The position numbers were made by a program, and so were the translations under genes. DNA of 46,049 nt from Candidatus Zipacnadia bacterium (lineage in GTDB: Bacteria; Armatimonadota; Zipacnadia; Zipacnadales; Zipacnadaceae). Within the stretch, counting starts at the first letter, position 1, and the number at the start of each line of letters is the position of its first letter. The notes beneath the pieces were generated by a model, which saw nothing but the letters and a program-made list of their open reading frames with translations, did no database searches and had not been told where the DNA came from. The stretch lies in the NCBI GenBank assembly GCA_029821455.1, contig JALGTI010000007.1, positions 1-46,049 of the forward strand, in the 5' to 3' direction. Positions 1 to 46,049 of the stretch are shown here, piece after piece.

Positions 1-1
1 A

Positions 2-478
2 GACATCGCCAGGGCCCTGCCCGGCACGCTGGTTGCGGACCTTGAATCTATGGCCATGGCCGAGGCCAAGACGCGGCGAATGGTGGAGAAGCAGGCATCT
101 TTCATAATTCCGACAGCACTTCTTGCTGCCGGAATATGGGTTGCGCTGCTGGCCTTGAGCAACGTACGCGAGCGCCGGGCAGAAATCGGCATTCTCCACG
201 CGATGAGCGTAGGTAGGGGCACGATCGCGGCGGCCTTTATTGGAAGAGCCCTGCTACTGGGACTGGTGGGCGCGACTCTTGGCTTTGTGGTGGGCACCTG
301 GCTGGCACTGCACTTCGGCCCGCAGGCTTTTCCTCTGACGGCGGGTAAGATGACCCCGGCGTTCGCGCTGCTTACCTGGTCACTCATCCTGGCACCATCG
401 CTGTGTGTTTTGGCCACCTACTTGCCAACCCTGCTTGCCGTCACGCAGGGCCCGACCGAACTTCTCAGAGATGAATGA
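2..478 (+). CDS. ABC transporter permease, FtsX-like C-terminal domain (5' partial, runs off the left edge)
   Basis: The frame is open from nt 2. The SNVRERRAEIGILHAMSVGRGTIAAAFIGRALLLGLVGATLGFVVG string and flanking hydrophobic helices are typical of the FtsX/MacB/LolE permease C-terminus. Confidence 0.75.
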   Translation, partial: DIARALPGTLVADLESMAMAEAKTRRMVEKQASFIIPTALLAAGIWVALLALSNVRERRAEIGILHAMSVGRGTIAAAFIGRALLLGLVGATLGFVVGTWLALHFGPQAFPLTAGKMTPAFALLTWSLILAPSLCVLATYLPTLLAVTQGPTELLRDE

Positions 479-523
479 GCATGAATACAAACCGACAGTA
501 TCTTGTGAATGGAGTGATAATCT

Positions 524-3500
524 ATGCTTCGCAGGTTTTCTTCGTCAGTTTCCTTTGTTGTACTATTGGTCGCTCTGTTCAGCGTCCATGCCTCGGGTGC
601 AGATTGGCCGATGTGGCGCTGTGATGCCGGACGCAGCGCCGCAACGACACAACAGTTGGCACCTGAGCTGCACCTCCAGTGGGTGAGAGAATACCCACCG
701 CTGGAGCCCGCCTGGCCGGATGAGCCACGGATGCGCTTTGACGTGTGCTATGAGCCGGTTATCAAGAGCAAGACGGTATTTGTCAACTCGCCGCGCAGTG
801 ACAGCGTGTTTGCTCTGGACGCCGCTACCGGTGCGGTCAAGTGGACCTTTTATGCCGGCGGCCCGGTGCGCTTTGCGCCGCTGGCCTGGAAGGACAAGCT
901 CTATTTTGCTTCAGATGACGGTTACTTGTACTGTTTGGCAGCGGCAGACGGCAGACTTGTCTGGAAGTTCTTGGGTGTGCCGACGGAGCGGAAGCTGTTA
1001 GGCAACAAGCGGCTGATCTCCGCCTGGCCGGCACGCGGAGCACCGGTGATGGCCGATGACAAGATATATTTTGCAGCAGGGATTTGGCCCTTTATGGGCG
1101 TGTTCATCTACTGCCTTGACGCCGAGACCGGGCAAGTTGTGTGGGAGAACAGCGGTACCGGTGCCATGTACATCAACCAGCCACACAGCAGTCCTGCCTT
1201 CGCCGGCGTAGCCCCGCAAGGATATCTGGTCGCTGAGGGAGACAGGCTATTGGTGCCCGGAGGGCGGTCGGTACCGGCGTGCTTTGACCTAGACACGGGC
1301 AAGTTTCTGTATTACCAACTGGCGACAAACACGAAGCGTGGTCACTTCCGTGTCGCAACACTGGGGAAGTACTTCTTCAACTGCGGAAACGTCTATAATC
1401 TGGCTGACGGAGAGCTCGTAGCAGGCGTCGGCGGAGTGTCGAACTCCAACCCCTACGCCTACAGCATCAGCACAGCGTTAGTACCCACCGCACGACCTGA
1501 CCTCAAGTGTGCCGTCGTGACTGAGGATGCGATCTACGGCGCGTCTGAGGGTAATATCGCGGCCTATGATATCAAGAACCCGGAGCTTAATATAGGTGAG
1601 GACAGCAAAGGCCGTAAGATCAACCAGTCCAAGATCCCCGAATTGTGGAGACTCAACACTGGCGCCAAGCGAGTCTGGTTGAAGGCGGGCCCGCGACTAT
1701 ATGCCAGCAAGGACAACCTGGTGATGGCTGTTGACCTCCCAAAGTCGGGGGCCGGCAAGCCAAGCACGTCGTGGCAAGCAGAAATCGAGGGCACACCGGG
1801 CGCGATGGCCGCCGCTGACGACAGGCTGTTCGTAGTCACTCTGGAGGGCCGCATCTACTGTTTCGGCCGCCAGACGACTCAACCCACAACCTATGCGGCA
1901 CAGGACGGCAAGCCCGCGGCTGCTCGCGATGAGTGGACCAGGAAGGCCCGCGAGATCATCAGGCAGACCGGTGTCAAGGAGGGCTACTGTCTGGTCTGGG
2001 GTGTCGGGACCGGCAGATTGGCCGAGGAATTAGCCCGCTGGTCTGGCCTGCATGTCGTTGTCATCGATCCCGACGCAGACAAGATCGCGGGGTTGCGGAC
2101 AAGACTCGACGCAGCCGGCCTCTACGGCGCGCGGATCGCAGCCCACGCAGGCGACCCACTTGCCTTCCAGTTCCCGCCTTACATTGCCAGCCTCATCGTC
2201 TCGGAAGATCTGTCGGCAGCGGGAATCGATGCCGGGCAAACCTTTGCGCAGAAGATCTTCTACCCGTTGCGGCCGTACGGCGGCGTCGCTTGCCTTCCCA
2301 TACCTGCAGACAAACAGGCCAGCTTCGCCCGGTCCGTTGCAGCGGCGGGTCTGCAGAACGCCGAGGTCAGCCACAGTCGTGGCTTTACACTCCTCAGGCG
2401 CGCCGGGGCCCTGCCGGGCTCCGCAGACTGGACACACCACTACGCCGATGCTGCAAATACCTGTGTATCAAAAGATGCTGTGGTGAAAGCACCTCTGGGG
2501 CTCCTATGGTTCGGCGGGTCATCCAATGCTACGATACTTCCCCGCCATGGTCACGGTCCCTCGGAGCAGATAGTGGACGGCCGCTTATTCATCGAAGGCG
2601 CCGACACAATGCGCGCTATGGATGTTTACACCGGACGCCAGTTGTGGCAGGTGCAACTGCCAGGGATCGGTACGGTTTACAACACTACCGGCCATCAGCC
2701 GGGGGCCAGCTCTCTCGGCAGCAACCACGTTTCAACGTCTGACGCCATCTATGTCGCCTATGGTCGAAGGTGCCTGGTTCTCGATCCGGCAACAGGCAGG
2801 AGTATGTCTGAGTTCAGGCTTCCGGCTGAGTCCGGCGCGGAGAACACACCTACGTGGGGATACATCGGAGTCTACCAGAACCTGCTGGTTGCCGGTTCCT
2901 CTCCATTAATCTTCGAGGGCGAGAAGACGCCGGGCGGCAAGGACAACTGGGATGCCACATCCAGCAAACAGATAGTGGCCATGGACCGCTACAGCGGAAG
3001 GGTGCTATGGACCTTCGAGTCCACGTTCTGCTTCCGGCATAATACTATCGCCATCGGCGCGGATAAGCTATTCTGCATTGATCGCCTGCCCGACGCGGAG
3101 GTCGAAAAGATGAACCGTCGGGGCGAGGCGTCTGAAGGCAATCCGAAACTGCGGTGTCTCGACGTCCGTACCGGAGAAGTCCTATGGGAGACAACCGAGA
3201 ACGTGTTTGGAACATGGCTAGGGTACTCCGAAGAGCACGACGTCCTGTTGCAGGCGGGGAGGCCCTCGCGCGATATGCTGCCAAACGAGCCAGGCGACAG
3301 GATGATTGCCTACCGGGGCGAGACCGGCGAGGTGCTATGGGACAAGCCGCACCGATACAATGGCCCCTGCCTGTTGCACGGCGAGACCATCATCACCCAG
3401 ACGATTTCCTTGGGAACGCTGGGCAAGGCCTTCAGCCTGCTTACCGGTGAGCAACTGATGCGCAAGAATCCGATTACAGGTGTCGAGGCTCCCTGGCAAT

Positions 3501-4309
3501 TCGGGCGCAATTACGGCTGCAACACCGTTGTCGGCAGCGAGCATCTGATTACGTTCCGGTCGGCTGCGGCTGGATATTTCGACCTCATGAACGATGGCGG
3601 GACGGGTAATCTGGGCGGCTTCAAGTCAGGCTGTAGCTCGAATCTGCTGGTTGCCAATGGCGTTCTAAACGCGCCGGACTACACCCGCACCTGCACTTGC
3701 AGCTACCAGAACCAGACATCGCTGGCGTTCGTACACATGCCGGACGTGGAAACATGGACATTCAATACCTGCGAGCTTGGCGAAGGGTCTGTCAAGCGAG
3801 TAGGTATCAACCTCGGGGCGCCGGGCGACCGCCGTGCGCCAGATGGCATGATGTGGCTTGACTACCCCAGTGTCGGCGGGCCATCGCCAGACATTTCCGT
3901 CAGCATAACACCTGAACAGCCCGAATGGTTCCGTCGCCACTCCTCGCGGGTCAGTGGCGACGGTTTAAGGTGGGTAGCCGCCTGCGGGGCCAAGGGCCTG
4001 ACTTCGCTCAAACTCACGCTGGATAAGAATGCTGAAGAAGATCGTTCGTACACAGTGACGTTGTACTTCATGGAGCCTGATGAGGCCAGGCCGGGTGATC
4101 GAGTCTTCGATGTCGCACTGCAAGGCCGCGACGTTCTCAAGAACTTCGATATTGCCAACGAAGCTGGCCGGCCGCATTACGTGGTTGTCATGGAGTTCAG
4201 GAGCATCAGCGTGAAGGAGCATTTGATGGTCACCCTCAAGCCTTCAGGACCGGCCAAGACCAGCGGCGCGGTTCTCTGCGGCGTCGCGGTGGCTGCTGAG
4301 GCGCAGTAA
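524..4309 (+). CDS. Secreted PQQ-like (BamB-type) beta-propeller repeat protein with a central Rossmann/SAM-MTase-like segment and a C-terminal malectin-like domain
   Basis: The N-terminus looks like a signal peptide (MLRRFSSSVSFVVLLVALFSVHASG). Recurrent blade strings (ALDAATGAVKW, CLAAADGRLVW, CLDAETGQVVW, AMDVYTGRQLW, CLDVRTGEVLW) occur in both halves. A class I MTase-like motif (CLVWGVGTGRLAEELA...VVVIDPD) lies at about nt 1980-2230. The tail is malectin-like (YTVTLYFMEPDEARPGDRVFDVALQG). Confidence 0.85.
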   Translation: MLRRFSSSVSFVVLLVALFSVHASGADWPMWRCDAGRSAATTQQLAPELHLQWVREYPPLEPAWPDEPRMRFDVCYEPVIKSKTVFVNSPRSDSVFALDAATGAVKWTFYAGGPVRFAPLAWKDKLYFASDDGYLYCLAAADGRLVWKFLGVPTERKLLGNKRLISAWPARGAPVMADDKIYFAAGIWPFMGVFIYCLDAETGQVVWENSGTGAMYINQPHSSPAFAGVAPQGYLVAEGDRLLVPGGRSVPACFDLDTGKFLYYQLATNTKRGHFRVATLGKYFFNCGNVYNLADGELVAGVGGVSNSNPYAYSISTALVPTARPDLKCAVVTEDAIYGASEGNIAAYDIKNPELNIGEDSKGRKINQSKIPELWRLNTGAKRVWLKAGPRLYASKDNLVMAVDLPKSGAGKPSTSWQAEIEGTPGAMAAADDRLFVVTLEGRIYCFGRQTTQPTTYAAQDGKPAAARDEWTRKAREIIRQTGVKEGYCLVWGVGTGRLAEELARWSGLHVVVIDPDADKIAGLRTRLDAAGLYGARIAAHAGDPLAFQFPPYIASLIVSEDLSAAGIDAGQTFAQKIFYPLRPYGGVACLPIPADKQASFARSVAAAGLQNAEVSHSRGFTLLRRAGALPGSADWTHHYADAANTCVSKDAVVKAPLGLLWFGGSSNATILPRHGHGPSEQIVDGRLFIEGADTMRAMDVYTGRQLWQVQLPGIGTVYNTTGHQPGASSLGSNHVSTSDAIYVAYGRRCLVLDPATGRSMSEFRLPAESGAENTPTWGYIGVYQNLLVAGSSPLIFEGEKTPGGKDNWDATSSKQIVAMDRYSGRVLWTFESTFCFRHNTIAIGADKLFCIDRLPDAEVEKMNRRGEASEGNPKLRCLDVRTGEVLWETTENVFGTWLGYSEEHDVLLQAGRPSRDMLPNEPGDRMIAYRGETGEVLWDKPHRYNGPCLLHGETIITQTISLGTLGKAFSLLTGEQLMRKNPITGVEAPWQFGRNYGCNTVVGSEHLITFRSAAAGYFDLMNDGGTGNLGGFKSGCSSNLLVANGVLNAPDYTRTCTCSYQNQTSLAFVHMPDVETWTFNTCELGEGSVKRVGINLGAPGDRRAPDGMMWLDYPSVGGPSPDISVSITPEQPEWFRRHSSRVSGDGLRWVAACGAKGLTSLKLTLDKNAEEDRSYTVTLYFMEPDEARPGDRVFDVALQGRDVLKNFDIANEAGRPHYVVVMEFRSISVKEHLMVTLKPSGPAKTSGAVLCGVAVAAEAQ

Positions 4310-4339
4310 AGGGGCCGCGTGGGCTTGTCGGTGGATTGG

Positions 4340-4445
4340 CGTCGTGGTCTCTCCCGGGTACTGTGCGGTCCCACCGCATTATAGTGCCTTCGCCAGCGTT
4401 CGATGAGTTCCTGGGGGCACTGCTCAAGTCGTACTCGGGCAAGGC
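4340..4445 (-). pseudogene. Remnant of an rve (DDE integrase-core) transposase C-terminus
   Basis: The minus-strand translation QELIERWRRHYNAVGPHS is the conserved transposase tail. By hand alignment nt 4360-4413 are about 90 % identical to nt 18416-18469, a second remnant. There is no intact ORF or start. Confidence 0.7.
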
Positions 4446-4478
4446 GGCGTAGGGGAGGGCCGAAGTCCGTAGAGTCCA

Positions 4479-4620
4479 CCCGTAAGGTCCCAAAACTGAT
4501 CTCCCCCCGGCGGAGTGGGGGCTGTGGCGCGGTATGCGCGGGTGGGCCCCGGCGTCGCCAAGCGCGGCAAGGGCTCGGCCCATCCGTCGTGCGCACAGAT
4601 AGGTTTTGGGACCCTACGGG
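4479..4620. mobile_element. MITE-like element, copy 1 (~142 bp, ~22-bp terminal inverted repeats)
   Basis: The left end is cccgtaaggtcccaaaactgatc and the right end is gataggttttgggaccctacggg, which are inverted complements. The interior is nearly identical to copy 2. Confidence 0.75.
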
Positions 4621-4986
4621 ACAGAAACAGATTACATTGACTGTGAGACCGGGGACCATATTCACTGAGTAGCCCTCTACGCGCAGCATACCCCGCGCCA
4701 TTGGCTCGGTAGCGCCGCACGTCCCAGATCGTAGGGCGATCCACTTGCTCTCGTCGTGTTTGCCGGTCCCCGCATCTACGCGACGCCAGTGGGACCTTCG
4801 CAGCAGGAGAAAGCAACTGCAACGTCGAACCACCTAACAAAGACGTGAACAGGGCTTATCGCTGACGAGCAGGATCGGTTGAGCTCGCCGATGCAGGCGC
4901 AATAGCACTCCTTATTTCAAGGCACCGTTGTCCAAGAGATTTCGAGGACGTACGTTCTGGCGCGGTCGTCACGGCTTAGGGCTCAG

Positions 4987-5127
4987 CCGGTAAGGTCCCA
5001 AGACTGATCTTCCCCCGGCGGAGTGGGGGCAGTGGCGCGGTATGCCCGGATGGGTCCCGACGTCGCCAAGCGTGGCAGGCGGTCGGCCCATCCGTCGTAC
5101 GCACAGATAGGTTTTGGGACCCTACGG
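4987..5127. mobile_element. MITE-like element, copy 2 (~141 bp)
   Basis: The ends are ccggtaaggtcccaagactgatc and gataggttttgggaccctacgg. The interior matches copy 1 with scattered substitutions. It abuts the truncated ORF at 5127. Confidence 0.75.
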
Positions 5128-5489
5128 CGATTTTCGAGGCCTTCGACCGCTGGGATGACTGCCATCTGAGCGAGTTCCACCTCGGGCAGAGACCCCGTGA
5201 CAGGTACGGCCGGCGGTATGTGCTGCCGTTTATCTACGACGACCCGCATGACCTGGACGAGGCCCCGGCAGCGGGTAGCATGACACAGACTCGGCTCGGG
5301 AGCTTGGGGCTTAAGGCGGGGAGCGTGTTCTGGTACTGGTACGACTTCGGGGACAACTGGTACCACGAGATCAGGGTTTTGGCGACCGGGGACACGGAAC
5401 CAGGGGTGAGGTACCCGAGGGTCATCGCCCGTGTCGGCGAAAGCCCGCCACAATATGTGAACTGGGATGAGGAGGAAGGGGAGGAGTAG
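5127..5489 (+). pseudogene. pRiA4b ORF-3-like (plasmid pRiA4b ORF3 family) protein, N-terminally truncated at the MITE border
   Basis: The in-frame translation from 5127 is AIFEAFDRWDDCHLSEFHLGQ...VFWYWYDFGDNWYHEIRVL, which carries the family hallmarks (F.W.d.HLheF and Y.YDFGD.W.H.I). The domain starts exactly where the MITE right end stops. Only a GTG at 5220 is available as a start. Confidence 0.6.
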
Positions 5490-5594
5490 CATATCGCTGC
5501 CGCCTACTGGCTCGTGGGTACTTGCCGGATGGGGATCTCAAGGAAGGCCAGCAATCTTTGACCGGTCTCGAACTGGAGATCACAGGAGGGTCAC

Positions 5595-5855
5595 GTGTCG
5601 AGAATCACCAAGCTCTACGAACACTTGGTCACCAATCACCCAGACGCCGACGAGGTCAGGTTGACCCTCCGTGAGATCCACAGGATCGTCAGGGCCCTGC
5701 CGGAGCGGGCCTGGAGGGACGTCGGGTGGTGGGCCAACGATCCGAACGACCACCACGCTCGGCGGTGGCTGGATGCAGGATTCGATGTGACTGAGGTCAA
5801 CCTGACCGGGCAGTACGTCGTCTTCCGGCGGAACGTCAGGGGGAAGAAGCGGTGA
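5595..5855 (+). CDS. Small hypothetical protein (86 aa), a stand-alone copy of the module found at the N-terminus of 6274..7332
   Basis: GTG start preceded by aggaggg (5584-5590). It is clearly homologous to residues 1-80 of the 6274 gene (MS..T.L.E.L......EVRLT..EI..........A.....W...........L.DAG.......L......V.FRR). Confidence 0.7.
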   Translation: MSRITKLYEHLVTNHPDADEVRLTLREIHRIVRALPERAWRDVGWWANDPNDHHARRWLDAGFDVTEVNLTGQYVVFRRNVRGKKR

Positions 5856-5856
5856 G

Positions 5857-5937
5857 ATGAAGCCCCGCCTGGCCCCTCTGGTGATCGTCGTCGTGGCGGC
5901 GGTAGTGGTGATCTGCTGCCAGCGGAACCACCAATGA
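5857..5937 (+). CDS. Possible 26-aa hydrophobic micro-protein (MKPRLAPLVIVVVAAVVVICCQRNHQ)
   Basis: The ATG lies 1 nt after the stop of 5595..5855. It has one predicted TM helix, and codon third positions are almost all G/C, as in real genes here. It is too short for the ORF track. Confidence 0.3.
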   Translation: MKPRLAPLVIVVVAAVVVICCQRNHQ

Positions 5938-6012
5938 GAACCAGACCAGGGGGCTATTTGAGGGCAGTGCTCCGGATCTTCAGCAGGCACTGCGTGTGCT
6001 ATCGGGAGACGG

Positions 6013-6177
6013 ATGATGAGCAACGATGAGGCCACGAGCCGGACCTACCGCATGACGACGCTCCAGGAGATGTCGGATTGGCCGACTGAGATGACCACCG
6101 ACCTCGCTATCTGGCTGGACAGGCTGCGGGAGCCCGGCGAGGAGCCCGAGAGGGTGGTGAAAGTCGATGTGGTATAG
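6013..6177 (+). CDS. Possible 54-aa acidic small protein
   Basis: ATG at 6013 after gggaga. The translation is MMSNDEATSRTYRMTTLQEMSDWPTEMTTDLAIWLDRLREPGEEPERVVKVDVV. G/C bias at third positions is strong. It is co-directional with its neighbours and below the ORF-track length cutoff. Confidence 0.4.
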   Translation: MMSNDEATSRTYRMTTLQEMSDWPTEMTTDLAIWLDRLREPGEEPERVVKVDVV

Positions 6178-6273
6178 AAGCATGGGGTATCCATGGGCCC
6201 TGCAAGCACGGCCATTGCACGGGGGCTGGGATCGGCATTCGAAACCTGCACGGACGTCGATGGAGGATGGTGC

Positions 6274-7332
6274 ATGAGCAAGTTCACGCCGTTGATCGAG
6301 AACCTCTCCGCCAGGCCCAAGGACTTGCGGGAGGTCCGTCTGACCTTTGCCGAGATCGAGAAGGTGATCGGCCAACCTCTGCCTGGGTCTGCGGCAGAGC
6401 ACTGGTACTGGCACGGGCGAGGATACCGGCCTCACGTCGACCTCTTGGCCGACGCCGGCTGGTCCGCCCACCTCGACCCGAAGGCGAAGACGGTAGGCTT
6501 TCGCAGGTTGGACGGGGATACCGTCTCACCTGTGTGGCAGCCGGTGCTGCGGTCTGCGGCAGGTAGCTCTGTTGGCTTGACAGGCAGGGATGACCGTGTG
6601 CGTGACCTGACACAGAATCTCCGGTGTTACGTGGAGGCGTTTACGAGGCGGCAGCAGGAGCCGAATGACGCCGTTTTCACGGGGCCATCGGTCTACTTCC
6701 ACAAGAGGACCTTGCAGCGTCTGGCCTGCGTGGGATTGGACCAGATCCTGTCCGGTCGAGAGACCGAGTTCTTCGAGTTGCTCTACGCCACGCTCGTCTC
6801 GTGGGGCATGTACAGGATGGGACCAGGAGGGGCCAAGCTGGTAGGCTTTGATAGGTTCCGCAGCAGCATCCTCGACAACGCAGGTGCGGTCCGAGAGCTT
6901 CGGGACCTGAGCTTGAGTGGGCTGGACGATAAACCTGCCGTCGACGTTGCGGCGCACCTCGTCAGCCTGATGGACGCTTTGAGCGTCAGCCGCTCGAAGA
7001 CCAGGATGGTCGCCTGCTCCAAGACCCTTCATCACCTGCTGCCGAAGCTGGTCCCTCCGATGGACAGGGAGTACACGCTGTGGTTCTTCTACGCCCCGAC
7101 GAACAAGACCAACGCAATCGACAAGTGCTTCCCGGATGTCTACCGCTGGTGTGCAGCCATCGCTGCCGCTAACCGGGATCACATCGAGGGCCTCGTGGGC
7201 GGCTGTGATGATCTAGCTAGCGACGTCTTCAACACGAGCGAGACCAAGCTGATCGACAACGCCATCGTGGAGTACGTGCTGAGCAAGCTGGGCAAGAGGC
7301 CGAGGGGGGGCCGCCGTCAACGAAACGCCTGA
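6274..7332 (+). CDS. Hypothetical protein: N-terminal module paralogous to 5595..5855 plus an unassigned ~270-aa C-terminal domain
   Basis: ATG at 6274 with ggagga at 6262-6267 (the ORF-track start at 6193 is less likely). The C-terminal domain contains SKTLHHLLPKLVPPMDREYT, and I cannot assign it to a family. Confidence 0.75.
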   Translation: MSKFTPLIENLSARPKDLREVRLTFAEIEKVIGQPLPGSAAEHWYWHGRGYRPHVDLLADAGWSAHLDPKAKTVGFRRLDGDTVSPVWQPVLRSAAGSSVGLTGRDDRVRDLTQNLRCYVEAFTRRQQEPNDAVFTGPSVYFHKRTLQRLACVGLDQILSGRETEFFELLYATLVSWGMYRMGPGGAKLVGFDRFRSSILDNAGAVRELRDLSLSGLDDKPAVDVAAHLVSLMDALSVSRSKTRMVACSKTLHHLLPKLVPPMDREYTLWFFYAPTNKTNAIDKCFPDVYRWCAAIAAANRDHIEGLVGGCDDLASDVFNTSETKLIDNAIVEYVLSKLGKRPRGGRRQRNA

Positions 7333-7515
7333 CAATGGCGTGTCGCGAGGCCACTACTCGCCATGGTGGCCCGGAGTGTAGATCGGCGGATCACCGAACC
7401 GACCCCAATGGGGAATTCATCTGCTATGGCTAGCCGACTGCTGGTGCCCGTCTCTCCAGAGCAACTCTGTGCCGCCACGTTCGTCCACGACAACTGTATG
7501 TTGGGAGGATGCACG

Positions 7516-8214
7516 ATGACGAAGCGAATGTTGCTGGTGCTGTGTCTGGTCATCGCGACCGGCCTGCCGAGGCAACTCGCGGTGCCGGACGATGAGGAGC
7601 GCACGGTCAGTTTCGCCGAGGGGCAGTGGGACGCCGCGCAGTGGACGCCACTACGCCTGCCACTGCACCCGGAGGTCCAGACTCTCGTTCAGCGCCCCGA
7701 CTGCCTCGGCACGAACGGCTTCACACAGGAGCAGATCAAGCAGAAGCTGGACAATGTGTTGCTGATGACCGACAGCGGAACCGATGAGGGCGAGTTCGAG
7801 GTGGTGTTCCGCATCGGCCCGGAGAAGGGCACCGCGCCGGGGGTGTTCCTTTCCCCCACGTGCACCGGCGATGCGCTGGAGACGGGGATCGCGGTCTTCG
7901 TGGCCGACTACACCATGGCCGTGTGGATGGTCAAGACCGATCCGGAGACGAGGGAGACGCAATACGATCACCTGGCATCGCTGGCGCGGTGGCAGGACCC
8001 GGGCGTTCAGCACGTGCTGCGCTGCCGCTACAGCAAGGCCCGGAAGATGGTGGCGCTGCAGGTGGACGACTCCGACGTGGTGATCCTACGCCTCCCCGAG
8101 CACGAGATCAACTCGAGGGTGGGCATCTGGGCGTGCCACGGGACCTGTGAGTACTACAGCCTGACCATCAGGCCGGGTGGCAAGCTACCGTGGTCGGGCA
8201 CGCCGCCGCAGTAG
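7516..8214 (+). CDS. Secreted hypothetical protein (possible jelly-roll/lectin-like fold)
   Basis: ATG at 7516 with gggagga at 7503-7509. The N-terminus MTKRMLLVLCLVIATGLP looks like a signal peptide. The function call is weak. Confidence 0.65.
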   Translation: MTKRMLLVLCLVIATGLPRQLAVPDDEERTVSFAEGQWDAAQWTPLRLPLHPEVQTLVQRPDCLGTNGFTQEQIKQKLDNVLLMTDSGTDEGEFEVVFRIGPEKGTAPGVFLSPTCTGDALETGIAVFVADYTMAVWMVKTDPETRETQYDHLASLARWQDPGVQHVLRCRYSKARKMVALQVDDSDVVILRLPEHEINSRVGIWACHGTCEYYSLTIRPGGKLPWSGTPPQ

Positions 8215-8277
8215 CGGGTGCCGCGGTTCTCGGCCGCCACCCGCCGCACTCTCCAAGTGGCGTCTACACCCGACCGA

Positions 8278-10428
8278 CTAGTAGGGCGTCCGCGGGTCGA
8301 TGTCAACATGCAGCGGCGGCTCGTGCAGGAAGTCCTCAGCGTACGCCGGATTGCCTGGCTGCTCTCGCCGCTGCAGCATCACTTCCACCGATTCGCCGGC
8401 GCCGGCGAGTACTGACTTGCCGTTGACGCTCACCGTTTGCGTTTGCTCTCCCAGGTTGTGTACTACCAGCGTTTGGGGGCGCACGGTGAAGAAGGACAGG
8501 GACATCTTTTCGCCGCTGCCCTCCCAGGCCTCCAACTCCACGCACTTGTCTTGTGCCGCCACCAGGACGTCCTCGAAGACGTACACTACCACCATCTCAT
8601 TTGCAGGCACCATGAGCTGGTCGCTCAGCCGTCCCGCGACCGACACCCTCACCGGCGCCCCGCAGTCCGGGTCGGTGTTCAGCAGGTACAGCACCTGTAC
8701 GCCGTCGGGCCTCTCATAGGTCGCATACCGCACACGATCGCTGCCGAGCAGGCGCACCTGGCCCTGCTCACCGGCTGAGACCAGCCGCAGCAGCTCCCGT
8801 GCCAACCCCAACACCGCCTCATCCGCAGGATACTCATGCAGCGTCATCAGCATCGCCACACCCTCTCCCAGCCGGTTTTCGACCAGGACCGGCTGGAGCG
8901 CGATCTGCTCCGCATCTGCGGCGAACAGCACGTCATGGCCGGCCAGTACCCGCCCCGTGGTCAGTTCCACCCGTCCTGGTGTGAAGTTGCCCAGGAACCT
9001 GGGGTCGCAGCCCACATCCGCCACCGGCAACCGGTACTCGGGCAGCGATGACTGCTCCAGGAACTTCACGCCCCGCACATCCCTGGCCTCTTCGCCCGTG
9101 ATGCGCAGGCCGAACAGGTCGCTGAAGTCCCCTCCCCGGTACAGTCTCGGCTCAGCGCCACGGTCATCGTCCTCACGGAGCTGGGGCAGGAACATCAGCA
9201 GGTGCCCTCCACCGGCTACGAAGGATTTCAACTTGTGGTAGGTATCGTCTGTCATGGTGTTCCAGCCTACAAACACCAGGCAGCCGTACTGTTTCAGCGT
9301 GTTCTCGTCCGCTTCGATGGGCACAATGTCGTACTGCCCGTACGGTGGATTGCCCGACCAGTCGTGTTCGCCTTGGACGGTGTACGTGTTCCATTCCGCC
9401 TTGCGGTGCAGCCCATCCACCAGTTCCCAGCCCCACTCGGGCGGCCCTGCCAGCCACTTACTGTCATGGAACTGGCCCCAGGCATAGGGATTCCACAGCC
9501 CGGGAGCGCCGTCACCGTAGCCTGAGACGATACCAAGGCGCACCTTCGGCCCACCCGGCGGGCGGGTGTGCACGAGAGAGAACTGGTAGGCTTCACGCAG
9601 TATCTGCCGCGAGCGGAGCATCTGCTCACTGAGCGGTTCGTAGTACTTCTGCGTCTGGTGCTCGCTCAGCGCCAGGTGGCCGCTTTCGGGGTAGATGAAT
9701 TCTGAGCCGGTCAGGTAACAGTGGTATAGACTGACCTTCCACCGTTTCAGCCACAGCTCATCAACCGTCACCCCGCCGTACCAGCCCATCGCTATGTGCG
9801 TTCCCCATGGCTTGTGGTACGCTCTCGCAGCCCCCCGAATTGCCGCCTGCATGCGGTGCGGGTCCCCCGGCAGGGCCTCATGGCATAGTACGTCAATTCC
9901 GGCCTCGGCGTGGTACTTGAACACCAAGCCGGATTCTACGTTCATCAGCGGTCCCTCGCTGACGCTTTCGCATTCATATTCAATGAAGTCACGCAGGTAG
10001 TCCAGGTACGCCTGGTGGGCGTCAAGCATGGTCTCACAGGGCGGCAAGGCGCTATAGCCGCCCTCCCTGAACAAGTAGTGCTTGGGCCAGTACAGCACGC
10101 CCCCGGCCTCGCCGATGGTCATCCGCCCCCCGTAGAACTCTCCCGCCTCGGAGATGATCGCGCCAATTTGCTCTCTCGTAAGGCACTGCTCCCGCGCCAG
10201 TTGCTGCTTGCTTGGCCGCCACAGATCCTTGGTGCCACGGAATGTCAGTTCGGACAAGAACAGCACGATTTGCTGCTCGCGGCAGAAGCGGGCCATGGCC
10301 AGGCCTTCTTCGAGGTCATTGGGAAGGTCGCACAACACGCAATTGCCCAGCCGCAGCTTCTGTACTACCTGCAGGCCCTCGACTCCGGGCCCGGCGCTGG
10401 CACCAATCAGTACTCGGTTGCCGATCAT
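8278..10428 (-). CDS. Hypothetical protein, putative glycoside-hydrolase-like with a GATase1-like (beta-galactosidase trimerisation-type) middle domain
   Basis: Start at ATG 10428 behind ggaggaag. The ORF is 716 aa long and unbroken. The stretch CLVFVGWNTMTDDTYHKLKSFVAGGGHLLMF resembles the class I amidotransferase-like domain of GH42-type enzymes. Function is uncertain. Confidence 0.8.
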   Translation of the reverse strand: MIGNRVLIGASAGPGVEGLQVVQKLRLGNCVLCDLPNDLEEGLAMARFCREQQIVLFLSELTFRGTKDLWRPSKQQLAREQCLTREQIGAIISEAGEFYGGRMTIGEAGGVLYWPKHYLFREGGYSALPPCETMLDAHQAYLDYLRDFIEYECESVSEGPLMNVESGLVFKYHAEAGIDVLCHEALPGDPHRMQAAIRGAARAYHKPWGTHIAMGWYGGVTVDELWLKRWKVSLYHCYLTGSEFIYPESGHLALSEHQTQKYYEPLSEQMLRSRQILREAYQFSLVHTRPPGGPKVRLGIVSGYGDGAPGLWNPYAWGQFHDSKWLAGPPEWGWELVDGLHRKAEWNTYTVQGEHDWSGNPPYGQYDIVPIEADENTLKQYGCLVFVGWNTMTDDTYHKLKSFVAGGGHLLMFLPQLREDDDRGAEPRLYRGGDFSDLFGLRITGEEARDVRGVKFLEQSSLPEYRLPVADVGCDPRFLGNFTPGRVELTTGRVLAGHDVLFAADAEQIALQPVLVENRLGEGVAMLMTLHEYPADEAVLGLARELLRLVSAGEQGQVRLLGSDRVRYATYERPDGVQVLYLLNTDPDCGAPVRVSVAGRLSDQLMVPANEMVVVYVFEDVLVAAQDKCVELEAWEGSGEKMSLSFFTVRPQTLVVHNLGEQTQTVSVNGKSVLAGAGESVEVMLQRREQPGNPAYAEDFLHEPPLHVDIDPRTPY

Positions 10429-10591
10429 CGTCTTCCTCCGTGATATGGAAAGTGTGTGCATTCCCTGACCTGCCACCATCAGTGGCACCACTTGTCAAGT
10501 TAGACCGACCACTGCTACTCCTGCGCATCAGCCACCGACAGGAATCAGTGTTCGTTGAGGCATTCGGCGCGGGGCGACACCAGCGCCTCGG

Positions 10592-11647
10592 CTACTCCAG
10601 CGGCAGCGCCACGCGCCTGCCCTCTCGCGCCGACTGGTACGCGCCCAGGATCATTCCGGTCGATATCTTGCCCTCGCGGGCCGTGACGGTCGGCTTGCCG
10701 GCGTTGTAGGCATCGATGATGTTACGCGCGACCGCCTGGATGCGCGCCCCCTGCCCCGAGGGAATCGCGATGCCCTGATCCTGCCAGCCCTTCTCCCGCT
10801 CCAGGCTGTCGAAATAGCGTACGGCCACCGCGCCCTCGGGTATTGGCGCGGCAAATGAGGGAGCATCGCCGTAGTTCTGGATCACCACGCCCCGGTCGCC
10901 GTAGATCTCGGTAGTGTTCTCGCCCGCGTGCACGACTGAGCTGTTGAAGAGCATTCCCATCTCGCCGCCTGAGAAGCGGTAGACCGCCATGCCGGTGTCG
11001 TCGGGCGCACAGTCGGTCAGTACGTTGTCGATTTCGGCGATGACGCTGATGGGCTCCCCAAGCATCCAGAAGAAGAAGTCGGTCGCGTGTGAGGCGTCAT
11101 CCATCCACATGCCCATATTGGCCACGGGGTCGATATGCCACTTGCTCGGCCCGTTGATGAATCCCTCATTGAATAGCACAGGGATGCAGTGGCGGCGGCG
11201 CAGCATGCCGACCTTCCCCAGGTAACCCTCGTCGATGAGTTGCTTCATCCCGATGTTCGCCGGGTCGTAGCGCATCTGGAACGCCAGGGAGAAGAAGATA
11301 CCGTTGCGGTCCACTGCCTCGATGATGCGGTCGCAGTCGGCGAGGCTGAGTGCCATCGGCTTCTGCAGGACGACGTTCTTGCCCGCATCCGCGGCGGCGA
11401 CGGCGAGGTCGGCATGCTTGTTGGTCTCCGAGGCGATGAAGACCAACTCGATGTCCGGGTCGGCGAGCACATCCTCCACATGCGGTGTGAACGTTGCGCC
11501 GAACTTCTCCGCGGCGCCCTCCCCGCGCTCGACGGTATCATCCCAGATGCGCAGGATCTCCGCATCGTCGAAGTTGACTATCTCCTGCGAGTAGCTGCCA
11601 ACGTGACCATGTGCGTAGCTGAGTACACCGATGCCGATCTTGCTCAT
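10592..11647 (-). CDS. Gfo/Idh/MocA family oxidoreductase
   Basis: ATG at 11647 behind ggaggg. It has an N-terminal Rossmann segment (IGIGVLSYAHGHVGS) and a VFIASETNKHADLAVAAADAGKNVVLQKP (EKP-type) motif. Confidence 0.9.
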   Translation of the reverse strand: MSKIGIGVLSYAHGHVGSYSQEIVNFDDAEILRIWDDTVERGEGAAEKFGATFTPHVEDVLADPDIELVFIASETNKHADLAVAAADAGKNVVLQKPMALSLADCDRIIEAVDRNGIFFSLAFQMRYDPANIGMKQLIDEGYLGKVGMLRRRHCIPVLFNEGFINGPSKWHIDPVANMGMWMDDASHATDFFFWMLGEPISVIAEIDNVLTDCAPDDTGMAVYRFSGGEMGMLFNSSVVHAGENTTEIYGDRGVVIQNYGDAPSFAAPIPEGAVAVRYFDSLEREKGWQDQGIAIPSGQGARIQAVARNIIDAYNAGKPTVTAREGKISTGMILGAYQSAREGRRVALPLE

Positions 11648-11886
11648 TGCAATCCCTCCGGATGCGTGCTGGTTCGTGACATTGCGTCTGGCCGGAGCGT
11701 ATTCGCCGTGGGGTGGGGGAATGCCTTCGAGGACTTGAGTGAGGATGGGGCGGCGGGCCACCAACGGCTTCGCTGGCGTCCGTCGACTCTCCCTGATGAC
11801 CATATAGTGGTGACTATAGTAATCGTGACAGGGCCCTCATAGTAACACCATAGTGCTCACACGAAATGCCGTGGGCAGGTGTTCCG

Positions 11887-11938
11887 AACCCCGAATCCTG
11901 GTCCACTTGGCATGAGAGTAGATGAAGGTCTGTGCTCT
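11887..11938 (+). repeat. 53-bp dispersed repeat, copy A
   Basis: The sequence aaccccgaatcctggtccacttggcatgagagtagatgaaggtctgtgctct has 3 mismatches to copies B and C. Confidence 0.8.
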
Positions 11939-12466
11939 GAAGATGATGGCTGGAAATCGTGAAGCGGAAACGGTACACAGAGCCCCAGATTGTCTTCGCT
12001 CCGCAACGTTCGACGGGCCGGCAGGACCAACGCAACCGAGTCGCCAACTGATGCGCGAGTATCAGCCGATTGGTCAATGAAGCGACCCGGCTCGTGTTGC
12101 GCCACTTGAGCGCACCCAGTGTGGAAACCAGCGCGGGCAAAATCATCGCCTTCGAGGACGAAGCGGGGGGACGGCACATCATAGTGGCGGAAGACGCGCA
12201 TCCGTTCCCCGCCCGGGCGATCCAACCGGTCATCACCATCAATCTTCCTGATGTGGAGGTCAATAGCATCCGTTGTGAAAAGAAGTCCATGATCATATCG
12301 CGGGATGAACATGGCATCCGGTTGAGTTTGCCTCTCGACCCCGATGAGTTCGCGATCATCAGTCTGCAATAGGGACCAAAGGCACAGCCGTACGCGGGCC
12401 GGGGGCAGCCGCGTATTGCATCTGGTATGGTGTCCCCGGAACTGGGCTCCCGGGCGTGGGGTGCAT

Positions 12467-13738
12467 CTACCCCGCCAGCTCCACCACTTTCTCGGCGTTC
12501 TCGCTGACCTTGCGGAAGCCGTCGATGTAGAGTTCCATCAGCTCCATCGTGTTGGGCGGGTAGACGCCACCAAGGTAGGCGTGTGACGCGATGAACTCCT
12601 CCGTCAGCGGATAGGTCTCCTCGGTGTAGTCGACATTGCGGCCATGCGGGCAGGTCCATGGGCAGCCCTTGCCGTAGCCGACGCGGTCCATGAAGACATC
12701 CTGCGACGGCACCGGGCGGGTCTGCCATTGCCCAATAGCAATGCCCTCCGCGGCCAGCACCTTCTGCACGGCCTTCTTCCACTGCTCCGGCGTCAGGTCT
12801 AGACCGAGTTCCTCGGGCTTGAAGGTGACCACATAGCTGAAGTAGCACGGGTCGGCGTAGTCGGGCGTGTATGGGCCCTCGAAGCCGGGGATGTCGGCGA
12901 GTTCCTTCGTCAGGTAGGCGGCGAAGTCGCGTCGCTTGGAGTTGTTGTAGTCTAGGCGCTCAAGCTGGCTGAGGATGAAGGCATTAATAAACTCATGCGG
13001 GCGGTACATCCAGCCGAGGCCGTAAGCGTTGTACTCGCGCGGGCCGGTCGCGGCGACGACCTCCCCGAACTCACGTAGCTTGGCCGCGCGGGCTACGAAC
13101 TCCTCATTGTCGGTGTTCCACAGGCCGCCCTCGCCGCCCGAGAGGTTCTTCGAGCGATTGCAACTGAAGCAGCCGATGTCACCCAGCGCGCCCGTCTTCA
13201 CGCCCTTGTAGGTCGCGCCATGGGCCTGGCAGGCATCCTCGATGACGAGCAGGTCGTGCTTTGCGGCAATCTCCTTGATCGCGTCAATGTCGGCAACCAT
13301 GCCGTGGATGTGTACCGGCAGGATTGCCTTCGTGTGCTCGTTGACGCGCTCCTCGATGAGCGCCGGATCCATCGTGTATGTCTTCGGGTCAATGTCAACG
13401 AATATGGGGACGGCGTTGTGGTGCAGGATCGCCGCAGCGGTTGACCAGTAGGTGAATGCGCTGGTGATGACCTCATCGCCGGGGCCGATGCCCGCAGCTG
13501 CCACGCCCATATGCAGCGACGCCGTGCCGCTGTTGGTCACGAGCGCGTACTTGGTGCCGACATAGTCGGCCCACTTCTCCTGCAACTCCAGCGCCTTCGG
13601 GGCCGACGTGCCATGGAGATGACCGCTGTCGAAGATGCCCAGCACAGCGTCGCGATCAGCCTGGTTCAGCGGCGGCCACGCCTGTACCATATCCTCCGGA
13701 ACGATGCGGCTCCCACCCTCAATAGCGAATTGTGACAT
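12467..13738 (-). CDS. DegT/DnrJ/EryC1/StrS family PLP-dependent aminotransferase
   Basis: ATG at 13738 behind aggagg. Motifs seen: NSGTASLHMGVAAAGIGPGDEVITSAFTYWSTA, FVDIDPKTYTMDP, and the PLP-lysine context FSCNRSKNLSGGEGG. Confidence 0.9.
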   Translation of the reverse strand: MSQFAIEGGSRIVPEDMVQAWPPLNQADRDAVLGIFDSGHLHGTSAPKALELQEKWADYVGTKYALVTNSGTASLHMGVAAAGIGPGDEVITSAFTYWSTAAAILHHNAVPIFVDIDPKTYTMDPALIEERVNEHTKAILPVHIHGMVADIDAIKEIAAKHDLLVIEDACQAHGATYKGVKTGALGDIGCFSCNRSKNLSGGEGGLWNTDNEEFVARAAKLREFGEVVAATGPREYNAYGLGWMYRPHEFINAFILSQLERLDYNNSKRRDFAAYLTKELADIPGFEGPYTPDYADPCYFSYVVTFKPEELGLDLTPEQWKKAVQKVLAAEGIAIGQWQTRPVPSQDVFMDRVGYGKGCPWTCPHGRNVDYTEETYPLTEEFIASHAYLGGVYPPNTMELMELYIDGFRKVSENAEKVVELAG

Positions 13739-14016
13739 TTGTTGCCTCCTATGGAAAATGCTATGTGTGCGTAGGTTGTTCTCGTGTTTGGTTGTGTGCT
13801 GCTGCGCTCGGGTCGGGCAGTTCATGGCCCCACCACTCAATGCGAATCCGTGGGGCAGGCATCCGGGGCTCGAAGAGACCCAATGCCTGCCGGTGTTCAC
13901 CGCACGACCTCACGGCCACAGGCTCTGCGTCGCTTCGCTCCGCAGAAGCCTGCGCCACGGGCACGCGAGTAGGGCGCTCGTCACTGGGCTCGGCGGCCAG
14001 TCAAGCCCCCGCCCCC

Positions 14017-15153
14017 TCACCACTCGATCTCGGGGACTTCCTGCACCGCGCCGCCGTTGCGCATTGAGTCGGCGCCGGCACAGCCTGCAGCCACGCTCAT
14101 CCGACCGGCAACCGGCGTGGCCAGCGGGGCCTTGCCCTCCAGGACCATGTCCAGGAAGTCGTTGCAGATAACAGGATCGGCGCCGGCATGGCCGCCCATG
14201 GCCGGGCGGATATCATAGGTGCGGTCGGCGAGTTCCTTCCAGCCACCGGATCGCCGCATCTTCACACATACCTTCATCTCCGGCAACGAATTCTCCAAAC
14301 GCCCCTCGGTGCCGATAATCGTGTAGCTGCGGTGGTAGTCCGGTGTGAAATGGCACTGGAGATAGGAAGCCTTGATGCCGCCATCGAGTTCCATGATCAT
14401 AACGTTGTTGTCCTCGACCTCGACCTCCTGGCGGAAGGCGCACTGGTTGCGGCGGTTGTCGCTGAACTCGAAGCAGGCATCCGCTTCATCGCAGGCATCG
14501 CAATGCAGGCCGTTAGGCTTGTCGCCGCCGAAGAAGTCCAACCCGCCGAAGGCCGCCACCCGCTTCGTGTATTGCCCCGTCAGCCAGTGGATCATGTCGA
14601 TGTCATGGCTGCCCTTCTGCAGCAGCAGCGAGTTGCTGCCGGCTTTCGTGGCATGCCAATCCTGGTAGTAGAAGTTGCAGCCGTGCCCGACGAAGTGCCG
14701 GCACCACGCAGCCTTGATCTCGCCGATGGTTCCAGTATCGATGATCTCCTTCATCACGCGGAAGATGTTCATATAGCGCATGTTGAAGCCGACCATCAGC
14801 TCTTTCCCGGATGCCTTCCAGGTGCGCAGAATGTGGTCACAGCCATCGGTGGTAATGGCGAACGGCTTCTCGCAGAACACGTGCTTGCCGGCTTCGAGCG
14901 CCGCAACGGCGTGCTCCTCATGGACGAAGTCAGGTGAGGTGACGGCGATTGCGTCTACATCGCTGCGGTCGAGCAACTCGCGGTAATCGAGCGTGGTGAA
15001 GACGTCTTCACCCATCGGCTCGCGGAAATCGGCAAGGGCTTCGTCATGCACGTCCGCCCCGCCGACGATGATGGCTCGCTCACTGTCGCGCCATGAGTTG
15101 GCGATAGCTCCACGACCGCAGACGCCGATGACGCCGATACGTAACTTATCCAC
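14017..15153 (-). CDS. Gfo/Idh/MocA family oxidoreductase
   Basis: GTG at 15153, 8 nt after aaggagg. Motifs seen: LRIGVIGVCGRG and VTSPDFVHEEHAVAALEAGKHVFCEKP. The ORF-track N-terminal extension has no support. Confidence 0.85.
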   Translation of the reverse strand: MDKLRIGVIGVCGRGAIANSWRDSERAIIVGGADVHDEALADFREPMGEDVFTTLDYRELLDRSDVDAIAVTSPDFVHEEHAVAALEAGKHVFCEKPFAITTDGCDHILRTWKASGKELMVGFNMRYMNIFRVMKEIIDTGTIGEIKAAWCRHFVGHGCNFYYQDWHATKAGSNSLLLQKGSHDIDMIHWLTGQYTKRVAAFGGLDFFGGDKPNGLHCDACDEADACFEFSDNRRNQCAFRQEVEVEDNNVMIMELDGGIKASYLQCHFTPDYHRSYTIIGTEGRLENSLPEMKVCVKMRRSGGWKELADRTYDIRPAMGGHAGADPVICNDFLDMVLEGKAPLATPVAGRMSVAAGCAGADSMRNGGAVQEVPEIEW

Positions 15154-15382
15154 TGGCAACGTCCTCCTTGCTGAGTTAGGAACGGGCGTTGGGGGGTGTT
15201 TCGCTATCCGCCGGGGGAAGCCTGCGCGGCGCTCCCGGGACAGGTCGCGATGGTCAATTGAGATGCGTGGGCCGGACCCAGCAGGGGCGGGATGCGGCCC
15301 CCTCAACACCATGGCTCCGTACAAGCTCGTCCCTACGGGCGCATGGACAATCGTGAGCCGGCACACATGCCTGTGCATGGCG

Positions 15383-18361
15383 TCAGTGCTGGTTCAGGTT
15401 GATGTCGTAGCTTGCCCCGTGCTCGCAGAGAATCTCCAGGACCGTCTCCGCCGCATCTGCTGACGCGATGCGGACCTTCTCGTCCGCGTCCGGCAGCTTC
15501 CAGGCGCAAACGGTTGCCGTCGCCTCCAGCAGCCGCCAGGCCCCGCGAAGGGTGACACGCAGGGGCTGCGGCTGGTTCACCCCTTTTTCCAGGTTCAGGT
15601 CGGGGTCAGCCACGCTCAGAGCCAAGTGCCCGTCCCGCACCGCTTCGGCCATGATGAGGCACGGCCGGTCAACCGCTTTGATCGGGAGCGTCTCAGTGCC
15701 GACTGACTGCGGATCGACCTCCTGGGCGACAAAGAACACACAGCTCCATCGGCGAGCAGCGGTGTGCCAGACGATGTGGGCGGCTTGGTCGCGCTGAATG
15801 ACCCGGTAAGGCGGTCCGGCGGCAAGCTTCTCCATCGCCTCAGGGGTCGCCCGAACTACCAACATGTACTCGTAGCCTGCCGTGGTGGGGGTCTTGCCGT
15901 GGTCAATCCAGGCAGTCAGAAAATCCCCTTCGCTGTCCTCCAAGCCGAGCTGGTCCAGGCTCATTTGGCGCTTACGTGCCACAGTTACATTCTGCCCCGC
16001 GGGCAGGTAATAGCCAGTCTCCTGAACATCGAGAAACCAATGCGGGTTCGCTTCGTCAAGCGTTCGCTGCTCCGGGAAGGAGGTGAACTCAGCCCCATCA
16101 AGGCGGGTGGGGATGAACTCGCCCTGCTCGCTTTTTGGAAGGCGTTTCTGGCAGAGAGTTGTCTGGACAGGATACTCCGCCTCGTCGCAAGAGATGTCGG
16201 AACCCAGGCAGAGGATCTGCTCGTCATTGAAGAACCAGCTCTTTCTTCCTGTGAGGGTCTTGTTGTCGAGCAGGGGCTGGTTCAGAATCATGGCGAAGAT
16301 GCCCTGGCGGCCCTGATATGAGAGCCCGCCCACGAAAGTCTCGGGCGAGTACACCCGGCCGCGAGAACGCCAGGCTTTGTCTATCTCTTCCAACGGAAGG
16401 TAAGGGACGGTGGTGCCCTCGAATCGTCGCCAGTCCCAACCAAGCTCCTCGCGGCCACTTGCTTCTGCGCTGACGGGAGTTCCGCCAGCCAGGATCTCCA
16501 AATTCCCCAGGCCCTGGAAAAGCCCGCAGCAGTTGCGTTGGGCCTGTCGCTCACTCCCCCAGATGTACTTGCTCTGGCCCTTGAGGCTGGCAAGCCAGTT
16601 GTCGCGGCGATGGCACAGCAGACCGGCGTATGGCATCACGAAAGTCCCATTCGGCGCCGGCTCCGGCTTGATGCCAAGACTGCTATATGGTTCATTGTTG
16701 ACTGCTTCGGGCACCAGGCGCAGATACGCTGCCGCTACTTCCCGATCAATCGCCTGCTTTCCATCGGGCGTTCCAAGGCGCGCCAGAGCGTCCAGTCCTC
16801 GCAGTCCTGACGGACGGATGACGCCATAACCAGCCGTGAATGGACTACGACCTTTGAGCGCGAGCGGCAAATCAAGCTGATTGGCGTAGAAGCGCTGTGC
16901 GAGCATTGCTCGGCGGAGCCGCTCATGCGCTTCAGCGCTCAGACGCCAGGGCGTGTCGCTTAGCTCCTGGAACAGTGGAGGCAAGGTTCCGAAGGCGTTC
17001 TGGGCATAGGAATGATAGTGACCGCTGTGATGGTACGCGGAACCGTCAATCTTGAGGGTGCTTGTTGGCTGCAGCATTGAGCGCTCTAACATCGCACTAA
17101 AGGCATTCAGCCAGCGGACCTGCTCGGCCGGCTCAACCTGCATGAGACACTGGCGCAGCAGGCGGGGAACGGTAAGGTGGTAGAAATCCATGTGGGAGGG
17201 CGCCTTGCCCTCGGCGAAGATCGCGCTGCCGCCGTAGGTGTAGAGAAGGAAGTCACGGTGGGGCTGCAATCGCCCCGTCTCTGCAAGCACGTCGCGCATC
17301 AGGAAGACGGCGTCCGCCCACGCCCCTCCGTACCACCAACTCCACCGGAACCCGGATCCTGCCTGCAGCGCCTGGTCATGGAGATGGTCTGCAATAAGCA
17401 GGAAGGCTTCAGCCAGTCGGCGGCGTTGTTGTGCATCATTGCTGGCCCGATATGCCTTGGCGACCTTACGGGCAAGGTAGCTCATGGACGCAGGGGTCTG
17501 CATGCCAAACGACTTGGGGCCGTGCTCGTCCGGCCACCACTCAAGATCCTTGATTCCCTGTTCGCCTGCTGCGGCCAAATACTGTAAGTGGGCGTCAATA
17601 CCGGGGCCACGCACGCCGTGCTCATCGCGCACAATGCCAAGCACCTTGACCTTATCACAAAGGGCCTTCACCTGTGCTTCCTCAATGCCTGGCCCTTCAT
17701 CGGGACCCAACAGCTTGCGGATGCCAGCCAGTTCGGCCTCAGTGACGCGCTCGGGCTTGGGGAAGCGCTGCTCGTCCGGCACCGGGGGCCGCCACTGGGC
17801 CAGCTTTTCAGGGATGAGCGCACCAGCCGGAGAGGTGAGCGCGTTATACTTGATGAAATCCAGAAACACAGTCCCTTTCGCCACCTGGCTCGGCGCGACG
17901 ATGCGGATGTTGTCCACCTCCGTCGTCGGCTTGCCGTCCGGGAAAGCGTGATAGTAAGGACGCCCCTGCCGCCAGCCGGTGAACTCCAGCGGGAACCGGA
18001 AGGAGCCGGTGACTTCCTCGCCCTCCCGGAACTCAAAGACCAGCGCATCTGAAATTGGCTCTTCCATGTACACCCACACGGCGAAGCAGGCCCTGCAACG
18101 GAAGCCACCGACGCGAGCGACATCCCCGATGCCGTGGTGGATGACCAACTGCTCCCCCTTGGACCAATCCCAGCGCAACGAATTGCTGCCCTGCTTGCTG
18201 TGCCACGGACTGATGCTCAAACTCTCCGCTCGGGTCGCCGCGAAGTAAGGCGGCACGCCGTCCTCGAACGACTCGTAGTACTCGCCCTGCTGGCCCGAGG
18301 CCATGGTACAGGCAGCCAAGACAAACGTGAAGACCATGACCATTGTACTCATGTTACTCAT
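15383..18361 (-). CDS. Secreted polysaccharide lyase, chondroitinase-ABC-like (PL8-type)
   Basis: Start at ATG 18361 behind gggggag, followed by the signal peptide MSNMSTMVMVFTFVLAACTMASG. The stretches DGSAYHHSGHYHSYAQNAF and GWDWRRFEGTTVPYLP resemble the catalytic His/Tyr region and the GWDWNR.PG.T region of chondroitin ABC lyases. Confidence 0.75.
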   Translation of the reverse strand: MSNMSTMVMVFTFVLAACTMASGQQGEYYESFEDGVPPYFAATRAESLSISPWHSKQGSNSLRWDWSKGEQLVIHHGIGDVARVGGFRCRACFAVWVYMEEPISDALVFEFREGEEVTGSFRFPLEFTGWRQGRPYYHAFPDGKPTTEVDNIRIVAPSQVAKGTVFLDFIKYNALTSPAGALIPEKLAQWRPPVPDEQRFPKPERVTEAELAGIRKLLGPDEGPGIEEAQVKALCDKVKVLGIVRDEHGVRGPGIDAHLQYLAAAGEQGIKDLEWWPDEHGPKSFGMQTPASMSYLARKVAKAYRASNDAQQRRRLAEAFLLIADHLHDQALQAGSGFRWSWWYGGAWADAVFLMRDVLAETGRLQPHRDFLLYTYGGSAIFAEGKAPSHMDFYHLTVPRLLRQCLMQVEPAEQVRWLNAFSAMLERSMLQPTSTLKIDGSAYHHSGHYHSYAQNAFGTLPPLFQELSDTPWRLSAEAHERLRRAMLAQRFYANQLDLPLALKGRSPFTAGYGVIRPSGLRGLDALARLGTPDGKQAIDREVAAAYLRLVPEAVNNEPYSSLGIKPEPAPNGTFVMPYAGLLCHRRDNWLASLKGQSKYIWGSERQAQRNCCGLFQGLGNLEILAGGTPVSAEASGREELGWDWRRFEGTTVPYLPLEEIDKAWRSRGRVYSPETFVGGLSYQGRQGIFAMILNQPLLDNKTLTGRKSWFFNDEQILCLGSDISCDEAEYPVQTTLCQKRLPKSEQGEFIPTRLDGAEFTSFPEQRTLDEANPHWFLDVQETGYYLPAGQNVTVARKRQMSLDQLGLEDSEGDFLTAWIDHGKTPTTAGYEYMLVVRATPEAMEKLAAGPPYRVIQRDQAAHIVWHTAARRWSCVFFVAQEVDPQSVGTETLPIKAVDRPCLIMAEAVRDGHLALSVADPDLNLEKGVNQPQPLRVTLRGAWRLLEATATVCAWKLPDADEKVRIASADAAETVLEILCEHGASYDINLNQH

Positions 18362-18613
18362 CTCCCCCTGCCGCGATTGCTGCCCGAACTCCACCGGCGT
18401 CAGATAGCCCAACGAACTGTGCGGTCGCACCGCATAATAATGCCTTCGCCAGCGCTCGATGAGTACCTGCGCCTCTTTGAGTGTGTAGAAGCTCTCCCCG
18501 TTGAGCAACTCGTCGCGCAGCTTGCCATTCAACCATTCGATGTACCCATTTTCCCGTGGGCTTCCCGGTTCGATGAACAACGTTTTGACTTCCAACCGCC
18601 GCCATTCTGACAC
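18362..18613 (-). pseudogene. rve-type transposase C-terminal remnant (IS3-like orfB tail)
   Basis: The translation is LFIEPGSPRENGYIEWLNGKLRDELLNGESFYTLKEAQVLIERWRRHYYAVRPHSSLGYLTPVEF. It has no upstream catalytic core. It happens to be in frame with the lyase, so the ORF track fuses the two. Confidence 0.8.
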
Positions 18614-18843
18614 AACGACTGGACCCGCTTCAGGGGGGCTGTGTCTGGTCCTGCTGGGAATTCAAGCTCTCTGGAGCGTCAGCAGTGGTGGCAGAAGCAG
18701 GTTGTTTGGCGCTTTGCTATCGGGAGAGAAGGCGCCTGCGGCTCCAATGGCGAAGTTATCCATCATGTGGGCGACTGTTCAGCCCATGCAGGAACGATGC
18801 TTACTTGATATGGAGAATACCGGGTGAAAGGGTGACAAGCGCC

Positions 18844-19962
18844 ATGGAGTACCGAGCCCTTGGCCGCACCGGTCTGTCGGTCAGCGCCATTAGCCTGGGC
18901 ACGGAATACCTCCTCGACGTGCCCCGCGGGCAGGCTGTCGAAGTGATCTGCCGGGCCGTTGATGAGGGGATCAACTACTTCGATCTCTTCTATGCGCAGC
19001 CCTCATTCCGGGACACCATGGGCGAGGCGTTGCATGGCCTGCGCGACCGTGTCTTACTCACGGCTCACCTCGGCGCGGGTGAAAGGGACGGGCAGTACCA
19101 GCGGACGCGCGACATCGAGGAGTGCATGGGCTATTTCGATGACAACTTGAGTCGGTACCGTACCGACCACGTAGATGTGCTCTTCCTGCACAACTGCGAC
19201 GAGAGTGACGACTGCAACGCGATCTTTGCCCCAGAGGGCCTCGCCGATATTGCTGAGGACTACCGCCGGGATGGCAAGGCCCGCTTCATCGGGTTCAGCT
19301 CACACAATGTTGACATCTCTCGCCGAGCCATCGAGACTGGGCGCGTCGATGTGCTGATGTTCCCGATCAACTTCACAGGCCATGTCACGCCGGGACGCCG
19401 TGACCTGTTCGCTACCTGCGTCGGGCGAGAGATTGGCCTCGTGGGGATGAAGCCGTACGCTGGGGGGAAGCTCCTGCAGGGGGGGCCCAAGATCAAGGTC
19501 AACCGCTGGGCCACCGGTGGCTCAATACTTGAGGCAGAGCGTCGGGCAGTCACGCCCGTCCAGTGCCTCGCCTACGCGCTCTCGCAGCCCGGCGTCGCCG
19601 CCGTCGTGCCCGGCTGCACCGACCCTTCTCAACTTGAGGATGCACTGGCCTGGCTGACCGCAACGGCCGCGGAGCGGGACTTCTCATCCGTCCTCGCTGG
19701 GCTCGGGCAGTTCGAGACCGGTGAGTGTGTCTACTGCAACCACTGCCTGCCGTGTCCCGCGGGGATCGACATCGGCGGCATCATGCGCATTCTGGATCGC
19801 GCTCGCGTGCAGATGACCCCTGCCCTCCGTAAGGAGTACGCGGCCCTGGCGGAGAACGCCTCCGATTGCACGAACTGCGAGGCCTGCGTGCCGCGATGCC
19901 CCTTCGGAGCAAACCCCGCGGGCGCGATGGAGGAGGCAGCTCGTCTGCTCTCGGAACCGTAG
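18844..19962 (+). CDS. Aldo/keto reductase with C-terminal 4Fe-4S ferredoxin-type domain
   Basis: ATG at 18844. MEYRALGRTGLSVSAISLGT is the canonical AKR N-terminus. Two Cys clusters are present (CVYCNHCLPCP and CTNCEACVPRCP). Confidence 0.9.
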   Translation: MEYRALGRTGLSVSAISLGTEYLLDVPRGQAVEVICRAVDEGINYFDLFYAQPSFRDTMGEALHGLRDRVLLTAHLGAGERDGQYQRTRDIEECMGYFDDNLSRYRTDHVDVLFLHNCDESDDCNAIFAPEGLADIAEDYRRDGKARFIGFSSHNVDISRRAIETGRVDVLMFPINFTGHVTPGRRDLFATCVGREIGLVGMKPYAGGKLLQGGPKIKVNRWATGGSILEAERRAVTPVQCLAYALSQPGVAAVVPGCTDPSQLEDALAWLTATAAERDFSSVLAGLGQFETGECVYCNHCLPCPAGIDIGGIMRILDRARVQMTPALRKEYAALAENASDCTNCEACVPRCPFGANPAGAMEEAARLLSEP

Positions 19963-20026
19963 GTTTGTCGCCAGGGCGCTGACCGTCCGACGTGCCCCCA
20001 AACGTTTGCTCGTCAGACTGCCAGGG

Positions 20027-20589
20027 GTGTGCCTCCGAAAAAGTCCATCCAGGCCCACAACACCGCACTCCGACACCTGCGATCTCAGGAGCGCCAGTGT
20101 GGGTGAGCACCCCCTTCCTAGATCATCCGTCAAAGTCCTGCCGAAACGTCAGTTCCAGCGTGGATGGACCTTTTGGGAGGGACAGGAAGCCGGCACGATG
20201 CCAGCGCTTCACCGTGGCTGGCTTCATCAGCTGGGCGAGGTCTTCCCAGCCTTCGAGGAACCGGGATAACACGACCCAGAGGAGACGGAACGCTGGAGTG
20301 AAGCGAGGCTTCGGCTCCTTCTCCTGCTGCACCCGCTCGACGCAGGTGGCCAGCTGGCTGCTCAAGGCCACGACCGTCGCCGCGGTCCTGGCTCTGGGCG
20401 ACACGAAGGCAGAGACGTAGAGGAGTGCGTAGAAGGTCAGCTGGTGGACAAACTGGAAGAGCTGGGCGAAGTTCCGATGCACGATCTTGAGGGCGCTCAT
20501 AGTTAGGAACGCCCCTTCTTACGTCGACTGCGACAGCCCTGCAAACCCCCAGATTACAGGCGGGATGGACTTTTTCGGAGGGCACCCCA
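20027..20589. mobile_element. Decayed IS element with ~24-bp terminal inverted repeats and a nested extra end
   Basis: gtgtgcctccgaaaaagtccatcc (20027-20050) is the inverted complement of ggatggactttttcggagggcac (20564-20586). A third degenerate copy, ggatggaccttttgggagggac, lies at 20162-20183. Only the transposase N-terminal part remains. Confidence 0.7.
20123..20500 (-). pseudogene. Transposase N-terminal fragment (leader region that precedes rve integrase-core domains)
   Basis: PRFTPAFRLLWVVLSRFLEGWEDLAQLMKPATVKRWHRAGF is the typical leader of DDE/rve transposases. The sequence diverges right after WHRAGF, where the extra IS end begins. Confidence 0.7.
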
Positions 20590-20696
20590 TCCGAACGCAG
20601 GGATTGACCGACAGACGGCGAACCGCCTCGCATTGACCCAAGTATGGTGTCCGCCGAACAGGCGGAGCACTCCAAACCGAAGAGGAACACACAATC

Positions 20697-21869
20697 ATGC
20701 CAAACACACACATCGCCGAGACGGAACACTTCTGGTATCGCCTGCAGCCGGAGGGTGTCTACATCGACTCGCAGTGCGATAACAAGGCCTTCGGGTATAT
20801 CGATGGGCGAGTCATGCTGTCGGAGGACAACGGCCAGACATGGCCACACAGCCTCGAGTTCCCCAATGCCCATAACATCACATTCAGCTGCATCCTGAGG
20901 AACGGGAATGTAGTTTTCGCCACGCGCTCGAAGCTGTACCTCAGCACCGACGACCTCAAAACGTGCGAGCAGATTACAGTCAAGGGCCTTGACGGGAGTG
21001 ACTACCTGCCGCACACGCCGCAGAACCCGGATAATCCAGGCTGGTACTTCCATACCCTCCCCGGTGTCAACTCCTGGGATGTCAACGGCACGGAGATGCT
21101 GGTCTGGGGCAATTACTGCAATGTGCTGGGCGGTGCGACGCCGGTGAATATCTACTACTCGACCGACGGCGGGCAGACGGTGAAGATCGCCTATGCCTTC
21201 GGGCAGAATCGCTACACGCGCGACAACGGTTCGCCGGGTGGGGGGCAGGAGGGGACGCTGCTGGGCGATCCCGATAGCCCGGTCTGCTGCCGGCATGTCC
21301 ACACCGTCGCCTACAATTCGGTCGAGGATGCCTTCTACGCCTGCACCGGCGATGGAGACAGGCCAGAGGGGTTCGAGTGCCACTGGCTGCGGGGTACGTA
21401 CGACGCGGCGGCGGACGGCTGGGATTGGCGGGTCATTATCTCCGATCACCTGAACTCGCGCTACAAGGCGGGCGGGATCAACTTCGTTGACGGTGACCTG
21501 TACTGGATCAGCGATTCAAATGGCCCCGAGCCCTATGACCGGGGCGTCTTCCGGTGTGCGCCGGAAGACATCGGCAACCCCGATGCGCATACGCTGCTGT
21601 TCAACCCGGAAGTCGAGTCCGGCGCCATGATCATCCAGGACAACGTGATTTTGGCATCGCACTGCGCGCCGGCATCACCGATGGACACAGGCATCATCGT
21701 CTCACTGGACGGCGGCGAGACGTGGGCTCAGCACGATCTGAAGGACCTCGGCAAGCGGTCGCCGACGCGCTTCCACGAGATGAACTCCGATGGCTGGTTC
21801 CGCGTTGACCTGCGGAAGGGATGGATTGAGCACGCCGAGGTGCTCTTCATCAAGCCTAAGAAGGCATGA
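20697..21869 (+). CDS. BNR/Asp-box repeat protein, sialidase-like beta-propeller glycosidase
   Basis: It carries three Asp-box-like motifs (SEDNGQTW, STDGGQTV, SLDGGETW) spread over 390 aa. Confidence 0.8.
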   Translation: MPNTHIAETEHFWYRLQPEGVYIDSQCDNKAFGYIDGRVMLSEDNGQTWPHSLEFPNAHNITFSCILRNGNVVFATRSKLYLSTDDLKTCEQITVKGLDGSDYLPHTPQNPDNPGWYFHTLPGVNSWDVNGTEMLVWGNYCNVLGGATPVNIYYSTDGGQTVKIAYAFGQNRYTRDNGSPGGGQEGTLLGDPDSPVCCRHVHTVAYNSVEDAFYACTGDGDRPEGFECHWLRGTYDAAADGWDWRVIISDHLNSRYKAGGINFVDGDLYWISDSNGPEPYDRGVFRCAPEDIGNPDAHTLLFNPEVESGAMIIQDNVILASHCAPASPMDTGIIVSLDGGETWAQHDLKDLGKRSPTRFHEMNSDGWFRVDLRKGWIEHAEVLFIKPKKA

Positions 21870-21959
21870 TGCACCGCGCATCCGAATGCGTCAAGATCGT
21901 AAAATAGGTACGGTGTCCCCGGAATTGCCGGAATTCCAGTTGTTCCCAACACTGTTCTT

Positions 21960-22012
21960 AACCCCGAATCTTGGTCCACTTGGCATGAGAGTAGATGAAG
22001 GTCTATACTCTC
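21960..22012 (+). repeat. 53-bp dispersed repeat, copy B
   Basis: The sequence aaccccgaatcttggtccacttggcatgagagtagatgaaggtctatactctc is, by my reading, identical to the reverse complement of copy C. Confidence 0.8.
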
Positions 22013-22084
22013 GGCAGGGCTTTCCGGGAAGAACAGGTGTGACGGTGTCCGGTGCTCAGGGCATTGCCTCCACCAGTTCCTGAC

Positions 22085-22700
22085 ACTCTTCGCTTGCCAT
22101 CCAGTTGCGAAAACTGTCCAATAGGGGGACGCTGAAGGATCAGCACCTGCTGACGCAGAGCGAGGATCTCCCTGTCGCGATCATCGCGCAGCAGACGAAG
22201 ACAGAGCGTGGATAGCGGAGACAACAAGATCAGAAGCAAGTGCCAGAACATACGGGAATGATGGCCTGAGCAGAAGGAGAAGTCACAAAGTGCACAGATC
22301 AGTTTTGGGACCCTACGGGGTCTTTCTGTTCAATACATACCAGGAAACGAACAAGCCGAGTAGCCCGGCGGACGACCACGATGCATGATGTGGAGACAGA
22401 TCTCTCCCGTGGGGTCCCAAAACTGATATGTGGTGCGGAAAGGTGCCCGTAGGCTCTCAATGCTGCCCCACAATCAGTCCCGGGCACTTTGTCGCACGAT
22501 GTCATGCAGTGCGCCTCGTTAAACGAATGGGTACTGCCGGGGCTAAACGTCATCAGCTGAGGCGCGATCATCACGCACCGGACGAAGATACAGTGTGTAT
22601 AGGAGAGACAACAAGACGAGAAGCAAATGCCAGAACATGCGGGGAGAATGGCCTCACCGGAAGGAGAAGTCAAGACTCTCACTGGGACCCCAGACGCCGC
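22085..22700 (-). mobile_element. Nest of IS fragments: two tandem truncated 5' ends of one IS type plus an isolated opposing end
   Basis: One end lies at 22297-22320 (gatcagttttgggaccctacgggg), followed on the minus strand by the transposase leader MFWHLLLILLSPLSTLCLRLLRDDRDREILALRQQVLILQR (ATG at 22251). A degenerate second copy of the same leader has its ATG at 22638. An opposing end, cccgtggggtcccaaaactgatat, lies at 22406-22429. These ends match the MITE termini at 4.5 and 5.0 kb. Confidence 0.7.
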
Positions 22701-22813
22701 GACATTCAGCCTCGCTGTGCTGCCCCCCCAAGAAACTGGTCCAGGTGTTGTGTTAGTATTTGGGGCACTTGGACGGACTATAGAGGGGCAAATTTGGTGT
22801 CACTTCCACCAAA

Positions 22814-24544
22814 GTGAGGGGTTTGCTTCTGATCGGAGGTCTGAGCCTGATGGTTTGCTTCAATTCCGCCGAAGCGCAGATGCGCACGCCCGGAGCTCAT
22901 CCCAGGCTTTTCTTCACGGCCGACACGTTGATGCAACTGCGCCAGTTGCGCTCAAGCGCAGTCCACGCTCGCATCTGGGGGAACCTGGAGGCCTCCGCGG
23001 ACTGGTGCCTGGATATTGAACCGCGCACGGCCTGGATTGCTCCCAGATCTCCGGACCCCATCTACGAGAACCTCTACGACCGCTTCTATGCCATGATGCA
23101 CGACATGGCAGTGATGGAGCATCTGGCGTTCGCCTTCGCGTACAGCGGAGAGCAACGTTACGCGGAGGCCGGCAGGCGGTGGGCGCTTTGTGGCGCACGG
23201 GTCTGGCAGCATGAGGCCGACGGCGAAGCAGACGCCAGCAAGGCCTATGCCGTGATGCGACTGATCAAAGGCCTGGCCATCAGCTACGACCTGCTTTACT
23301 CCGAGATGCCGGAGACCGAGGCCACGGAGATCCGGGATACCATCGTCCGTGTCGGCCGCAAGTATCACGATTGGTACGTGAAGAACCCGGGGATGGCCGG
23401 GCCCGGCCAGGACAAGCACCACGGAAGCGTGGAGGCCAGTTCCTTGGGGATCGCCGCCCTGGCTGTGCTGGGGGAGGCACCTGAGGCCGCCGACTGGTTG
23501 GCCCTGATGGTCAAGAAGCACCGGGAATACCTAATCCCCTGCGCTCTCACCCCTGACGGCAATCACCAAGACAGCTCCAACTTCTGGGCCTCCACCATGC
23601 AGTACAGGATCATGTTCATGGATGCGCTCCGCCGCGTCACCGGAGAGGACCTGTTCCAGGGCGCGGATCCCTTCATGGACGGTCGCGTGGCACTGGCGGC
23701 AGTGGTCGGGGAGAAGCGGCCCGGGCCCAACGAGGACAACAGGTCAATTCTGTTCGGGCCCAGCTACGGTCAGCTTGACTACTGGTCTCCGGTGCTGGTG
23801 TTCCTGGCCCGGCAGTACCGTCGGCCGATCTACCAGCATCTGGCCCTGTGGGACCATGCTCTGGGCAGCCTTCAGACAACCCGCTATACGACCCACAACG
23901 GAGAAACATTGCTCTTCAGTTGGGGCGGATACGCGTATGCGTGGTACGACCCGTCGGTGGAGCCGGGCGTTGAGCCCGGGCTGCCTTTGTCTTTCGATTT
24001 CCCCTCGGTGAACGAGGCCTACATGAGGGCCTCGTACGAGCTTCACGGTCTTGCGGCAGTGGTCCGACGCGGTCGGATTGTCGTACATGCCGGCGGGCAT
24101 CCGGTGCTGATTGAAACGGTCGACTGGCACAATCGGCCCTCGCCCGTAAGGGACCTGCAACTGACTGACGACGGCCAGATAGCTACGATCCGCTGCCGCG
24201 GCGTCGAGGACACTCCGTATGGCGAGCAGACGATCACGCTGCAGCGCCCGGCGAGGATGACGATCGAGCGTCACGAGGTGACCGGGCCGCTGCGATGGTG
24301 GTGCCACGGGCGGCCGCTGCATGACGGCAATCGCTTTGTGTGGGACGGTGGGCAGTGCCTGGAGATCCTAGGGGGCGCGGTCACCTCCGTGGACCCGACC
24401 GGGCATGAGGACATCAAGATCGTGGGCCTGGGCAAGTTGACGCTGAGTGACCCCGCGCCCTTGCGCTACCCGTTGGTAGAGATCGGTCCAGACGCAGACG
24501 GCACAATCTGCATTGAGATCGCCGGGGCCCCGGCAATCCGGTAG
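22814..24544 (+). CDS. Secreted heparinase II/III-like (DUF4962-type alpha/alpha-toroid) polysaccharide lyase
   Basis: GTG start followed by a signal peptide (MRGLLLIGGLSLMVCFNSAEA). It shows the HPRLFFT opening motif, then RLIKGLAISYDLLY and DKHHGSVEASSLGIAALAVLGE, which are typical of this family. Confidence 0.8.
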   Translation: MRGLLLIGGLSLMVCFNSAEAQMRTPGAHPRLFFTADTLMQLRQLRSSAVHARIWGNLEASADWCLDIEPRTAWIAPRSPDPIYENLYDRFYAMMHDMAVMEHLAFAFAYSGEQRYAEAGRRWALCGARVWQHEADGEADASKAYAVMRLIKGLAISYDLLYSEMPETEATEIRDTIVRVGRKYHDWYVKNPGMAGPGQDKHHGSVEASSLGIAALAVLGEAPEAADWLALMVKKHREYLIPCALTPDGNHQDSSNFWASTMQYRIMFMDALRRVTGEDLFQGADPFMDGRVALAAVVGEKRPGPNEDNRSILFGPSYGQLDYWSPVLVFLARQYRRPIYQHLALWDHALGSLQTTRYTTHNGETLLFSWGGYAYAWYDPSVEPGVEPGLPLSFDFPSVNEAYMRASYELHGLAAVVRRGRIVVHAGGHPVLIETVDWHNRPSPVRDLQLTDDGQIATIRCRGVEDTPYGEQTITLQRPARMTIERHEVTGPLRWWCHGRPLHDGNRFVWDGGQCLEILGGAVTSVDPTGHEDIKIVGLGKLTLSDPAPLRYPLVEIGPDADGTICIEIAGAPAIR

Positions 24545-24578
24545 GAGACTCTACGCGAGGCCCGTGCCTCCCCCTGTC

Positions 24579-24631
24579 GAGAGTATAGACCTTCATCTAC
24601 TCTCATGCCAAGTGGACCAAGATTCGGGGTT
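24579..24631 (-). repeat. 53-bp dispersed repeat, copy C (inverted relative to A and B)
   Basis: It reads gagagtatagaccttcatctactctcatgccaagtggaccaagattcggggtt and starts 35 nt after the heparinase-like stop. Confidence 0.8.
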
Positions 24632-25051
24632 CAGACCACGGTTGTGCTTGGCAGGTCAGTTCGACTATCCTCGGACTGTCCGCCGGAGAAGCACACCCCA
24701 ACCCTTTCGGCCATCTGCTTCGTGTCCATAAGATGGGTTATGGCCCTGTGGCCTATTCGTGTCGCCATACCAACGAGGGGTAAGCACTCAGCCGGGGATG
24801 GTGAATGTCGGGGCTCATTGGCCCTGGAACGCATGAGGCTACGATCGAGAGACGATGTATCCCAGTTCTATCGCTTTCTTGATCGCTTCCTGTGATCTGC
24901 CCCCAGTAACGTCACCAACTATAGTGCGGTAGTCGGGCCCCTGTTTACGCAGCCCTGGGTTCCGCGTGGTAATGAATTGCCGATAGGCTCTTTCGTTATC
25001 AATTCTGGCTTGCTTGCGCTCCCCGGTTTCGCCTTGCGCCAGGGAGGTCTT

Positions 25052-27067
25052 TCACAACAGTCCAAGCTCGTTGGCCGTGCTAATCGCCGCATCATTGCTA
25101 TCGACCTCAAGTTTCCTGCGGGCGTTTACGGCGCGGGAGTATGCGGCGGATTTGCTGATACCGAGCTTCTGGCAGGCGTAGTCGTATGAGAGCCCCTCAG
25201 CGAAACAGCAAAGCAGTTCAAGTTCTGTGGAGCTAAGTAGAGTATGGCTGTCGGGCTTGCTGCGTCGTCGCCCCGACAGCTTGAGATACGGCCGCATCTG
25301 CTGGATGGTGTCCCAGGCGGCCTCGACTGCTTCCTTGTTGGTGTTCACGCCAAGCTTCTTGCGGACGGTGTAGAGATGCTGTCTTGGGGTGGACAGGGAG
25401 ACGTTGAACCGCTGCGCAATCTGAGTGCATGTCAATCCCCGCGAATACAGGAGCAGCGTCTCAAGTTCGCGGCGTGTCAAATCTGACCCTTTCGGTGTGC
25501 CCATCCCGTGTGGCACGAAGCAGGTGGCCTCCGGGAGGAAATGGTACCGAATGTGGAGACGGATGCCCTGTCCCTCTCGCGTTACGACTACATCTTCAAT
25601 GAGCGTCTGCAGGAGGCCGCGACGCTCTTCGGTGTCCATTGTATCCCAGATGGTGTCAAACGACTTGGCAGCCTGTTTAGCCCGCTGCAATCTTATGGAA
25701 TTGGCCGTGATGGATGTCAGGCGCTGCTCGATTTCCTGCGATCTGTGTTGAATCTGCTCGATCTGTGCCTCGAGGTGTTCTTGGACAGAGGCGAGGGCCA
25801 CTTCGCCGAGTTCGCCTCGCCGATTGCGGGAGATCGCGGCCGCGAGATCCTCACCCAGATCCCGCAGGCGACGCTTGAGGTACTTGTTCTGGCTGGCAAG
25901 CTCTGCGGTTTTGGTCTCAGATACCTCGTCGATCTGCTTTTCGGTAATCTGGTGCAGTTCGGAGGTGTCAAGCACTCTGCGTAGGTCCTCTTCGATCGCG
26001 GTTTCCAAGTCCGTGGCAATTTTGGATATGCTGACGTGATAGTCGGCCGGTGCGGAAGTCATGTTCGTGCACTTGTAGTAGCGGTTGCCCGACTTACTGT
26101 CATACGTGGAGGAGAGGGCGCTGCCGCAGTATCCGCATGTCAGCACCCCGGCCAGCAGAAAAGCACCGAGGGTAATTCCGCGCTTGGACGCTCGGTGGCG
26201 CTGGGTCAGCACCCGAGTCAATTCTTCGGTGGTGTGGATGTCCCAGAACCGCCTGTCGAGGTGGCGTCCCTCAAGCACCTCGTCGCGGTGCCGGAAATGC
26301 CCTGCCTGGATGGGATTGCGCAGGAGATCCGCGACAGTCTGCGGGTACCATTTCTGGCTATTCCTGGGCGCCTCAATTCCCTGTTGGCCGAGCCATTTGG
26401 CGATGCGCCATGTGCCCCAACCGCCAAGCGCCTTCTCTTTCATCTCCAAAAGCACTTCGTATTCTTCGGGTACCGGACCGATATCATGCCAGCGCTGGTT
26501 GTCGTCTTTCGGGAGACGCTTCCAACCATAGGGTGGGACGCAGTGCAAGTACCCCTTGCTGGCCCGATAGTCATGGGCCTGCTTCACCCGTCTGGAGGTA
26601 TACGCCGGCACGGTGGCACTGCTTGCTGAGGAAACACGTCGAGTGAGTTGACCTGTTGGGGAGCTATCGAGCTCCCCGCCTTCGTCAACCGAATGGACGC
26701 GAATCCCGAGCGGGATGAAGATTTGGTCCCACAGGAGTTCGGCCAGCAGTGGCTTGCGTTCCAGCCTGCTACCACCGAGGCAAACGATGTGGACAGGTCG
26801 CTCTTCAGCTTCTGCGGTCATTCGGTCAACGGCATCCGAGAGCCCCGGGCGGATCTTTGGGAACAACTCCGGATACTGTCGAATTCCGTATTTCCCGGTG
26901 TAGCCAAGATCTCTATAGAAGACCAATTCGTAGGTGTCATCGTGGCACTGATGCTGAACGTACTGCTCAATCCGTTCCTGCTGGACCTCTGGAGAGAAGC
27001 CTTTATGGACCTGTTCTTCAGTGCTGACTCTGATGTAGCCGATGTACAGTGGTGATCGCTTGGCCAT
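25052..27067 (-). CDS. Large serine recombinase fused to two C-terminal LuxR/GerE-type HTH domains
   Basis: The N-terminal resolvase motif is YIGYIRVSTEEQ. A recombinase domain and zinc ribbon (CGYCGSALSSTYDSKSGNRYYKC) follow, then a long coiled coil. Two LuxR-type HTHs close the protein (LTRRELETLLLYSRGLTCTQIAQRFNVSLSTPRQHLYTVRKKLGV and LSSTELELLCCFAEGLSYDYACQKLGISKSAAYSRAVNARRKLEV). Confidence 0.9.
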   Translation of the reverse strand: MAKRSPLYIGYIRVSTEEQVHKGFSPEVQQERIEQYVQHQCHDDTYELVFYRDLGYTGKYGIRQYPELFPKIRPGLSDAVDRMTAEAEERPVHIVCLGGSRLERKPLLAELLWDQIFIPLGIRVHSVDEGGELDSSPTGQLTRRVSSASSATVPAYTSRRVKQAHDYRASKGYLHCVPPYGWKRLPKDDNQRWHDIGPVPEEYEVLLEMKEKALGGWGTWRIAKWLGQQGIEAPRNSQKWYPQTVADLLRNPIQAGHFRHRDEVLEGRHLDRRFWDIHTTEELTRVLTQRHRASKRGITLGAFLLAGVLTCGYCGSALSSTYDSKSGNRYYKCTNMTSAPADYHVSISKIATDLETAIEEDLRRVLDTSELHQITEKQIDEVSETKTAELASQNKYLKRRLRDLGEDLAAAISRNRRGELGEVALASVQEHLEAQIEQIQHRSQEIEQRLTSITANSIRLQRAKQAAKSFDTIWDTMDTEERRGLLQTLIEDVVVTREGQGIRLHIRYHFLPEATCFVPHGMGTPKGSDLTRRELETLLLYSRGLTCTQIAQRFNVSLSTPRQHLYTVRKKLGVNTNKEAVEAAWDTIQQMRPYLKLSGRRRSKPDSHTLLSSTELELLCCFAEGLSYDYACQKLGISKSAAYSRAVNARRKLEVDSNDAAISTANELGLL

Positions 27068-27281
27068 TGATAGTCACCTTCCAGGCGGTAATCTGTGTGA
27101 GTAGTATAACATACAGAAAGGCTCTTTGTCCGACGAGCTTCAGAATGTCCAATATACACAGGGCCGGTCTGCAAAACAGCGTGAGCCCCGCAGCGCCAGT
27201 GGCTCGTGGCGCCGCGTGGGGAAGCCGCGATTCGGCGTCCGGCGTGAGCTATTACCAAAGATGCGGCGATTGGTTTCCAGA

Positions 27282-27485
27282 TCATCGGGTGGCCCCGGCG
27301 TCGTCCGCCTGCTCCTGATCGGCCGCCAGAAGGGCCGCCGATGCCAGTGTATCCAGCAGCGTGTCGATGCGTATCTGCGTCAATCTCTCCTCGCTGTGGA
27401 GGGCCCGGTGCCAGTGCTGTTTGACGGCATCCTCGGGCGCCATTTCTTTGCCGTCAGTCGTGTCGTGGTCTGGGGTCTCATTCAT
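27282..27485 (-). CDS. Small acidic hypothetical protein (67 aa), translationally coupled to the tyrosine recombinase
   Basis: Its ATG (27483-27485) overlaps the recombinase stop (ATGAATGA arrangement). An aggagg lies about 10 nt upstream. There is no recognisable family. Confidence 0.4.
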   Translation of the reverse strand: MNETPDHDTTDGKEMAPEDAVKQHWHRALHSEERLTQIRIDTLLDTLASAALLAADQEQADDAGATR

Positions 27486-28416
27486 CGTGGTTGTCCTCCT
27501 TCAATACTGGGAGTGTTTCGACTGCGTTCCGCTTCGAGCGAGTGTCGGAATGCACGTATTGGCTTGTGATCGATATGTCGCCGTGGCCCATCAAGTCCCT
27601 CACGGTCGCGAGATCGTTGCCAGCCCTTAGCAGCATCGTGGCATAGGCGTGTCGCATACTGTGCAACGTGAAACCCTCGGCCTGGAGACCAGCGCGGCGC
27701 ACCAGTCGGCTGAACAACCGCCTGAGCGAGGTCGCACCAAGCCGGTTGCCAGCGCGGTTCAGAAGCAAAGGGCCGGGGTCGTAGCCACGGACTGCTAGGT
27801 ACTCGCCTAGCACCTCCTGGGTGCGACGCGGCAACGGCATCGTCCGCGGCCGATTGCGTTTGCCAACTACGCGCAGTTCGGTGCCGTCGGACCGGAGATC
27901 GTCGAGATCGAGACGGATGGCCTCGCACCTGCGAATGCCTGCCGTCGCCAGCAGCCACACCACGGCATTTTCGAGAGGGGTGTTTGCCGCCGCCAAGAGC
28001 TTCTGGACTTCCTCGGGGATGGGAAACTTGGGCACACGGCGCTCACGACGAGGAAGCGGGAGGCCGCGAGCGGGGTTCCGCTCGAGCACGCCGACCTCCA
28101 CCAGGAACTCAAGCCAGCTGCTCAATGAATGGAGCTTGCGGCGGATCGAGTTGCCGGCGAGCCCGTGCAAGCTTGTCATGTAGCGGAAAAGCAGTTGCCG
28201 CGTGAAACTTGCGGGCGCCATGTGAACCTGGTTGCCGACACACCACGCCACGAACTGGCGAATGTCGGCACCATAAGCTTTCAGCGTCAATGTCGAAGCT
28301 CCGCGCAGGCTCAGCATGTGCGTGAGGAATTCGTTGACACTGCTGGCCGGGTCAAATGAGTCTCCTGCGGACTGTGTGACGGGCCCGCTCTTCGCTGATT
28401 CTTCATCTGGTTTCAT
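27478..28416 (-). CDS. Tyrosine recombinase / phage-type integrase (XerC/D-like)
   Basis: SAM-like N-terminal domain (LTLKAYGADIRQFVAW). The catalytic region contains AGIRRCEAIRL, HSMRHAYATMLLRAG and LMGHGDISITSQYVH. The start is uncertain (ATG 28416 preferred, 28521 possible). Confidence 0.9.
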   Translation of the reverse strand: MKPDEESAKSGPVTQSAGDSFDPASSVNEFLTHMLSLRGASTLTLKAYGADIRQFVAWCVGNQVHMAPASFTRQLLFRYMTSLHGLAGNSIRRKLHSLSSWLEFLVEVGVLERNPARGLPLPRRERRVPKFPIPEEVQKLLAAANTPLENAVVWLLATAGIRRCEAIRLDLDDLRSDGTELRVVGKRNRPRTMPLPRRTQEVLGEYLAVRGYDPGPLLLNRAGNRLGATSLRRLFSRLVRRAGLQAEGFTLHSMRHAYATMLLRAGNDLATVRDLMGHGDISITSQYVHSDTRSKRNAVETLPVLKEDNHDE

Positions 28417-28533
28417 GGTCAAATGTCCCCTTTTGTGGAAGATGCGGTATGCAGTGTTGGGAGATTTTAATGAACCCTTTGGGGGACTATATGCTTGACG
28501 TGCGCATAAGTAAGATGGCATGATGGCTAGGGT

Positions 28534-29778
28534 GTGTCCCTATTTATGGGGCAGAACCGAAGCGGGGTGAAATCAGTGGAAGATCATGCGCTGTTAAACG
28601 CGGTCACGGTGCGCTACATTAGAGAAGCACTTGAATCGCCGAGTGCAGGGCCATTCGGTGAGTTCAAAGGCCATCCACTTCTACTGCGTCGACACGAATA
28701 CGATAACGTCCTGGTGGACTACTCGGTTTTGTACATCCGCATGCCTTTGTCCGGCGAGGACTTGCCGCGGACAGAAGTGGGCGAGATGTTGCAGCCACTG
28801 GCCGAGCTATGCCAATCACGCAAAGCCGACGGAGAAACCTTGCCTGATGAGACATGGGTGTACGAGTGGTACTATCTTGAACTACTGGACAGGGATGAGC
28901 GCGTAGAGCCGATTTGCTGGATCAGGCCTGAGTTGCTGTACAAGGAGTTCCCCGACGACCGGGCACCAACCGTGCACACAGTGGGGCGCCGCGAACTGGT
29001 TTATCCAGCGCCATATAGCCACCAACTGGCCACCATGGACGCGGTCGCTAGAAGAGCAAGTTATTCCATCGCAGATCCTAAGGACACAGAGCAATGGCGC
29101 CATTGGTTGGTGGGGACGTGGCGAGAGCAGGAAAGGCACTGGATTGAGGAGGGCCTACTCATCCACGAGCAAGTGAAGCCGTGGACAAGGCTGCTGGCCT
29201 TCGATGCCACGTCTGTGGTCCGGGACGAACAAGCTGCATCCGGCTTAGACGACGGGGCCCCCGGAACGCTATTGGAGAGGATGATAGCTGACGCAGGCTA
29301 CCCAGGGCTCTACTGGACGCACATACCTGTCTACGACAGACGAAGACTGGGCAGCATTTGGGATGCTATGAAACATGAGATGTTTGTCACATCTGTCTTC
29401 AACTTGGCAGCCGGGCCGGCTCAGCAGCCCGCGCTTTGGGAGCGTCTCGAAGATCGCTTCGTCGTGCCCTTCCAGCGAATGTCCAGATACGATTACCTCG
29501 TTCGCCTGAGAGAGCAGAAGGTGCTGGAATGGTCGCGAGCGGGGAAAACAATCGCTGAAATGGCTGACCTGCTCATCGATGATAAGTTGTACACACTGGA
29601 TGAAGACGCCGCTGATACCATCAGCCGGCTTCCCCAGATGCTGAGAAGTGACATGTATCATGACAACGCCGAGCGACAGGTGCGGCGTATCCGCAGACGC
29701 CTCTGCGAGGACGGCCTCATCGAGAAACGGAAACCAGGCAGACCACGAAAGAGAAGCAACGACGAACACCCGGAATAG
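28534..29778 (+). CDS. Hypothetical protein with C-terminal HTH-like segment and AT-hook tail
   Basis: A 414-aa unbroken ORF, divergent from the integrase. EWSRAGKTIAEMADLL is HTH-like, and the tail KRKPGRPRKRS is an AT-hook-type GRP motif. The start is GTG 28534 or ATG 28546. I recognise no family. Confidence 0.65.
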   Translation: MSLFMGQNRSGVKSVEDHALLNAVTVRYIREALESPSAGPFGEFKGHPLLLRRHEYDNVLVDYSVLYIRMPLSGEDLPRTEVGEMLQPLAELCQSRKADGETLPDETWVYEWYYLELLDRDERVEPICWIRPELLYKEFPDDRAPTVHTVGRRELVYPAPYSHQLATMDAVARRASYSIADPKDTEQWRHWLVGTWREQERHWIEEGLLIHEQVKPWTRLLAFDATSVVRDEQAASGLDDGAPGTLLERMIADAGYPGLYWTHIPVYDRRRLGSIWDAMKHEMFVTSVFNLAAGPAQQPALWERLEDRFVVPFQRMSRYDYLVRLREQKVLEWSRAGKTIAEMADLLIDDKLYTLDEDAADTISRLPQMLRSDMYHDNAERQVRRIRRRLCEDGLIEKRKPGRPRKRSNDEHPE

Positions 29779-30034
29779 GACGTGTCCTCGAGCGAGAAGA
29801 AAGCGACGGTCAGCACTTGAGCTGGGAGAAAGGCACTTGGTGTTGGTGTCTGAAGCGCGCACCAACCGGGGCAGGCGGATACGTGTGTGCTACCAAACAA
29901 TAGACGCCTCGTAGATGGGCTCGCCATTGGCAATGGGCCACTTGAAGCGCACTGCGGCGTTCAGGAAAGATGGATCCATGCCGTAAAGAGAAGGATATCC
30001 CGGTAGAAGAGCGAATGAATAGCTGAGGCGCGGT

Positions 30035-30070
30035 AGGAGGCGGGAGACGAGGTTTCGCCTCCTTTATTCT
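30035..30070 (+). terminator. Possible intrinsic terminator hairpin upstream of the defence operon
   Basis: aggaggcg (30035-30042) pairs with cgcctcct (30056-30063) across a 13-nt loop, followed by ttattct. The tail is only modestly U-rich. Confidence 0.35.
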
Positions 30071-30133
30071 ACTGTGTCGTTGCAGTTCTCGCATCAGCGA
30101 TCCGCTTCACAAATCCTCGGCGGAGGACAGTCC

Positions 30134-33100
30134 ATGCAGATACCTGAACAGGGCCAACTTGTGCAGGTGCGACATCGCCACTTCATAGTGGAGGACGTTG
30201 CGCAGCACAAGGATGCCGGCTCTGCAACGCATCTTGTGGCGCTAGAGTGTCTGGATGATGATGCTCTGGGCAACAAGCTACAGGTTATCTGGGAGCGCGA
30301 ACTGAACACACGGGTCCTTGACACCAGTTCTCTACCTGTGCCCAAGGCGTGGGACCCGTCAGATCGCTTTGCTGCTTTCCTACATGCAATCCGGTGGTCC
30401 ACAAGCTCTCTAGTCGAGGGGGCACCCCTGCAGTCGGCATTTCGCGGCGCCATTGAACTTGATGAATACCAGTTGGTTCCCGTCATCCGCGCCCTGAGAA
30501 TGAACCGCGTGAGCCTGCTTCTGGCCGACGATGTCGGCCTCGGCAAGACCATTGAAGCAGCGCTCGTCATGCTGGAGTTGATGGCACGCCAGCGAGTGCG
30601 CCGGGTGATGATCGTCTGTCCGGCTTCCCTGCAGCGTCAGTGGCAGGAGGAAATGCAGACTAAGTTCCATCTGCCTTTCCACATACTTGATGCCAATGCC
30701 ATCCAAATGCTGCGTCGGGAGTTCGGCGTACACGTCAATCCATGGAACAGTTTTCCGCGTCTGATTACTTCCATGGATTTCCTCAAGCAGCAGAACCATC
30801 TGCAGACATTCATGTCATCGCTTTCGCGGCACAGGGCTGCAAGTGTGCTGCGTGACTGGGACTTGCTCATTGTTGACGAGGTCCACAACTGTACACCAGC
30901 CGGGCGCACCGGCGCCCGTGACTCGGATCGGTCACGCATGCTGCGGGACATCTCACCTCACTTCGAGCACAAGCTGTTCCTGACTGCCACACCGCATAAT
31001 GGCTACACCGAAAGCTTCACGGCTTTGCTCGAAATGCTGGATCCCCTCCGTTTCAGCCGCGGGCAGACGGTAAACCAGGACGCCCTGAAGCTAGTGCGCG
31101 TTCGGCGGCTCAAAGACGACATTACCGACAGCCTCGGACGCCGGAGATTCGCGCAACGCCACGTGGACGGGATCTCGGTCAGGCTCTCACCTGTCGAGGA
31201 GCAGATGTGCCAAGACCTCGACGCCTACTGCGAATCGCGCTTGTCCCGTGCCACACGCGATGATCAATTCGCCATACAGTTTGCCCTGACGATGTTGAAG
31301 AAACGCTTCCTCTCGTCACCGGAGGCTTTCTGGCTTTCACTGCAAACCCACACGAAAAGCGCCCAGGCTGATGATCGTGCTCCCGACCCCGAACTGACAA
31401 AACGCCTGTCCGAGCGCTCACAGGAAGATTGGGACGATGACGACGAGAAGGCCAGGATCGAGGAGGTCGCGTTGGAAGAGGCGTCCCAATTCTTCGCAGG
31501 TCTGACGCCCGATGAACGCAGCATGCTTGACCGGCTGATGCGATCTGCCGCAGAAGTGCGCGAGGGCGCGGACACCAAGGCGACATGTCTCATCAACTGG
31601 ATCCAAGAGCATCTGCAAGCCGATGGGGAATGGAACAACGAACGCCTCATCGTCTTTACTGAGTACCGTGATACACTGCGGCATCTGTATGACCTGTTCT
31701 CTGACGCAGGCTGGCAGGATCATGTCATGACTCTCACAGGGGGCATGCCGCAGCAAGAGCGAGAGCGGGTGAAGAGTGCTTTCCAGGCCGCACCGTCAAG
31801 TGATAGTCCGGTGCGCATTCTGCTGGGTACGGATGCCGCATCCGAGGGCCTTAACCTCCAGAACCACTGCCGTTATGTCATTCACCATGAGATTCCCTGG
31901 AACCCGAATCGGATGGAGCAGCGCAACGGACGCATTGACCGCCACGGGCAGAAAGCGCCGGACGTGTACTGCTCGCATTTCCACTATGAGAACAACGCCG
32001 ACCAGCGGTTCCTGGAAATCGTTGTTGAAAAGGTACGTACGCAGCGGGCCGACCTGGGGGCCGTCGGTGACATAATATCCGCGCAGGTTGAGGAAGCGAT
32101 TCTCGGTCTCCGAGACGAGATAGATGATCGCTACGAAGAGGTCCAACGACAAAGGTCCGACCTCCGTGCCGACAGTTGGGACGCCGACGACGCCAGGCAG
32201 ACGAAGGAACAACTGGTTGCTGCGCGCCGGGAGATGAACCTTTATCCGCAGACCATGGCTCAACTTCTCAGTCAAGCCCTTGCGCTCGCAGGCCGTCACG
32301 GTCTGGAGCAGCTCCAGGACGGCGAGCTGGTAGGAGTGGCATGGGATTTGCGAGAATTGCCGGCATCCTGGGCCGACTGTCGCCCGTCTCTGTACGATGA
32401 AAAGGGCGCCCGTTTGCGGCTCGTCTTCGACCCTGACGTTGCGAAGGACCGCACTGACGTCGCTCTGATCCACCTCGGCCATCCGCTCATGAAGCGTGCT
32501 ATTGCGACATTCAGGCACTTCTTGTGGGAGCAGATGCAGAGCACGGGGCCCACAGTACATCGCTGCAGCTATAGAGTGCTCCCGCACGCCGAATTGCACC
32601 GCCCGGCAATTGTCGTATTCGCCCGCACTGTAGCCATATCCAACTCCGGCGAGAAGATCCACGAGGCCTTGCTGCATGTTGGCGGTTGGATTGACGGCCA
32701 GCAGATTAAGCCCATTGATGCCAACTTGCTCGACCAGTCCATCAATGCAGAGTACTCCTATCCCTCGATCCCCGCGTCGCTTGGCGATGAGTTGCGCAAC
32801 CTCTTCCCTCATCACAGGAAGAAGCTGGAGGAGATGCTCAGTGAGATAGAGGAGACCGAGACTGGCCGCCTCGCAGAAATCCTGAAGCAGAAGGCAGACG
32901 CAGAGGTTGCCAACGTGCGCGACCTGATAGATGAGCGCATACGCGAGATCCAAGAGCGTCTCAAGCAAGCCGAGAAACGTCGCGAAGAAGCGCAGATGCG
33001 GCTCTTTGATCCCGATGTGGTCGAAGAGCACGAGCAGAGCATTCGCTGGTACAATCAGCGGCTGGACCAACTTGAGACTGATCGCAGGGAACGTCCAGCG

Positions 33101-33202
33101 GCGGTCCGCGAGCAATTCAGTCTCAAGCAGCTCCGCGTTTTCCCCATCGGCATGTTGTACCTGCTGCCCGATTCGCTGGTGGCCGAGAGGGGTGAGCAAT
33201 GA
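30134..33202 (+). CDS. drmD: SNF2-family helicase, DISARM DrmD-like
   Basis: ATG at 30134, 6 nt after ggagga. Motifs seen: LLADDVGLGKT, LLIVDEVHN, LFLTATPHNG, and LLGTDAASEGLNLQ...WNPNRMEQRNGRIDRHGQ. There is a long C-terminal coiled-coil extension. Its stop overlaps the next start (ATGA). Confidence 0.9.
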   Translation: MQIPEQGQLVQVRHRHFIVEDVAQHKDAGSATHLVALECLDDDALGNKLQVIWERELNTRVLDTSSLPVPKAWDPSDRFAAFLHAIRWSTSSLVEGAPLQSAFRGAIELDEYQLVPVIRALRMNRVSLLLADDVGLGKTIEAALVMLELMARQRVRRVMIVCPASLQRQWQEEMQTKFHLPFHILDANAIQMLRREFGVHVNPWNSFPRLITSMDFLKQQNHLQTFMSSLSRHRAASVLRDWDLLIVDEVHNCTPAGRTGARDSDRSRMLRDISPHFEHKLFLTATPHNGYTESFTALLEMLDPLRFSRGQTVNQDALKLVRVRRLKDDITDSLGRRRFAQRHVDGISVRLSPVEEQMCQDLDAYCESRLSRATRDDQFAIQFALTMLKKRFLSSPEAFWLSLQTHTKSAQADDRAPDPELTKRLSERSQEDWDDDDEKARIEEVALEEASQFFAGLTPDERSMLDRLMRSAAEVREGADTKATCLINWIQEHLQADGEWNNERLIVFTEYRDTLRHLYDLFSDAGWQDHVMTLTGGMPQQERERVKSAFQAAPSSDSPVRILLGTDAASEGLNLQNHCRYVIHHEIPWNPNRMEQRNGRIDRHGQKAPDVYCSHFHYENNADQRFLEIVVEKVRTQRADLGAVGDIISAQVEEAILGLRDEIDDRYEEVQRQRSDLRADSWDADDARQTKEQLVAARREMNLYPQTMAQLLSQALALAGRHGLEQLQDGELVGVAWDLRELPASWADCRPSLYDEKGARLRLVFDPDVAKDRTDVALIHLGHPLMKRAIATFRHFLWEQMQSTGPTVHRCSYRVLPHAELHRPAIVVFARTVAISNSGEKIHEALLHVGGWIDGQQIKPIDANLLDQSINAEYSYPSIPASLGDELRNLFPHHRKKLEEMLSEIEETETGRLAEILKQKADAEVANVRDLIDERIREIQERLKQAEKRREEAQMRLFDPDVVEEHEQSIRWYNQRLDQLETDRRERPAAVREQFSLKQLRVFPIGMLYLLPDSLVAERGEQ

Positions 33203-36200
33203 TGCGCCGCGAACCGACAGCCGGCAACCACGACTGGCTCTCGCTCGTCCGGACTTCCGGGCTGGTCGTGTCACTTCCCGTGCTCAACGCAGCGTTGCCT
33301 GAGGGGCCGGAGCCGGTTGACGATCGCATGCAGCGCAAGTTCGACCGTGCATGGCAGCGTTTCAACGTCGGACTGGAGCGACAGCGGTCTGACGCCCAGT
33401 CACGGTGGCTTGATTTCATCCTCGACGAGCTGCTGGGCCTGCAAGGCCGTTGGATCAGGCAGCATGATGTCCCCGAAAGCGCCACGCACATGCTCATCGA
33501 TTACCAGCAGGTGCTTCGGCCTCAGCGTATGCTTGTGGACGATAACGGCGACGCCCTACTCCTCGTAAGCATAGTGCCGCCGCACCAGAAGCTTGATGCC
33601 AAGGAGACCCACACCGGCACCTGGCGCGCCAGCCCGTTCCACAAGCTCGACCGCCTCCTGGGCGAGACGGGCGTCCGGTTCGGACTGCTCACCAATGGCC
33701 ACGAGTTCCGGCTGGTGCTCGCGCCTCCCGGACTGGGCGCCGCATACATCTCCTGGCAGGCCAGGGACTGGGCAGACGAAAAGATCCAGCTCGATAGCTT
33801 CCATGCGCTCCTCCATGCTGAGCGCTTCTACGGCGATGAAAAGAAGCGCCTGCAGAAGTTGGTCGAGGACAGCCAGGATAAGCAACTCGAACTCACCGAC
33901 CAGCTCGGCGACCAGGTCCGCCAGGCGCTCGAAGTCTTCCTCCGCGCAGTGGATCACTATGACCGCGAGCACGGCGGCGAAATCCTGCGCGGGATGGAGC
34001 ACCAGAACGCCTACGAGATGTGCCTTTTCACAATGATGCGCCTCGTCTTCATGCTGTACGCCGAAGAGAACTACCTGCTTCCCCACGGCGAGGTGCTATA
34101 TGACCAGGCCTACGGCGTGACACACCTGTGGAAGCAACTGTCCGACCAGCGCCGCGAAGCGCCAGAGGCCTTGGCGCACACCTTCGACGCCTATCCGCAG
34201 TTGCTTGCCACCTTTCGGCTCATACACCAGGGCTGCATCCATCCCGATCTCAACCTGCTCCCCTACGGCGGACATCTCTTCAACCCGGAGCGCTTTCCCG
34301 CTCTCGAGGACTCCCGCCTGCTCATTAACAACCAGGTGATGTATCTCGTGCTTCAGAAGCTGCTGTTCGCCCAGGCGCGCACTGCCGGCCGCACCGAGAT
34401 GCACCGGCTCAGCTACAGCGCACTCGACATCGAGCAGATCGGCACCGTCTATGAGGGCCTCCTCGGCTACACGGTCAGGCGCATTCCTGCCGACGAGACG
34501 AGCGTCGTTTTCCAGGGCAAGCACGACTCCATGCGGCCGCTTGATGAATTGGAAAGCCAGACGCCGGATGATCTGCCCGACTACATCCGCCAGCAGACCG
34601 GCTGGACGGAGAAGCAAGCTGAGAAGGCGCTGGAGCGGCTCGAACAGGAATCATCTGAGGTGCCGCCTCCGCCGCCCGGCATTGACAGCGATCTCTACCA
34701 GCGGCTGCTGAAGTTCCGCAGCTTCCTGAAGCTGGACGAGACCATCCCCGGTGGGCATCTGTATGTAGCTCACGAGTCCGGTCTGCGCAAGGGCCAGGGC
34801 GTCTATTACACGCCCAAGTGGATTACCTCCTGCATCGTCGAGCGCACACTGGAGCCGCTGGTGTATCAGCCAAGCGAGGGAACGCAGGGCGATCTCAAGT
34901 CCCCACGCGAGATCCTTGACCTCAAGGTCTGCGATCCCGCCATGGGCTCAGGCGCCTTCCTGGTGCAGGCCTGCCGCTACCTGGCCGACAAGCTCGTGGA
35001 AAGCTGGGATCGCCTAGCTGCAGAAAACCCGGAAAGCAAAGTCACGCTGCCCTACGGGGAACTCTCGCAGGACGAACCTGGCGAAATCATCTTGCCGGAG
35101 CACCATGAGGAAGCCGTCGTCTGGGCCCGCCGCTTCGTCGCCGAGCACTGCCTCTATGGTGTGGACATCAACCCCCTGGCCGTCGAGCTTGCCAAAATGT
35201 CGCTGTGGCTCATCACCCTTGCTAAGGACAGGCCCTTTGAGTTCCTCGACCACAAGCTGCGGCCCGGCGATTCGCTCATCGGGTGCCGAGGGGACGAACT
35301 TGGTGACTACCCCGTCAAGGCGTGGGGTAGAAAGGTCGAGGGGGACAAGCAAACTCAGGACGCCATCAAAGAACTCGCCAAAGTTGCCCGGCAGCAGGCC
35401 AAACGGCGGCGCAGTGAACGAGACACGGGAGTGCTTACACTCCTCGATGAAAAGCTGCAGCAGAAGCTGGCTGAGACCGCCGAAGAGCTGAGACGGATCG
35501 AGGATATGGACACCCTCGACCCCGGGGCCAAGGAAGCGGCATTCATCCGGCTTATCGAAGAAGATGAGGACTGGCAGCACTTGAAGCAAGCGTTCGATGC
35601 CTGGTGTGCGCTGTGGTTCTGGCCCGTGGGCGGCGAAACGCAGGCCGAAGACGTGCCCATGCCCCGCGACTATCCGGAGCTCCTCGAATACCTCCTAGGC
35701 GAAGACAGCGGCATGAGGACACTGCCCGAAGAACGCCTCGCGCGCTGGGCCGACCAGATCGAGACGCTCTGGAGAAAGCACCACTTCTTCCACTGGGAAC
35801 TTGAATTCCCAGACGCCTGCGCCGGCGAGGACCCCGGCTTCGATGCCATGGTCATGAACCCGCCGTGGGAGCGGATCAAGCTGCAGGAGAATGAGTTCTT
35901 CGCCGTCCGTGACCCCGACATAGCAGGGGCACCCAACGCGGCGGCACGCAAGAAGCTCATCGCTGCTCTTCCGGACACAAAGCCGTGGCTGCATGACGCA
36001 CATCTGGACGCCAAGGGTAGGGCCGACTTCACCAGCCATTTCATCAGGGAATCCGGCCACTTCCCGCTCAGCGCGGTCGGAGACATCAACACATACCCCA
36101 TATTCGCCGAACACGCCCGCAGCAGCATCAATACGCTAGGCGGCGTCGGCATGGTGATCCCCAGCGGCATCGCCACCGACTACTACACACAGGACTTCTT

Positions 36201-37527
36201 TGCCGACCTGATGGAAACCGGCACGCTCAGGGCCCTGTACGACTTTGAAAACCGGGAGCGCGCCTTCCCTGACCTTGACGCACGAACGAAGTTCACACTC
36301 CTGTTTCTGGCTCACGGGGCACCAGTGACGGATTTTGCCTTTTTCTTGACACGTCGACAGGACCTCGGAGACGAAGCGAGGCATGTGGCCCTTAGCGATG
36401 AAGACATCGCTCTCCTCAACCCAAACACGCGAACCTGCCCGATCTTCCGCAGCAAACGCGACGCACAACTGACCAAGCGGATCTACCGCCGTCACCCCGT
36501 GCTCATCCGCGAAATCTACGACGACGATGGCAACAAGGTCGGCGAGGAGAACCCCTGGGGTATCACGTTCGCCACCATGTTCCACATGACCAACGATTCG
36601 GATCTCTTCCGCCCGCGCGAGGAGCTGGAGTCCGACGGCTTCACCCTCCGCCAACCCGGCAACCACTTCGTCAAAGGCGAGGACGTGTGGCTGCCCCTCT
36701 ATGAGGGACGAATGCTCTGGCTCTTCGATCACAGGTACGTCTCCATGCAGGTAGCGGACGGCAGGACCTACCGTACAGCCGATTCGGCCCCGACGCGCCA
36801 AGCAGAGCACTGTAGCTCCTGCCATTCAGCGCTTCCTCGGTACTGGGTAGCTGAGGCCGAGTATCGTGCCGCGTTGCCCAGTATCGACGTACGGCCGTGG
36901 CATTTTGCGTTCAGGGATGTCACGAACCCTGTTACGGAACGCACTGTAGTAGGTGCGGTTATCCCCGCGATGCCAGCAGGAAACAAAGCTCCCTTCATCC
37001 TCTTCGGCGTTCGTCCCAGAATCGCGACGCTCCTCGTGGCGAACATCCTTTCGTTTCCGTTCGACTACTGCGCACGGCAGAAGTTGAGCTACTTGGGCCT
37101 CAACTTCTTCATCATGAAGCAGTTACCCGTGCTGCGACCGGACGAGTATGACCATGACCACCTGGACCACATAGCCGACCGCGTCCTGGAACTCACCTAC
37201 ACCGCGTGGGACATCAAGGCCTTCGCGGGGGACCTGGGCTATGACGGGCCGCCGTTTGTCTGGGATGAGGAGCGCCGCGCCCAACTCCGTGCCCAGCTTG
37301 ACGCGCTCTATTTCCACCTGTATGGTATTGAAAGAGACGATGTGGACCACATCATGGAGACCTTCCCGATAGTCAAGCGCAAGGACATCGCGGCCCACGG
37401 CCATTACCACACCAAAGACCTGATCCTGAGCTACTACGACGACCAGGCCGCCGGCGACTTCACCACCTGGCACGGCCCGGAGGAACTCAAAGAGCCAATG
37501 ATTCACCCGGACGACAGCAGGCCATAA
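33199..37527 (+). CDS. drmMI: Very large (1442 aa) gamma-class N6-adenine DNA methyltransferase, Eco57I/PglX-like, DISARM DrmMI-like
   Basis: Motifs seen: GVYYTPKWI, motif I DPAMGSGAFL (nt 34933 on), HCLYGVDINPLAVELAKMSLWL, and motif IV NPPW (35857-35868). There are long unassigned N- and C-terminal regions, and I saw no nuclease motif. Confidence 0.9.
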   Translation: MMRREPTAGNHDWLSLVRTSGLVVSLPVLNAALPEGPEPVDDRMQRKFDRAWQRFNVGLERQRSDAQSRWLDFILDELLGLQGRWIRQHDVPESATHMLIDYQQVLRPQRMLVDDNGDALLLVSIVPPHQKLDAKETHTGTWRASPFHKLDRLLGETGVRFGLLTNGHEFRLVLAPPGLGAAYISWQARDWADEKIQLDSFHALLHAERFYGDEKKRLQKLVEDSQDKQLELTDQLGDQVRQALEVFLRAVDHYDREHGGEILRGMEHQNAYEMCLFTMMRLVFMLYAEENYLLPHGEVLYDQAYGVTHLWKQLSDQRREAPEALAHTFDAYPQLLATFRLIHQGCIHPDLNLLPYGGHLFNPERFPALEDSRLLINNQVMYLVLQKLLFAQARTAGRTEMHRLSYSALDIEQIGTVYEGLLGYTVRRIPADETSVVFQGKHDSMRPLDELESQTPDDLPDYIRQQTGWTEKQAEKALERLEQESSEVPPPPPGIDSDLYQRLLKFRSFLKLDETIPGGHLYVAHESGLRKGQGVYYTPKWITSCIVERTLEPLVYQPSEGTQGDLKSPREILDLKVCDPAMGSGAFLVQACRYLADKLVESWDRLAAENPESKVTLPYGELSQDEPGEIILPEHHEEAVVWARRFVAEHCLYGVDINPLAVELAKMSLWLITLAKDRPFEFLDHKLRPGDSLIGCRGDELGDYPVKAWGRKVEGDKQTQDAIKELAKVARQQAKRRRSERDTGVLTLLDEKLQQKLAETAEELRRIEDMDTLDPGAKEAAFIRLIEEDEDWQHLKQAFDAWCALWFWPVGGETQAEDVPMPRDYPELLEYLLGEDSGMRTLPEERLARWADQIETLWRKHHFFHWELEFPDACAGEDPGFDAMVMNPPWERIKLQENEFFAVRDPDIAGAPNAAARKKLIAALPDTKPWLHDAHLDAKGRADFTSHFIRESGHFPLSAVGDINTYPIFAEHARSSINTLGGVGMVIPSGIATDYYTQDFFADLMETGTLRALYDFENRERAFPDLDARTKFTLLFLAHGAPVTDFAFFLTRRQDLGDEARHVALSDEDIALLNPNTRTCPIFRSKRDAQLTKRIYRRHPVLIREIYDDDGNKVGEENPWGITFATMFHMTNDSDLFRPREELESDGFTLRQPGNHFVKGEDVWLPLYEGRMLWLFDHRYVSMQVADGRTYRTADSAPTRQAEHCSSCHSALPRYWVAEAEYRAALPSIDVRPWHFAFRDVTNPVTERTVVGAVIPAMPAGNKAPFILFGVRPRIATLLVANILSFPFDYCARQKLSYLGLNFFIMKQLPVLRPDEYDHDHLDHIADRVLELTYTAWDIKAFAGDLGYDGPPFVWDEERRAQLRAQLDALYFHLYGIERDDVDHIMETFPIVKRKDIAAHGHYHTKDLILSYYDDQAAGDFTTWHGPEELKEPMIHPDDSRP

Positions 37528-37541
37528 GGGGGAAAGGGCAC

Positions 37542-38003
37542 ATGCAAATCGTCACGCTCGCATTGCCGATCTTAGTTGGTATTGTGGCGATAGTAGTTGG
37601 CATAATCAAGATTATCGAATTCTGCAGGGACCGAATCCGTATCAATGTCAGCGCCGAGTACATCTGTCTCGGTGAGCCTGCGCCTGCTGCCTCGAGACAG
37701 CTTGTAAGACTTACAGCGGTGAACCAAGGTAAACGGCCCGTTTCTTTGGACAGTGCCTATCTGATCTTCTCCGACGGCGGCAAGCTCTCGTATAAGAAAG
37801 AGCTCACTTATCATTCGAACGACGATCTGCCGTGCTTACTGCAAGACGGGGAGAGTTGTAGTGTCCACATTCCTGCCCAGCAACTCCGTGAGAAAGAGGC
37901 AGGCGGTAGTAAGGCCGTTGCCGTAGCTTTTCGAGACGCGTCCAATAGGGAATATCGGAGCAGTTTTCGGCCTGACGTCGCTTCCGAGAAGACCCAAAGA
38001 TGA
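37542..38003 (+). CDS. Hypothetical membrane-anchored protein (153 aa)
   Basis: ATG lies 14 nt after the methylase stop, behind aaggggga. It has an N-terminal TM helix (IVTLALPILVGIVAIVVGIIKII) and then a small soluble domain. It is visibly more A/T-rich than its neighbours: about 47 % G+C over the first 120 nt by hand count. Confidence 0.65.
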   Translation: MQIVTLALPILVGIVAIVVGIIKIIEFCRDRIRINVSAEYICLGEPAPAASRQLVRLTAVNQGKRPVSLDSAYLIFSDGGKLSYKKELTYHSNDDLPCLLQDGESCSVHIPAQQLREKEAGGSKAVAVAFRDASNREYRSSFRPDVASEKTQR

Positions 38004-38058
38004 TGAAGCCTGTCAGGGCACTGACCAGCTTTGCGGAGTAGCAAGCACCGCCAAGAAC

Positions 38059-38230
38059 ATGGCGCAACTGCGGCATGCACTCAAGATGTTGACGATCACC
38101 ATAACCGGAGACATGCTCGCCTGCTGCCGCGCCAAGAGCCTGATATTGAGATACTGCGACGGCCAGGCCGTCGGCAACTTCGACACCTGGCACGGCCCGG
38201 CGGACCTCAGAGAGCCCAGGATATACAAGC
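38059..38230 (+). pseudogene. Orphan duplicate of a DrmMI-type methyltransferase 3' end
   Basis: By hand alignment nt 38134-38216 match nt 37414-37496 at 68/83 positions. The translated remnant SLILRYCDGQAVGNFDTWHGPADLREP matches the methylase tail DLILSYYDDQAAGDFTTWHGPEELKEP. No upstream methylase body is present. Confidence 0.65.
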
Positions 38231-38240
38231 GAGGCTCAAC

Positions 38241-39326
38241 ATGCGTCGAGATGCTGAAGCAATGAAACAGAAGGCGATTGAGTCGGTGATAGGTGCGGTG
38301 GAGTTCTGCAATAGGCCTCACGACGAGGGGCGCGTCGTCGCGGTATTGTTCTTCTTGCAGCACGCATTCGAAATGCTCCTTAAGGCAGCCATACTGGTGG
38401 ACCGTGGGACGATACGCAAACCCACAGACGATCAGTCCTATGGCTTCGAGAAGTGCTGCAACATAGCAAGGAGCGAATTGAAGATCCTCACGCAAGATCA
38501 GCATCGCACACTATCCACGATAAATGGGCTGCGCGACGCGGCGACACATTACGTGGTCGACATGCCTGAGTCGGCCCTCTATGTGCATGCGCAAGCAGGT
38601 ATGACGATCTTTGATGATCTGCTGGACACGGTGTGTGGGGAGACACTCGCCGATCATCTGCCAGAACGCGTGTTGCCCCTTTCCACTACGCCTCCTCGCG
38701 ACATTGAGCTAATCATGGACGAGGAATTCAGCGAGTTGCAGGCTCTGGTTGCGCCCGGTCGACGACAAGGGCACTTGGCCAAACCACGCATGAGACACCT
38801 ACTGATAATGGAATCCAGCGTGCGAGGTCAACCGCGGCAGCCGACGGACGCTGAGGTGGACAAGACCTTAGGGAAACTTCGCAGCGCGAAGGACTGGCGG
38901 TTGCTCTTCCCGGGAGTCGCGGCCCTGAGGGTAGTGACAGACGGCAACGGGCCGACGATCACTCTGCGCATGGAGAAGCGCGGTGACGTTCCGATGCGGC
39001 CGCTGAGGGAGGGGGAGGATCCCGACAAGGCTCTCGTATATCGTGAGGTCAACATGCTGGACCGCTATTCGATGGGCCTCAGGGATTTGGCCACCAAGCT
39101 CCCCATCACGGAACCCAAGACACTGGCACTGATTCGGCATCTCAAACTGCAAGAGAACCCCGAGTGTTTCACAATAGTCAGAGTTGGCAACAGCGAGCAC
39201 AAACGCTATAGCGAGAACGCACTGCAACTGCTACGCGCAGCGCTCAGAGAAGTCGACATAGACGAAGTATGGAACGAGCATAGACCGCGCAGGACGGGCC
39301 CTACAGAGTCGGGAACCGGCCCGTGA
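38241..39326 (+). CDS. Hypothetical protein with DUF3644-like N-terminal helical domain
   Basis: ATG at 38241 (gagg 6 nt upstream), with ATG 38262 as an alternative. AIESVIGAVEFCNRPHDEGRVVAVLFFLQHAFEMLLKAAIL fits my memory of the DUF3644 pattern (A..AiE.YNkP......f..L..AwElLLKA). Confidence 0.7.
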   Translation: MRRDAEAMKQKAIESVIGAVEFCNRPHDEGRVVAVLFFLQHAFEMLLKAAILVDRGTIRKPTDDQSYGFEKCCNIARSELKILTQDQHRTLSTINGLRDAATHYVVDMPESALYVHAQAGMTIFDDLLDTVCGETLADHLPERVLPLSTTPPRDIELIMDEEFSELQALVAPGRRQGHLAKPRMRHLLIMESSVRGQPRQPTDAEVDKTLGKLRSAKDWRLLFPGVAALRVVTDGNGPTITLRMEKRGDVPMRPLREGEDPDKALVYREVNMLDRYSMGLRDLATKLPITEPKTLALIRHLKLQENPECFTIVRVGNSEHKRYSENALQLLRAALREVDIDEVWNEHRPRRTGPTESGTGP

Positions 39327-39367
39327 GCTTCAGTAGTTGTTGGCGCATAGGGGGTCTTTGAAGGCTC

Positions 39368-42300
39368 ATGCCCATGAACCCAATTCAACTCGGCGAGCAG
39401 GTTGTCGAGCACTTCCACCGCTATCTGCGGACCTACTTCCCCATTGCTGACCAGCGGATCGAGAGGCAGGTCAACGCTGCGCTTGCGGCCGGGCCAACCG
39501 GCGAACGCATGTTGGTCAAAGGCCCCTACATCCAACTCAACCGGCCCTTTGAGGAAGGCCCAACGCTTTCGGACTTCATCGAGCAGCACGATCTGCATCC
39601 GGCACTGACGGGCGTGTTCTCGCACATTGAGACTCTGCACAAGCACCAGGAGCTGGCCGCCGCAGCGACGCTCAGGGGGCGTCACACCATTTCGGCCACC
39701 GGCACCGGCTCCGGCAAGACGGAGTCATTCCTGCTGCCAATAGTTGAGCACTGCCTGCGGCTGCGTGACGAGGGCGCACCCGAAGGCGTAACGGCGATAC
39801 TGATCTACCCGATGAACGCGCTGGTGAACGACCAGCTCAAGCGTCTGCGTGAGATGCTGGCGGGCACCGGCATAACATTCGGGCGCTACACAGGAGAGAC
39901 GCCGTATCGGCGGATGGATGATATCCGGCAGCTTGACACGTCCCGCGCGTACAGCCCAGAGGAACTGGCGAGGCAGCGGGAAACGGGGGAGGAACTCCCC
40001 AGACCATATGAGGAGCGCATCAGCCGCGAAGACATAGTGGACGCGCCACCGCGCATCCTCCTGACCAACTACAAGCAGATGGAGTACTTGCTGTCGCGGG
40101 CCCGTGATCTGAAGCTGTTCGACGGCGCTCCGGTACGCTTCCTGGTCATGGACGAAGTACATACGTACACCGGAGAGCTGGGGTCGGAAGTGGCGTGCCT
40201 GGTGCGCCGCCTGCGGTATCTGATCGGGAAATCCCCGGAGGAGCTTCTCTGTATTGGCACCTCCGCGACCGTTGCCGACCCCAGCGGGGAGATAGATGGT
40301 GCAAAGGCCGTCCGCAACTTCGCCCACCGTCTATTCGGCATCCCGGAAGACAGCATCGAGATAGTGGAGGAGCAGTACAAGGAATTACCTCCTGCGCCGA
40401 GGGACACGTACGCCCCGCGGTCGCCCTCGGATGCTCAAGCAATGCTGGATGAGGTCTTGGAAGTGACGCATCCGGTTCACGTACAGGATGAGGTGGAGGA
40501 TATATCGGACGATGTGGTCACCGTGGCCGAAAGCCTGTGCCAGCGCAGGGCGCCTGTGAGCGGCCCGAACCAGGAGCGGCTGTACGAGCTGCTATCGGCT
40601 AACTCGCTGGTACGCCACTTGGAACGGCAACACCAGTCGCCGATGCTGCTGCAAGACACGCTCGAGGGCCTCCGCAAGATCGGCGACCGTGCCGATGTGG
40701 ATCGAGAAGACTTGGCCGCGGAACTGTTGGCGTACTTGACATTGGGCGCACTGGCTCAACGTGAAGATGAGCCACTATTGCGTCCGAAGCTGCACTACTT
40801 CGTCCAGGGCTATCAAGGGATATTCGTGAGCTTTGAGCCGCGAATCAACTCTGATGCTGCAGAAGAACTGGAACCTGTGGTGCACTTCAGGCAGCAGGGC
40901 GGCGAGGAGCGCGGCGACGGCCTGCCCTTGCCGCTCTATCTGTGCCGGGCCTGCGGCCAGCACTACTTCCCCCTGATCGTCAGCGAAGCCGTTTCGGCCG
41001 ACGATGATGGTCAGGGCGCTTGTTATCGACCGGTAGCGCTATGGGACGGGCGCAGTCACATTGATGAAGAGGTCTTGTGGTATCTGACAGACCGTCTGCA
41101 CACTGAAGACGAGGATGAAGCGGACAAGTGGGAACCGCACTATATGTGCCGCTATTGCGGGTCACTGCATGATGCAGACCATGGCCGGTGTTTGAATGAG
41201 AAGTGCCAGCGTCAGGGCCCACTGGTTGCAATGCATGGCTTCCCGGGTGAGCCTAAGACATGCGCCGCATGTGGTGCGGCTAACTGGACCAAGGCCCGTA
41301 CCATCTCCGGTACCCGCAGCGCGGCGGCGGCAGACATCATGATCCTTGCTCAGTCTCTGCTGACCGGCATGCAGGAACCGAGCATGCGGAAACTGCTAAT
41401 CTTCGCCGACAACCGCCAGGAGGCCGCCTTCCAGGCGGGCTTTATGGACAAGCGGTTTAAGCGCATAGCACTGCGACAGTTGTTGTACGACGCATTGGCC
41501 GATGACCCCGATGAGCGATGGATCATAGACGGCCTGACCGACCGCCTGCTACGAGATGCGCAGAGCAAAGGGATCGTCGAGACCCGGTCCGCGTACGAGG
41601 ACCGCAGGGAAGCAAGACGGATTAAGTGGTTCTTGCTCCAGGAGTTCGCGTCTACCCGTGAACGACGTGGATCGCTTGAGACACTGGGACTTGCTGGGAT
41701 TGAATACCGGGGTCTCGAGGTTGACGCCGACCCCAGCTTTTTCGAGCGTTGGGCTGAAGTCTTTGGCGTCGCGCCGCAGGAGCTGGTGGACACCGTAGCT
41801 CTCATCCTGGACTATTATCGGCGACGGGGTACGCTGTCAGATGATTTGATGACGCACTGGTGGGGCTATCAAGACAAAGACGTGCGAGACGGTATCATCC
41901 AGGTCCATGACCACTGGGCGCCAACTACGCTCAATCTGCACAAGCCAGCTGAGGGCAGCATCACCAAGGGGTTGATCGCCAGCAACGGCCGCTCTGCGGC
42001 AGAGATGATAATGGGCAAGGCGGCGCAGAAGAACGCTGATCGAGGCGACCAGTTTCTGGAAGACCTCTGGGACTGGCTCACGGCCGCTGAAAGGCAGCTG
42101 CTCAAGCCGGTGAGGTTGACCAGGAAGAGACACGGCCACGATGAAGAACTGAGGGACATCGCTCGGACTTATCAGGTGAACGTTGACAAAGTGGCGCTTC
42201 ACCGTTCAGACCATCGGCACCTGTGTTCCGTGTGTCGCCGCGCACAGGTCAGGCCATTGCCGAGTGGCTTGTGTCCCGAGTATGGGTGTAAGGGCGAAAC

Positions 42301-44599
42301 TGAGGATAGTCCTGTGGACAGCGAGGATTTTGCGGTAGTCCAGTACACACGACTGCCCTTCGTCCCACTAAGGCCGGCTGAGCATACAGCACAGGTACCC
42401 CAGGAAAAGCGCCACGAAATCGAGAGAGAATTCCAACAGACAGATGGGGAATACAACTGCATAGTCTGCACTCCGACTCTGGAATTGGGTGTGGACATCG
42501 GCAAGTTGGAGATGGCCTTGATGCGCAATGTGCCGCCGACGCCAGCAAACTATGCGCAACGGGCTGGCCGGGCGGGACGTAAGCATCGCATCGCGGTGAT
42601 CTTCTCATACTGCGGCGGAAGCTCACATGACCGCTACTTCTTCGATGAGCCGCCTGAGGTCATCAGCGGCTCGATCCGGGTGCCAGCATTCAGCATGCAG
42701 AACTCACCGCTGATACGCAAGCACGTGTATTCCGCACTGCGTACTGAGCTCTTGCGTGACGGTGATGACGCGAGGGTACAGACGGCGATGAACGTGGCAT
42801 TCCCTGACTACATTTGGCGATACTTCGCGGTCAAGACGGAAGATGCCAACGGGGAAGAAATCATCTCATATCTTAGTGAGCCACCGAAGCTCGATGACCT
42901 GGCGATGTTGCTGACAGAGGAGGAAACCAGACTGCAGGCGGTGCTGCAGGAGGCATTCACTGAGAACTGGCCGGCGTCCGACGATGACGCGGTACAGGCT
43001 GACCGTCTTACCGAGCATATGGCTCAAATGCCGCAGAGACTGAGCGCTCATGTTTCCATTCTCTTCAGGAGGGTACGTGCATACCAAGACGAGCTTGACA
43101 GGCTCAGACAAGGGGGGAGCGCCGTACTGACACCCAGCCAGATACGACGCCGGGGCCAGTTCGAAGCATCCATACACAAGCTGTCGAACAAGGGGCGTGA
43201 CAACTACACTCTGACGTACCTGAGCAATGACGGTTTTCTGCCAGGCTATGCTTTGGACAGGGGTTCCTGTACGGCAACTAGCTTGGAGCCATTCATGGAG
43301 GTTTCGCGGTCCCTGCCGGTTGCCTTGCGCGAATTCGCGCCTGCAAGCTGGACATACGCCGACGGAAACGTTTTCCGGATAGTCAGGATCGTCTTTCAGA
43401 ATCCCAGACATGCTGTCGGTGATCAGATCGCCGGCGCGGCAAGACGCCAAGTGTGCATCCAGACTGACAGTGGTCGTCTGTTCGCTCCCGACACGTCAGC
43501 GACCGAGGGTGGGGCGTCGCTGCAAACACTCGATTCCCTGCTTCTAGCTGGCGTCAATCTGGTAGCGGCACAGCCAATAGACGATCTCCGCGAGACGAGG
43601 ATACGGGTGGGCTATGACATCAGGGGCATGATGCTGGGTGAACATGCAGGCGGCTGGCGGGGTAGCATAGCAGACAGGAGTATTGACTACCTGCGCCTGC
43701 AACGCCTCCGACTAGTCAACCTGGGACCTTTGGGCGAGCCGGCTCAGGATCCTGATGGGGGTTTCGTGATATGCCCGGTCTGTGGTGCCGTGAGATCGCC
43801 ATTCGCCGACAGAGATGAGATTGATGACTTCGAGACCAAGCACAAGCAGAGCTGCGCTGCTGACATGTTGAAGGGGTTCTGCTTGCACGTTGATTTCGTT
43901 TCCGATGTGATATTGCTCAAGCCCTTCGATTCTGAGCCTGCAGCCATAAACGCAATGACCGGCCTATTGGCAGGTGTGTCACAGGTGCTGGATATGGGGG
44001 AGAGCGAGCTGGAGGGTCTGATTCTGCCAGAAGACGGGGACACTTGGAGCATACTCATTTACGACCCCACTCCTGGCGGCTCGGGCTTCCTGGCACAGAT
44101 GTGCGACCATTGGCGGATCATATGCGAACGCGGCATCGAGCTGATAAGCAGTTGCGACAACTGTGGCGAAGACGAAGCCTGCTATGGCTGTCTCAAGCAT
44201 TATCGTAATCAGCAGCACCACGAGCAGCTAAGCAGGGCCATCGCCTGCCATGTGCTTGAGGAACTTGCCACTGACATCCAACACGAGCATGATGTTCCTC
44301 CGAGGTTGCCTGAGGGCAGCGACGCTGCGGAGGAACCGGAAAGCGGCGCTGAAGAGCTTCTCGAACGGATACTGGAGGAGCGCTCCTTCCCCTTGCCACC
44401 TCAGCGTCAATTGCGTGTAGACCTCGGTGCCACATACACAGTGGCAGACTTCGCCTATCCTGAATACAACGTATTGGTATACGTGGACGGCCTGTCGGTT
44501 CATAATCCCGACCTGGACGCCATCACGACGGCCAAACTGCGGCACGAAGGCTATCAAGTGGTCAGCTCAGGGATCCAGGCCTGCTGCCAGTGTTTCTGA
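39368..44599 (+). CDS. drmA-drmB: Fusion protein: DExH helicase (DrmA-like) + DUF1998 zinc domain (DrmB-like) + C-terminal DUF559/Vsr-like nuclease-fold domain
   Basis: Helicase motifs are ATGTGSGKTESF, FLVMDEVHTY, CTPTLELGVDIG and YAQRAGRAGRK. Several Zn-ribbon-like CxxC pairs lie between the RecA lobes. The DUF1998-like part contains LSNDGFLPGYALD, REFAPASWTYADGNVF and CDNCGEDEACYGCLKHYRNQ. The tail is ELLERILEERSFPLPPQRQLRVDLGATYTVADFAYPEYNVLVYVDGLSVH...KLRHEGYQVV. Confidence 0.9.
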   Translation: MPMNPIQLGEQVVEHFHRYLRTYFPIADQRIERQVNAALAAGPTGERMLVKGPYIQLNRPFEEGPTLSDFIEQHDLHPALTGVFSHIETLHKHQELAAAATLRGRHTISATGTGSGKTESFLLPIVEHCLRLRDEGAPEGVTAILIYPMNALVNDQLKRLREMLAGTGITFGRYTGETPYRRMDDIRQLDTSRAYSPEELARQRETGEELPRPYEERISREDIVDAPPRILLTNYKQMEYLLSRARDLKLFDGAPVRFLVMDEVHTYTGELGSEVACLVRRLRYLIGKSPEELLCIGTSATVADPSGEIDGAKAVRNFAHRLFGIPEDSIEIVEEQYKELPPAPRDTYAPRSPSDAQAMLDEVLEVTHPVHVQDEVEDISDDVVTVAESLCQRRAPVSGPNQERLYELLSANSLVRHLERQHQSPMLLQDTLEGLRKIGDRADVDREDLAAELLAYLTLGALAQREDEPLLRPKLHYFVQGYQGIFVSFEPRINSDAAEELEPVVHFRQQGGEERGDGLPLPLYLCRACGQHYFPLIVSEAVSADDDGQGACYRPVALWDGRSHIDEEVLWYLTDRLHTEDEDEADKWEPHYMCRYCGSLHDADHGRCLNEKCQRQGPLVAMHGFPGEPKTCAACGAANWTKARTISGTRSAAAADIMILAQSLLTGMQEPSMRKLLIFADNRQEAAFQAGFMDKRFKRIALRQLLYDALADDPDERWIIDGLTDRLLRDAQSKGIVETRSAYEDRREARRIKWFLLQEFASTRERRGSLETLGLAGIEYRGLEVDADPSFFERWAEVFGVAPQELVDTVALILDYYRRRGTLSDDLMTHWWGYQDKDVRDGIIQVHDHWAPTTLNLHKPAEGSITKGLIASNGRSAAEMIMGKAAQKNADRGDQFLEDLWDWLTAAERQLLKPVRLTRKRHGHDEELRDIARTYQVNVDKVALHRSDHRHLCSVCRRAQVRPLPSGLCPEYGCKGETEDSPVDSEDFAVVQYTRLPFVPLRPAEHTAQVPQEKRHEIEREFQQTDGEYNCIVCTPTLELGVDIGKLEMALMRNVPPTPANYAQRAGRAGRKHRIAVIFSYCGGSSHDRYFFDEPPEVISGSIRVPAFSMQNSPLIRKHVYSALRTELLRDGDDARVQTAMNVAFPDYIWRYFAVKTEDANGEEIISYLSEPPKLDDLAMLLTEEETRLQAVLQEAFTENWPASDDDAVQADRLTEHMAQMPQRLSAHVSILFRRVRAYQDELDRLRQGGSAVLTPSQIRRRGQFEASIHKLSNKGRDNYTLTYLSNDGFLPGYALDRGSCTATSLEPFMEVSRSLPVALREFAPASWTYADGNVFRIVRIVFQNPRHAVGDQIAGAARRQVCIQTDSGRLFAPDTSATEGGASLQTLDSLLLAGVNLVAAQPIDDLRETRIRVGYDIRGMMLGEHAGGWRGSIADRSIDYLRLQRLRLVNLGPLGEPAQDPDGGFVICPVCGAVRSPFADRDEIDDFETKHKQSCAADMLKGFCLHVDFVSDVILLKPFDSEPAAINAMTGLLAGVSQVLDMGESELEGLILPEDGDTWSILIYDPTPGGSGFLAQMCDHWRIICERGIELISSCDNCGEDEACYGCLKHYRNQQHHEQLSRAIACHVLEELATDIQHEHDVPPRLPEGSDAAEEPESGAEELLERILEERSFPLPPQRQLRVDLGATYTVADFAYPEYNVLVYVDGLSVHNPDLDAITTAKLRHEGYQVVSSGIQACCQCF

Positions 44600-45002
44600 A
44601 TGAGCTGGCGGTGTACCTCGGACGCGAAGAGCTATTGAGCGGCGGCTAGCCGGTGAGGTAGGTCTATCGATCTTGTGCTGCGAGCGCCCTGGACCCAGCC
44701 GATTGCCCGTCAGATTATTGACACGGACAGCACCGGTCACCAGTTCATGACTGGCGGACTAACTTCGTCCCTCAGGGCCTGCGGCACGTCGTCCTCCTGA
44801 CGGAACAGGCCCAGCAGGCGGGACAGCCCGGTGGCAATGTCTGGTTCAAGGGGATGCTCCTGCTACAGCAAAAGGAATCTGCGCACCCAACGCCGAACTC
44901 CGATAGCAGGTAGCTGGTCGTTCAGCAGCAAACACCAGAGCGCCCGTTTGATATGGGCAATCCCAATCAAGAGCCCAGAGGAAGAAGCCCAGGAGGAGCA
45001 AC

Positions 45003-45719
45003 ATGGCCGGCGGACACGGACGAGAGTTAGCCTTCGAGATCCAGGGCGACGACCTTGCGTCTCTTGAGAGAGCATTCGAAGACGGGTTCACCATGCTCAG
45101 GGAGCCCTTGGCCGTGGCCTTCCTGGTTGAGCACCCCGAATTGGTCTCTGTGTACTTCCTCTCTCAAGTCGCCGACCTGATCCGCTCTGAGGCCAACGCA
45201 GACAAGTGGATTGCGCTCTTCGGCAATGAGACTGCTCGGCGGGTCCTCTTCCTGGAGGACCAGGAGTGCCTGCAGAAGGCGCGTGATATGTGGGCTTGGG
45301 AGAGCGAGGTGGTGGCCTACGACGTGTCTTTCACCGTAGAAGCGGTCGCGGACAGTGGAGCGCCGCGCGAGGCCAACGAAGGGGGAATCCACAGGGCCTG
45401 GAAACCACAGAGCCTCTGCATCGACATGGAAGGGCTGTTCCAGGAGTCGCAGCTGCCTCCCGACACCAGGCAGCGCAAGGTGTCAGACAGCGTCTTCGAG
45501 TTGATCGTACGCCGGCCCGCTGATGATGACGCGCGTGCCCTGAGGGCCGGGGTCTGTGAAGAGGTGCTTGGCTGGCTCAACGCATACACCTTCCTCACGG
45601 GTGTAGCTCTGAGGCTGCGCGTAGACGGCAGCATGTCGCCTGTGTACCGGCGGCTATCGGGGTGGAGGGTCGGTGCCGAGCATCGTATTGCCCCCCTGCC
45701 CCCAATAGATGAACTCTAG
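45003..45719 (+). CDS. Hypothetical protein (238 aa)
   Basis: ATG at 45003, 5 nt after aggaggag. The ORF is unbroken with gene-like composition. I recognise no family. Confidence 0.55.
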   Translation: MAGGHGRELAFEIQGDDLASLERAFEDGFTMLREPLAVAFLVEHPELVSVYFLSQVADLIRSEANADKWIALFGNETARRVLFLEDQECLQKARDMWAWESEVVAYDVSFTVEAVADSGAPREANEGGIHRAWKPQSLCIDMEGLFQESQLPPDTRQRKVSDSVFELIVRRPADDDARALRAGVCEEVLGWLNAYTFLTGVALRLRVDGSMSPVYRRLSGWRVGAEHRIAPLPPIDEL

Positions 45720-45883
45720 CGCGTCGGGGGCCTGCTCGCAAGCGCCGACGACGCAACTCGTCGGGCCCTCGCGGGGCTGAACGAGTCGCTCTGCGCGCCC
45801 TCCCCAATGGCGAGGCTGATGACCCTCTGGCGCACGGTTGAGCATGTGGTGCCACGGCCCCCCTCTAGCCCATAGGCGCTAAC

Positions 45884-46048
45884 TTAAGCACTAATGGCTC
45901 GCGGAAAGACTTCAAGTGCGTCTAAGGTGCGGCGCTGACGCTTACGTGGGGCGTCACATAGATGGCGCTGTAGTCCCGGCATTTCTTCGTACAAATGAGC
46001 AAATGTGACTGCCCCTTTGATCATTATGTTCAGTTCTTCAAACAGGAT
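45884..46048 (-). CDS. 3' end of an unidentified gene entering from the right edge (partial)
   Basis: The minus-strand frame is open from the window edge: ILFEELNIMIKGAVTFAHLYEEMPGLQRHLCDAPRKRQRRTLDALEVFPRAISA, with stop TAA at 45884-45886. Only 54 codons are visible, and the stretch is A/T-richer than the rest. Confidence 0.3.
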   Translation of the reverse strand: MLFEELNIMIKGAVTFAHLYEEMPGLQRHLCDAPRKRQRRTLDALEVFPRAISA

Positions 46049-46049
46049 C

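Follow-up and report, generated by a model that had tools for sequence, protein, structure and literature searches.

The five-gene operon on the forward strand of this window (the whole stretch of DNA that was analysed, 46,049 nucleotides) is very probably an ARMADA Type I anti-phage defence operon, with its core genes in the order ArmA-ArmB-ArmC and two cargo genes in the armB-armC junction. ARMADA, a relative of DISARM, was described in 2025 (Bell et al. 2025, bioRxiv 10.1101/2025.09.15.676423 / PMC12458937), and the names ArmA-D are those of PMC13463889. We type the locus as Type I because homologues of its ArmC carry that label in Table S1 of Bell et al. and because the SNF2 and methyltransferase partners accompany it; Type I is favoured over Type II since the operon lacks a downstream ArmD, an extra EEP domain and a second Vsr domain. 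The preliminary description of this DNA had taken the combination to be undescribed. For the core this claim falls, because the SNF2, methylase and helicase trio is already catalogued as ARMADA (PMC12458937, PMC13463889), an outcome that the description itself had named as counting against it. The Type I core and its embedded cargo are thus a new example of known things and not a new kind of system, and the locus should be filed under ARMADA Type I rather than as a new DISARM-like class. The details that are new here are a remnant of the armB 3' end in a 237-nt intergenic gap and a frameshift in armC.

An ORF re-check gave five co-directional + strand ORFs at 30134..33202, 33199..37527, 37542..38003, 38241..39326 and 39368..44599, encoding 1022, 1442, 153, 361 and 1743 aa from gene 1 to gene 5. 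From 5' to 3', their junctions are a 4-nt ATGA overlap (33199-33202) followed by gaps of 14, 237 and 41 nt. Everything that had been said earlier at the level of sequence (the five co-directional genes, their junctions and all quoted motifs) was reproduced, and the profile searches then proposed returned SNF2-rel_dom, Helicase_C, Eco57I, N6_Mtase, DUF3644, DEAD and MZB matches. The features of the locus and its surroundings are as follows.

25052..27067, - strand: large serine recombinase ending in HTH domains of the GerE/LuxR type, island context (Pfam Resolvase, Recombinase, Zn_ribbon_recom, GerE)
27478..28521, - strand: tyrosine integrase, island context (Pfam Phage_integrase 1.4e-28, Phage_int_SAM_1)
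30035..30063, + strand: hairpin resembling a terminator, with a T-rich tail behind it, immediately 5' of armA (consensus match only: 11-pair stem, 6 G-C pairs)
30134..33202, + strand: armA (DrmD-like), predicted SNF2/RapA-like ATPase, 1022 aa (NCBIfam, PADLOC and Pfam profiles)
33199..37527, + strand: armB (DrmMI/PglX-like), predicted gamma-class N6-adenine DNA methyltransferase, 1442 aa (PADLOC, Pfam, motifs)
37542..38003, + strand: embedded gene 3, 153 aa, a beta-sandwich domain behind a single N-terminal transmembrane helix (AF2, homologue search)
38127..38222, + strand: remnant of an armB-type methyltransferase 3' end, about 31 codons, between genes 3 and 4 (identity to 37407-37502)
38241..39326, + strand: embedded gene 4, 361 aa, HEPN-domain protein of the DUF3644 family and predicted RNase (PADLOC, Pfam, motif)
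39368..44649, + strand: armC, predicted DExH helicase of the YprA family that contains zinc-binding inserts, is fused to OB-CON-DUF1998 and ends in a Vsr-like nuclease (Pfam, PADLOC, Table S1 homologues)
40943..41272, + strand: putative zinc-binding insert of ArmC, rich in cysteine, that separates its two RecA-like halves (invariant cysteines)
44153..44191, + strand: DUF1998/MZB four-cysteine cluster C-x2-C-x5-C-x2-C of ArmC, aa 1596-1608 (motif scan and Pfam MZB)
44330..44649, + strand: predicted C-terminal Vsr-like (PD-(D/E)xK) nuclease domain of ArmC (invariant residues, profile, AF2; last helices out of frame)

Gene 1 encodes a BrxHII/RapA/DrmD-like SNF2 helicase, i.e. ArmA. Its product scores 1009 bits against NCBIfam NF038317 DISARM_DrmD (cut-off 610), as well as 1051 bits against DrmD and 304 bits against BrxHII in PADLOC. 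It matches SNF2-rel_dom and Helicase_C in Pfam, and contains the motifs DDVGLGKT (aa 132), DEVHN (248), TATPHNG (284) and QRNGRIDRHGQ (596). An alternative GTG start lies at 30074; the DrmD profile alignment begins at residue 4 of the product of the ATG at 30134. Gene 2, which carries SAM-binding (DPAMGSGAFL, aa 579) and NPPW (aa 887) motifs, likewise encodes a PglX/DrmMI-like N6-adenine methyltransferase, i.e. ArmB, with a PADLOC DrmMI score of 773 bits and Pfam matches to Eco57I, N6_Mtase, MmeI_Mtase and MmeI_N. The relationship of this SNF2 and methyltransferase pair to DISARM class 1, as previously proposed, therefore stands on the DrmD and DrmMI scores.

Gene 5 combines Pfam DEAD, Helicase_C and MZB (the DUF1998 zinc domain) matches in one polypeptide, in keeping with its earlier description as a helicase with a DUF1998-type region, and contains the motifs GTGSGKT (aa 112), DEVH (262) and QRAGRAGR (1064). 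Its reading as a fusion of DrmA and DrmB was not borne out. In PADLOC the protein scores 380 bits against DruE1 and 370 bits against DruE3, in four stretches each, versus at most 61 bits against DrmA, and it reaches 24 bits against NCBIfam DISARM_DrmAL (cut-off 999). Judged by these profiles, ArmC is Druantia-like and unlike DrmA. It has more than 6000 homologues, typically of about 1760 aa and with an identical Pfam domain set. Three of these, MCG2766883.1, MBN1947324.1 and MBW2703779.1, match over the full length (about 100% coverage) at 42-45% identity, and Table S1 of Bell et al. (PMC12458937) names each of them 'ARMADA Type I helicase'. The same label is given there to the contigs of four loci recovered with an ArmC profile (L033, L039, L046 and L051). 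The Type I placement of ArmC thus takes these homologue labels in place of a tree; Bell et al. found that such helicases group with Druantia in a clade separate from DISARM/Dpd (PMC12458937). A tblastn search of plasmids with ArmC returned distant matches alone (at most 34% identity), of no use for typing.

The locus shares with published ARMADA Type I the trio of a BrxHII/RapA/DrmD-like ArmA, a PglX/DrmMI-like ArmB and a YprA-like helicase, ArmC, to which DUF1998 is fused and for which one Vsr-like nuclease is predicted at the C-terminus, the lack of ArmD, and a phyletic spread that reaches archaea (PMC12458937). It differs in that two cargo genes split armB from armC and that the 3' end of armC is frameshifted. 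A further difference concerns gene order, since Bell et al. termed the ArmA-ArmB-ArmC arrangement 'reversed' and placed it mainly in archaea and cyanobacteria, whereas in this locus and 29 related loci it occurs across many bacterial phyla; all 29 keep ArmA/ArmB then ArmC, archaeal ones included (e.g. L031). The 'reversed' order is therefore widespread among bacteria, beyond archaea and cyanobacteria. ARMADA Type II (armABCD of E. coli NCTC 12900, ATCC 8739 and EDL933; PMC12458937, PMC13463889) has its first three genes in the same order and shares the domain logic, but adds ArmD, a RelE-like domain fused to a GajB/UvrD-like helicase, and usually an extra EEP domain and second Vsr domain on ArmC, all of which are absent here. 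The 3' side of ArmC holds only a 238-aa ORF before the window ends at 46049, so that the negative result for a downstream partner covers 1.4 kb past armC. BREX was also considered and rejected, with no BrxA/B/C or PglZ present.

Two other assignments of the core have to be weighed. The first, suggested by the preliminary description, is a DISARM class 1 system of non-canonical layout, with DrmA and DrmB fused, another nuclease domain in place of DrmC and two genes inserted. DISARM class 1 (drmD, drmMI, drmA, drmB, drmC) does have a homologous SNF2 helicase and N6-adenine methyltransferase, together with a YprA-family helicase and DUF1998 chemistry: ArmA exceeds the DISARM_DrmD equivalog cut-off, ArmB is matched best by the DrmMI models, and the helicase and DUF1998 content equals that of DrmA plus DrmB. 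In DISARM, however, helicase and DUF1998 are separate genes, the helicase belongs to another YprA clade and the nuclease is the PLD protein DrmC, whereas here a single Druantia-like polypeptide ends in a predicted Vsr-like nuclease. A separate DrmB gene is absent, its place being taken by one fused gene, and no PLD/DrmC match was found in the five proteins or the flanking ORFs, which agrees with the DrmC absence noted earlier. With the DrmA and DISARM_DrmAL scores of gene 5 far below those of DruE, and with close homologues catalogued as ARMADA Type I in a clade with Druantia, we consider the DISARM reading very improbable. A Druantia-type system, in which a DruE helicase works with unusual partners, seems to us the least probable of all. 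DruE is the closest helicase relative by profile score, and is likewise a large YprA-type protein with zinc modules and a C-terminal nuclease-fold domain. Its matches to gene 5 are nevertheless fragmented, the Druantia partner genes are missing (no DruA-D, DruF/G/M or DruH homologue), and a DruH- or DruA-like gene is absent in 82 related loci. Moreover, the C-terminal domain resembles Vsr and keeps conserved acidic and histidine residues, where Druantia Type III has PLD domains, and the partners found are the SNF2 and methyltransferase pair that defines ARMADA.

Parts of the ArmC architecture fit the assignment to ARMADA Type I. About 670 residues separate the DEAD and Helicase_C matches and hold four cysteine pairs, C526/C529, C594/C597, C608/C613 and C632/C635, all eight of which are invariant in 26 homologues. 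For Type I ArmC, Bell et al. list BrxA-like, beta-barrel zinc module, MarR-like and coiled-coil HTH inserts (PMC12458937), and the conserved cysteines suggest that the cysteine-rich insert corresponds to the beta-barrel zinc-binding module of the ARMADA/Druantia lineage. The MZB match spans aa 1533-1609 on the same polypeptide as DEAD and Helicase_C, and three of the four cysteines in its cluster are invariant (C1596, C1605, C1608). The OB region contains a single CxxC pair, C1469/C1472, which would be compatible with the single zinc-binding insert reported there for Type I (Bell et al., PMC12458937).

At the C-terminus, the invariant residues D1694, D1707, H1712 and D1717 are present. A profile of the domain gave 3r3p_A as a weak top match in the PDB (E=0.018), and its AF2 model (pLDDT 79) has an alpha/beta nuclease-like topology, for which the top bacterial Foldseek matches are PvuRts1I and AbaSI (weak, E about 0.3, below significance). 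Taken together with the published assignment of this ArmC domain as Vsr (Bell et al., PMC12458937), these weak matches lead us to predict a Vsr-like nuclease, and the earlier proposal that a different nuclease-fold domain is appended to gene 5 is supported. The assembled ORF ends at 44599 through a frameshift near 44561, an apparent loss of roughly 16 nt, with the conserved tail encoded in a different frame that runs to 44649. The frameshift drops about 30-33 conserved C-terminal residues inside the nuclease domain, which could mean an impaired armC copy or, alternatively, an indel error in the contig.

The 237-nt gap between genes 3 and 4 had been described as filled by a gene remnant, and the remnant is real. 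Positions 38127-38222 are 80% identical to the 3' end of gene 2 at 37407-37502 in an ungapped alignment of 96 nt (83% over 89 nt when gapped), the remnant peptide AKSLILRYCDGQAVGNFDTWHGPADLREPRI corresponding to TKDLILSYYDDQAAGDFTTWHGPEELKEPMI in ArmB. No second direct repeat like this one turned up in the 22 kb from 24000 to 46049 (13-nt seed), and the remnant is best read as a recombination scar. Similar scars occur in loci L018 and L061. The junction itself is variable: armB abuts armC in 11 of the 29 related loci, and in the remaining 18 the two are separated by 0.8-7.6 kb of genes, most of them co-directional, that are unrelated to one another. Known or candidate defence genes are frequent among them, including short pAgo with TIR-APAZ, DarT/DarG, Dsr1-like, AbiLi, AbiEii, GmrSD-like, HEC-01A, HEC-03B, HEC-05 and PDC-S11 families. 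In the sister locus L001, the ArmB C-terminus is the same and the cargo different.

The two genes at this site in our locus had been called unassigned and inserted between methylase and helicase; the insertion is upheld, and gene 4 can now be assigned. It matches PADLOC candidate family PDC-S19 with 431 bits (model positions 1-352 of 357) and Pfam DUF3644 at 2.2e-13, DUF3644 being a HEPN family (PMC3710099). It also contains the HEPN Rx4H motif R98-DAAT-H103 (family pattern Rx4-6H). It is therefore a full-length member of PDC-S19, a candidate family, and a predicted HEPN RNase. Its closest known relatives are listed as PDC-S19, HEC-08 and the Ishtar HEPN proteins. HEC-08 is a DUF3644 protein that needs its HEPN histidine for defence (bioRxiv 10.1101/2024.01.29.577857); its C-terminal part differs, and gene 4 does not match the HEC-08 models. 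Gene 3 belongs to no family found in Pfam (above cut-off), PADLOC or NCBIfam. It has 67 representative relatives at E<=1e-3 in a library of 1.8 billion proteins, mostly of 145-160 aa, with a conserved AVNxGRRPV motif. Its AF2 model (pLDDT 88.7) retrieves generic ApaG/Ig-like sandwiches only in Foldseek. For the genomic context of gene 3 homologues, a word-indexed search returned the protein itself alone, and a narrow alignment yielded two short, uninformative contigs.

Genes 3 and 4 are very probably cargo rather than ARMADA subunits, because homologues of neither occur in any of the 82 related loci, the contents of the junction vary, and gene 4 homologues stand alone. The alternative, that both are integral subunits of a new five-gene ARMADA variant, such as a HEPN RNase effector and a membrane sensor under ArmABC control, is improbable in our view. 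Their shared orientation and short gaps to the flanking core genes (14 and 41 nt) suggest co-transcription, and the RelE domain on Type II ArmD is a precedent for an RNase partner. Yet only the ArmA/ArmB-then-ArmC part of the gene order recurs elsewhere, the nearest ArmC relatives hold different genes at the site, the 809 homologues of gene 4 lie in varied, unrelated contexts with no gene 3-like partner beside them, and the armB remnant between the two genes points to separate recombination events. Somewhat less improbable, though still unlikely, is that the operon is decaying and no longer functional, an ARMADA relic left in an old integrated element. The truncated nuclease domain, the armB remnant and the lack of att repeats or a tRNA in the window would fit such decay. 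Against it, the five ORFs show no other damage across 14.5 kb and keep all catalytic motifs and the invariant residues, and the lone indel lies on what is possibly a metagenome assembly contig, where an assembly error is equally possible.

The acquisition of genes 3 and 4 as cargo of an ARMADA Type I operon is not novel as a phenomenon, since Payne et al. 2024 described embedding in Hma, BREX, DISARM and Type I R-M systems as 'guilt by embedding' (bioRxiv 10.1101/2024.01.29.577857). As in their examples, gene 4 is nested co-directionally inside a multi-gene methylase/helicase system, and the cargo of related loci includes HEC and PDC families defined there; the differences are that the host system is ARMADA Type I and the site is the armB-armC junction. 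It is possible, though we advance it only tentatively, that the junction in the ArmA-ArmB-ArmC lineage is a dedicated intra-operon hotspot, at which unrelated defence cassettes, such as pAgo/TIR-APAZ, DarTG, AbiE, GmrSD-like and HEPN genes, are exchanged by recombination anchored on the armB 3' end, with the gene 3 family an unrecognised embedded defence or regulatory gene and the embedded HEPN RNase coupled to ARMADA as a backup layer. The armB 3' remnants record the route of cargo exchange, and the junction is a place to look for further defence candidates of the kind of the gene 3 family.

Direct protection has been demonstrated for ARMADA Type II, which is non-abortive and depends on the ATPase motifs in both ArmA and ArmC as well as on NPPW in ArmB (PMC12458937, PMC13463889); the anti-phage activity of Type I, this operon included, is a prediction. 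From family knowledge, we propose that ArmB would methylate adenines in a host motif and so mark self DNA, while the SNF2 translocase ArmA and the YprA-type helicase ArmC, with its zinc modules, OB-CON-DUF1998 'canopy' and Vsr-like nuclease, would jointly engage incoming or replicating phage DNA. DISARM DrmAB and Druantia DruE have been shown to engage single-stranded or forked DNA intermediates, and by analogy such intermediates are probably the targets of ArmA and ArmC. Phage DNA would then be destroyed directly and the cell spared. Gene 4, as an autonomous HEPN RNase-type defence candidate, probably forms an independent second layer that shares operon transcription, and gene 3, a membrane-anchored beta-sandwich protein, would be further cargo. 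This cargo would have entered by recombination at the armB 3' end, leaving the 96-nt remnant. Natural pairs such as ARMADA and a HEPN RNase offer a chance to test synergy between DNA-targeting and RNase-type defence, and the locus, as a compact three-gene Type I representative with known cargo, could serve as a test construct once the armC frameshift is resolved.

The operon is adjoined by the two recombinase genes, which provide an island context and are outside the ARMADA system; neither a tRNA nor a flanking direct repeat marking the island ends was found within the window. The 414-aa ORF at 28534..29778 and the downstream 238-aa ORF at 45003..45719 have no Pfam or PADLOC match and no homologue in the related loci, and both are treated as outside the system. 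The terminator-like hairpin upstream of armA sets the operon apart from the 414-aa ORF.

The operon is predicted from its sequence to encode an ARMADA Type I defence system, with its core genes in the order ArmA-ArmB-ArmC. Re-deriving ORFs from the window recovered the five co-directional genes of the preliminary description at the same coordinates, and every motif quoted there was found in its place:

30134..33202, plus strand: gene 1 (armA), 1022 aa, with an alternative GTG start at 30074
33199..37527, plus strand: gene 2 (armB), 1442 aa
37542..38003, plus strand: gene 3, 153 aa
38241..39326, plus strand: gene 4, 361 aa
39368..44599, plus strand: gene 5 (armC), 1743 aa as assembled

The junctions are, in order, a 4-nt ATGA overlap and gaps of 14, 237, and 41 nt, and a terminator-like hairpin (30035–30063) sits upstream of gene 1. 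Because the DrmD profile alignment opens at residue 4 of the product of the ATG at 30134, this codon is the likely start of gene 1.

Gene 1 matches the NCBIfam DISARM_DrmD equivalog at 1009 bits, above its cut-off of 610, and PADLOC DrmD at 1051 bits, with a weaker match to BrxHII. The best PADLOC match of gene 2 is DrmMI (773 bits), and its Pfam domains are Eco57I, N6_Mtase, and MmeI_N. Gene 5 contains DEAD, Helicase_C, and MZB/DUF1998 domains and scores 380 and 370 bits against PADLOC DruE1 and DruE3, as opposed to about 60 bits against the DrmA models and 24 bits against NCBIfam DISARM_DrmAL, which has a cut-off of 999; from these scores its helicase is predicted to be Druantia-like, not DrmA-like. 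ARMADA systems pair a BrxHII/RapA-like helicase with a PglX-like methyltransferase, both common to DISARM class I (Bell et al. 2025, PMC12458937), and their third component is a YprA-like helicase, closest to that of Druantia, with a fused OB-CON-DUF1998 region and a C-terminal Vsr-type nuclease (PMC12458937). In Type II, the genes run strictly ArmA-ArmB-ArmC and then ArmD, which is a RelE-GajB-like helicase; ArmC often carries additional EEP and Vsr domains (PMC12458937). The names ArmA–D were taken from PMC13463889, which validates Type II experimentally for a second time and in which DefenseFinder already calls ARMADA II.

At E ≤ 1e-10, more than 6000 homologues of ArmC were found, with identities of up to 61%; they are typically 1760–1770 aa long and share the same domains. 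Three of them, P0040 (MCG2766883.1), P0047 (MBN1947324.1), and P0070 (MBW2703779.1), align with the whole of ArmC at 42–45% identity and carry the label "ARMADA Type I helicase" in Table S1 of PMC12458937, as do the contigs of four independently recovered related loci (L033, L039, L046, and L051). We filed the locus as ARMADA Type I on these labels together with several other features: the ORF downstream of armC shows no helicase or RelE features that would mark an ArmD, the ArmC C-terminus directly follows one Vsr-like domain, the OB region has only one CxxC pair, and relatives include archaea with identical gene order (for example, L031), all of which fit Type I. The DISARM class 1 reading of the preliminary description stands in part, for the DrmD-like and DrmMI-like genes; it fails on DrmA, DrmB, and DrmC and is superseded by ARMADA Type I. 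Druantia fails on the partner genes, and ARMADA Type II on ArmD. The system is already known in kind, as ARMADA Type I with an embedded PDC-S19 gene, and its interest is modest, lying in a recurrent armB-armC cargo site, the scars at the armB 3' end, an unassigned gene 3 family, and a frameshift in armC. In three other loci (L022, L028, and L055), which have full-length ArmC homologues of about 33% identity, neither ArmA nor ArmB was detected in the 10-kb flanks of the helicase gene; these are either solo helicases or cases of very long insertions.

An alignment of 26 ArmC homologues shows that helicase motifs I (GTGSGKT, K117), II (DEVH), and VI (QRxGRxGR) are invariant, as are four Cys pairs at residues 526–635, a C953/C956/C969/C974 cluster, C1469/C1472, and three of the four DUF1998 cysteines (C1596, C1605, and C1608). 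D1694, D1707, H1712, and D1717 are invariant in the C-terminal domain, for which an AF2 model (pLDDT 79) has an alpha-beta3-alpha-beta-alpha topology. The best bacterial Foldseek matches of this model, both weak (E about 0.3), are PvuRts1I and AbaSI, whose cleavage domains are Vsr-like. The model is consistent with, although not independent proof of, a Vsr-like nuclease.

The assembled armC ORF terminates in "...GYQVVSSGIQACCQCF" at 44599, while the conserved family tail, "RLSSGQLRDPGLLPVFLNELAVYLGREELLSGG", is read in a different frame that stops at 44647–44649. This out-of-frame tail comprises the last ~33 residues and is 67–70% identical to the tails of the homologues P0002 and P0004. Against its closest homologues armC lacks about 16 nt, a loss that the comparison with P0002 places after 44560; repair would bring the product to about 1766 aa, the usual length in the family. 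The frameshifted stretch (44540–44649) reflects either an indel introduced in assembly or a genuine loss of the final helices of the nuclease domain.

Genes 3 and 4 appear from sequence comparison to be cargo lodged between armB and armC. When all window proteins were compared by phmmer with ORFs from 82 related loci, neither gene had a homologue there. Among L001–L068, ArmB lies upstream of ArmC in 29 loci; armB and armC abut or overlap in 11 of these, and 0.8–7.6 kb of mostly co-directional genes separates them in the other 18. The inserted ORFs are almost all mutually unrelated and are often known or candidate defence genes in PADLOC, with about a third of those scanned having no match.

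Known or candidate defence genes inserted between armB and armC in related loci
L047: TIR-APAZ and short pAgo
L046: DarT and DarG
L059: Dsr1-like, PDC-M55C/HEC-05
L041: AbiLi
L025: AbiEii, ZacB-like
L020: HEC-01A
L001: HEC-03B/NsnB-like; also HEC-05 (GmrSD-like)
L061: HEC-03B/NsnB-like
L040: PDC-S11
L057: RmrA-like

Even in the two loci whose ArmC is most closely related (61% identity), the cargo differs from that of the window; the ArmB C-terminus of L001 is the same as the window's. The L001 contig (GCA_025563055.1), which holds the closest ArmC homologue, has four genes duplicated as a perfect mirror image on the upstream side of armC (228–4844 and 4909–9525), with the break within the armB 3' end, and this looks like an assembly artefact hiding armA and armB. 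Single inserted ORFs of 240–304 aa in L009 (7565–8473), L013 (9037–9945), L048 (9073–9987), and L021 (9268–9990) have no PADLOC match and no similarity to one another, and are possible uncharacterised embedded defence candidates.

The gene remnant that the preliminary description placed in the 237-nt gap proved to be what is left of an armB 3' end, a recombination scar. It spans 38127–38222, is 80–83% identical to 37407–37502 (about 96 nt of armB preceding the final eight codons), keeps the reading frame (AKSLILRYCDGQAVGNFDTWHGPADLREPRI versus TKDLILSYYDDQAAGDFTTWHGPEELKEPMI in armB), and has no counterpart among long direct repeats in 22 kb. Its end and the gene 4 start are 18 nt apart, which suggests that gene 4 was probably once directly downstream of an armB allele; the present armB, together with gene 3, was probably joined later by recombination. 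Similar copies of part of the armB 3' end are found on the armC side of the cargo in L018 (3178–3709 and 4105–4720; 93% nucleotide identity over 287 nt) and L061 (7088–7380 and 9362–9738), and these support a putative gain or exchange of cassettes in which recombination takes place at the 3' end of armB.

Gene 4 is a full-length PADLOC PDC-S19 member (431 bits) with Pfam DUF3644, a HEPN family (PMC3710099), and carries the HEPN Rx4H motif (R98...H103). The genes on which the PDC families were based lie nested within BREX, DISARM, and Type I R-M systems, and the HEPN histidine of HEC-08, a different DUF3644 protein, is required for defence (Payne et al. 2024). The 809 gene 4 homologues are single genes amid housekeeping genes or in conjugative elements, and inspection of their loci found no conserved neighbour. 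Gene 3 has no family match in Pfam, PADLOC, or NCBIfam searches; its family is sparse but real, with 67 representatives at E ≤ 1e-3, mostly 145–160 aa, and conserved AVNxGRRPV and LPC motifs. Its predicted structure (pLDDT 88.7) has one transmembrane helix and a beta-sandwich, and a fold search returned generic matches only. A few very long proteins (2000–3500 aa) match the family repeatedly, one of them (P0246) in 19 stretches.

We infer a mechanism by analogy with the tested ARMADA Type II, in which protection is direct and non-abortive and needs the ArmA and ArmC ATPase motifs and the ArmB NPPW motif (PMC12458937). ArmB would mark host DNA with m6A, ArmA and ArmC would engage unmodified invading or replicating DNA through ATP-driven translocation and unwinding, and the Vsr-like domain of ArmC would cleave the engaged DNA. 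A further analogy is with DISARM DrmAB and Druantia DruE, which are described as acting on intermediates that contain single-stranded DNA. The gene 4 HEPN protein may provide an independent, RNase-type second layer that is co-expressed with the operon.

Two recombinase genes lie upstream of the operon:

25052..27067, minus strand: large serine recombinase
27478..28521, minus strand: tyrosine integrase

The locus appears to be carried by an integrated element that continues past the right edge of the window; a search of the window found no tRNA or att-like repeat, and the remainder encodes carbohydrate and redox enzymes. The serine recombinase has an unusual architecture, with additional C-terminal GerE/LuxR and sigma-70 region-4-like HTH domains. 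A family-8 polysaccharide lyase ORF (15383–18613, minus strand) opens with an rve_3 integrase-core segment (residues 8–73), which suggests an IS or transposase remnant near 18.4–18.6 kb, fused in frame or just upstream. Finally, the window has a gene for a DUF7662 protein (6193–7332), 23 kb away on the upstream side of the operon, and the sister locus L001 has one close behind armC (16485–17504), which may reflect coincidence or a shared element.

What the first reader, a model, noticed from the sequence alone, without database searches (positions are those of the whole stretch)
44351..44599. DUF559/Vsr-like nuclease-fold domain appended to the DrmA-DrmB fusion, in place of a PLD DrmC
The last ~80 residues read ELLERILEERSFPLPPQRQLRVDLGATYTVADFAYPEYNVLVYVDGLSVHNPDLDAITTAKLRHEGYQVVSS. 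This follows the DUF559 pattern (E..f...L...glP.P..Q..v......DFawPe..l.vEvDG..H....D.....L...Gw.V). No PLD-motif (HxKxxxxD) gene is present in the operon.

Two oddities stand out. The acidic residue usually seen in the E-V-D-G stretch is Tyr here (Y-V-D-G). The domain also stops about 12 residues after GYQVV, shorter than usual.

A covalently attached PD-(D/E)xK-type effector would be a distinct solution for DISARM-like systems. Alternatively the domain is degenerate and serves only as a DNA-binding module.
Basis: partly seen in the sequence, partly recalled or inferred. Interest (0 to 1): 0.65.

Follow-up and report, generated by a model that had tools for sequence, protein, structure and literature searches.

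The report
Vsr nuclease tail of ARMADA helicase
The stretch encodes the Vsr-type DNA-cutting domain at the end of the large helicase ArmC of an ARMADA Type I anti-phage system, an arrangement already published in 2025; the only thing special here is a 16-base deletion that breaks the end of the domain.

Summary
The quoted sequence is really there. It is the C-terminal domain of a 1743-aa helicase (39368-44599). Alone it matches Pfam DUF559 only weakly (E 0.046, below cut-off). With 30 homologs the assignment is firm: a profile finds the Vsr-like nucleases I-Bth0305I (E 3.4e-4) and DUF559 3hrl, and AlphaFold models match I-Bth0305I, PvuRts1I, AbaSI, 3hrl and Vsr.

The host protein is not a DrmA-DrmB fusion of DISARM. 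It is ArmC, the YprA-family helicase of ARMADA Type I (Bell et al. 2025). That paper describes a C-terminal "predicted active Vsr-type nuclease" in place of a PLD gene. Its Table S1 lists my closest homolog (58% identity) as "ARMADA Type I helicase".

Both oddities dissolve:
- Y-V-D-G: Tyr or Phe at this position is family-wide and corresponds to Vsr Phe62. All five Vsr active-site equivalents are kept.
- Short tail: it is caused by a 16-nt deletion at 44565|44566. The conserved terminal helix continues in the -1 frame to TAG 44647-44649.

No PLD gene lies in this locus or in 13 related loci. The verdict is a known kind of system and a new member of it, possibly with a crippled nuclease. Interest is low.

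The parts
30074..33202 (+). ArmA: SNF2/RapA-like helicase, called DrmD by NCBIfam and PADLOC.
   Evidence: NF038317 DISARM_DrmD scores 1009 bits (cut-off 610). PADLOC DrmD scores 1051 bits over the full length. It is 28% identical to E. coli ArmA. The GLGKT and DEVH motifs are intact.
33199..37527 (+). ArmB: PglX/DrmMI-like N6-adenine DNA methyltransferase.
   Evidence: PADLOC DrmMI scores 773 bits. Pfam finds Eco57I, N6_Mtase and MmeI domains. The NPPW and GSGAF motifs are present.
37542..38003 (+). ORF153: a small protein with an N-terminal hydrophobic helix. It is an accessory gene in the ArmB-ArmC slot.
   Evidence: Translation. No significant family hit.
38241..39326 (+). DUF3644 / PADLOC candidate PDC-S19 gene, accessory. 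The ORF is open from 38031; the likely start is the ATG at 38241.
   Evidence: Pfam DUF3644 E=2.2e-13. PADLOC PDC-S19 scores 431 bits, matching from residue 71 of the ORF. A homolog lies in the same slot in L010.
39368..44599 (+). ArmC as encoded: YprA-family DEAD/DEAH helicase with zinc modules, OB-CON-DUF1998 and a Vsr domain (1743 aa).
   Evidence: Pfam finds DEAD, Helicase_C and MZB. PADLOC DruE E=1e-113. It is 58% identical and collinear with L001. L001's contig is listed as 'ARMADA Type I helicase' in Bell et al. Table S1. GSGKT, DEVH, SAT and several CxxC motifs are present.
43964..44194 (+). MZB/DUF1998 zinc-binding domain, residues 1533-1609.
   Evidence: Pfam PF09369 E=7.4e-11. The cysteines are invariant in alignment A1.
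44336..44565 (+). Vsr-type nuclease domain, the in-frame part (residues 1657-1733). It contains E1662, D1694, Y1705, D1707, H1712 and D1717.
   Evidence: All six family-invariant residues (E, D, D-G, H, D) are kept. The near-invariant G after H is missing, and the near-invariant R is T1721 here.
44565..44566 (+). Junction of a 16-nt deletion (5 codons plus 1 nt) relative to homologs. It removes the second half of the last beta strand and shifts the frame.
   Evidence: The nucleotide alignment with L001, L002, L005 and L009 shows one clean 16-nt gap.
44566..44649 (+). Out-of-frame (-1) remainder of the domain: the conserved C-terminal helix LRDPGLLPVFLNELAVYLGREELLSGG and the ancestral stop TAG at 44647-44649.
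   Evidence: Translation. By my count on the aligned tails it is about 52-63% identical to L001 and P0009.
44566..44599 (+). The 10 residues actually encoded after the deletion (SGIQACCQCF) and the stop. They are unrelated to any homolog.
25052..28521 (-). Large serine recombinase (25052-27067) and tyrosine integrase (27478-28521) beside the island.
   Evidence: Pfam finds Resolvase, Recombinase and Zn_ribbon_recom in the first, and Phage_integrase in the second. Homologs of both lie beside the L001 island.

Best explanation
Positions 44351-44599 encode most of the Vsr-type (PD-(D/E)xK superfamily) nuclease domain that ends ArmC. ArmC is the YprA-family helicase of an ARMADA Type I anti-phage system. 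The system here comprises ArmA (SNF2 helicase, 30074-33202), ArmB (PglX-like adenine methylase, 33199-37527), two accessory genes, and ArmC (39368 to about 44649).

Shown here:
- The fold assignment.
- Conservation of the fused domain in all full-length homologs.
- Retention of the residues equivalent to Vsr E25, D51, H64, H69 and D97.
- Absence of any PLD gene.
- Membership of the published ARMADA Type I clade.

Inferred mechanism, by analogy with DISARM DrmAB, Druantia DruE and E. coli ARMADA II genetics. ArmB methylates host DNA. ArmC loads on unmethylated foreign DNA at single-strand/duplex junctions and translocates with ATP. Its tethered Vsr domain then nicks or cuts the DNA using Mg2+ bound by the Asp residues, with His as general base. 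This takes the role that the separate PLD nuclease DrmC has in DISARM.

Specific to this window. A 16-nt deletion at 44565|44566 removes half of the last beta strand and puts the terminal helix out of frame. As written, the nuclease is probably misfolded or weakened. Alternatively, the deletion is an assembly error.
For: - Fold. The intact homolog matches 3r3p with probability 1.00, TM 0.79 and rmsd 2.9. It also matches 3hrl (probability 0.97) and 1vsr (probability 0.96).
- Family: 18 database homologs and 13 genome loci, about ten of which carry full-length helicases of 1760-1864 aa, 43-58% identical. Every homolog whose tail is read through has an intact tail; the L010 and P0014 tails are broken.
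- Invariant residues: E, D, D-G, H and D are invariant across the family, two distant loci and E. coli ArmC. All are present in the window.
- Residue mapping to Vsr: from PMC3239194 and PMC4081097.
- ARMADA identity: Bell et al. 2025 describe the ArmA/ArmB/ArmC architecture with a 'predicted active Vsr-type nuclease'. Their Table S1 lists DASXVN010000046.1 (my L001) and T. thermophilus AP025604.1 (my L020) as ARMADA Type I helicases.
- PADLOC: best hit DruE rather than DrmA, as expected for ArmC.
- Deletion. All other catalytic motifs of the system are intact.
- No PLD in the window or in related loci.
Against: - The window's own tail does not reach the Pfam DUF559 threshold.
- hhalign against the E. 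coli ArmC Vsr domain is weak (E=0.018, probability 2.6%), although the motifs align.
- Foldseek E-values are modest (1e-3 to 6e-2).
- In the two ARMADA papers read here I found no assay or mutation of the Vsr domain, so 'active nuclease' is a prediction.
- The window copy lacks the near-invariant Arg (T1721) and the Gly after His, has shorter loops, and lacks the C-terminal helix in frame. Catalysis in this particular protein is therefore doubtful.
- The deletion could not be checked against reads.
Confidence: 0.88

Rival explanations
1. The 16-nt gap is an assembly or sequencing artefact. The organism's real ArmC has an intact Vsr domain of normal length ending at 44649 plus 16 nt. On this reading nothing is unusual in this locus.
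For: The out-of-frame segment is still about 52-63% identical to homologs (my count) and ends at the homologous stop. This is expected if there is no real frameshift, or only a very recent one. All other genes and motifs of the system are intact. The sequence looks like a metagenome-type lineage: the nearest relatives are MAGs.
Against: A clean 16-nt deletion is not a typical base-calling error. The same tail carries three further in-frame length differences that cannot be errors. No reads or second assembly were available to decide.
Confidence: 0.35
2. The deletion is real, and this copy of the Vsr domain is inactive or unstable. The locus is then either a decaying ARMADA system, or one that works without its own nuclease, with the tail at most a DNA-binding remnant.
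For: The 16-nt deletion removes core beta-strand residues and the terminal helix. The near-invariant Arg and Gly are lost. There is precedent: Druantia I/II helicases carry inactivated Vsr domains (Bell et al.). ArmC remnants and truncations are seen elsewhere, in L004, L010 and P0014.
Against: All five catalytic equivalents are retained. Divergence of the tail from homologs (about 54%) is no greater than that of the whole protein (58%), so there is no sign of long relaxed selection. The rest of the operon is intact.
Confidence: 0.5
3. This is a class 1 DISARM system in which DrmA and DrmB have fused and acquired a DUF559 nuclease instead of DrmC.
For: The SNF2 helicase passes the NCBIfam DISARM_DrmD equivalog cut-off and the methylase matches DrmMI. 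The helicase has DEAD, Helicase_C and DUF1998 domains, as DrmA plus DrmB do.
Against: The helicase scores 24 bits on NCBIfam DrmA (cut-off 999). On PADLOC it scores 60 bits on DrmA against 380 on DruE. Its closest homolog is classified as ARMADA Type I by the authors of that system. In their tree ARMADA helicases are closer to Druantia than to DISARM.
Confidence: 0.05
4. The tail is an independently inserted selfish DUF559/EDxHD homing-endonuclease-like element, not part of the helicase.
For: The best structural and profile match is the homing endonuclease I-Bth0305I.
Against: The domain is in frame after the DUF1998 module, joined by a conserved linker. It is present at the same place in all full-length homologs across several phyla. 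No intron or intein features are present, and the domain lacks the EDxHD acidic residue.
Confidence: 0.01

Closest known systems
ARMADA Type I (ArmA-ArmB-ArmC), Bell et al. 2025, bioRxiv 10.1101/2025.09.15.676423 (PMC12458937)
   Same: The three core genes are the same: an SNF2/BrxHII-RapA-like helicase, a PglX-like methylase, and a YprA-like helicase with zinc modules, OB-CON-DUF1998 and a single C-terminal Vsr-type nuclease. There is no PLD gene and no ArmD. The closest homolog (L001, 58% identity) and the Thermus plasmid homolog (L020) are listed by the authors as ARMADA Type I helicases. The ArmA-ArmB-then-ArmC order is described for some Type I lineages.
   Different: Two accessory genes (ORF153 and DUF3644/PDC-S19) sit between ArmB and ArmC. 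The Vsr domain has shorter loops, T in place of the near-invariant R, and a 16-nt frameshifting deletion.
ARMADA Type II of E. coli (ArmABCD; NCTC 12900, ATCC 8739, EDL933), experimentally validated (PMC12458937, PMC13463889)
   Same: The gene order ArmA-ArmB-ArmC is the same. ArmC has a Vsr domain with the same motif pattern (PDY...FLDGFAFH...D..KR). BLASTP of the window's ArmC against E. coli ArmC gives 155+140+37 bits, against 128+121 bits for E. coli DruE.
   Different: Type II has ArmD (RelE-GajB-like helicase) and extra inactive EEP and Vsr domains after the active one (ArmC is 2113 aa). The window has neither. Identity is only 23-34%.
DISARM class 1 (DrmD, DrmMI, DrmA, DrmB, DrmC)
   Same: It has DrmD-like and DrmMI-like genes. 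It has a helicase plus DUF1998 module, which in DrmAB recognises 5' overhangs on unmethylated DNA (PMC9142583).
   Different: In DISARM the helicase and DUF1998 are separate proteins and the nuclease is a separate PLD protein (DrmC). Here they are one polypeptide with a Vsr nuclease, and the helicase is of the ArmC/DruE lineage.
Druantia DruE
   Same: DruE gives the best PADLOC hits (1e-113). It has the same YprA core with inserted domains and a C-terminal nuclease. DruE type III is a helicase-coupled nuclease acting on forked or 5'-overhang DNA (10.64898/2026.05.13.724313).
   Different: DruE III uses PLD-like nuclease domains and partners with DruH. DruE I/II have inactivated Vsr domains. 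Druantia has no SNF2 helicase or methylase partners.
Vsr endonuclease, the DUF559 family (3hrl) and the EDxHD homing endonuclease I-Bth0305I (3r3p)
   Same: The predicted fold is the same. There are equivalents of Vsr E25, D51, H64, H69 and D97. An aromatic residue sits at the Vsr Phe62 position, as in Vsr.
   Different: The domain lacks Vsr's zinc site and its intercalating FWH wedge. It lacks the extra acidic residue of DUF559/EDxHD (E-x-D-G). It is a domain of a 1750-aa helicase, not a stand-alone repair or homing enzyme.

Membership tests
ARMADA Type I | YprA-family helicase (DEAD/Helicase_C core plus the 4-Cys DUF1998/MZB domain in one polypeptide) of the ArmC clade. | tested here: met
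   Pfam finds DEAD, Helicase_C and MZB. The protein is 58% identical and collinear over 1-1731 with the helicase on DASXVN010000046.1. That record is listed as 'ARMADA Type I helicase' in Bell et al. Table S1. No formal phylogeny was run.
ARMADA Type I | C-terminal Vsr-type nuclease domain on ArmC. | tested here: met
   Profile and fold matches to 3r3p, 3hrl, 1vsr, AbaSI and PvuRts1I. The catalytic equivalents are kept. The domain is damaged at its 3' end by a 16-nt deletion.
ARMADA Type I | Adjacent BrxHII/RapA-like SNF2 helicase (ArmA) and PglX-like methyltransferase (ArmB). | tested here: met
   for the window. The same partners lie next to the helicase in L001, L003, L007, L008, L010, L011 and L013.
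ARMADA Type I | Inserted BrxA-like, beta-barrel zinc-module and MarR-like domains in the helicase. | not tested
   Only CxxC motifs at residues 526, 594, 632 and 953 were seen in the expected region. No full-length structure was predicted.
ARMADA Type II | ArmD (RelE-GajB/UvrD-like helicase) immediately after ArmC, and extra EEP/Vsr domains on ArmC. | tested here: not met
   ArmC ends after one Vsr domain. The next ORF (45003-45719) has no helicase or other family hit. The window ends at 46049, so only the immediate neighbour was seen.
DISARM class 1 | DrmD SNF2 helicase and DrmMI methylase. | tested here: met
   NF038317 scores 1009 bits (cut-off 610). PADLOC DrmMI scores 773 bits.
DISARM class 1 | DrmA-type helicase, with DrmB (DUF1998) as a separate protein. 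| tested here: not met
   NF038326 DrmA scores 24 bits against a cut-off of 999. PADLOC DrmA scores 60 bits against 380 for DruE. DUF1998 is fused to the helicase.
DISARM class 1 | PLD-family nuclease DrmC. | tested here: not met
   No PLD hit or true HxKxxxxD motif in the window or in 13 related loci.
Vsr-like nuclease fold (Pfam clan with Vsr, DUF559, MTES_1575) | Alpha/beta fold with a central mixed sheet, and structural similarity to Vsr, DUF559 and I-Bth0305I. | tested here: met
   AF2 pLDDT is 80 and 85. Foldseek gives 3r3p (probability 1.00, TM 0.79), 3hrl (0.97) and 1vsr (0.96).
Vsr-like nuclease fold (Pfam clan with Vsr, DUF559, MTES_1575) | Active-site residues equivalent to Vsr E25, D51, H64, H69 and D97. 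| tested here: met
   E1662, D1694, D1707, H1712 and D1717 are invariant in alignment A4. The correspondence is taken from the I-Bth0305I/Vsr superposition in PMC3239194 together with the HMM alignment to 3r3p. It was not checked by residue-level superposition here.
Pfam DUF559 (PF04480) | Score above the gathering threshold, and the E-x-D-G acidic residue. | tested here: not met
   The window tail scores 14 bits against 20.6. Y or F replaces E throughout the family. The domain is Vsr-type rather than DUF559 proper.
Nuclease activity | Mg2+-dependent DNA cleavage by the domain. | not testable with these tools
   In the ARMADA papers read I found no mutation or assay of the Vsr domain.

The most novel reading that the evidence does not exclude
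The 16-nt deletion is real and the locus still defends. That would make it an ARMADA Type I variant whose own Vsr nuclease is dispensable, with cleavage or another effector function supplied by the accessory genes in the ArmB-ArmC slot (DUF3644/PDC-S19 and the membrane-anchored ORF153). More generally, that slot would be a hot spot where ARMADA recruits alternative effectors: DUF3644, Schlafen/AlbA_2-HATPase proteins and NYN.
Probability: 0.08. Interest if true: 0.45.

Novelty: new member of a known kind. Interest (0 to 1): 0.18.

Why it matters
It matters little as a discovery. A Vsr-type nuclease fused to the YprA helicase in place of a PLD gene is the published hallmark of ARMADA (2025-2026).

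The case is useful as annotation guidance. PADLOC 2.0 and NCBIfam call such loci DrmD/DrmMI plus DruE-like, which invites the 'odd DISARM' reading. The Pfam DUF559 model misses the domain.

Three points could be of modest interest to people working on ARMADA:
- The locus adds an Armatimonadota-like Type I member with accessory genes in the ArmB-ArmC slot.
- It is a natural lesion in the nuclease tail.
- In the papers read here I found no experimental test of the ArmC nuclease.

Tried and rejected
- Own-sequence Pfam and NCBIfam scans of the tail gave only a sub-threshold DUF559 hit.
It worked with 9 closer sequences.
- Checking the deletion against reads failed. No public run holds the sequence (word share at most 0.09), and the exact protein is not on record.
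It worked with A2 and A5.
- hhalign of the family profile against the E. coli ArmC Vsr domain aligned the motifs, but with E=0.018 and probability 2.6%. I use it only as an illustration.
- The PLD motif regex gave only two chance strings.
- Programmed -1 frameshifting as a rescue is rejected. I see no slippery heptamer around 44555-44575 (sequence). Five core residues would still be missing even after a shift.
- Homing-endonuclease insertion is rejected: the domain is in frame and conserved in all homologs.
- I asked whether the only other DUF3644-bearing locus (L010) also has a broken Vsr domain. It does break inside the DG..H loop, but 160 nt from a contig end and into AT-rich unrelated DNA. 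A chimeric contig end cannot be excluded, so no conclusion is drawn.
- The tRNA scan found no tRNA genes and the promoter/terminator scan nothing informative. The composition profile showed nothing notable.


Full report
OBSERVATION. Position 44351 is the codon of E1662. Pfam finds DEAD (residues 92-186), Helicase_C (1004-1072) and the MrfA zinc-binding/DUF1998 domain (1533-1609), and nothing for the tail at default thresholds. Scanned alone, the tail gives DUF559 at E=0.046 and 14 bits, below the 20.6-bit cut-off. From the window's sequence alone the resemblance is therefore suggestive, not significant.

THE SHORT TAIL IS A FRAMESHIFT.
- The -1 frame after about 44565 reads ...LRDPGLLPVFLNELAVYLGREELLSGG* and stops at TAG 44647-44649.
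- A search with the C-terminal 298 residues, with this frame joined on, found 18 homologs. The alignment shows that this out-of-frame peptide is the conserved end of the family, for example P0009 ...LTDPTSVAVFLNELAVYLGRTDLLVDRP.
- A nucleotide alignment with four homologous loci shows one clean 16-nt gap in the window between 44565 and 44566. This amounts to five codons plus one base. It removes the second half of the last beta strand (homologs read G-Y-x-V-V-E-I-T-A-E-A-L-x-D) and shifts the frame.
- By my count the displaced segment is still about 52-63% identical to homologs and ends at the homologous stop. The lesion is therefore either very recent or an assembly error.
- I could not decide between these. 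No public run contains the sequence and the exact protein is not on record.
- The tail also has three in-frame length differences from its closest relatives: S--VH, H-NP and a shorter H...D loop. The DG-to-H spacing is variable across ArmC proteins, and the window's spacing equals that of Vsr, E. coli ArmC, L012 and L013. The near-invariant Gly after His is missing, and the near-invariant Arg is T1721 here.

FOLD.
- Of the 18 homologous tails, 9 hit Pfam DUF559 (best E 5.9e-5) and 9 hit REase_MTES_1575.
- I built a 20-sequence profile from the family, two distant loci and the E. coli ArmC Vsr domain. It finds PDB 3r3p, the I-Bth0305I catalytic domain and a Vsr homolog, at E=3.4e-4. It finds 3hrl (DUF559) at E=0.011 over its full length. 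Vsr itself comes at E=0.1-0.28.
- The AlphaFold2 model of the window's repaired tail has pLDDT 80.3 and pTM 0.74. The model of an intact homolog has pLDDT 85.0 and pTM 0.78. Both show the same helix, three strands, helix, strand, helix order.
- Foldseek against the PDB gives, for the intact homolog: 3r3p (E 1.1e-3, probability 1.00, TM 0.79 on the target, rmsd 2.9), PvuRts1I, 3hrl (probability 0.97), 1vsr (0.96), AbaSI and 1cw0.
- For the window's tail it gives mitoribosomal proteins of T. gondii, 3r3p (TM 0.63/0.67), AbaSI and PvuRts1I, all at probability 0.95-0.99. The mitoribosomal proteins are RAP-domain, Vsr-like by my own knowledge; I did not test this.

ACTIVE SITE AND THE TYR.
- Across all aligned sequences six residues are invariant: E (E1662), D of A-D-F (D1694), D-G (D1707, G1708), H (H1712) and D (D1717). 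All are present in the window.
- The I-Bth0305I paper superimposes E170, D196, N208, H213 and D222 on Vsr E25, D51, H64, H69 and D97. It states that the extra conserved acidic residue of the EDxHD/DUF559 lineage sits at the position of Vsr Phe62 (PMC3239194). The AbaSI paper gives the roles of Vsr D51, T63 and H69 (PMC4081097).
- Via the HMM alignment to 3r3p, the window's Y1705 is at the Phe62 position. Every homolog has Y or F there, including E. coli ArmC (FLDGFAFH) and Thermus ArmC (VFVDGPAH).
- The Tyr is therefore a Vsr-like family trait, not a sign of decay.

WHAT THE PROTEIN AND THE OPERON ARE.
- PADLOC scores the helicase best on DruE models (1e-113, 380 bits). DrmA models give only 60 bits over the Helicase_C region. 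NCBIfam DrmA gives 24 bits against a cut-off of 999.
- Upstream lie an SNF2 helicase that passes the NCBIfam DrmD equivalog (1009 bits) and a DrmMI/PglX-like methylase. Between them and the helicase sit a small membrane-anchored ORF153 and a DUF3644/PDC-S19 gene.
- A scan of one genome per species found 13 related loci, mostly MAGs of Armatimonadota, Anaerolineae and Myxococcota. About ten of them carry full-length helicases of 1760-1864 aa that are 43-58% identical and collinear to the end of the tail.
- DrmD-like and/or DrmMI-like genes are adjacent in seven of these loci, in either order.
- No PLD gene was found in the window or in these loci.
- This matches the ARMADA systems of Bell et al. 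2025 (PMC12458937). These comprise a BrxHII/RapA-like helicase ArmA, a PglX-like methylase ArmB and a YprA-like helicase ArmC. [quoted passage not shown]
- Their Table S1 lists DASXVN010000046.1 (my L001, the closest homolog) and T. thermophilus AP025604.1 (my L020, found by tblastn in plasmids) as 'ARMADA Type I helicase'. [quoted passage not shown] - E. coli EDL933 ARMADA II (L015) gives weaker but consistent BLASTP matches: ArmC 155+140+37 bits against DruE 128+121; ArmA 28% identity; ArmB 23% identity.
- The window lacks ArmD and the extra EEP and Vsr domains of Type II. It is a Type I member with the ArmA-ArmB-ArmC order that the authors report for some Type I lineages.

MECHANISM. Shown here are the architecture, the conservation of the catalytic equivalents and the absence of a PLD partner. 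Shown by others:
- E. coli ARMADA II protects directly, without abortive infection. It needs all four genes, the ArmA and ArmC Walker motifs and the ArmB NPPW motif (PMC13463889).
- DrmAB is activated by 5' overhangs on unmethylated DNA (PMC9142583).
- DruE is a helicase-coupled nuclease on forked DNA (10.64898/2026.05.13.724313).

Inferred from these: ArmB marks self DNA. ArmC loads on unmethylated foreign DNA at single-strand/duplex junctions and translocates. The tethered Vsr domain then cuts the DNA, with Mg2+ held by the D1694 equivalent and the H1712 equivalent as base. I found no mutation or assay of the ArmC Vsr domain in the papers read.

For this window, all other enzymatic motifs are intact. 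The 16-nt deletion leaves a domain without half a core strand and without its terminal helix. I judge a real, probably inactivating lesion somewhat more likely (about 0.5-0.65) than an artefact (about 0.35).

CONTEXT. A serine recombinase and a tyrosine integrase lie just upstream (25052-28521). Homologs of both flank the L001 island. This fits the reported carriage of such islands on mobile elements.

VERDICT. The arrangement is the already published ARMADA Type I ArmC. Both 'oddities' are explained: an aromatic residue at the Vsr Phe62 position, and a 16-nt deletion. Novelty is that of a new member of a known kind, and interest is low (0.18). The most novel reading still open is a nuclease-independent ARMADA variant that relies on accessory genes. 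It has low probability (about 0.08).

Noticed in passing
window 37542-39326; L010 1566-4428; L013 3883-5613; L020 3212-3925 and 7943-9090: ARMADA Type I loci have a variable accessory slot next to ArmB. The window carries a membrane-anchored ORF153 and DUF3644/PDC-S19. L010 carries DUF3644 plus a Schlafen AlbA_2/HATPase_c_4 protein. L013 carries the Schlafen-type protein. The Thermus plasmid carries a NYN-domain gene and two small ORFs.
   Followed up: partly
window 25052-28521 (-); L001 17827-20917 (-): A large serine recombinase with LuxR-type HTH and a tyrosine integrase sit beside the ARMADA island. Homologs of both sit beside the island in the Armatimonadota MAG L001. This suggests a shared mobile element. 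No tRNA gene was found in the window.
   Followed up: partly
L010 about 9715-9881; L004 7989-10900; P0014 (L016 10001-11146): Other ArmC genes are also damaged. L010 breaks inside the DG..H loop into AT-rich unrelated DNA near the contig end. L004 keeps only the C-terminal 40% next to a DrmD fragment. P0014 is a 381-aa remnant with an out-of-frame tail among unrelated genes.
   Followed up: partly
window 15383-18613 (-): This ORF reads an rve_3 integrase-core segment (residues 8-73) in frame with a family-8 polysaccharide lyase. It is probably an over-extended ORF running across an IS remnant.
   Followed up: no
window 45003-45719 (+): This is a 238-aa ORF directly downstream of ArmC. It has no hit in Pfam, PADLOC or NCBIfam. 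It is not an ArmD-like helicase.
   Followed up: no
window 524-4309 (+): This is a 1261-aa protein combining PQQ-like beta-propellers, a methyltransferase domain and a malectin domain. It is unrelated to the finding.
   Followed up: no
window 30074-33202: Annotation pitfall: NCBIfam's DISARM_DrmD equivalog and PADLOC's DrmD models score this ARMADA ArmA at full length and well above cut-off, while PADLOC 2.0 scores ArmC best on DruE. Automated tools would therefore report a partial DISARM plus a stray DruE.
   Followed up: yes
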